A DNA stretch of 59,564 nt, the filler included, from Bipalium vagum (lineage: Eukaryota): assembly GCA_037834085.1 (NCBI GenBank). It is 3 parts of 3 records of this genome, joined end to end, with 100 filler letters (N's around TTAATTAATTAA, not from the genome) between each part and the next. Parts side by side here need not be neighbours in the genome. Positions count along the whole stretch, not along the records: positions 21,285 to 38,343 come from JBBMKC010080490.1; 2 more parts are not named here. One strand, written 5' to 3'. Shown here piece by piece: positions 1 through 59,564 of this stretch. Below the pieces are notes generated by a model. It saw only the letters and a list, made by a program, of their open reading frames with translations. It made no database searches and was not told the DNA's origin. Every line of letters begins with the position of its first letter. The first letter of the stretch is position 1. A program made the translations under genes and the position numbers.

Positions 1-119
1 TTTCACTCTTGACCCTTTTGCGGTCTTTAAATTAAATTTTTTTAAAAAAAAAAGGTTACCACATTAAAAGGGTATAATGGATATGCCCTTGGTTAACCCA
101 ACAAAAAAATAGTTTATAT

Positions 120-520
120 ATTTCAGAAAAGGGATTTTAGTGTGGAAAATAAAGAATGTCCCGATCAAAGGAATCGGTCTGAAGATGAAGATCTGGAATC
201 ATTAAGGTTTTAGGATCCATGAGAAGCTCAACAAGAACATGCAAAATCATTAGATGTCTGTAGATCGTCAATCAGTCAGCGTTTACAAATCATGAAGAAG
301 ATGTACAAGAAAGGAAGATGGATACCTTACGAGCTGAAGCCGAAAGACCTAAAAGATAGAAAACCACTTGTGAAATGTCGCTTGCTCGACAAAGAAGACA
401 AGGTTTCTTGCAATAAATTGTAAAGAGTGATGAAAAGTGAATTTATTCTGATAATTCTAAATACAGAAAAGCAATGTGCAACCTTGGTGATTCATCCAAA
501 GCAATTCCAAAGAGGAATAA
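120..520 (+). mobile_element. Decayed mariner (DD34D) transposase fragment
   Basis: Manual translation gives GRWIPYELKPKD (WVPHEL linker) and GFLQ*IVKSDEK*IYSDN (first catalytic D region), with stops and frameshifts. Confidence 0.8.
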
Positions 521-1624
521 TAATAAGAATGTAATATTTAGAATAATTAATATTGAAAAAGCATTATAATATGAAATTGCATATTAATAGCAAATTTAAC
601 TTTATTATACCTTTATTATCTTATTAATTCTATTTTCAGTAAATTTAGAAATCCAGTTGTGTTTTGGTATGAAGGCAATGAAGGCTGGGCACAACAAATG
701 TTTTACAATTTTACTACAAAAGGTCCAGAAATTGAATGGATTGAAAAAAAATTTACTTTTCCGTTAGAATGCTATGACGCTCCCCCTTGCAGATAAACTC
801 CATAAAAATTGTCGTAAATTTTTAAAATTTTTAATTAGAAGAAGTTAAAATAAATGATAGTAAGATTCGACTGCTTAGTTTAATAAACATTATCTAAGAA
901 TTTGAACCATTCATTTATGTTTTACCAAGATTCATAAAAAGGTGTTTTTGTGTTTGTAAACATTTGTCGCTTCATAATGGTCGGTTTAATGTTTTGTAAA
1001 TTTGTTTTAATTTTTTATATTAATATAATATATTCTAATATATTCTACTTGAAAGAATGTTGAATGCTGACAAAATCAATGGTAACTTGAAATTAAGAAA
1101 ATCAATCAATAAAGACAGATATTTATATATTATTATAAAAATTGTTGATATTCTAGTTGCATGACAAAATCTTTACAAACTGAAAAAACTAAAGAATCTG
1201 ATGAATTATTACATGAAAAAACTGAAGAAGCTAAAAATACTATATATTTATATAGTTGATTTTTTATATCTATATGAATTAAAAGAGAAAAGAAAATAAT
1301 TTCGTTTATGTTCAGAAAACTTTACAGTTAATTCTTTTTATAATTTATTTATAAGATACAATAAATTGATGTTAAAAAATGGTTGAAACTTAAATTAAAG
1401 ATCACAAAAATTAGAATTACATAATCCTAAAGTGTTAGAAGAGATATTTCAACATTTATTATTTATTTAAAACTATCTCAAGTAGTTCGTTAATATTTTA
1501 ATAATAATAGGAAATATTCATAAAAATATATTTTTAAAATCATAGCGAATAAATTTGCAGGAGGAAAATATTTTAAGTTAGAAATTGATTTGCATTGAAA
1601 GAGCTAGACAGCTTGACCATCATT

Positions 1625-3326
1625 TCAGGAATTGATTCTCGCTTTTATCCAATCCACAATGTCCTTGCTGAACTTTTTATTAATCCCAAAAGCCTCGTTT
1701 CTCAATTGGTGTTTCCCGTTCAAATACGTTATTAAAGTCTTATCTTGAACTGAGGCCTCCTTCACCAATTGTTGGCTACCCTCGATTTCACAAAGAACAT
1801 CTTTGTCGCCATGTCCAATGATGAAAGGTGTGCTTAATTCTCGGAAAAAGGCCTTTTTGTTTTCCACGGCATCGTAAAGAGTGATGATTGTTTTCGCTGG
1901 GATAGAGTCGTGAATTCTCAAATTGTCACTTTTAACTTTTTCCAAATATTCAAGGTCCGAGCTGAAATCGTCACAATTCAACTTGAGCATTGGAAATTGA
2001 GGATAAATTAGATTAATGAATTTCCCCATATACACCGTTACCCGGCTGAGTTTTGAAGGGAACGTCAATAATGGAGCTTCTAAGCACAACCCAGCAAAAA
2101 AATTTCTCCTCTGCAACGTAGCGCAAACCGATATCAGACCTCCCATGGAATGTCCGTAAATAAATATTGAAACTTCCTCCAATGTTTTCACAACACTATC
2201 AATGTCCAGAAGAACATCGCGAACTAAAGAGTCAAAGTCAGAAACTATTCCACGCTCTCCTTCACTCAATCCGTGTCCTAAACGACGCAGTTTATTAAAT
2301 TTTAATTAAATGTCTTTCATGTGCAAAATATTTGGAATTAATAAATATTAAATAATTTTTAATTATTTGACGTTTAATTTTTTTATTATTAATTATTAAA
2401 TATTTTATATTATTTTAAATTAAGGGATTTTCAAATTAATAATAATATTATTAATGTTATAATAATTATTACTCCCTCCGTCCGGAATTATCGTATACAT
2501 TTCAACAAAAATCGTAGATTATCGTGATTATAAAAATAAATTGGCAACTGTCATTACATTCTTATAGTAAATACTCATGAAATATTTGACGTAAGCAATA
2601 CCATTCTTAGTTAAAAACTTAACGCTCAAACATCAGTGTTTCTTGAGAAAAATAAAATTAATACCGCTGCAAGACGAATTTGGAAAATTCTGAAGGAAAT
2701 TTGTTACACTTAGAAAGAAGAGATTCCAAATATAAACAATTAACCAAAAAACAACGTCAAGGTATATTAGAAAAATTATTACATCAGATGAAAGAGATTA
2801 TGCTAAAACACGGTGCAATCAATGAAGTTGCTACTGCGTTTCGAGTTTCCAGGCTAACAGTTAAAGCCAAATCAAATTTCGAGTGAAAAAAATCATTCTT
2901 ATTTAATTAAAATATTTCAAATAAAGTTAATATAATATACTTGTCATGTACATTTTTTGATTTATTTTATTTTTTCGCAAATGTATACCATATTTCCGGA
3001 CGGAGGGAGTATTTATTATTATATTATCATTTATTATTTTGTTTAATTTTACTATTAACGATATTTAATAATTATATTTTTAATTTGATAATAAATGAAA
3101 TCATAACTTTTGATCAATACAGAACAAAATACGATCAGAATTATTTTATCTTTAGACACTATTTATATATTAGACACAAAATTTATTATTTCAAATATTT
3201 ACAATTGCGTTTACCTCACAACTTCCATGAATAAAATGAAAAAATTCAAATTCTTTATTAAATTTCTTTTATAATTTATTGATATTTTTGAGAAAATTTT
3301 TAATCTTTCAAAGTTAAATATAATAA

Positions 3327-3358
<32 letters not shown>

Positions 3359-3882
3359 CGATTAAGTAATCACAAACCACAAATATTGATTTTTTGAGGA
3401 TAATAAAATAGTTATTCAAGAATAAATTTAAATGTAAATATTTAATGGTTCAGGTACTTGAAATCATGATCATTATTATAATTAATGGTTTGAAATATCA
3501 CATGTGGCATTTTTAATTAATTATTTCGAATTGCGACATAATATTCGAATCTGAAATTCCCAGATCAAAAATTGTTTACTGGGAACATAATTTACATTAA
3601 CTTGATGTCATTTGCTTCATATTTTGACACATTAAAAATGAATAAATTTTAAATTTTAAACCAATAGTTACCAATATGATCATGAGAGATAACCATACAT
3701 CCGATATCGTTAAGAGGTTTGATTATTGATTCGTAATAGGAAGCCTGGCAGTGTTCAAATAATCCATGAGTCAGAAAAAGTACAGCTTTCACATTACCTG
3801 TAATAGGCTTGTAAATAATTCTAAATAACTTCAGTCCATCAGGATTAATAAAATAATCTTTCGAAAAATTAGGATTATCCAT
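1625..3882 (-). CDS. MGLL: Monoglyceride lipase-like alpha/beta hydrolase, 2 coding exons (3882-3672, 2277-1625), ~287 aa
   Basis: GT donor at 3671 and AG acceptor at 2278 join in phase 1 to give ISHDHIGHGLSEGERG. Motifs: THGLFEH, GHSMGG (nucleophile GXSXG), HGDKDVLC (Asp), GKHQL (His). A probable 67-nt 5'UTR intron lies at 3951-3885 (GTAAGT...TTTAAG). Confidence 0.88.
2472..3009 (+). mobile_element. Internally deleted DD39D (plant-type mariner-like/Stowaway-related) DNA transposon in the lipase intron
   Basis: TA target duplication at 2470-2471 and 3010-3011. ~31-bp TIRs CTCCCTCCGTCCGGAA(T/A)TAT(C/G)GTATACATTT. Internal frame 2680-2886 (LTKKQRQGILEKLL...LKHGAINEVATAFRVSRLTV) resembles the N-terminal HTH of Soymar/Osmar-type transposases. 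Confidence 0.85.
3320..3358. repeat. (TAA)n microsatellite
   Basis: Direct reading of the sequence. Confidence 0.9.
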
Positions 3883-4147
3883 CACTTAAAAAAATTATTT
3901 CGATAAGGTTTTCTGTGAATAAAATTTCAAAAATTTCAAAATGAGACTTACTTAAATTAACTGATGCGTTTAAACAACAAAGTATTTAAATTTCAAATTA
4001 TAAAAATATTTTTTCACAATTAAATTTTACAAATATTAATAATATTAATATTAATACTAGTAATAATAATATTTTTCCTCTAAATTTGAAACAACAATAT
4101 ATATCAAATTAAAGGTAATTAATTCATATATCACATTGAACTAATAT

Positions 4148-4960
4148 ACAGGGTTTTTCAAAAAAGATAATTAACTTTTTTAAAATACTTAATTGATTTT
4201 TAAAAGATTTCATTACTTTTGAAAAAGCATATTATTTTATATAAAAATAAAAATAAGAGGTTCAAAATCTCCAAAATCTTTTTATTCAAAAACTTTCACG
4301 CGCAACATCTTTTATTAAAAATGTATGCATATGGCGAAAAAAATTTTGATAGTGTTCAGGTATGATATAATTTGAATTGTTCTGACAATTGCTGTCAAGT
4401 ATATGGTCTTTCTATGCTGAAAATACCTCAATCGGATTTAATTGAGGAGAATACTATGTCAAAAAAATAGTTGGTGATTGTTTCTCGTTACTAATTCTCT
4501 TATTTGCGCCATTTTGTGAAAACCAATGTTATAACAAATAATTATTTGGTTGGTTATATTTTCAGAATTCAATATTTGCAAGAGATTTCTTAAATAACTT
4601 TCAAAACTTTTACCCTTATAACTACCTTTTTGTTTTCAAAAAATAGCAATTTCACAGGCAACGCAAACAGAATTTTTTGACTTCTTACTGTAGTTACCTG
4701 TTTTTTGGTGTTATTGTTTTCGCATCGTATAATTCACACCAAACTCATGAAGAAATGTCAACATGTTTATATTTATTTCTCACAGGTATCTTGCATAGTT
4801 AAATCGAGCTTCAATGCTATTCATAGAGTTTCTTCGGATTGGTTCTATTTCTATTCTTTTGAAATTATCCTTAAAACTTTCTATGCATCGGTGAATGGAT
4901 GCTATAGATATGTTTTGATTCATATTTTTTGCTGGTTCCTGTTTGATTGTTGAGAGACCC
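4148..4960 (-). mobile_element. Decayed IS630/Tc1-like transposase remnant
   Basis: TA|CAGGGT terminus at 4148. The minus strand reads QLFFLT*YSPQLNPIEVFSA*K around 4400-4480 (YSPxLNPIE motif). Distal boundary approximate. Confidence 0.65.
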
Positions 4961-5262
4961 TATTGCCAACTATCTAAAGATGAAAATTTTGTTTATCAAA
5001 CTGTTGACAGGGAGACTGGTGCTCACACCCAAAGATTTGAATAAACCGGAGACTAAGATCTTGTCAATGAAAGGTGTCTATGTTGATCTCTTGGAATTAT
5101 ATTAATATGGATGGATGTGGCGAAAAAATATTCAATCAATGAAAAATCAATTTTTTATTTATAAATTTGCAAATCAAAAGTTATTTGTTTTGTTTCAAGT
5201 TTCTTTTTGACCGAAGATCCAATAAAATCAATTCCTTTATACCTTTTTCTCAAAATGAGTAA

Positions 5263-6642
5263 TGTTAGGTTTACCCAAGACACCCCCCCCCCGGGGGAAA
5301 AATAAGTAATAAAAACTATAAATAAGGTATAAATACTAATAATGATAATAATAATAATAATATTGTTAATAATAATATTAATAATTAAAATTAATTAATA
5401 CTTTAAAAAAATAAGATAATCCATGAAAAATAATTTGTATTTTAAAAAGCCTGAAAGAGGTTTTTTAATAAAGAATAATGGTCATAATGAAATAATTTTT
5501 AGGGAATTCTTAGGGAGTTTTGGAATTTTCATAAAATTTTTAGAATTTCAAGTATAATTTTGAGAGTATCTGAAGAATATTTCCCAGATGAAGATCAGTC
5601 TCTAATAGTATATAAGCTAAGGGATTTCAGTAGATTTTCACCCCTCAGAAAACCTTGTCAAATCAGACTTTAAAGACGAATACGGACGCAGACATCTATA
5701 GAAGCACGGAGATTACCCTTCAATTCTCAAGTATTCTAACCTTTATTTTAAATTCTGGATCTATGGTTAAAATTCCCCATCAGAGGATTATCGGTGAGCA
5801 ACCGTTAGAGCTCAGGCGATAACTCGGGAGTTTTAACGACAACTTAAATCGTAAGACTTTTCCTTTTTGTTTTTTTTATCTTAAGTAAATAGTAATTTTA
5901 TAAGTAGTATTTTATTGTAATTTTGTTAAACATTTGATTATTAATATTGATTATTTGATTTAACGTTCATTTTGACGATATTTGATCATTATTATATTTG
6001 ATTGAACATTACCTTTAATTATTTTTGGTGTGTTGTGTTTTGATCAGATAGTGTAAGAGTTGTGTAACATTTCAGACATTTATTGTGATCCCAGACTTTT
6101 CCATTATCTTTTTGAATTTCAGTGTATTGTATTTTCTGTTGGTGTGGTATAAATACAAGTGTTGCTTTACTGATTGTTGGAGTTAAATTTGATACCCTAA
6201 ATATTGAACCGAATATTTAAAATAAATATTAGTTAATTTTTATAAAGTAAATAATTTAGTTTTTAAAAAGGGCGAGGCTCATGTTTGAAAAGTTTGTTTA
6301 AGTAATCGGATTTAGTAAAATATATAATTATTGCCTTGATCTTATATTATTATTTTAAATGACTACAAATGAATAAAATATGAATGAAAGGTTAATAAAT
6401 TCGATTTATCACTATATTTTGACAGAATTTATTTTAAAATATTAATGAATTTATATTTATTATAATAATTTTTTTTAAAAAGATATAAGCCAAGTCGGGT
6501 GGATTTGTTTTTATGGCTAAGGGCATCAGATAAGTATTATTATCTACCCATTTTGTGAAAAAAATCAAATTTTAAAAACCCATCATTTGAAGAAAATTAG
6601 GGAAGACCCTCGATGTTATTCATATTTATAATTATGACAACA
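5263..6642 (+). mobile_element. Putative solo LTR-like unit
   Basis: Starts TGTTAGG and ends GACAACA. TATATAAG at 5609, GTAAGA donor-like site at 5851, T-rich distal half. GGCTAAG and CC(C/A)TCGATG near the end are shared with 9570-11190. No target-site duplication found. Confidence 0.35.
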
Positions 6643-6713
6643 ATGGAATTCATCAGTTGTATTAATTTCTATTATTATAATTGTATAATAATAATGTTAC
6701 TATTATACTAAAA

Positions 6714-7273
6714 TGTAGTAACGTGTGCTCGTCTGCTCGTGACTCCTCACTTTGTAAAATTTTTCAGTTCGCTCCGAATAAAAATTTTGTCTGATTTTAT
6801 GACTGAAAACAGGGGTTTATATAGTGCTGTTTTCAGCCTTTGATTCTCCTGATTCTCTTGATTATTTTTTATCAATTTTATCGCTATCTTTCTAATATTG
6901 CTAACGCTTGTCAGCGAATATTTATTTTAGGCATATATTTTGCTAATTTCATCTCGATTTTTCTAATATTGTTAGCGACTGCTAACGAATATTTATTTTG
7001 GGTAAACAAATTTTATCTTCATCTATACTTGGTAAATAGCGATATTTCTAATATTGTTAGCGACTGCTAGCGAATATTTATTTTTTTTTTTTTGGTAATT
7101 AAATTTTATCTTTATTTATTTTTGGTAAATATGCCAAATGAGCCCTTTTTGACGAATATTTATTTTTTGATTAATATTTTAAGAACTTAATTATTAATTT
7201 TCCAAAATTATTATTATTTTATTTATTTATTTATTTATTTATATAATAAAAGGTTTTGTCGTACAATTATACA
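6714..7273 (-). mobile_element. Putative LTR-like promoter unit with tandem repeats
   Basis: TGTA...TACA termini, minus-strand CTATATAAAC near 6815-6824, three tandem units upstream of it on the minus strand. Confidence 0.35.
6889..7130. repeat. Three imperfect tandem units (71-85 bp period)
   Basis: TTTCTAATATTG...CGAATATTTATTTT recurs at 6889, 6960 and 7045. Confidence 0.85.
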
Positions 7274-7437
7274 AAATTTTATTAAATGTTATAAAAAGAT
7301 AATCACAAAGGTTAAAAGATTACAACATATATTTTTTTTCATGCACATCACTAAAAGTTTTAATCAATTATTGTTATTTCGGCATCCTGGTTGTCAGATT
7401 TGTTGATTTTGCTGTCGGTGATGTCGGGTATTGATGT

Positions 7438-7545
7438 TGATGTTGGATTGTTGGGTTTATTGGTTGGATTATTGGAATTGATGGTTGGATTGTTGGGTTT
7501 GATGGTGGAATTGATGGTTGGATTGTTGGGTTTGATGGATGATCC
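7438..7545 (-). repeat. Minisatellite reading as (K)PNNPT repeats on the minus strand
   Basis: GTTGGATTGTTGGGTTT units; ORF 7360-7551 reads KPNNPTINSTIKPNNPT. Confidence 0.75.
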
Positions 7546-9569
7546 CTTCATTATTAAAATTTTAATTAGCAGTTTTGTTAATTGAAAGCAACCCTTTCAC
7601 TTTGATGGGATTTTTAAAAACTTAGTTAAACCTAGATAAGAGGGTTTGTAATAATTATTTCTACTGAGATGGAAAAAATTATGGTCCTTTTTGTAGCTTT
7701 TGATGTTCCATTAGCTAATGGGAAAGAGATGAAGAGAATATGAGTGACGGATTGTGGATTTACTCTTTCTTACCAGATGGTTGAAAGTGGTGAGACATTT
7801 AATCTATCACTGCGAGTTATTTTGGATGAAATCAGTTGATGATTGTATGATGCTGGAGTGAAAGAAAAATTAATTCAGATGTTCGTCAGAATTTGACGAG
7901 AGATAGTTTTTGGAAAAGCAGTAAGTTTATGATAAGTTAAAAATAGTTTGAAGTAGAATAAACTAGGGTTGAGAACAAAAAAAAACCAAATTTGAGACCT
8001 AAAGTGATTAGTAAGGTTGAGCAGAATAGAATTAAAAACAAATAAGTGAACAAATTTAAAAGCAAGTTGATTTACTTTTGATGCTTTTGCGTATTTAATG
8101 TTAAAGAACTTTTGAGAGATTTTTAGAGTGTAATTGAGTTAATCAGGTAAAAATGAATGCTTTGTTGGTAAAAGGTCGATTTAACTATGTTAGTCATGGA
8201 TATTCTCAAGTGTCAGTCTTTTATCTATATTTGTTCCAGCCCCATTAAATTTTTTTTAGAGGATTTATTGAATTTAAGTACAATTATCGTAAATATTTTC
8301 CTGCTGTAAATTTATTATTAAACATATTTGTTTCCGATTCTAGAGACAATTCTAAACTTTACTATTGAAAAAAATTCTGGATATTTTTCTTTTAAATTTA
8401 AATTTCACTAATCATATTTTTATTAATTTTAATGCTATTAAAAATATTTTAAAAAATAATGTTTGTGTTTTCATATTTACTTTTATTATATTTTGATTAT
8501 GAATTAAAAAATACATATAGATTTTTTTCACTTAAAAATAAATTTGATATTTTTGATTTTTTAAAAAAATATTATTTTAATTTTTATTTATATTTTCATT
8601 TATAAATTAGAAAAACCTAATAAGTATTCTTCATTTATCACAATGGATTCGAATCAAAATAAAATTCATCTTGACAATAGAATTTAAAAGACCTCAAAAC
8701 TAATTAAAAAATTTTAAACAAATTATTTAAATATATGGGAAACCAAAAAAAGAATTGAAAGAAGATTTAATAAAATCTCATTAACCTGTTTTAAAAACAC
8801 TACAGTAAAATAAATTATTACAAATTTTAGATAAGCAGTATAATAAAACCTCATTTGTTGGAAAATATTATGAAAATAAAGAAGAATTTAACAAAAAAAA
8901 AACTTTTAGATAATTAAATCGGAGTTTATAATCAATAGATTCGAAGAAAAAACATTTTTAAGTCAAATATTCTGAGAAAGGTTCTGAATTAAAAGTTTAA
9001 AATCAATGTTCAGAAGGAAAATCTGAAGATTATATATCAGAAAAAACGGTAAATAATATAAAAAGTCTTCAATTTTCAAAAAATGATTTTAAATCAGACT
9101 TTATTAAAAAAATAAAATGAAAATATTTGAAATAATAAAATTATAAAAATGAAATGTATCTGAAGGAGAAAATTCTCATCACTGAAAATTTTTATTTGAA
9201 GAATTTATAAATTCAAGAAAAATTTAAGCTTAAAATTTAATTTTACCTTTGTTTCATGAGAGCTTCATTCGAATTTGATTTCAAATTATTAAAGGCTTGC
9301 TTGAATTTTTCTTTATAAACCTCTTTGGATTTCTTTTTCAACTCTATTTAACTTCTTTTTGCATATTAGAAATACCTTTTTTTCTTTAACTTTAAAATAG
9401 TTTTAATATTCATTTATATTCTTTTCAACTTGTTTAATCTCTTTGTCTGATAAAATTTTATCTTCTAAAACTTTCATTTGAAATAAATAAAGTGTTGGGT
9501 TTATCAAAGGCACGAAAGGTGAAATGCAAAGATTGAAAATAATAAAAAGATTGATAATGAGAATAACAA

Positions 9570-11190
9570 TGTTAATAATAATTTTAATTTTAATTAAGAA
9601 AAAAATTGAAAATTTTAAAATATTGGAATAAGCAATATATCAAAATCTCGTCGTCAAGATAATGATATATTGCTTCATTAATTATTATTTCGCAGAAGAT
9701 ATTTCTCGTCGTGGGGACTATGAATTTTGATTTAATGTTTTATTCGATCAAACTTTATCTCGTCGTTGAGATAGAGTTTGATTAATGGCTATTAGAGGAA
9801 ATAGTCGTGTCTAAACTTAGGGATTGGTGATCGTAGACCAATCTCTATGACTAGATATAAAGACGGATATTTCCATAAAGCCGTCCAGAATATTTGCAAA
9901 AAACGCCCAGAAAAATCACTTTGAAAAAAATTGAAAATATTGAAAGACTAGTCGTTATTACTGCCGAGAAGTTTCAAAAAGATTATTCGTAATCATTCTC
10001 GTTTATATTCAGATGATTATGAGACAGATGAATATACAAGGGGACCTAGAGAGCTTGGGAATCCCTGTGTGACCCGAAAAGGACCCAGTGAACGACCCGG
10101 GGACCCCTGTTCTCTTGGAGTGAGAGTATTATTGAATTTTGTTATTTTTATTATTCGTTATTCTTGTTTTAATAATTCAAATTAAATTTCGGTATTAATT
10201 TTCATATATTGTATTTTGCTTTTAACTATTTCATTTGATTTGATATTTTCTCATATTATTTAGCGCGGACGTTTGATCGATTTTATGATAGTAACTTTAC
10301 CGAAGTTGGATTTTTTTGAGTATTGTTTAAAATTTTGTTGTACGACGTTTGGATTTTTAATAAAGTTTTACTGTGATTGTTTTGATTCAATTGAGGTGCG
10401 AATAAAGTATTATTGCGGGAATATCATATATAATGATTTTATTTTGACTTTGAAATTTTATAATTATCAAATTCAAAATACTTGTATAAAGATATTTCTC
10501 GGTAATTTATAGTCAGCGTTACTGTAACCATTGTTTTTTAAATAGACCAGATAGTCGATAAGAATTAATCGATTCAAGTAATTAATGTTAATTTTTTCTT
10601 GTTAAGTCAGTTTTGTCCTTTTGTTTGTAGTTTCATACGAATCTGTTAGAACGTAGTTCTTATCAGACAAATTATTCACTTATTCTCGATTTGAGAGATT
10701 ATTCTTGAATTTAAATAATCATTAGTAAGTTATTACTTGATATATTACAAATATATTTTTGTCGCAATAGACTATCTTAGTTATTGTTTTGATTTTTATG
10801 TCTGAACAGTATAGGTTTAAGCGCGCAAATCTTTTGGTGGCATTTTTTGCTTATCAGAGTGAATTAAGAAAGTTACCTCACAACCGTCCTGCTTTCTTAT
10901 TCAGCCTTACATAGTCTCAAGGAATTCTCAAAATAACCTTATATGCAAAGGAATATATTCTGTTTTACCCAAAAGTTTTCACAACGCGGTTTGGTATTGT
11001 CATATTTCCGTCTGTGGTTGAATTTATATATAAATTTTTCGATTTCTTAAACTTTATTTTATTTTTTTAAGTTTGGTTTTTGTGGTCTTGTTTTTCGTAT
11101 TGTCTGGATTTTTTTGTAAATTTTAACCAAGAAGGCTAAGTACCCAAACCTACTCTGGTACCATCGATGCTTTAAACAATTTTTGTAACA
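9570..11190 (+). mobile_element. Putative solo LTR-like unit with hairpin array
   Basis: TGTTA...TAACA inverted termini. Serial hairpins 9630-9885, TATAAAG at 9856, donor-like GTGAGA at 10120, T-rich distal part. No TSD found. Confidence 0.45.
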
Positions 11191-12118
11191 TTTTGTCTGT
11201 TTTTGAATAATATTTTTGTTTGGCACAATTTTGGGTCAAATTCTTAAAAATAATTTTCCTGTTCTCATTTTTGATATTATTTTTCGAAAATTCATTTCTA
11301 CGCAATTTTCTGTCATTTAGTAATTTCGACTTTTAAAGTTTTTAAAATTATTTTATTTACAAATATTTATGTAACTAAATAAATTTTTTTTATTATAATT
11401 ATGTATAGTAAAAGTAAAAATTTATGTAATTCAAATTTTATATTATAAATATAAATATTCTAATATGCATATTTATTTACAAGATAATGGTGCAAACGAA
11501 GTACATACGTACTTATGGCTAAGGGTAAAGATCAAGGCTCTTGTTATTCTCCTCTTAAGATAAAAGTTGAAAAAATCTGTAATCAATTGTTGTAATCAGT
11601 TTGTTCATAGTCAATAAAAATAAATTTTCATTTTTTACTATTTTTTAATATTATTACTTTCTACGAGTCTATAACAACGACTGTTGAAATGTATTAATTT
11701 CTTGAAGATATATATGTAAATATTACATTTAATAGGTAAATTAGATTTTATTAGAATTAGATATTTTATTATCATTATACTCAGAATTTATCTAGATGTT
11801 AAAGATTTAAGATTTGTTTAACATAAGTTTAAAAATGAAACATAAGAGTTTGCGACCTTTTTAAAATTTTTTAATAGTAAAATCAATTGTATTTGAAAAT
11901 TCTAAAAATAAAAATAATTTGATTTCACTTATTATGGATTATCTAATAAATTTGTTTTAAAAATATGTAAGTTTATACTGATTTAATATTTTCAAATATA
12001 AATTTTTGCTTTAAATTTTTCTTAGATTTTTATTTAAATAAATTAAAAATATTTTGTTTTTGTGAGTATTTTAAAATCATTTTAGTTATATAAATGACTT
12101 GTTTTTCAGATTTCAATT

Positions 12119-15100
12119 ATGAATAAATTTTCTACCTTTCTAAATAAGGTACAAATGAGTTCACCGTACAACGATGAAAATTTTCAGTTAATCACATCAT
12201 TGGTACAAAATTTTAAATTGTTGATAGTTTTTAATTTTGTTTAAGGAATTTTATAACAATGACATGTTTACAAATCAAAGAATCTTCATTTACAACGAAA
12301 ACTCTTTAAAGAACGAAAAACTTCAGAATATTTTATTAAAACTAAAAGCTGTCAGTTAATAAGAAAATGGATAAATTATTCATTACTTTGTTTAGGATGT
12401 CATTCATTCTTTTGATGATAAAGTTAATTATGTAATTACTTCTAATAAAAAGGTGAAAGACGAAATAAACTATTTTAATGAAGATTCTAAACATGAAAAA
12501 AATAACCTAAAGGTCAATGACACCAGTTCTAAGCCCAAAGTGAGCTATGTTGGACTTTCTATTAGAAACAGAATATGTAGTATTGCAGCGGAATCTAAAA
12601 ATGCTACCAATAAATTTGGATTAAATCAGGTAGTTATTCGTACTCTATTAATTTTACAAATTCATTATAAATATCAACATTTAAGAATTATCTTTTAGTC
12701 AGCAAATACGAGGATAGACAATCAATCAGGGTTTTTGCAGAAAGTGAAGAAATTGGGAATCAAAGTTTTGAGTATAAATGGTATATAATCTTCTCGATAT
12801 CGATTTGCAATTTTAATCTCAATATAGATGTTTGGAAATGGCTGCTCGAAAATTATCCGGTACTAATTATGGTAGGTTCATACTTGGTTTAACTTTATGT
12901 TACTGCTTTTGTAAATTTTATTTCATAATGTTTGAGCTTTGTCTAAATTTCACTGATGAGGATTCTGTAGGGATAATGATTAAATAAGTCAAGTTTCATT
13001 CTTCGAGATTTTTTCTTGAGAGCAATGTCAAGGTCTTTGGAAATATCATTGTACATTTCTTTTGCATTTTTAATGGGTGATTCTTCCAGTATAAATATTT
13101 CTAAAATCTTTCGATTTCGAATCAATTTCTTCAATAAACTTTATTTGAAATGATTTGTTGAATTTATTTTAAAATAAGGAAGGTGAAACTACTGAAGAAA
13201 ATCATTCCCTCGATGTTAAAAAAAAGATTCAAGCAATCAAAACACCCGCCATAAAGATCTTTGATAAACAAGGTCGATATAAACCTGAGTATAAGTCACA
13301 GACCAATTTGAATCGAGAAATGTGGGAGGAAACAAGTGGCTGTAATACCAGCAAAGATGAAGAATCAGGAGAAAAGGAACTGGAAATGAAAAACGACAGT
13401 TGTGTGTCCATATCAAAGAAATCTGTACAAGTCAGTTTAACTAAAGGACAAAACAAATCTGTGAAGGCACCAAAGGTGATGAATGAAGGTTATTGCGAAT
13501 GCTGTGATAGCAAATTCATGGATATCAAAACGGTAAGTTATCATACGAAATTAGCATATAATCGTTAATTTTGGAAAATCCTTACCCAGCATTTAGAGTC
13601 ATTTCAGCACCAAAAATTCGCTGATGACGCGGCTAATTTTGTCAGTATTGATGAAGTGTTGAAAGACTTTGTGAATTTCGAATCATTCTATAAAACTAGA
13701 ATGATGAAGCAGACTGTCCTGGAACGCCGGGCAAGTGTGAGACTCATTAAACAACTGTGAGAATTGTTAGAGATTATTTATATATTTCGTTAATGTTTAT
13801 GTAGATCCGTGAACGATTTCAAGAACGAGCAGCAAGTCTTAGAAATTAAAAAAAACGAAATAAAGATTGATGGAATCGTTGAGAAAGATTCTGTGGCTGG
13901 TTTGAGGTCCGTAAAATCGGAAAATAATAAAGACATTCTATCAAATTCTGTATCCAAAGTGAAAAGAAAAAAATTAGAAAGTTTATTGGAATCTAGTCAG
14001 GAAAACAGTGGAACCTTGCGTATCATGGAAAATGGAAGTGTCGCAAAATCAATGGAGATAGATCTACTGAAGAAATTTGAGGTGGATTTGGAAAATCAAA
14101 AGAAACAGCTTAGTCACGATTGGGGAAAGATGAGGTTGAAACCGATATCTTTGACTTTGAAAAAGTGTTACTTTGGGAAAATTGAAGAAATAATTTTTGA
14201 AGAGCAGTGTACAGAAATCGAGAGTGTACCTCATCAATACCCCCAGTCATCGTTAGAGTGGGGTCCAAATTTCGCTCAAGCAACAATAAGTTATCAATTG
14301 TACAGAGCTTGTATGGAAATATCATCCATAGAATTTCAGACTGTGCCTCTCTTGGAGCCAGTGTTATTTGTTCAAGCTAAAGAGTCCTTGTGTCCCATGA
14401 CAACTGGTCTGATCCACGCCGATAAAGTTTTAAGTACTCAACCACTCGTCTATTGCAGCAGCCTTGAGATATTTCAGGATCTCAGTGAAAAATGTTATTC
14501 ACTTGTCGTAGCTGATCCGATTTATCTTTCGTCGAAAACCTGCTCAAATAATGTCTTTCAAGCTCCAGTGGTAACTGTGGGGTTTCCGATAAAAGATCCA
14601 GATTCGCTTTCACGAATAACGCCGATGGAAGACGAATTTTATTTTGAAAAAGCTTTTTTGTCAACAGTTACTCTAGAACATCAACATCATTTAATCACGA
14701 CAGTTCAGTCGTCCCATCAACAGGAAATCCATCAATCAGAAGTCGCTTCCCAGTCAGATCTTCTCAATGATATCAACGAAAAAGATAACGAAAGTTTTTT
14801 TAACGAACGTCATTCTTCGTTGGATGATTCGATAGGTAGTTCTATAGAACGCTTGTCGCTGCGAAATTTTCGTTTTCTTCCAGATTCAATTCCCGATGAT
14901 ATCGAAGTTCCATTGTCTCCCGTTGTGTCCAATTCCCGATATTACGCTTTCTCCCCGCACATTCTTCGTTCAATCGATAAAAAATGTGAAGAAAACGACG
15001 ATAACAATTTTACTCCATCATACAACTATTCTCCCGATCGTTACAAGACTCATTTCACAGACTTCAATTATGATTTTTTGACCACCTCACCATCCAACAG

Positions 15101-15761
15101 TCACGTTAAAGATATTATCTTAAACAATTCCGATTTCAATTCACCGATAGAGCCGAAATCCAATTGTAATACATCTCTCTCGAAAATCTCTCCAAACGCG
15201 ATTGTTCCTGTTCCGCAGGCTCCTTCCAATCAGTTCGATGAAACCGACGACGATTTCATTATCGATCTAAGATATTTCCTGAACTCTTCTAATATCGGTT
15301 CAACGAATTGTGCATTTAATGTACTATCCAATCAAAAGACACCGTCACAGAAAATTGGTCATAAGCTAATTTCCATTGATTCCATTGTTCAGAATCGATT
15401 TCAAGATCGATTTAATGTCAATTTAAATTCATTGCGAGAAGTTACCAATCACAGTAAAATCGATATGAAGCCACCACGTCGAATCGGAAAAAATTTAAAA
15501 CGAACCAGACAGGAAATTGAGGCAGACGTTTCCGATTATCCAATCAATTCTTCGAAGAGAAAGAAATTAGACAAAAACTTGACATTTCCATCACCACTGC
15601 CGCCACCTGCACCTTCGCCAAAAGTTAAGCGGCAATCAAATATAACTAAAAAATGTGGTGATGAGCTTTCGCCCTCCATCAGACAAAGTCGACCGTTCAG
15701 ACAGGCAAAATCGATTGCTCGCCAATCAATACAAATCGCAACAGATTTCTTTTTCAATTAA
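12119..15761 (+). CDS. DBF4: DBF4/ASK-like Cdc7 kinase activator, 8 coding exons, ~1008 aa
   Basis: Exons 12119-12202, 12246-12350, 12396-12629, 12699-12780, 12828-12871, 13179-13532, 13590-13756, 13805-15761; all GT-AG and phase-consistent (3027 nt). Motif N/BRCT-like (FTNQRIFIY...LKADVIHSFDDKVNYVITS...KKLGIKVLSI), motif M (IKTPAIKIFDKQGRYKPEY), motif C zinc finger (GYCECCDSKFMDIKT|HLESFQHQKFADD). Confidence 0.9.
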
Positions 15762-16499
15762 AAAAATACCCAAGTACCGGACGTTTGTGATACATGCAAG
15801 TTTTCCAACCCTATTGGCATAAAAGACTGATATCGTTGATATTGGCAATGATGTTGGTGCTGGTGGTTTTAGTTATTGATGAATTTATTTTACTTTTGTG
15901 TCTTTTATTGTTTTCCCATCACACTTGTACGCGGGGGTTTAATGGACATCCCCAACGGAACCGAAAGAAAATTGCGCTAACCACACTGTTTTATATTGAT
16001 TATGGTAATAAAGTTCTTTACTACGATTTCAGTCATTATATGTCAGTGATTAATGAGAGAAAAAGTGCAAACGGGCTGAAAATTTTATCTATTTTTTAAC
16101 TGTAACGTCAGCGTTGAAATTGGAATCATTTGTTTAGTTTACCTGTATCATTATCGACAGTCGAAATATTTTTACTTCATTATTTAAATATATTGATTTC
16201 CATAATTATTGATTTTTATATAAAAATTAATTGTTTTTTTATTTTTAATAAGTAATTTTTCATTGTGCTCGCTAGTTTAGTTCAATTTATTTAATTAGCA
16301 AAATGGAAGATAAATTTTCTGAGATTTAAGATTATAAAAAAAATTAATGACTCAATAAAGAAAGTGCTTATTCAATATAAGTATAAAATGTTTTAAAATT
16401 AAAACCAGAGATTATTTACTATAATTTAAACTGGATAGACTGTTACAAGGGATTAGATGAAGATCACAACCTTTTAAATAATTGTTAATAGATTTTTAT

Positions 16500-17000
16500 T
16501 GCATATAGATATACCTTTTTTCTCATAAGAAACTTCTAATTCACTGAAGTACTTTTCTGAGGTAATTGTTTCACCTTGATGTATTTCTGAGCTAACTAAC
16601 CTTTTTTTAGTCTGATCGTTTCCTATAATCAAATAGAAACAATGGTTTATATGCGTTGCAAAAATATATCGGTTTTGTTTCTAGAGAGCAATGATGAATT
16701 TCATGAGGATCCATTTTATTATTTTCTTTGTCTTCCCAATAATCTTCAAATTTTTTGCAACGCTAATACCACGATCTTATGCAAGTTCTCTCAGTGTCAC
16801 ACGCGATTTTCTTAAAACGTGAGCATTAGGCTTTTCATTTTCCAATATGGTACCAGTATGTCCATGAATATCAATTTCAAGCGTTGTATCGACGAATTGA
16901 AATTTGCAAAACAAAAATTTAATTGTGCGATCCTTCACTGCATTTTGTCCAAATGTTTTTCTTCAGATTATCCAATTTTTATTCGTACGAAAATAGAAGA
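16500..17000 (-). mobile_element. Decayed mariner remnant
   Basis: Minus strand reads SRVTLRELA...KIIGKTKKIIKWI and QGETITSEKY; boundaries approximate. Confidence 0.55.
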
Positions 17001-19419
17001 AAAAATCCACTTTCCATTTTAAAATTAACCGTTTAATAGAGCTAATAAATTTTTATTTAGAAAAAATTAGATACTGAAAGTATAAAACTTACAAAAAATA
17101 TAAATATGAATATTCGTTAAAATCAATTTTGTTGACAGGTGACGAATCGAATTATTATTCAATTAAAATTAATAATTTTGCATAAAATTTAATATTTTTT
17201 TAAATTGTAAAATTATTTTAGTAAAGTTTATAAAAGATATTGCTTGTATTATTGAAATTTTCAACATGGTTTCTGACCGTTAAGTTAGGTTCTTTATTTC
17301 TTTTCTATGACTCAACTTATTCTTTGACCAATGTAAAATGTAAATCCAATAACACGTGGGAATGACAATAAGTCCTCTGTGCCATGGGTGGCCTTTAATG
17401 AAAGTGCTACTACTTTCATTCAATGTTTACAAATTCTAACTTTTCCAAAAATTTGGATTTTTTCAAAAGCGAACTTAGAGATATGAACAAACAAACTATA
17501 GGCTTCCATTAAATTGCTAATGAAAAACATGTTCAGTTATTTAAAGAATATGAATTTCCCTTGTTTTTATTTCAAAAATAATTTTATTAGTAAAAATATA
17601 TTATTAAAATTCAAGTTGGATGTTTATTTTTTTCAAAATCATCAAAGTAAACCCATGTTTTGTTACCTGTAATAATTTTGTAAATCAAATTAGATGAACC
17701 ACTAAAACAATAAAATATATATCTACATTTTGTCAGAAGAAAATCGGTTAGAAATCTAACTGGAACAACAAATATGAAAGTCCAAAATTTTTTGTTAATT
17801 TTTGAGTTGATGGATAGGTGGGTAGAGTAAGTCACTTTGTGACAAATATTTATAGGAAAATGAAATATTTCACAAAAATAATAAATGTAAATCACACAAT
17901 GGAATTATGCATCTACAATTACGTCAAGGACAATGAAGATGTGAGAAAAGTGAATACACTAGGTCAATTTCAATAAGAAAAGGGTTCTATTCTCCAAAGT
18001 CAGACATGTCGAACATTTATAATTGATGAAAGTTCTCACACCATTATATTCTAAAATATCTGAATGTAACTTGCAAATCATTTGCAATCAGAATAAATTT
18101 CGACAGATTGTCAGAGAGTCATTACTGACCAGAGGGAAGTAATGATCGAAAAGCAGAGACGTTTGCAAAATTAATAGACCAAGGCTCGCTAAATCCAAAG
18201 TTGACAATCATTTTTGAGAATTTATGTTTCGAAAGCTAAATGAAAACAATATTTGGAAATCATTCCTTAAATCTATGAAAACATAAACATGTTTCAAAAA
18301 TATTTGTCTTTTAATATATGTATGCACGTCTGATCCAAATTTACTTTAAAAATTCGATATAAAACAGTTTACATTAATAAAAATTAGAATTATATAGTAA
18401 TTAATCTTTAATTGGTTGTAGAAAAATCGGTTTTTATAACCGCAATGTCAAAGCCTGCCAAAGTGATGATTAGCTGATTTTCAAGACATTGAAAGCCAAG
18501 TTTTCATCAATAGCGTAGAAAATAAAATGTACACTGAAAATAAAGAAAAATAAATATATACAATAAATTTCTATATCCATTTATTTTGTTAATATATTTT
18601 ATTCAAAATTATTTACTGAAATGTTATGAGAGACCGAAGTAAGTTTAATTTGATGTACAGTGATTGATAATTATGATAAAAGGACCTCGAAAGAAAAAAT
18701 AAAAAACCTACGTTTGAATGAAAAGAAAATTCTGAAACATGTATATAATTATAAATATATAAATTATAAATATATATAATTATATTTGTAAAGATTCGAC
18801 TCTTTTTTTTCTAATGCTTACAAGAGAGAGACTTTTTGGCTCACCAACGCCGTCTGAAGAAGCTTAAATAATAAAATATTTACGAATAAAAAATTTAATT
18901 AACAAAAAGGTATATTTGTTATTACAGTAGGCACAGTCTATTTAACTTTACAATAGTTAAAAATATGATAATTACTTAATTAATTAAATGTCTTTAGCTT
19001 TCTGATAACCGAGTAATGCAGAAAATATTTGTATTCAGTTGTCTAGAGCGAAGCGAAATCGACTTGCAGGAAAACAACCAAAAAAATAAAAAAAATTAGA
19101 AATGACACGAATTAAAAGATGAAAAGTTTAACAAATATTTTCTTTTATTTCTTGAATCATTCAAAAAATTGCAAATTGAATTTAAATATTCAAATATAAA
19201 ATATATTAAAATAGTTGAAAATCCCAAAAATAACAAAAGAATTACTTACTCCATACCATAAAAAATCCTATTTGTTAAAATTAATTATAATAAAGTAGAA
19301 CAAATAATATTAACAAAGTTTATTATAACGAATGTGGTATATTAACATCTAAACCTTTCTGCTTTATATTTTCTGTTACTATTGGAGATTTCAGGTTTAA
19401 TTGACCAAAAATTCTCTTC

Positions 19420-19860
19420 TAATGAAAACCACAATTCGTTAGCATTTTCACATTTATTCCCGAGAGACGTGAAAAACCGATGTCGTTTGTATTTAAATCT
19501 GAAGACTGTGCTGATTGGTTAATAGTGGTTATGCTGGGAACAAGACTATCTCCGAAGTTATTATTCTTTCCAATGTGTGAGCTAGAATTGTCCATTTGCA
19601 CTGTCACATTCTGACACAACTGCACTTGGTTTCAAACTTTATAACTTTAATGGTCATCAAGTCAAATTCTTTGAACACTTGTATGTGGAATCTCAATCTC
19701 CTCAGAAATACATATAATGCTAGAGGATCTCCGCTTCGGAATCGATTTCACAATTCGTTGTCATCTGTCAACATATTTTGCGATATGCTTTCTTCCTAAA
19801 CCACTCTATGTCTATGCTATTTGTGATTTCCGATCCCAACTGTGGGCTAATATCTTGTAC
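19420..19860 (-). mobile_element. Decayed Tc1/mariner-superfamily (DD37D/DD41D-like) transposase fragment
   Basis: Minus strand reads IPKRRSSSIICISEEIEIPHTSVQRI*LDD (second HTH) followed by QMDNSSSH (QQDGAPAH-like). Confidence 0.5.
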
Positions 19861-21184
19861 ACAATTTCTTCGAAGATATATTTCTACATTCTTCTCACTT
19901 TGTCTAATACTTTAGCATCTCTTCTAAATATGATAATATCTTTTTGGCTGCCAAAGACTAGTATCTGTCTCTCTTCAAAGTTTGCTGCCTTCCCAGGTGT
20001 TTCAATGTATTCTTCTTCCAGATCTTTCTGGACCATTTTTTCAATACAGAATTCACGATCTTTTTTTAAATCTGGGTTAGATCAAAATAAAGGTTGCAGG
20101 ATTTTATAATTTTTTGAAATCATCTTCTCGTCTATAAACCTCTGAAATAAATCGATTCAGGATCTTTATCGACAGTTTTGTCACCATATGGTCTTTAATA
20201 GAACTCATTTCTTTAGGGAAAGACAGACAGATCTTTTAACATTTACTTAATCAAAAATCTGCCAAAATACCAAAAATTTAAAACCACTTCAATTATGAGG
20301 TAATTATTTATTTATTTTTTAATTATTCTCTAGTCACAATAAATCATAATTTTTACAATAGATGATAATTATAAATTGATTGTTATAGAATTTTGTTGGG
20401 AGATATTGAATAATAGTGACAGAGATTTTTCTCAAATGGGTAAATTATAAATTAAAGGTAATCGATAATTAATACATACATCGAAAAAATTTTATTATTT
20501 TAATATTTCAAAAAAATAGTGCAAGTTCAAATGACATTCTGAAAATGAATACAAGGTATTTTTTATTTGCTTTTCAATTGAAGACATGTGAATAGAGAGA
20601 TTTGATTATTTTCTGCTTAAGGTGAAGGCAAAGTGACCTTTAAAACATCATAGTCGATTTAGAAACCTAAAATTTGGATCTTTCAGATGCCGAACATCAA
20701 TCAAAAAATTTCAGAAGACCTTGAGAATTTGTTAAAAAAATCTATAATCTATAAAAATAAAAATCTATTTAGACCACAAGTAAAGCTAGATATGCAACCT
20801 GGAATTACACAACAGACCAATTTCCGCCGACATAAACAGCTATGAAGGATTCAAAAGATTTGCAGATGGGTGTCAAATAGTCCTTCTCTGAAGACCAAGG
20901 GAAGGCGATACTTTCATTTTCTTAATAAATTGATGATATTTTCCGAATTAGATTAAAAGAAAATAATTTAGTTAAATAAATATAAAATAAGTATGACCAA
21001 TTCACAGAATATATGAAATTGTTACATTTCTTTTTTAAAAATAATATTTAATTAATTAATTAATTGTCAAAATATTTCGTAATATTTCGTATATTTGAAA
21101 TATTAATATTTCAAAAAAAATTTTCCAAAAAATTTTTCCAAAAATTTTCCATTTGTAAAGCTGCCAAAATTACTTAGAAAAAAT

Positions 21185-21284
21185 NNNNNNNNNNNNNNNN
21201 NNNNNNNNNNNNNNNNNNNNNNNNNNNNTTAATTAATTAANNNNNNNNNNNNNNNNNNNNNNNNNNNNNNNNNNNNNNNNNNNN
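21185..21284. other. Assembly gap with artificial TTAATTAATTAA linker
   Basis: 44 N + TTAATTAATTAA + 44 N; identical construct at 38344-38443. Confidence 0.97.
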
Positions 21285-23550
21285 CTGTTTATAGCTGATA
21301 ATGACCGGAAACAAACAATGCTACTGGATCCACTACGCATTGAAAACTCAGCTGAACAGGTTGAATTCCATGGCAAACTTAATCACATGATCAACAAACT
21401 CAACAATATCCTTGATTTACCGGGATATATTGAACTGGCCATGATCGAAGAGAGAACACATCCACTCCAAACCAATACATACGATTGAGGAGTATTTGTT
21501 TGCCAGTATGCTAGAGACTATGTCTTCTCATGGGGCGAGACCATCTTTAGAAATCCGGAAGTAATGGAAATCAGAAACATAATTTCTCTGGCCCCACACA
21601 ACAACAACAACGCAGGCAAAACTGATAAAACCAATCAATCAATCCAAAGGAAAAAACCAGCAACTAACACTGGAACCAACGCAGGAACACAAATCCAAGC
21701 ATCACCAGCTATGAAATATGAGCAGAATTCAACATCCGAAATACTTGAAAACATTATCGATCGGATGAAACTGGGTAAATTAAACCCCACACAAGCAATA
21801 GACACTATAAAAGGCGCTTTTATCCAACAAAAGGAGCCAAAGATAAAAATACTCCGACTGGAAGAGAATCGATCCAGACTTTAAATTTCTGCTATGCTTG
21901 TACAACCAGATTCTGACATCTCACGAAATTCCAGAACAATGGCGATTATTTAAAACGCTCCTACTAATCAAGCCCAACAAACTTGACCAATCCGGCGACA
22001 TATCATCGTGGAGACCCATTGCTATTCTGGATACATCATACCGTATCTTTGCCAGAATTCTGAACTACAGACTCTTGGAATGAATCAAAATGGGCAACTT
22101 ATTGTCATCATCCCAAAAAGGCATCTTACACTCGGACGGCTGCAGTGAACACAATACTGCCATCAATTGTCTCACTGAAATTGTACATAGGCAGAATTAT
22201 AAAAAGGCAAGAAAAAAATGCAAATCTCCATCTATGCTTCCTCGATCTTGCCGATGCCTTCGGATCAGTCCCTCATGAGCTCATATGGAGAACTTTGGAA
22301 GAAATGGGACTGCAAAAAGACACGATCAGTCTTATACAAAATCTCTACCAGAATAACAGAACTTTCTACATGTGCAATCATATATGCACAGATCAAATCA
22401 ATATCAGAAAGGGCGTGAAACAAGGCTGCCCACTTTCGATGACACTATTCTGTCTGTCTATCGATTTCATTTTTCGGAAAATTGACAGTCTCAACTCTGG
22501 CTTTCCAATCGATAGCTATCAAATCTCGGCACTCTCATACGCTGATGATATTGTATTGATCTCAAATAACTTTGAAAACATCAACAAAATTATGGAAACC
22601 GTTGAAGACCTTGCAAATTGGGCAAATCTGGAATTTCGCTCCAACAAATGCGGTTACTATAGTATTTTGGAGCAATCAACGCCGACCTTGATGATTAAGA
22701 ATCAAGCAATACCTGTAATTGCTGGAAATACAAGGTATGAATACTTGGGAGTTCCATTTGGCGCAGAAAAAAGGCAAAATATTGATGGAATTCTAAACGA
22801 AAATAAAGAAAACTTCTCAAAGACGTGCCAAAGCCTACTTACACCTGCTCACCTACTTCTCACTGCAACAAAGAGGGCAGAATCAAAAGACACAATGATC
22901 TGATCAAAGAATTAATGCAGAGCCTCGGTAACAAGCCATATGACATCAACGTGGACAAGAAATGGAGCGAGATCAATATAAACCAAAGACCTGACCTGAT
23001 CATCACCATCAAGGAAAAAAAGCAAATATATCTCATCGATATCAAGTCTCCATACGATAAAAAGATCAACTTCGACCAGGCCAAAGAAGCTAACAAGGCA
23101 AAATATGAAACTCTGTGTCAGAAAATCGAAATGGACACCAAATTCACTACTTCTCTTGATGTCATCTCGGTTAAAGCATTAGGATCATGGAATCCAGAAA
23201 ATGACGCCCTACTCAAAAAACTTGGCTTTAACAAAGGCGAGATAAAGCAATTTGCCATCAATTCCATTCGATCAGCAATTAGAAATTCTTACGAAATCTA
23301 CCGGAAACGTCTCCAACAACGGAAAGTGATTCAGAGTGATTCGATACTTTAAAAAATTCTAATTGCTTAAAATTGTATTTGTGGCACAACAACAATAATA
23401 TTCAGCAGACAGCGAGGCTATTCCGTCAAAAGCATACAAACAAGAGTGCAGCAACTTCTTAAAAATAAGGGCATGTGGACCAAATATTAATATTTTTTGT
23501 GCATGGTCATATGTAGTATATATTTTTTAGTGTTTTCCATTTTAATAAAT
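21285..23550 (+). mobile_element. NeSL-clade (R2-group) non-LTR retrotransposon, copy 1, defective: Ulp1 protease + RT + restriction-like endonuclease
   Basis: Ulp1: LLDPL...QTNTYD*GVFVC. RT: WRPIAI, SQKG, FLDLADAFGSV, GVKQGCPLS, YADD, YEYLG. Endonuclease: HC...RHND, RPDL, IDIK, KY, LGSW. Stop at 23352, AATAAA near 23543. Contains stops, frameshifts and two internal deletions. Confidence 0.92.
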
Positions 23551-23744
23551 TATTAAAATTGCATTTAATAATGAATTACGTAAAAAATTATTTTAGAAAT
23601 TGAATTTACGACTAAAACACGAAACTTTTTATTTGAGTCTATTTCAATGGCCAGGTACTGTAATACTAGACGTTTCATATTAAAATTTTTGTTTATAGCT
23701 TGTTACAATAATTGTGACAAAGTTTTTATTGCGATTCGTATATA

Positions 23745-24235
23745 TATCAATATATCAATAATATAATATAATACTGGCTTGGAACCAAAGGCTCACAAGA
23801 CTAGCCTCGATCTTAAATAATATTACATTCCTTTTATTAAACAGGCGTGTCTTGTTAGACAAGACAGTTTGTAATAAATAAGTAACCTGAGGATTTAACT
23901 AAGGTTTTAAATTCCTATTCCTTAAACTTTTTATTTTATTTGTTCTTACTTCAAACACTAAGTAGGGTGGTGAAGTATATTTTTTATTCTTATATTGAGG
24001 ACCTCTGAGCCTAAGAGCGAGAGGATTTTTCTAAATAATAATTTTAATTAATAAAATCACTTTAAATCCTTTAAATCAGTCAAAATCGATATCACGTATT
24101 TGTCACTTTATTTTGAAATCGTTTTCTCAGTTATCTAACCGAACACAAAATAATCTATCTTCACTCGTTAAGACCTAAGCATCATAATAAGCTCCACTTT
24201 TAACACCAATCAACCCCACTTTTAGGATCTTAACA
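23745..24235 (+). repeat. LTR-end-like repeat, diverged copy of 26600-26929
   Basis: Shared blocks ATATCAATAATATAATAT, GAACCAAAGG, TCGATCTTAA, CAGGCGTGT, AATCGATATCA, TCTAACCGAACACA, GTTAAGACCTAAG; both copies end in TTAACA. Confidence 0.8.
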
Positions 24236-24413
24236 TTTCTATTTCTATGAAAATCATTATATTATATTATCTGGAATATTTCGATGATTTTTAATATGAG
24301 CATTGTAACAACAGTTACAATTATTTATTTTTGAATAAAAATCAGTAATTAGTTTTATTTGAAAACATTTATGACATACTTTGTTTTTATTTGAAAATTA
24401 AAATTTTTATTAT

Positions 24414-26929
24414 TGTGGAAACTACGGCAAATAGTACAGGTTCAAATCAAGCGCCACCAGTCCCAACCAGCCCGGAGCAGTCAAAAAACTGACATTCAAA
24501 CATTATTTATTCTGACATTATTTGTGATTTAATTCTTGACAATTTTCCCTGACATTATTGATAAATTCTCCTTTTTTTATATATGTATAGCATACTTGGC
24601 ATTGTATTGTTCTTTTAATTTTATTTTTTATTTGAAATAATTAATAATCAAAAATATATGTATCAATCGATTTTGACTGATTTAAGTAAAATATTAAAAA
24701 TAAAACGATAATTAAATAATAATAAATAATAAACAAAAGGAACTGAAATAGCATAATAAAGGTATAGTAATGACATGTATGAATATTACTATGAATAAAT
24801 AAGATGTATTAGTATTGGTAGCGATCATATTTATTTATTATTATTATCAATTATATTTTATCAATTATATTTAAAAGGAAAATAATAATATGGTAACATT
24901 AAGTTACCATTAATAGAAAACCAATAAGAATTATCAAAAAAATGAAAAAATGATAAAAATAGAAAAAAGAAGGATAAGAGAAAATTATATTAAGAAACAG
25001 AAACTTACCAATTTTGAAAAAGAAGGAATAAAGAAGCATATAAAAGACGACAGAAATTATAAGAACTCAGACAAAAAATTTTTACTAACAGCTACGAAAC
25101 CAGTTCATACGCGTAAACAAAGATAAAATTTTTATAAGCATACAAAACCAGATTCAACCAGTTCCAACGTTCAAACGAGATCAATCACGATTCCAGATAA
25201 ACTACAGTTAATCACTAATCAAATTTCAGTCCTACAACATTCAGACTATAACCGCGTCCAGAACCATACGAAGTCCTACACAATTCAAAGTACTGTGAAG
25301 ACTCATACAAACAGTACAAGCAACAGGTCCAACCTCCGTTCCAACCAACCTGGAGCAGTCTAAAAGCTCAAATCAAGCGCCACCAGTAACAACTAGCCCA
25401 GATCAATCCAAAAATTGACATCCTAACATTATTTACTTGTGATCTAATTCGTGACAACTTTTAATTTTCTTAATGAATTCCTCTTTCTTCTATATATGTA
25501 CTTGATATTATTTGTAATTGTATTTTATTTTTTAATGATTAATAATCAAAAATATATATTGTATACATTGTAATTGTATTTTATTGATATTGTAAATCGA
25601 TTTTGACTGATTAAATTAATTAATATAAAATAATAAATAATAAAAAAAATTAAACAATAATAAATAATAGACAAAAGGAAATGACATAGTATAGTAATGA
25701 CATGTATAAATATTAATATAACATGTATTAGTATTAGTAGCAATCATTTTTATTTATTTATAAATTATATTTTAAAGAAAAATAATAATATGGTAACATC
25801 AATATACAATTAATAGAAAAATACTAAAAAATGATAAAAAAATTATATTAAGAAGCAGAGGCTTACCATTCTTAAAAAAGAAGGGAAATAAAGAGGTATG
25901 TAGAGACAACAGGAATTATAAGAGACGCACAACAAATTTTTAACAACAGCAACATCGAGTTTTTACGTGCAGATAAAACAAAAATTTCTTGAAAAGACGA
26001 AGCATAGTTCACCAGTTCCAACAAAATCCTACGACAGTTAAAAAGAATTCTACAAGGACCCATACCAACCAGCAAGTTGTCCACTATAAAAATGTTGGAC
26101 AGTCAACCAAATAAAAGCTCTACAAAACAGAAAAAAAAGTAACGAAAAATAAGCAGCAAAAGAAAAGGCATCACCGTTCCAGTAAAACGTAGAACAACTT
26201 GAATTCGTACTCAAAATCATCAGTACCATTCTTTCAAAAGCCACGATCCTTGCTATTCGACGACAAAATAGTCTCCGATTAGAAGAAACCTATTTCAACC
26301 AAATTTTTATGCCCAAAGTTTTTGTTTTAAGAAAAGTAAATTCATTTTGTTTTGACTTGATACATTCATGTATCAAAGTTTAATAAAAAGTATTAAAAGT
26401 TCAATTTTTATATTTAAAATTTACTCAAGTGTCTAAGCCTTAGTTTAATTTTATAATTGATTTGAATCGTAATTTACCGTAAAAAATATAATTCAAATTT
26501 ATTTTGTAATTGTTAAGTGTATTTTGCTTTTACATTTAAGTAACTTGATGCAAGAAATTTGTGAAAAAGTTTCGAAGTCTATTTACATATTCATATTTAA
26601 ATATCAATAATATAATATATAACTAGCGTAGAACCAAAGGTTCTCAAGATTAGGAATCGATCTTAAGTAAACCATATACCTGTATATTTTTTCTTAATTC
26701 CTAATTAAATCAGGCGTGTATAATTATAATTAATAAAATTAATCAGAATCGATATCATATGTATTAATAAACTTTATTTTGAACCAAAAAAAAGTATTAA
26801 AAGATAAATCGTTTTCTTAGTCAATTTAAATAACTCTAACCGAACACATCCATAAGCAACCTTCAACCGTTAAGACCTAAGTATTTCACCTTTAATATCA
26901 ACTTATTCCATCATCTTAGGACCTTAACA
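24414..26929 (+). mobile_element. Putative long (~2.5 kb) LTR-like unit
   Basis: Tandem units, then TATAAAAA at 26085, donor-like GTAAAT at 26336, terminal hairpin and TAACA end at 26929. The 5' boundary is uncertain. Confidence 0.4.
24442..26060 (+). repeat. Diverged tandem duplication, ~926-bp period
   Basis: TCAAATCAAGCGCCACCAGT at 24442 and 25368; colinear blocks (AATCGATTTTGACTGATT, ATAGTAATGACATGTAT, AATATGGTAACAT) in both units. Confidence 0.9.
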
Positions 26930-27260
26930 GTATTACAGTTCATTCAAGTGCCAACCAGATTCACTACACCCTATAAAAGCTTTAACCATCCAACAAAAAA
27001 GAAGAAAAGCAGCAAATTTCAAGCAAAACTCAGAGCAACACAAGTACAAGATTTACAGCTATAATCAGAGCTATACGCTAAAAAATTACGATCAGTGACA
27101 ATAAAGCCCATTAGACTACGAAACAGAACCCTGCCAGTTTGCTTCAGCTAATTTTATAAGCCCAAAGTTTTCTAAAGTTTATTTTTAACTCTTCAGCTTA
27201 GAAAGTGAAGAAATTTCAAAAACCGGAAATTTGGAACAAAAGAAAGAAGCCCAAATATTT

Positions 27261-27608
27261 ATGGAAGAAGCCCAAGTGGATAAGTCAAATGAAGATCGAA
27301 AAAATCGGTCAGCGTGTGGTTTTTGCCCCTGGAAAAGGGGATTTTACCACATGCAAACTGTGGTAACTCTGTTCCCTTATTGCAGTTTGCCTTCCAGTAT
27401 CGAAGAGACCGTACCACATTTCCCAGAAGAAGATCAGCCAGCTTTCCAGCGACCTGGTTTCCCTACTATGACGCCTCTGACTCCTGCTCAGGCCTACCCT
27501 TTGTTACGAAGCTCTTATTATGTTCCCGACAAATGCGAGATTCTCTTAATGCCCCATTTATTTGGTGGAAACTCTCCAATGATGGGTGTCATTGGTGCTG
27601 CCCCGTGA
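27261..27608 (+). CDS. Orphan ~115-aa ORF, probably repeat-associated
   Basis: GC-enriched open frame from ATG 27261 with a CGFCPWKRGFYH...C segment and a Pro-rich tail. TATAAAAG at 26972 upstream, AATAAA near 27755 downstream. No recognisable family. Confidence 0.3.
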   Translation: MEEAQVDKSNEDRKNRSACGFCPWKRGFYHMQTVVTLFPYCSLPSSIEETVPHFPEEDQPAFQRPGFPTMTPLTPAQAYPLLRSSYYVPDKCEILLMPHLFGGNSPMMGVIGAAP

Positions 27609-29589
27609 CCGACGGGTATGAAAAAACGGCCACAAGTAGGTTGTTTTATATATTTTCTTGTCCCCGACGCGATCCCGGTTTTAATTATCTTTTAATAACT
27701 TTGAAAAATTAAAATTTGAGGAAATATCCCAAATTAAATCAACACCATTTATTTTAATAAATTATTATAATTTACCGGGTTGCAATAATTTAAACAAAAA
27801 TATTAGTTTGTCACCATGTAATTATTTTATAATAAATTTTTAAATTAACTTTAGGATTAATGTTATTATTCTGTTCACAACAATTTATACAAATATTAAT
27901 TATAACTTAAGCCTTTGTTTCTTAAGTAAATCTATTCTTAATAATTTTATTAAAATTAAAGTTGAAAATATGAACTGTGACTCAAGTACTACTAATAAAA
28001 ATTCTTATGATAAAATTGTCTATTTTACATCTACAAATTTTAATGTAAATACATTACACAACAAATTTAAAAATTCTAACTGTGTAGACATTAAATAAAC
28101 ATTTTCACATATAAATAATTCTTCATCTTCAATGGGATTAGGTTTATCTTCAAATTCTTAATTACTTAACCACAACAAAAAGCAATTTTTAACAATTGCA
28201 AATCAAAACAACGTATCCATATTACTTTGATTTATTTATGTTAAGTAGGTTTAATGATTTAATATTGAAAATTAAATATTATTGGGCGCTTACGGGCAAG
28301 ATCTCATTTTCTGAACTGGTCCTATTTTTGATTTTGAGAAGGAGGTATGTCACAAAAGTGGAGAAAATTTGTAAATGCTCCCTACTTTCATCGTAATATT
28401 GATCTGAATGAAGACAGCATATTGATTCAATAAAAATACCGCAGACAAAAGGCACCCAATAAATTTTAATTGTGTCAAAGTAATGAAAAAAGATTTTTGT
28501 TTTTGAACATTTTCATGATGAATTCAAGTAAGTTTTTTTACAGTAGAAAATAAAAGTTTAGAATTTTCAGTTAACGAACAAGCCTTTCAGCTAAGTACAA
28601 TTCAGATGTCAAAGCCGGATACAATTTATTTTTCTGTTGACTGGTCAAAATACATCAAAAGAATTGACAGCAAAATTTTGACAGTTATTCACATTTTCGG
28701 ACAAATAACAGTGAATATCGATATCAGTAAAGAGAATGATTAGAGAAAGTCTAAATGTCTGGTTGAGTGATATCATTGCAATCTACTCCTGTCAAATCTA
28801 TTAGATATGAATCAGAAGAGATAGGCGTAGGCATTATTTGTCATTATGAAGTACTGGGTACTTGTTACTCAATCAATTTCAATCTTGTTCTTGATGAAAT
28901 TGGTAAAAATCTGTTTTTTTCTATAGGTTTCTCGAATTCATTCGAGATTTTATCATGCTAATTATTTTTCTCAATATCGCTTTGGCTTAATTTTAACTTT
29001 CACTCATGATAATTTTAATTAAAATTGACTTAAAATAAACTCGTCACTCCAATAATACTAGTTCTTCGGTAGGATTATTTATTTTTGTTTTTAATATTTT
29101 CTTATTCCTCTCTTTTCTGTTTACAATTTACAAATTGCCCCAAGGCCCTTTCATAGATTACTATTTATTATTATTTTTTTTAATAATTTTTTATTACTTA
29201 ATTTTCATTGATAAAGAAATAAAGTATTAAAAAGGTCTTAGTTTATTTTATTGCTACTTTTATCAATTTGAATTTACATTTTTTTATTCTTTATCCTATT
29301 ATCACATATAGTTCCGAATTTACGCTCAATAAATTCTTCTGATATCAGTGAGTCTTGTTAAGTTACCTAAAAGGCAATATCGATAGTTTTAGCCTCACTT
29401 TCTTATTTAACTTTTAGGAACTTAATAAAATTATTCAATTTAATAGATTTCACGGTATTTTTTTTTAAAGTCAGTTTTTTATTAAAGTTTTTAATTTGGT
29501 TAGCACATAACTTTTTTCCAACTTTTTAAAAATTACAAATAATTCCGAATGTGTGTGATAGTGCATGTGTTTTGATTATCCACCCAAGA

Positions 29590-30055
29590 TTCTGATAGTC
29601 CACTAATACGCAAAGACAAATGGACTAATTGGGGCTATGAAGATCGTTTACAATAAGCATTTATTTGGTCAATAGACATGATTAGAGATTGGAAAAAACT
29701 TCAGGATTACCGAGGAGAAATAGAACCGATTTTTTTCAAGAAGGTTGATAAACTCGTTAGAAAATCATTTTCCCACCAGCTGCTAGAACAGTTCAAGAAA
29801 CAGACACTGATCAAATGAAATAAAACAAACGGATCAGTAATGAAATGAAATTACGGAAACTAACCACAATGAAGGAATTTGAAAACTTAATCGTAGTGTT
29901 TGACGAAATCGAAAATTCTACCCTAACACATTGAAATAGTAAGAAGCACGAATACCATAAACGTAAGTCGCTCTCGATTTTAAAATATGAGAACCGAACA
30001 GCTGACTGCCATAACCGTAGCTGCATCGGTCACATGGCTAATCGGCTGTAAAGAC
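29590..30055 (+). mobile_element. Degenerate LTR-retrotransposon gag fragment
   Basis: Interrupted frame ending in CHNRSCIGHMANR, a decayed CX2CX4HX4C zinc knuckle. Confidence 0.5.
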
Positions 30056-32479
30056 TAAGTAAAACAGGTTATCAGATTTCCATCTTGCTTTTTGAAATAA
30101 GTGCGATTGCATATTATATTGTAGTAAATTTTGCTGGCTCTCCAGTCAGAGATGAAAAGAAGAATTTGAAGAAATGATTGTGATAATCCCATATCCAACA
30201 GAGTCTTTGTAATCCGTAATCTTATTAGCCAGGACTGGATCATTGAAACTAAGGTTTTAAATATTATATAATTGAATTATTCAGCTTATAAAAAGGCTAA
30301 ATTTGTCACTTCATGCTTGATACAATTTTGAACCTAAACTTTACAAAAAGGTCCTGTGAATTTTTCTTTATTTTTTAAAAGTTAAATAATAATCACAAAC
30401 AATATGATAATACCCTTTAAGGTTAGAATCGAGCACTAACATCATCATAATTTTTATGACTTTAAAGATATATTAAAGTTCAGAAGCAGAGATAAATTAT
30501 TTTGAAATTCATAATAAATGCTGGACTCACTTATTCTTAAATCAGGAGAAAAATTACTAATAATTTACTATTCTCAATACAATCTGCCAAAATAATTTAG
30601 TTTTATAATTAAATATTTTAAATCCCTTAATAAATTATCATATTAAAAATATTATTAATCATGAAAATCACGTTAACTCTTCGTATTTGTAAAAGTTACT
30701 AATACTTAAAATAAATCTAAATAAAATTTAATCTAATAAAATTTACTTATTTTAGATTATTTATTTAATGAATTAGATTATTTTAAATTTTACTTTATAT
30801 TACGATATGTGACGAATTCGACAATGTTTTGAATATGACTGCTAATAAAAATAATCAAAACTTACCAAATCTAAATATAGACGGTGCCAATATATCTAAT
30901 GATCTTCAGACTTTCATCGCAAAAGTGTCAGAATTACAAATCCGTAATACTCAATTAGAAAAAAAATCAATTAATAAACAACAATGATCAATTGACAAAG
31001 AACAATAATTAATTAACAAACAAAAATGAAATATTAGTATATAATTGCACAATAATACGAGATGAATCAAATGATTGACAACGAACATGATACTTTCTTA
31101 GAAAAATTAAGAAATGAAAGTATGCGTTTTACCAATTTATTAAACAGAGAGCTGTGGGACGAAAAGATAAGATAGATTAAGATAATCTTACAGTTGTTAC
31201 GAATATGTTACCATAGATCAGCATCACATTTAATATTCATAATAATATTTTAAAGACCAACAAATTTTCTATAGTTTTTTATGTGACTTGAAAAATTCTT
31301 TTAACTACCACTGAAATCATATTGAAACAACATAGAAATCTCTGAATTTACTAATCAAGCCCAGAAAAAGACCAAAATATTCAGTAAAAGACAATTTACT
31401 GGAATTTTACAGTTGAATTTTAAACCAGGTGTTTGTTCCATTTTGCATAATCATATATATTAAAAAAAATTGACAAAAAATATCCATTCTATCTATTAAT
31501 GTTAATTCATTTATTTTATCATTTATAACAGTTAATAATTGTGTAATCATAATAATTTAATGTTATTGAAAAACGTTTATAATTAAAATTTAATAATAAT
31601 GTAAATGACCTTCAAAAATTGCCAATCTACAATCCATTTTACAAAAAATTTATAATGTATATCAGGATAATGTGCTAACAGATCGTGTCAAAAATGGTTT
31701 TCGAAATACAGTGCTATAGATTTTAATGTATGCTTATCGCACTGCTTCGATCACAATAGCCAGATAAAAACGAAAATTTAAGACAAATTAGGTGTCTTAT
31801 ATTTTGTATTGAATAAAGCAATCTAGTATTATGTCTGATATATTAACATTTTATAACAGTTTAGATTGGATACAACAAAAAGACACTGAAATTTATCACA
31901 TTAATTTTAATGTTATCACTGGAAATGAAAGACAAATAAGATTGGAATCGTTTCGAGACCCGTGAGCATTCAGAGAAGCTATTATCTAAAAATTTGTTTA
32001 AATATAATGAAATTCTTGCTTTAGCCGATTTATTTCTTGCAAATGAAATTTCTAAAAACAGAAATCATTTGAAGAGAAATTATTAATAACTATATTCTAA
32101 AAGTTGCTCACATAATTAGCCCTGACATGATTAAATGACATTAGGTGTTCTAAAATCATATTAATCCCAAAATAGAAGATAAAGTTAAGGATATCGCTAA
32201 ACAAATGCAAGATAGTTTTAAATCATTTATCGGGTTTAATCGTAGAACGGAAATCCTGACATATGCAGCACTAGCGTACTTTTAATATACATAAGTCACT
32301 TCAAATTAAATCCTAACTGAAGAAAATGGAATGTTGTTTTAATTAATATTTATCAGCTCGTTATGAATAATAAATCAATATCTGAAATGTATAGCTATTG
32401 TTTAGTTTCATTATATTTTTAGATAAATCCTGATTTCTTTTGATGACAGGATTTTTATTAATAAATTTTTTTTCAAGTG

Positions 32480-33000
32480 TCAAAAATACAACTGCCGCTC
32501 TACGAAAGTATAAGTAGAATGTGTGTGTTCCAGTGTGTTCCTCATTCTTTGTAACAATCTGAGGCTCTTTCTCTACAAATTCACTATGCTACCAGAACTA
32601 AAATCATCTCATGCTTCTCAACGAACGCATTTAAGCTTCTCAACAATCAGGAAATTTTGAATTAAATCTTTTAGAACGATCAATTTCATTTTCATGTGAA
32701 TAAAAAAACAAATTGTGACACTTGGTTTGCATAAAACACAAGAATACCACACTTCTGTATTCACAGAAAAGGAAGGAATGGGTGGGCGTCTCCAAATATT
32801 ACCACCTTTATATATTATGAAACCGTCAATGGCCAGCGTTATCTTTCAATGATTAAAGAGCATGTTTTACAGAATTTGAGGAAGAATGGGAAACTTCTTG
32901 TCGTTGTTTTCATGCAGGATGCCTGTACATAACTTCTGTAATGTTAAAGAGCTCTTATTACAAAAATTTGTCAAAGACCGGGTTATCAAGAGACACATTC
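32480..33000 (+). mobile_element. DD41D-like transposase fragment
   Basis: YYETVNGQRYLSMIKEHVLQNL...VVFMQDA. Confidence 0.6.
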
Positions 33001-33031
33001 CACAATTCTCCTTTTTACCCTGAAGTAAATG

Positions 33032-34783
33032 CAGAGTGTTTGAGATAAATCGGGAATATTTTCAAACTAATATTATATAAATCTCTTCATAAATCACATT
33101 TGATCTTTACTTGTTTAAGTAAGCTAATATATCAAAAAATCAATAGATCAAAATTAAATTTTAAAGTTTTAGATGTCTTCGGAATACGACAGAAGACTAG
33201 CAATGCTCGAATCGCTTCGCGCCGGAAAAACACCCCCAACAAATTATCAATTGGTTTGGTTACGAAAGAAAACAGTATAAAACCTCGCTAAAAGATTTAA
33301 GGAATAACATGAAACGAATAATATAAATGCAAAAAAAAGCCACATCAAAGAGGAGTTAAATTTTCATGGCCGATTTAAAAAAGAAAATTGATGGTTCTAA
33401 AAGTATGGCTGATCTTGCTAAGGAAATGAACGTGGCCAAGACAATATTTAGTGTACTAATAAAGTAAGAGATGCTATAAATCTTATGTTCTCCGACTTCA
33501 ACAACTGTTAACACAGAAATTGAAGTCAAGTCGAAAACTAAACTCACATAAATACATATAATATGACAGTGCTTGGCAATTAAGGTTCTTCTCCGATGAA
33601 AAATACTTTGTTCAAGACAGAAAAATTAATCGGCAAAATGAACGCTGGATCTGCCAATATGTTTATGCATGTTCCTATGACCATGCATCCTTTTGATTAT
33701 TATCTGATGTGTGTAGTTGAGGAAGAAGTCAATTCAAAAAGCTCATCTCATTATCAAGTCATTATAGGATGCTGTGATAAACATAATGGCACATTTGGAT
33801 AGGGAAGAGGTAAAACTAGCATGTAGCAGGTTTCGATCCAGACTCGAAGCGGTTGTTGTACCTAATAATTTAATTGTGAATAATAATACTTTGAATAATA
33901 TAATTGTGAACTTTGATAAAGTTGTTTCAAAATTGTTATTTATTTATATATAATTATTATTAAGTGTGCAAGTCGAAAATGACGATTTTATAGAAAATCA
34001 ATCACGATTCAAAAAGAAGGAAAATGGATACCATATGAATTAAATGAGTAAAACATATAAAAGCAAAAAACCACGTGTGGAATACTGACGGATAAGCACT
34101 CAAAAAAAAAATCGTTTCTGCATCGTATCATCAGGAGGGGCGGAAAATGTATTTAATTCCAGAATCTAAAACGTCGAAAATCTTGATGCGACTCAGGTTA
34201 ACCGTCATCATCGATATCAAAATATTCACGTTAAGAAAGCATTACTGACCACACCGTTGGATTAGAAGAATGTGTTGTACTACGACTTCTTGCAACCTGG
34301 TCAGACCATTACTGGTGATGGTTATCAACAAAAATTGCTTATATTACGCGATTGCAAGAAAAACGACCAGAACATACAAAAAGACACGCGAATTTCCCAT
34401 GCTCGTTCCCATGTTTCAAAACAGGTTAGGAAACCTTTGGATAAATATAGTTGGCATATCTTACTCCACCCACCGTATTCGTCAGACATTGCTCCATCTT
34501 ATTATTACTTGTTCAGATCGATGACGCATTGCCTCTCCAAATTGCGTTTCAAAAAATTCGAGGATTTCAAATATTGGATTGATGAGTGGATTTTTTTGAT
34601 GATATTCATAAATTACCAAAAAATGTACCAAAATTGTAGATATTGATGGAAATATATAGCTTGGATAAAAAATTTTTTTTTGATACAATAAATGATTGTT
34701 GCACTCTTAAAAAATCGTAATTGTACTCTATGTACATTGTTTCATTTGTTGTAAAATATTCCGGATTTATCTCAAACATTCTG
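33032..34783 (+). mobile_element. maT/DD37D transposon remnant with both TIRs
   Basis: 31-bp TIRs CAGA(G/A)TGTTTGAGATAAATC(G/C)GGAATATTTT. Decayed ORF from 33173: MSSEYDRRLAMLESLRAGK..., FFSDEKYFVQDRKINRQNERW, PFDYY, ACSRFRSRLEAVV. Confidence 0.85.
33960..34740 (+). mobile_element. Mariner remnant nested in the 3' end of the maT element
   Basis: GKWIPYELN, FLHRII, YYDFLQPGQTITGDGYQQ, HPPYSSDIAPSYYYLFRSM; degenerate mariner-type ends. Confidence 0.85.
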
Positions 34784-35169
34784 TGCATCTAATTCTTATG
34801 CAATCAATGATTCATCTTGAGAATCAGCTTAAGACTAAAGAATTGATTTCCTGTATAAAACTAGCAGCGAAAAGCATTTCACGCACCCATTGAAGACTTG
34901 GTTGTTCGGCCTGAAGTCTGCGGTGACAGAAAATTTTGGACATATCGATCATTTAATATTGATATTAATATATTCCTGAGTTGATTATAACATTTACATT
35001 AATTGCACAATAGCCTGTCTATCTTTTATTGATAATAATTTTTTTGTTATTTTGAAGTTACTTATGAAACACTCTGTATATACTTAATTACTGGCAATTA
35101 TAAGATTTTTAAAGAGTTTTTATGCATGGAAGATATAAAAAACTTCTCTAGAGAATGTCTGGAATTTAT

Positions 35170-35520
35170 TTAACATTGCGTAGCTTGCTTTCGATGTCAG
35201 AATTAATTAGTATCTGCAAATAGCACTCTAATGAATGAAGTTATTAAAAAAGTCAATTTTATTAGAAATCATGCTTTGAATCATTACTAATTTATGTTTT
35301 GTTAGATAGATTAGGAATGGATTACCATTAAAAGATTTTTCAATGTAAGACATATTTTTAATGAAAAAATGAAGTCATTATGTTACCTGGTTAACAAACA
35401 TTTGAAAGTGTCAATTATGTCCAAAGATGCACACATTTATAGACTAGATATCAAATTACTACATGATAAGATCGAAAGCGCTAAAAGAATTCTGAGAAAT
35501 ATACTTACTTACGTCAACAA
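35170..35520 (+). mobile_element. hAT (Buster/SPIN-like) transposase fragment
   Basis: MNEVIKKVNFIRNHALNHY*F matches the VVKxVNFIRxxxLNHRQF signature. Confidence 0.6.
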
Positions 35521-36718
35521 ATTGAAGACCGAACAAAACTAACTGTATATTATTATTGTTAGTTGAAATAATAACAGGTCCTTTAGATTAATAAGAACTT
35601 TTAAGATAATACCTAGAATTTGCTCTCGAGGATAATAGGAAACTCCTCGATTGACAGAAAAATAAATTCGAGATTGTAAGACTCAATAGAGACTCAAATA
35701 ATGAATGATTGAAAAATTGGCGCATCACCAAATAATTTAATTTTAATTATTAATAGTATGGAAATAAATAAATAAAAATTAATTCCCAAAATTTAAAAAA
35801 ATTTCATGTAGACATCAGATATCATTACAACACTTCAAAAAATGAAGATAGGTGTCTTAGATGTGCGCAAGGCAAAAATAGAAAAACAATTCATAAAGGA
35901 ACTTTTTTAGTCTTTTCTGGATGACAAAAATTACTAATTAGAAGACATCGAATTTTTTCTACTTTGAATGAGCAATGTCCTAGTGACCACAGTTACAGAA
36001 CTATCTGAGATAAATAAAGAAACTATAATGATTGTAAAATACACGCGAAACTTGGTCCTGAAAATCTAATGGCACATGAAAGTTTTTTCAAAAAAATTCA
36101 ACAAAGGTAATGTCGACAACAAGTGCTAATGAGGTCAAACAAAGGCTAATGACTCAGAAGATGACTCAACAAAGCAGGAAACTGCAGAGCCAATCAGAAT
36201 CGAGTATGACAGCGGACAATTTGGATATGAAAATGAATTTTCTGGATAGATGAAGAAGATTTTTTTGCAATCCGAGGTATTTCAGTCTTTTGTTGACGAA
36301 CTTTTCAGGAACTTTTACGAAATATGCCCAAATGAAATGGAGCTGTCAACAAAGAAGACAATTTCCTCAGAAATACCAAAAAAGTTCTCAGATTTATGCC
36401 AAGAAAACTCTTCAAATGCACATTTAATGTCCCGATATGTGGCAGAGAACCAGATTATGAGCCAAAAGAAGAGCTTTTATGGAGATAAGAAGAAAAATGC
36501 CCCAAAACAGCTGAAAACAAGGGCAATCCCTCGCAAAAATTTTTAAGGTTCCTGAGAAAACGGCCAAAGAAAATTTGAAAAATGGGAACGAAAATGTGAA
36601 CTTACACTTTTTCAAGACCGCTAAAAAGGGATGAATTTGAAAGCCTTCTCAGAATACTTCCTGAGATGAGGGAGCTGAGGAAAATTACGAAATATTAAGA
36701 AAAAAGGAAAAAAATAAA

Positions 36719-38343
36719 TCAGTTGGCAAGGAAACCATTGGCTTCTATTTATAGCTGACAATGACCGGAAACAAACAATGCTACTGGATCCATTACACGT
36801 TGAAAACTCAGCTGAACAGATAGAATTCCATGGCAAACTTAATCAAATGATCAACAAACTTAACAATATCCTTGACTTACCGGGATATATTGAACTGGCC
36901 ATGATCGAAGAGAGAACACATCCACTCCAAACCAATACATACGATTGTGGAGTATTTGTTTGCCAATATGCTAGAGACTATGTCTTCTCATGGGGCGAGA
37001 CCATCTTTAGGAATCCGGAAGTAATGGAAATCAGAAACATAATTTCTCTGGCACCACACAACAATCCCGACGTTTCCAAAATCAGAAATGATACTACGTG
37101 TACCCCACACAACAACATCGGTAGGGATTCTTCTTTATCTTTACTTCTTTTAGATCGACAGAATGCGCCGTTCCGAAACGCATTGTCCAATAATCATCAA
37201 AATTTTGATTGCATCCCACCTTCGACAAGGCGTCTGCCATTTTCTGATCTGAACATAGATTGTGGAAAGCTAAAACAATCAACTTTAAAATTTGATCTGA
37301 CCATCGCAAGGAATCTTCTGGCCAATATAGAAAAACAGATGATATACGGTCATTCTAGTCCTACCGAGGCCATTGATATGATCCAACAATTTCTCAAAAG
37401 AGACGATGAGCCACGCATCAAATCTCCACTTTCCACCTTTCGAAAGAATAATCGAATAGACTTTTCTATTAGAGACAGATTCAATTCAAATCCAAAGAAG
37501 GCCTACGACGAAATCACGGGAATTTCAAAACCAGAGAATTCTCCAAACAAGACCGAAATTGAACATCACTTTGGATCCAATGCCAGTAATTTTTCAATTA
37601 CAGATCATATGGTGAATTTGCCCAGATCAGAGGAAACAATGACATTGATCCCAATCACTGCAGAAGAAATTGACTTAGCTTTTAAGTCGGGCACAAACTC
37701 AGCCCCAGGATCCGATGCAATAGAGTATTCCCATTGGAAATTAATGGATCCAAAATTTGAATTTTTATCCTTTTTTTTCAACTTCATCATCAATACTGGA
37801 ACTATACCTGAGCAGTGGAGAACATTCAAAACACTGCTCATCATAAAACCGAACAAATTGGATCAGGCAATGGAACTTTCATCTTGGCGTCCTATAGCCA
37901 TTCTTGATACTTCCTACAGAATCTTTACGCGTGTCATAAACCATCGATTACTTGAATGGATCAAGACCGGAAATCTACTTTCGAGAGCACAAAAAGGTAT
38001 TTTACATTCTGATGGATGTAGTGAGCACAATACAATGATTATGAGCCTGACCGAACTTGTGAAGAGACAGAACTATAAAAAGACCAAGAAAAAATCAGAT
38101 TTACACTTCTGTTTCCTGGATTTAGCTGATGCGTTCGGATCAATTCCACACAAGCTTTTGTGGATTACTTTGAAATCGATGGGGCTACAAATTGAAACAA
38201 TTGAGCTGATTAAAAACTTGTACAAGAATAGCAGAACCATATACATGTGCAACCACATTTGTACGGATAATATAGAACTCAAAAAGCTGCTAGCCAATTA
38301 TCCCGAAATAGGCGAATATATACTTGAAAATTCACATGAAAAC
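36719..38343 (+). mobile_element. NeSL-clade non-LTR retrotransposon, copy 2: Ulp1 protease + N-terminal RT, cut by gap
   Basis: Open frame with Ulp1 triad GNHW / LLDPL / QTNTYDCG, RT domain 0 (NSAPGSDAIEY), WRPIAI, AQKG, FLDLADAFGSI. The frame leaves RT homology just before the expected GVKQG. Sequence 36050-36718 may be its degraded 5' part. Confidence 0.92.
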
Positions 38344-38443
38344 NNNNNNNNNNNNNNNNNNNNNNNNNNNNNNNNNNNNNNNNNNNNTTAATTAATTAAN
38401 NNNNNNNNNNNNNNNNNNNNNNNNNNNNNNNNNNNNNNNNNNN
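38344..38443. other. Assembly gap with artificial TTAATTAATTAA linker
   Basis: 44 N + 12-mer + 44 N. Confidence 0.97.
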
Positions 38444-38846
38444 TGAAAAGTGAATTGTTACTGCACTGTTGCAATGATAAAGATATGTGGCAACATCTGC
38501 AGAGAAAAGAGAAGAAGGACCCAGAGAAGATTGTAAGTGAAATGAAAAGATTTGACAAAGGAAGAGTAGTACAAGATGAATTGAATGTTGTCTCTTACAG
38601 AGACGCCTTAAAGGTGAACACCAATATAAGAAAGTCAGGACCGCCATACTTATTTATTTATTTTTATAAAAATTTTTTTCTATGAGAGAAGTCCATAAAT
38701 ATTTTATGATAAGAGAAGAAGATATTATTTCAATATTTATAGAAATATTTTAATAAATATGAAAATATATATATTGTCATGTGGTATTATCGAAAGCAGT
38801 GTTACGGTATTTATTGTCCATTTTACTACAGTAAATTATTTCATAG

Positions 38847-39162
38847 ATGGAGGCCATGAAAATTGTACGTACCGTTGGTCAGGCGTTCGATGTTTGCCAC
38901 AGAATAAATCAGAAATGTGAAGAAACGAAAAGCAATTCGGAATATAATCAAGCCATTGAGGATGATCTGGAAAATGACAGAAAAACTGAAAACTCTTCTT
39001 CCAAAGAAAAAAAGATATCCAGTTCCCAGTCTGCTCAACCGATCCGATCTGCGGATCTAATCAAAATTGACGATGAAGCTCAAAGTGATTCTCAATCCGA
39101 ATCTTTATCAACTTTAGATGATCTGATAATGCAAGGTTCAACAAAAAAAGATGGAAAAAGAA
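38847..39162 (+). CDS. NOS1AP: NOS1AP/CAPON-like PTB adaptor, internal exon (end of PTB domain)
   Basis: TTTCATAG acceptor. EAMKIVRTVGQAFDVCHRI matches the CAPON PTB C-terminal helix (QAMRIVRTVGQAFEVCHK). GTAATT donor at 39163, phase 1. Confidence 0.8.
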
Positions 39163-39734
39163 GTAATTTTTTCATTGCAGTAATGCGTAATGGTTTAAGT
39201 GATATTACATTTCATTCATTCCATCTTCATTTTCAACTCAATATTAGTCTCATATTTTAATGAAATCAGGCAAATATTATAGAATTATTGTTCCTATTTA
39301 TTTTTCAATTTACTAAATTGATAAAGTCATTACATTATCTCCATTATTTTCTCTCAAATTTAAATAATTGGATTAAGACTACTGAAAACCGTACATAATT
39401 TCAATATACGTAAAAATATTGAAATTATACAAAGAATTTACTATACACTTTGTTTCCTTCGGAGAAACGAGTATGTTAACATGTTTTCACTTTTTAATTG
39501 TAAATGAATAGAATTAGCTATTGGTTTTAATAATTTGTTTAAATGCACTAAATAATAATCAAATTTACTAATTTTAAAATACAATCGCTATTTAGTTTTC
39601 TATGGATAAAATGATTTAGACAGTTTTGAAAAAAATTGAGTTTTTTCAGTAGTTTATCAGATAGTAAAGAGATTATCATCTAACTCTATGGTCAGATAAA
39701 CAATTTTAAAATATTCGACAAGTGTAGGAATGTA

Positions 39735-40318
39735 TTAGATCTACAAATTGAAAAGGTGCCCATTTTTAATAAGATTACATATCAAAAGATTGATAACAGA
39801 AATATATGTTTCTACAACATATAACTAAAAATTATTCTGTGAAATAATCTCCATTATTGTCGATGCATTTTAACTTGTCCTGAAAAAAGTTAGTTATTTT
39901 GATTAAATGTAATTTGAGATAAATTTTTTTGAACTGAGAATCAGTCAGATGATGTTGAAGAGATCTTCATCCACAATGTTTTTTATATATTGTTTTTATA
40001 AAACGGCCAGACCATTTTTTGAGGATTTATATCTGACTAAACCTTCACTCAGAGCAGAAATATTAATATTTGTGGCCTCATAAGCCATTTTCTTTAATTT
40101 GAAGGGAAACAATATACAATGCCTTATATATACTTTTTGAGATGCCATTTGATTTATCACTATTTATAATGAATATTAAAACAACAAAGTCTTTGTATTG
40201 TTAAATTAATACCTTTAATAATTATCATTAATCTAATATTTACTTATTTAGCAAAAAGAACTAATTTAAGAGTTTTAGTCATTTAGTAAAAAGGCACGTT
40301 TTCAATTTGTAGAACTAA
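39735..40318 (-). mobile_element. Internally deleted mariner with both TIRs
   Basis: TA TSD. TIRs TTAG(A/T)TCTACAAATTGAAAA(G/C)GTGCC. Minus strand reads MASQKVYIRHCILFPFKLKKMAYEAT. Confidence 0.85.
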
Positions 40319-40793
40319 TACAATATAAATTTTTGATAGAGCAATAATAATACGTTTATTCCATTGTAGCAGAAGAAATCATTCTAATCATTTAGTCCGA
40401 CGAATCTTCAATACGGTAAGACATGAACCTAAGCATTTACTAGAATGTCATGAAAATATTTGAGTTTCTTTAGTCAGTAAATGTGAACTGAGTTTTGTGA
40501 AATAATATAGATATTTCCATGATTAAGAAGATTATGAGTTCAGACTAAAGTAGATTCGTGTTATTTGGAATTAATTATACATACAATACTTGAAGTTTAA
40601 AGGTTACTTTTATCAATTCAAAGTTTGATACATTAGTGTAATGTGGTTTAAATAAAACAATATAAATGATCTCTACTTCTTAGAAGATCTCTTTCATCTT
40701 AAGATACTGAAACCCTTTTTAAGTCTTAAAGCAATACTAAATCCTAATGAATTTCATCGGAATGATCTATCAACCGTTTATTGTTTTGTAAAT

Positions 40794-40880
40794 GTTAGTT
40801 GAAAATTAATCGGAGTTACCGGGATTCGAACTCGGGACCCATCACATACACCTGGACTTCTCTGACCGCTAAGCTACGGT
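40794..40880 (-). mobile_element. tRNA-derived SINE head or tRNA pseudogene (tRNA-Ala-like), copy 1
   Basis: Minus strand A box TAGCTTAGCGG and B box GAGTTCGAATCC, then CTCCGATTAATTTTCAACTAAC shared with copy 2. The cloverleaf is broken. Confidence 0.7.
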
Positions 40881-42097
40881 AAGAATAAACTGATTGACCA
40901 TATACATGATCTAATTCAGTTTATCTATTAGTATATTTTCCAAAAAAAAGCGGACCTCGTACCATGAAATAAGATATTTTACTTATTAAAAATAAACTAA
41001 AAAAACATAAAAGAATATATTACGGACAATTTATCATTTTACTTGACCAAACTATTTGAAATGAAATATTAACACAGTAAACGTTCTGGAATTTTATTTT
41101 TCATAAGAGGATTACTTAATATTAATACTTAAAAGAGAAACACAAGACTTAATAATGTGGAGCAAAAGTATAATATTTATGAATATTTAATTGCATTACA
41201 AATCAACATATTTATTACAGATGCAGAATTTTAAAGATGGGAATTTTTGACTAGACATCTTTAGATGTCAGAATATTTCAGAATATTATTATTATTATTA
41301 TTCCGTTGTATGATATTCATATTAAAATGAAAAATATTACAATATACACAAAATCTGAACAATAAATTATGAAAGTTGTTTTAATTATTGTTTATTGTTG
41401 TCAACATTTAACCTTTAGTTTTAATTGTGTCTAATTACCTTTCTTATTATCTTACAAAGGTTACAAAGACTTTTAAAGATTAATAGTCATAAAATGTTCG
41501 TCTTTTAATGTGTCAAAGAATGTTTAGAATTTTTAAATTCATAATTACGATTTTTGATTTTTTTAAATTTATTTTTATAATCAATTCTTCACAGTTGATA
41601 AGCCGATAAAACAGGGATACTGAATGACAAAATTTAAAATCAATTTTTTTAAAGGAAAGTTTTTATTAATATAAGTAAAGTAAATAAGATAGTGAAACAA
41701 AAAATGTATCTGATAATGTAATAAAATGAGAAATATTTTGGTTTGTCGGAAAGTAATGTCGCATTTTATACGAATAACCAATTGAATAATTTTTTAAAAA
41801 TCAGTATAATTATAAATTTCTTTGTTTATATAAATTAAGTAAATACCGCTTTAATTAAATTAAATATTCCATATTTATTCGTTTCATAATTTTTCTATTT
41901 TTCGAATCTATTGTGTCATTTAAAGAATGTGAGACACGGTATGTTTTTCTATTAAAAAGGAAACCGTACTGTTTTTGCAAACAAATTCGTATTTTGTTAT
42001 TTGTTTATTGATGAAACCTGGATTGACATACTACTACACTCCCAGTGTAGTCCAGATATTGTTCCATTATATTTTATCTGTTACAGTAGTTAAAATA

Positions 42098-43015
42098 TTA
42101 GGTTGTCCAGTATGAAATTGCGGATTTTCAATTTTTTTTAAAAGTCAAAGACAGCTTGTAAATAAATTTTATTAATTAAAATATTTCCCATCGCTTTTGA
42201 CACACTGTTGCCATCGGGATAATAAATTTTTAATTCTTTTTTGGTAAAACTCTGAACTTCTTAAATCGAAAAATTGAGCGACGTCCTTTTCGATGGCAGC
42301 ATAGTCCTGGAAAATTTTATTAGCTAAAAATGCATCCATATGCTTGAACAGGTGGTAATCTGTAGGTGATAGATCTGGGGAATAAGCTGGATGAGACAAA
42401 ACGTTGTACTGTAAGTCATGTAATTTTTGTAAGGTCACTTTAGAAACATGTGGTCTTGCATTATCCTGAAGAAAGATCGGCCCCTTTCGGTTTACAAGAC
42501 CTGGTTTTTTTAATCAGCTTTGTGTACATAGCCTCAATTTCTTGACAGTATGACTGTGCAGTAATCGTTTCACCTGATTTCAAGAAATTGTAATGTATTA
42601 AGCCATCTTCAGACCACCACACAGTTATCATAGTCTTCTTGGGGTCAAGGCTTGGTTTAGACATGGTTTTCGGCTTCACATCAGCATTTAACCATTGCGC
42701 TGATCGTCTACGATTGTTGTACACAATCCACTTTTCATCGCATGTTATAATACGAGACAAAAAGGGATCAATTTGGTTCCGATTTATTAATGACGAACAG
42801 ATTTGCAATCGATATTTTTTTTGATTTTTTGTTATATCATGGGGAATCCATGAATCAAGCTTCTTAACCTTACCAATCTCTTTTAGATGGTTGGAGATTG
42901 TTGATTTGGACACATTGAGAACTTGAGCATGTTCTCTCACATTTGTTCGAGTATTTTCTTCGACAACTGACTTCAATTGAGCTTCATTTAAGAGGGACTT
43001 GGTTCTTCCGGGGTC
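42098..43015 (-). mobile_element. Mariner (DD34D) element, 5'-truncated, one frameshift
   Basis: ORFs 42461-42976 and 42172-42438: WIPHDI, ITCDEKW, QDNARPH, HPAYSPDLSPTDYHLF. TIR TA|TTAGGTTGTCCAGTATGAAATTGCGG at 42098. Confidence 0.95.
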
Positions 43016-43079
43016 TTGGTTTTAGGGACTTTTTTGAATTAAAAATCATTTTGTGATGGAGGATATTGAAACTCCATTA

Positions 43080-43830
43080 AAGGGTAAACAAACAAAAATC
43101 GGGACACCTTCAAACTTCTATATCTTTAAAAATAATTTTAAAAAAGGAAATTTAAAATCATGGTAGATGGTGAATAGAAAATATGTCTAAGGAGTTAGAA
43201 GGAAGAAAATTAGTTTGATACGAATATACGTCAAATGAAGGATTGGCTACTTGGCAAGTTTTAAAAAAGATTATTCTGCCAAATTGCTCAATCGAAAGGT
43301 TCCAAAAAATTTCAATCAGCTCCTGACCATTGAAAGAAAACCTGGAAATGGTGGACAACACATGAAATGTTAAAGAGTTCTGAAATAATATTCAAAAAAT
43401 CCTAAGGTTCCATCTCAAACCGTTGCAAATCTGGATGAAATCACAGTTATTTGTACAAAAAGTTAGAAAAGTAATTTGGTTGGGAAGCTTCCAAGCGCAA
43501 GCAGCTTCAGATCATGACACCAAACAAAATATGACTGCGAAATCCCGACGCAAAACTTACAAAACATGATTGATTGATTATGGATGATGAAATGCATTTT
43601 TTAAAAGTTAAAATATACTGCTAGTCAAATTTTTATACATCTAGAACACGAAAGAATGCTCCGGGAAAATGCAAAAAGACGGTAAAAACAAAATTTACAC
43701 AAAAATTTATAGTTATCTTCATGTGATCTAAAAACTGAACCTTAAGTGAAAACTGGAATAAATAGCCAAATATATGAATGACTGTTTGCTAGACAGACTA
43801 TTACTTTTTACAAGAAAACATCAACTGAAA
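43080..43830 (+). mobile_element. DD37E (ITmD37E-like) transposase remnant
   Basis: TIERKPGNG, LIMDDEM, FYTSRTRK...KTKFTQKFIV, INSQIY...CLLDRLLLF. Confidence 0.65.
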
Positions 43831-43834
43831 CCAT

Positions 43835-44246
43835 TGTTTTGGCCAGAGTTCCTCATCAAAAGCACCTTGAAAGTTACTTTTGTCTAAAACAGTAGGTCGT
43901 CCAGAACGACGGTTGTCATACAAGTCAAAATTGTCTTCATTGAAACGATTGAACCACTTGCTCGCGTCAGTTTTGTCGATTGCCTTTTCGCTTTCAATTT
44001 TATTCATTTTGTCCGTAGCATCTCTTATTGTCAATCCTTTCTTTCAATAGTGACGTAGCAACATCCGAATCTTGAACTTTGTAATCTTTTAACCAGTATA
44101 AGACATTTTCCAACAAAAATAATTTCTAAAATCAAAATATATTGATTATTAGGTTCATTATTTTTGACAACAAAAATAAATTCTAAGATAGAAATAAATT
44201 AAAAAAATAATGTAAAGTTTTACTGCGAACTTTATTTACAACCTAA
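43835..44246 (-). mobile_element. Mariner 5' fragment
   Basis: TIR TA|TTAGGTTGTAAATAAAGTTCGC; IRMLLRHY*KKG...KWFNRFNEDNFDLYDNRRSGRP. Confidence 0.85.
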
Positions 44247-45829
44247 TAATGTTGTTCTATCAACATATTTTTGAATAGTTATTTATAGTTAATAAATATT
44301 ATTAATAAACCATAGACTAAAATTTATTTATTTAATATTAACTTATTTTTCAATATGCTTATGAAACCTTTCCTGACACCGAAAAGTTACTGAAGAAAAA
44401 GAATTCTGAATCTTAAAAAAATATAACAAAAATAAAGCCTTTAATAATATTATCGTATTCTTTTCAGAAACAATCATTAATAAATTAAAAAAAAACTATT
44501 ATCATTTTAAAAAAATTAATAATAATAAATTAACTTTATAAAAATTTAAACAAATGTACTTGTAAATTTAGCGTGCACGAGATCAGCTAAATAACAAATT
44601 AAGATTTATTTTCCGCATTAAAACAAAAGTCTTTAATCACAGAAATAACAAAATGCTATATAAATATTTATTTTCACAATATAGTTTTTTGGTTGATACC
44701 GGGCTTTTGGCTTATTCTCAGGAAAAGAGATATTTTTAATAACAGACACTTTAGACACGAGGCTTGAATATTTTCATATTATCCACATGGTGGAAAAGGA
44801 AATTTTCCTATTTCCTTAGACAATGTCATATCTTAGTTAATTAGGATATTACTCATTTGGATTCTTTAATCTTGATTATCCTCAGTAATGGTTAGGGAAT
44901 AAATTATAATTTCCTTTGATTCATAGCTTAGTGAGATATCTCAGAATTTTCCATTTTCCCCAATATTGCTTTTGTCGAAGTCCAAAGATACAATATATTT
45001 GTTCAGAGAAAATTTAATAAATTTAATAAACAATAAAAATAATAATCAATAATTAATAATAAAAAATTAATAAATTCATGAAAAATGGAACCATTCTAGT
45101 TAATTGGCTCAATCATGGTCGGTAATTGGGAAAAGAACAAAAATAAAATAAAATTCATTGTGTCTTTGCTGAAATATTTATTAATTCTTTTGTTCTTGAA
45201 TAATTTATGTGTTTCGGAATTGAAGGATAAAATAGAAGATTGTCAATTTGTATTGATTCTATTTTATTTCTATAAATAAATAAATAAATATCTCCATACA
45301 CTTTGTATCTGCACTCTTGCCATTTTTTTATTGTTTTTTATTATTAAACATTAATTTTAAATAATTATTTTAAAAATTGTATCACATAAATTAATTAAAA
45401 TTAATTATTTTTCATTGTATAAAGAAGTTGTTAATTATTTATTGTAAAAAAATTCTGGTTACGTCGATGTAAAGAGAAGACTTTAATTTATTATTTATAT
45501 TATTAAAATAAAATAATATTTGTAGTCATTAATTAAAATATGATTAATGAAAAATAATGTCTTATATCTGTACAAAAGTTTATAAAATCAATCAATATAA
45601 TCACAAAGAATATATTTGGACATTTTTATTGAATATTAATATTTTAATAAACAAAATACAATATTATGGATTTTAGAAAATAAATAAAAATTCATAAAAC
45701 ATTTGGTTAGAAAATACTGCTGTTCTTAACCTACAACTTTGAACTGAAAAAATATTATGAGCAGAGAGAACTTATTAATTGAAATATCATCCATCGTAGT
45801 CAACATTTGATTTGAGTTGATATATTTAC

Positions 45830-46200
45830 TATATTCTGGTCAATCGAAAGTCGGCACTTGATAACCCCTACAACATGATAACACCCCCGCACACAGTGCC
45901 AAAACGACCCAGAAAAATATTTCGGATCTTGTGAGAATGGAAGTGATACACCGTTCTTCTTACAGACAGACGTTGTTCCATCTGACTTCCACCTTTTCCG
46001 TTCTTTGGTTCACTACCCCTGCGGGCGGTTATTCGTTTCAGTGGAGCATGTCAAGCATGGGTGTCATGAGTTCTTCAAGTCTAAATCAACTTAGTGATTC
46101 CGTTGCAAAATGGTTCAATGACAGAAAGATGGACGAAAGTTAGCTTTATTGCAGTCCGATCATTGATTTGAACACAAGAAATTGTATTATGATATCAATT
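45830..46200 (+). mobile_element. Mariner 3' fragment
   Basis: LQHDNTPAHSAKTTQK...DVVPSDF...LFRSL. Confidence 0.8.
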
Positions 46201-46444
46201 TTTATAAAGTAGAAAGCCTTATGTTCTACAAAAGAGCGTACAAAATTTTCAAGGTTCCTCACTTTGTCCAGCTGTTTCACATGTTCCAGGATTTTTGACT
46301 TCTTAGCAAATATCCAAACTGTTGTACCATTATATCTTAAAAACTACTTTTGTTTATAATTATTTATTGTAGATGAACCTGTATGACATTCCAAACCCTA
46401 AGGATTAAAACTCCGTCTGTAAATAATTAAGTTCACCATTTTAA

Positions 46445-46680
46445 GTGTGCCTATTTAAAGATCCTTGGCAAAAAAGTCACAACTTTCAAAGCGTCTGAGC
46501 CAAAATGCGCACACGTAGTACGACACGACATCTTTGCATAGAGAAGAACAAATATATTTACATGCTTTTTCTTTGCTGAAATTTGTAAAGAAAATTGTGG
46601 TGAAGATATACATTTTCAATATAACAACATTTTTTATATATATTATAAGTATCTTGTCTGTTCCCATAATAAACACCGCT
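46445..46680 (-). mobile_element. Mariner N-terminal fragment
   Basis: ACKYICSSLCKDVVSYYVCAFWLRRFESCDF resembles the first HTH of mariner transposases. Confidence 0.6.
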
Positions 46681-47660
46681 GGACAGAATTTTTTGGACTT
46701 ATCTCATTGATCTTCTTGAAAACGTGATGCCATATTAATAATTGATTGAAATATTAAAACAATTGTATTAGTTATATAAAACAATAACAAATTTTGATTA
46801 TTAATTTGTCCAGCTACTAGATCATAAGTTGGCCATTGCAATCTAATCTAGAATGAACTGATAAATAAACATCGAGAATGAACAATTAATATTAAAACAA
46901 TCACGACTAAAATTTGATTTTATTTGACAGTTTTTTGACCAGTTATGCAATCCTTGGATCAAAAAATACATTTTTTAAACATTGGAATTAATAAGTTAAA
47001 GGGAAGGCTGAAACAAGAGCACGGAACATATGAATTATTTAAAAGAATTTATGTGGTTGGATAACAAAAAAGAAGAAGCTTTACGTATATAATAAGAATT
47101 TTTTTAATTTTTAAAATTGAAATTTTTTACTATTTGTTTAATATTTTAAAAAAATGCATTGAATCTTTTATGGATCATAAAAAATAATATCCAAACTTCT
47201 CAATATTAAAGGTACTATTAAAACTTGATTTGTTTAAATTTAAAGTAATAAATATTATTTTTCATCACAGTAAAACAATTTGTTGAATAGTTTAATTTGC
47301 TTGTCGATAAAAATCAAAGAACGGAAATAATAAAAAAATAATTATTTTATATTTTAAACAAATAAAAAAGAAATAAATGAGAAAAATAAATAGAAGGGTT
47401 TTCAAAGAAAGAATTTTCGTTTAATATATTACTTTGGAAAATGAATGTATGAATATCTGTGGATATTTGTAAAGTAATATGAATAATTTATGAAATACGA
47501 TATAAATATAAAATTTCATTAAATATTCATATCTCATATTACACGATCATCTTCATCCATAAAATCTAAACTGAGAGTGGGACTTACAAAAAATGCTAAG
47601 TGATAAAATAATTTTTATGATAATTACTCTGATATAGTTGACATATAATAGTTGATATAG

Positions 47661-47693
<33 letters not shown>

Positions 47694-49162
47694 TAATTAA
47701 TTTAATAAATCGATTAATTAATTAATTAATTAATAAGAATATTTAAATTATTTATTAACCAAACGATTCAGTTAACCTTATGTGCATTTTCATGAAATAA
47801 TTTCTTTAAATTAATTTTAAATTAAAAAAAATTATAAATATTTTTGTTTTTATTTACATTTAAATATATTTATTTTGCACAATCCATTAAAACAATTTTT
47901 CTGATTACCTTTTACTTAAATATATTAAAAGAAAACTTTTCCTAAGTAATATTAAACAAAATCTATCTTTTCATATATAAGACTAATCTCTCTAATTATC
48001 TAAAATTATCCAAGCAGTTTAATTAAGTTGCTAAATATTGCTATGAATGAGGGGTTCGTTAATTATGTATATTTCAATACGAAAATGATACATAATGATG
48101 AATGTTGGTCAAATTAAGCAGACTCTTCTTAAAGTAAAGGAATGATTAAAAACTGAAATTCTTCTTAATATGTTTTGAAAATTAGCATTTCTTTCTCATA
48201 TTGCTGTACAATAAAGAGAAGAACTGTATGATCAATCTAAAGGAAATGTTTTGAAGGTTTGTCAGTTGAGAGCATTATTTACGAAAATATCAGGAAGATT
48301 TTAACGGATCATTTTCCTTGGGTGTTCAGCTCGAAAAGCTTAGGCATTCCCAAAAATTTATGTTTACCACAAGTAAGGTCATAAGAATATTTTATGTCAG
48401 AAATGCCTGTATTTCGACGCTTTTGTGAGGGTACGTAAATAAGAGAAATTAAACTAAACGACGAAATCGAAATATATTTCCTTTTTAATTTTCAATTGTC
48501 TCCGAAGGAAATGAAATTAAGAAATGTTCTAATTTTTTAAATGCATTTTTGATCAAATTTTTAACCCCTCAATTTTTCCATTTTATTTCTGAATGAGTTT
48601 TATTTTTATAATTTTGAGAAAAAAATCACTTTATTTATCAAAAAGATTTTATTAGCACTATGTAATTTTGTTATAAGTTGGTACTCACAAATTGTCAATA
48701 AGTTGGCAACAGACTTAGTGAGAACCGTATCATTGATCCTTGTAACCTATGATAAAAATAGCATTAAATAAATATTTATATTGATCTGAGATCAGGTCAC
48801 AGTTTTTATTGAAATTCATCAAAATGTTTTGTTTTAATAAAACATGAAATAATTTTAAGAAAATGAAAAAGAGTGCATTTTCAGTAACATTGAAAAAAAG
48901 TTATAATAATAATTTTGAGAACTCAGTTTGAAATTTTTTTATTTGAACTTACACTTTTATCTTATTTGTTGATCATATTATCTGTTTATTATTAAATTAT
49001 TATATTATTAAATTATTTACTATTATTCTACTTTATGTTTAAAACAAATAAACAGACTAGCAAACACTTAAACTACTATTCAAAAAAATATCGAAATAAG
49101 GTTCATTAAACTGAAAAAAATGAATGTTTATAAACTTTGAGAACTCGTAAAATATGAACATA

Positions 49163-50315
49163 CAGGGTAAATCATATACCAAAAAGAAAAGTTAATATAT
49201 CTGATGATTTTAATGCAAATTTAACAAACTTTGTTTTAAATATAAGTATAATATTCATATTTTAAATTTTATCTGAAATCAATAATATGCCGGTTAATTT
49301 GAATACTAAAATTCGATTTGTAATCATAATGTTAATTCGTGAATTGAAACGACATGGAGCAACGAATAACCCAGAAAGACATTCCATTACGTCATAATAT
49401 CATAAATTCTTCAAAAGCGGCGCAGTTGAAGACATTGTTCGTCTTCTAACCTTTCAAAATAACAGAAAAAAAATTAAATACATAAAGAAAATTTTGTATA
49501 ATGAACCTTCAATTAATATTCGGGTTGTTATATGAAAGAAAAATTTATCCAAATATCAAGAACATTGAATTATACAAGAAATCATAAATTATAAACCATA
49601 TATGATGCATAGGGTGCAACATTTATATGAGGAAGATGTGGAATTAAATGTGGAAATGTCAGAAAAGCTGATACCGATTCTTGAAGATCAGATAATCAAT
49701 GGCAATATTTTTTCTGATGATTAAACTCTTCAAATTTCCGGTTTTGTGAATTAGCATAAATGCCAGTGTTGGGCGCCAACTAATCCTTACACACTGTCGA
49801 AGTTGCTCATTTTATTTTAAGATGTTAAAGGATTTCTTTTATTCTATTAACCAACGAAAGACATTTTAATAAGATCATCTTGCAACAAGAATGAGCTCCA
49901 GCACATTTTTGCAAAAATGTTCGCGTATGGTTACATGAAAAATTGAAAGGACGGTGGATTGGCAGATGCGGTCCAATTCTTGGGTACCACATTCTCCAGA
50001 TTTGATTCCACTGAACTCCAGATACACTAAGACAAACATTTACAAATCAAAGGTCCATGAAATTGCTGATCTGAAGATTGAACAAGAAATAAAGTCCATA
50101 AAAAAAGAAACTCTATAAACAGTTTTTGATGGTATTGTAAAAAGACTAAAATTTTTAGTGTTAGTGGTGACACTTAAGGACAGTATATTTAAAAACTTTT
50201 TGTATGAAATAAAACTTTGGAATGTTATCTCTTTTTTAAAAAGTTTATTTATTTAGGTTAAAAATAAGATACATATTACCTTTTCTTCTAGGTACATGAT
50301 TTACCGGACACCCTG
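49163..50315 (+). mobile_element. DD41D-like transposon, decayed, both TIRs present
   Basis: TA|CAGGGT...ACCCTG|TA with matching subterminal AAATCAT(A/G)TACC. IFFSD, CWAPTNP, LQQE*APAHF...VRVWLHEKLKGRWIGRCGP...PHSPDLIPL. Confidence 0.85.

Positions 50316-59564: not shown

Follow-up and report, generated by a model that had tools for sequence, protein, structure and literature searches.

A probable crossover-born family of NeSL-like retrotransposons in Bipalium vagum and a conserved in-frame UGA-CUA in the Ulp1-like protease of its relatives

Two NeSL-like non-LTR retrotransposons in the genome of Bipalium vagum have in common an Ulp1-like protease, and carry reverse transcriptases (RTs) whose silent sites are saturated with change. 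In the explanation that we consider fairly probable, one of them, copy 2, is a member of a small family of recombinants founded by a single crossover, in frame but out of register, where the protease domain ends. Lineage 1 would have supplied the complete 5' half (ORF1, zinc fingers and protease) and lineage 2 the linker and RT, probably through a template jump of the RT. Ribosomes would reach the protease and RT by reading through a conserved UGA-CUA, a stop that relatives of the two copies carry at the first tryptophan of the protease. The common protease, the saturated RTs, a scar at the joint, a second copy of that joint, other crossovers in the group and the invariant in-frame TGA are observed directly; that ORF1 travelled with the protease is likely, judging from abutting and overlapping contigs.

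Two broken copies on one contig

The window, i.e. the whole stretch of DNA analysed (59,564 nucleotides, filler included), is made up of three parts of the assembly GCA_037834085.1. Both copies lie at 21285-38343, which is the complete contig JBBMKC010080490.1, in the same orientation and 15.5 kb apart. An earlier note on this DNA had each copy abutting an assembly gap; the N blocks are joints between the parts, and copy 1 begins at the contig end. The assembly is a fragmented short-read one of 272,664 contigs, and both copies touch contig ends. Their features are:

21285..21605, plus strand: copy 1, C-terminal two-thirds of a type A Ulp1-like (C48) protease, starting at the contig end
21606..21847, plus strand: copy 1, linker native to lineage 1, with a private deletion of ~300 nt at 21847
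21848..22857, plus strand: copy 1, RT of lineage 1 (IPEQWR at 21928, YADD at 22538; Pfam RVT_1, E 1e-24)
22858..23374, plus strand: copy 1, restriction-like endonuclease by motif (RPDL at 22987 ... IDIKSP at 23035; endonuclease ends at 23352) and short 3' end
36064..36723, plus strand: copy 2, 5' portion of an ORF1 belonging to this group of elements, carried as ORF1 by L265-L268
36724..37065, plus strand: copy 2, donor part, type A Ulp1-like protease (Pfam Peptidase_C48, E 4.3e-7)
37015-37065, plus strand: copy 2, scar unit 1, the last 51 nt of the donor protease (49/51 match to copy 1)
37066..37116, plus strand: copy 2, scar unit 2, the final 17 codons of the recipient lineage's native protease (PDVSKIRN...PHNN), in frame
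37117..38268, plus strand: copy 2, lineage 2 linker and N-terminal part of the RT (IPEQWR at 37804, DLADAFG at 38119; Pfam RVT_1, E 1.2e-11)

Both copies are dead elements. The catalytic Cys codon of copy 1 is TGA (21486-21488), and hence its protease is dead; its RT has a stop and frameshifts, with a jump to the endonuclease near 22857, and its linker lacks the ~300 nt that the sister L004 retains. L008 extends it upstream (77-nt overlap, 100% identity), and its 3' end adjoins a multi-copy repeat. In its endonuclease region, which gave no match in a Pfam search, a Cys/His knuckle precedes the PD...D.K motif at 22987-23046 (RPDL ... IDIKSP), which we take to be that of a restriction-like endonuclease. 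The triad of copy 2 is intact (His 36736, Asp 36787, Cys 36946), and an internal deletion, with its loose ends at 36724, has taken out the zinc fingers, the TGA-CTA and the N-terminal third of the protease, leaving ORF1 fused out of frame to mid-protease; the RT stops short of the contig end. In L268 this ORF1 runs on into a zinc finger, TGA-CTA and Ulp1. An interpretation of copy 2 as a 5'-truncated insertion in an unrelated repeat was rejected, since what lies upstream is an ORF1 belonging to this group of elements.

A shared protease joined to diverged RTs

Comparison of 21285-21604 with 36745-37064 gives a gapless match of 306/320, i.e. exactly 14 differences, as the earlier note had estimated by eye, and the identity ends abruptly after CCACACAACAA, as it had also reported. 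The differences comprise 9 silent, 4 replacement and 1 stop (Nei-Gojobori dS 0.15, dN 0.016), and the excess of silent changes (Fisher p 4e-4) implies that both families were active after the recombination event. The RTs (21928-22411 versus 37804-38286) are identical at 327 of 484 nt (68%); as claimed, the protein is kept (66-70% of amino acids) and the synonymous sites are diverged, to saturation (pS 0.95 and 0.87). The linkers, described as largely unalignable, retain a weak protein match (46 aa, 35%). The (CAA)n run of copy 1 reads as CAC followed by four AAC codons. The linker/RT region of copy 2 is 87-89% identical to L176/L178 and 97.7% to L034.

Phylogenetic trees of 29 copies, all from this genome and without named reference RTs, show the incongruence between domains that was predicted: placing copy 2 beside L176+L178, its sisters by RT, is rejected in the Ulp1 tree (p-AU 1.4e-42), and placing it beside copy 1+L016 is rejected in the RT tree (p-AU 2.1e-5), the tested groups having been partly chosen after inspection of an earlier tree. 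L049, a candidate second clean chimera (p-AU 4e-5), was dropped on account of its truncated protease and of other sequence between protease and RT; it remained among the 29 rows.

The diverged 51-bp tandem repeat noticed at the break of copy 2 is present, its units (37015-37065 and 37066-37116) agreeing at 31/51 positions. The second unit matches the lineage-2 relatives L176, L178 and L078 at 38-40/51 positions versus 33/51 for copy 1. By this comparison the repeat is a crossover scar, consisting of the end of the donor protease and, after it, the 17 homologous codons native to the recipient. Recombination in register at the PHNN motif, as first proposed, does not describe a joint that is 51 nt out of register. 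The same joint is found in a second contig, L005 (at 94-95%), and the scar family is found in these two contigs only. A 68-nt contig of read run X1 crosses the scar joint with 34 nt on each side and has the L005 allele at 37061, and a 349-nt contig of the same run bridges the copy 1 junction after PHNN, reaching 34 nt into the shared side; X1 is the only read run examined and may be the source of this assembly. The tree conflict, the joint in L005 and the bridging of the joint by a read-derived contig together uphold the view of copy 2 as a real, recent recombinant of deeply diverged lineages.

Given so many short-read contigs, and copies lying at contig ends, one or both junctions could have been assembly chimeras; this is very improbable, as independently assembled X1 contigs bridge both joints, two alleles exist downstream of the scar joint, and the joint is in frame with a diverged scar that no assembler would create. 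The location of both copies on one contig in the same orientation similarly brings to mind local gene conversion or ectopic recombination between them after insertion. This possibility, to which we assign next to no weight, is already largely refuted by the joint in L005 with its own differences; further, the copy 1 protease is nearer to those of L008 and L016 (98.6-100%) than to that of copy 2 (95.3%), and the differences are mostly silent, unlike the decay of dead copies. We prefer an origin of the scar family in one founding crossover, probably by template switching or ectopic recombination.

Extent of the exchange and nature of the protease

The isolated Ulp1 cassette of the earlier note does not agree well with the surrounding contigs: the 3' breakpoint is the only one observed in the scar family, whose contigs do not span a whole element, and the contigs adjoining the two families, L008 and L084, share the ORF1 tail and the N-terminal half of the protease, both carrying ORF1 type o1 (93% over 413 nt). 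It is likely from these contigs that the shared tract runs 5' into ORF1, and that the entire 5' half changed its RT partner. L084 ends at the start of L005, by adjacency and without overlap, and groups weakly (73) with lineage 1 in the Ulp1 tree, which leaves room for a double crossover. The alternative, that the protease alone is exchanged through two crossovers under favour of evading SUMO-dependent host silencing, would accord with the SUMO protease fold, the intact triad of copy 2, and spreading breakpoints at both domain borders, namely the 3' end in copy 2 and L005, and ~48 nt before the TGA in L150 and L012, where ORF1 o1 is joined in frame to protease type B. However, these breakpoints belong to different families and no family has both, ORF1 o1 flanks type A Ulp1 in L008 and L084 alike, and L158 changes type within the protease (88%/68% versus 72%/88%), i.e. 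its crossover falls inside the domain; we therefore hold this alternative to be unlikely. The group thus has further crossovers both upstream of the protease and inside it. Under the single founding crossover that we favour, crossovers may arise all along the element, with only the in-frame ones near domain borders spreading.

The protease of copy 2 has the Ulp1/SENP triad (H, D at +17, oxyanion Q-x5-C). A profile search with the protease of these elements gave a match to 1euv (E 1.5e-8), and a structure model (pLDDT 78) has Ulp1 as its best fold match (E 9.8e-9). The fold matches take in SUMO, NEDD8 and ubiquitin proteases alike, and a fold that suits NEDD8 proteases and deubiquitylases about equally speaks against SUMO evasion in particular. 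The selection against SUMO silencing that the earlier note had entertained also finds no support in the Ulp1 dN/dS of 0.10-0.43 across all listed pairs, similar to that of the RT: the median is 0.17 and the maximum 0.31 in 15 pairs at pS 0.25-0.70, close to the 0.13 of the RT in 3 pairs. By these pairwise ratios Ulp1 is under purifying selection, and an anti-SUMO arms race is without support. A small-small dipeptide (GA, AG or GG), a motif chosen after the alignment was viewed and without a formal null, lies 102-111 residues ahead of the TGA in 17 of the 18 copies examined; the protease might cleave its own polyprotein at this site, ahead of the zinc fingers. The L125 protease region, searched against a set of 5.8 billion proteins, had no match among 948 candidates (614-1955 aa).

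An in-frame TGA at the first tryptophan of the protease

In related loci an in-frame TGA lies between ORF1, which ends in two Cys/His fingers with a weak match to those of CTCF, and the protease-RT-endonuclease, and occupies the column of Ulp1 Trp448, the W of the Ulp1 WLND. This column has TGA in 63/73 contexts and TGG in 0/73, where a TGA-containing pattern had been used to retrieve the loci behind 9 of the 63 TGA rows and the counts, the copies being kin, are not independent. The other Trp columns have 234 TGG and 8 TGA among 261 codons, and a genome-wide pattern search gave 37 TGA versus 0 TGG. The TGA is followed by CTA in 55/63 cases versus 49/365 elsewhere. Its frame is open for at least 100 codons upstream in 23/50 cases (1 and 5 for the other two frames), and the arrangement ORF1-TGA-ORF2 is intact in L125, L127, L128, L129 and L130. 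This TGA is missing from both window copies, and so was out of sight of the earlier note. Families whose proteins are 35-40% identical retain it, as do other organisms: the foreign metagenome elements L184 and L185 have TGA-CT (of 80 metagenome loci 4 were examined, L184-L187, 3 of them extending to the protease). The only family open at this column (L131, L132) has Tyr; P0007 and P0015 encode W at this position, and P0012 has Leu. The Tyr and Leu indicate that Trp is not strictly required there.

UGACUA is the type II context of viral readthrough (PMC13517186, in the part available), and the conserved in-frame UGA-CUA between two coding ORFs corresponds to what defines that type. The TGA is likely a programmed readthrough signal in such a context, at which Trp may be inserted. 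As to the 3' stimulatory stem-loop of type II readthrough, no consensus RNA structure was found after the TGA in sets of 18 and 21 sequences; single copies fold strongly in some cases (z to -5.2) and not in others, and a post hoc 7-bp helix is paired in just 68% of cells. Two other decodings were rejected: UGA as a general Trp codon, as the other Trp columns use TGG, and selenocysteine, as the column corresponds to Trp and not Cys.

ORF2 could instead be expressed without readthrough, through A-to-I editing of UGA to UGG, reinitiation or internal initiation, or a host that reads UGA as Trp. Editing would account for the stop always being TGA at a Trp column, and reinitiation has been proposed for other non-LTR elements (PMC5405496, in the part available). 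We judge the chances of these routes to be small. The TGG in the other Trp columns, together with the TGA that terminates the L125 ORF2 where L127 has TAA, shows the code to be standard; past the stop, no ATG is in register with the conserved helix, and an enzyme made by reinitiation would lack the zinc fingers as well as the beginning of the protease domain, which ORF1 encodes. No conserved duplex was found that would direct editing, and the CTA bias fits decoding. We hence retain readthrough as the preferred route to the protease and RT.

Implications

The chimera is a clean, directional case of exchange of a 5' half, enzyme included, between families with silent-site-saturated RTs, and classification by RT only conceals such mosaic elements. 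The stop within the protease outweighs it in importance, as it bears on the role of the Ulp1-like domain in the NeSL clade. With the UGA-CUA at the first conserved Trp, two questions become directly testable: by what means these elements keep their RT in check, and whether the target of the protease is the element's own polyprotein and not host SUMO. With an in-frame stop inside the protease, gene callers truncate these proteins, and the relatives in databases begin just inside the protease. A wider scheme, tentative and in our view rather doubtful, is that a widespread restriction-endonuclease LINE lineage has arrived by convergence at the gag-stop-protease-pol plan of gammaretroviruses. The ratio of ORF1 to enzyme would be set by UGA-CUA readthrough, Trp insertion would be obligatory to build the substrate tunnel of the protease, and the Ulp1-fold protease would cut itself at Gly/Ala-Gly/Ala to free a zinc-finger-protease-RT-endonuclease enzyme, with recombination shuffling ORF1, protease and RT among families and the readthrough switch being kept.

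Comparison with known systems

The elements show features of the NeSL clade: a non-LTR type RT (Pfam RVT_1 in both copies, YADD at 22538), an Ulp1-like protease with zinc fingers N-terminal to it and, by motif in copy 1, a C-terminal restriction-like endonuclease. NeSL-1 of Caenorhabditis and Utopia-1_TSP likewise have zinc fingers and an Ulp1-like protease before the RT and a C-terminal restriction-like endonuclease, and the R5/LIN lineage of planarians is named in the same account (PMC4640811, in the part available). If the host is a flatworm, this last lineage is likely the nearest. R5 reportedly has a layout of two ORFs. Most of the NeSL-clade members listed in supplement S5 of PMC4640811 have W at the first protease column. 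Utopia is generally a single protein (PMC4640811, available text), whereas the present elements have the in-frame TGA at that very W column, and depart in those 63/73 contexts from the one-ORF layout, zinc fingers to endonuclease, of Utopia/NeSL-1. The account of Utopia/NeSL in the available text of PMC4640811 leaves readthrough and recombinant families unmentioned, and our literature search found no paper on either subject in NeSL/R5/LIN elements; the original NeSL-1/R5 papers, Repbase entries and supplements may differ.

The hexanucleotide UGA-CUA is the same as in type II readthrough of alphaviruses (PMC13517186, available part). In Paramecium non-LTR Group 3, too, ORF1 and ORF2 are in one frame across a single stop, and readthrough was proposed from sequence (PMC5405496, available part). 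Those elements are of the APE type and have no protease, whereas here the stop is inside the protease domain at a conserved Trp; no downstream stem-loop common to the present copies was found. Adenain, vaccinia I7 and ASFV S273R are SENP-like proteases that cut their own polyproteins after Gly-Gly-X (PMC4584293, available part). They share the Ulp1-like fold family with the present protease, whose putative cleavage site would be the small-small dipeptide described above.

Inter-family recombination of LINEs is itself an already known kind of event. Exchange of 5' parts likewise occurred between co-existing families of mouse L1 (PMC3600994, available part), and in CR1/L2, with reticulate evolution of ORF1 and a tree-like RT (PMC4120745, available part). 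The present case differs from both on three counts: silent-site change between the partners' RTs has reached saturation, an enzyme domain is among what was exchanged, and a 51-nt scar at the breakpoint reveals the direction of the exchange.

The two copies and their contig

The window joins three separate stretches, and the middle one (21285-38343) is an entire contig (G000:C80490) of a 441-Mb source assembly with 272,664 contigs. The gaps that the earlier note had placed beside both copies are hence contig ends, and copy 1 begins mid-protease because the contig begins there. Pfam searches detected Peptidase_C48 and RVT_1 in these copies. Both are dead elements. In copy 1 a stop replaces the catalytic Cys, and there are frameshifts and two internal deletions; in copy 2 an out-of-frame deletion at 36724 took away the ORF1 tail together with the protease's first third, and the sequence ends abruptly within the RT. 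The near-identity of their Ulp1-like segments, earlier counted by hand, stands at 306 of 320 positions and ends after CCACACAACAA, PHNN being the last-helix end of the protease domain; their RTs are identical at 327 of 484 positions. Computed per domain, dS is 0.15 for Ulp1 and saturated for the RT (pS 0.95 and 0.87).

Copy 2 as an inter-lineage chimera

Separate Ulp1 and RT trees were built from the 29 own-genome copies holding both domains. Copy 2 groups with copy 1 and locus L016 in the Ulp1 tree (95/98), and with L176 and L178 in the RT tree (100/99). The suspected incongruence was upheld, as each grouping imposed on the other domain was rejected (p-AU 1.4e-42 and 2.1e-5, the group behind the second value having been picked after the 29-copy trees had been inspected); the trees are congruent for most other families. 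The chimeric joint is present in two contigs, C80490 and C7225 (locus L005), and is spanned, with 34 nt on each side, by contigs of sequencing run X1, which are not long reads and come from another assembly method, possibly from the same reads. Copy 1's joint is likewise spanned by X1 contigs (not long reads; possibly the same reads). The copy 2 chimera between lineages is confirmed as real, and is a fresh case of a known process: inter-family recombination of LINEs has been published for mouse L1 (PMC3600994) and for CR1/L2 ORF1 (PMC4120745).

The 51-bp repeat at the copy 2 junction is a crossover scar. Its first unit (37015-37065) matches copy 1 at 49 of 51 positions, and its second (37066-37116) agrees with lineage-2 relatives, over the end of their protease, at 38-40 of 51 as against 33 of 51 for copy 1; hence, the donor protease end was fused 51 nt ahead of the recipient's own protease end. 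This layout also gives a direction: lineage 1 is the home of the type A protease, which is foreign in lineage 2. The joint is in frame and shows an A-rich stretch and 2-3 nt of microhomology. A template jump by the RT is the likely route, with ectopic recombination fitting the data here equally; the R2 RT jumps between templates (PMC8857657). Between the two type A proteases there are 9 silent changes, 4 replacements and one stop (Fisher p 4e-4, stop counted as replacement), a pattern suggesting that both families were kept active for some time after the event.

The proposal that the protease moved as an isolated cassette is not supported, since L008 and L084, the neighbouring contigs of the two families, agree in ORF1 type and in the N-half of the protease (93% over 413 nt). 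L008 is identical to copy 1 across an overlap of 77 nt at the start of the latter, and L084 stops at the exact base where L005 starts. On the simplest reading, a single crossover would have carried the entire 5' half; the L084-L005 linkage rests on their adjacency and on several alleles common to both, and the tree placement of L084 is weak.

Further crossovers exist: the same ORF1 is fused in frame to protease type B in L150 and L012, about 48 nt ahead of the protease (93% identity over 1231 nt, then 64-71%), and L158 switches type within the protease. Internal or out-of-frame jumps occur often, as in copy 2 (36724), L050, L176 and L049. In L050 (minus strand, ~1270-1740) an RT thumb region runs in frame into the ORF1 tail and TGA-CTA protease of a different family. 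In both L176 (5112-5132) and L049 (2119-2140), sequence within the RT (LLR.QK) leads back into the second half of a protease (THPL), possibly marking a rearranged non-autonomous derivative; L049 was dropped as a further chimera.

Other features of the window

A multi-copy repeat of ~246 bp (23375-23620) starts exactly at the copy 1 3' end, and L153 and L167 also adjoin it. Identity is 87-95% among the 26 of 44 matches listed. The repeat could represent a preferred target or else a non-autonomous element. The remaining features are:

24442-25168 and 25368-26022, downstream of copy 1: tandem duplication whose halves have diverged to 67% identity (771 aligned columns)
40794-40877 and 54461-54541: repeat pair, 80% identity, labelled tRNA-like by eye
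42461-43021, minus strand: mariner-like transposase fragment
1625-2305, minus strand: host-like ORF of 226 codons with GHSMGG, which we take to be alpha/beta-hydrolase-like
13794-15761, plus strand: host-like ORF of 655 codons

A conserved in-frame TGA within the protease

Among the related loci, TGA directly precedes the protease motif L-S/G-x-x-x-I-E in 63 of 73 distinct contexts (nine of them in loci retrieved by a TGA-containing pattern), and TGG in none. Of the other ten rows, three (one of them misplaced) belong to the Tyr-bearing family whose frame is open (L131, L132), one has TGT-CTA, two are decayed sites, and in four the extrapolation runs beyond the element. Genome-wide, a looser TGG pattern found 0 places versus 37 for TGA, and other Trp columns of the same copies have TGG in 234 and TGA in 8 of 261 cases. 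The codon after the stop is CTA in 55 of 63 contexts; for Leu columns elsewhere the figure is 49 of 365. The frame upstream of the TGA is open for at least 100 codons in 23 of 50 copies, against 1 and 5 for the other two frames. Five loci (L125, L127, L128, L129 and L130) have an ORF1 (430-1159 codons present), a single TGA and an ORF2 of 1018-1144 codons. L131 and L132 make up a Ulp1-bearing family of their own: the frame stays open for at least 950 codons, the Trp column holds Tyr, and the family, lacking the stop, is a natural control.

The TGA column corresponds to the Trp of the Ulp1 WLND motif; a profile alignment puts it at residue 48 of 1euv_A, which we take to be Trp448 of the di-glycine tunnel. 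The end residues of ORF1 align weakly to the SENP1 stretch ahead of that W, and two zinc fingers sit in the ORF1 tail of related loci; the stop therefore splits a unit that in NeSL-1 and Utopia is a single working chain. The TGA column is column 1 of a published NeSL/Ulp1 alignment (PMC4640811, supplement S5). The foreign proteins P0007 and P0015 encode Trp there, and two metagenome elements, L184 (TGA-CTT) and L185 (TGA-CTAG), have a stop in the same column. In a third, L186, an in-frame TGA-CAA (2283-2288) immediately follows zinc finger two and precedes the Trp column by 19 codons, which suggests an independent origin or shift of the leaky stop.

The conserved in-frame TGA, the CTA bias, the open upstream frame, the W column and the context (UGACUA is the sequence at which alphaviruses show type II readthrough; PMC13517186) together make ribosomal readthrough likely. 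A search across copies for a 3' RNA structure after the TGA found no common one. Our literature search, which did not include the original NeSL-1 and R5 descriptions, found one paper on NeSL with Ulp1 (PMC4640811), from whose main text "stop codon" and "read" are absent, and no publication on readthrough in the NeSL clade. Readthrough has been proposed for APE-type elements of Paramecium (PMC5405496).

Possible role of the protease

Pairwise dN/dS for Ulp1 has a median of 0.17 and a maximum of 0.31 (15 pairs, pS 0.25-0.70), close to the 0.13 of the RT (3 pairs); these pairwise values give no sign of an arms race, and so none of the selection against SUMO silencing raised in the earlier note. 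The predicted read-through model (pLDDT 78) folds like Ulp1, SENP and DEN1, a modelled likeness that would leave the substrate unnamed. In 17 of 18 intact-tail copies, a dipeptide of two small residues preceded by hydrophobic ones (GAG, FAG, FGG) lies 102-111 residues ahead of the stop, shortly before the zinc fingers; the pattern is loose, was chosen post hoc and has no null model. SENP-like viral proteases cleave their own polyproteins after Gly-Gly (PMC4584293). Self-processing of the polyprotein is our tentative preference over anti-SUMO activity, though we hold it at somewhat under even chances. The foreign relatives P0016 and P0020 have two tandem Ulp1-like domains, with LEGG or IGGG in the intervening stretches, spacers that would fit Gly-Gly self-cleavage.

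The system combines a known recombination process with a conserved, probably leaky stop within the protease.
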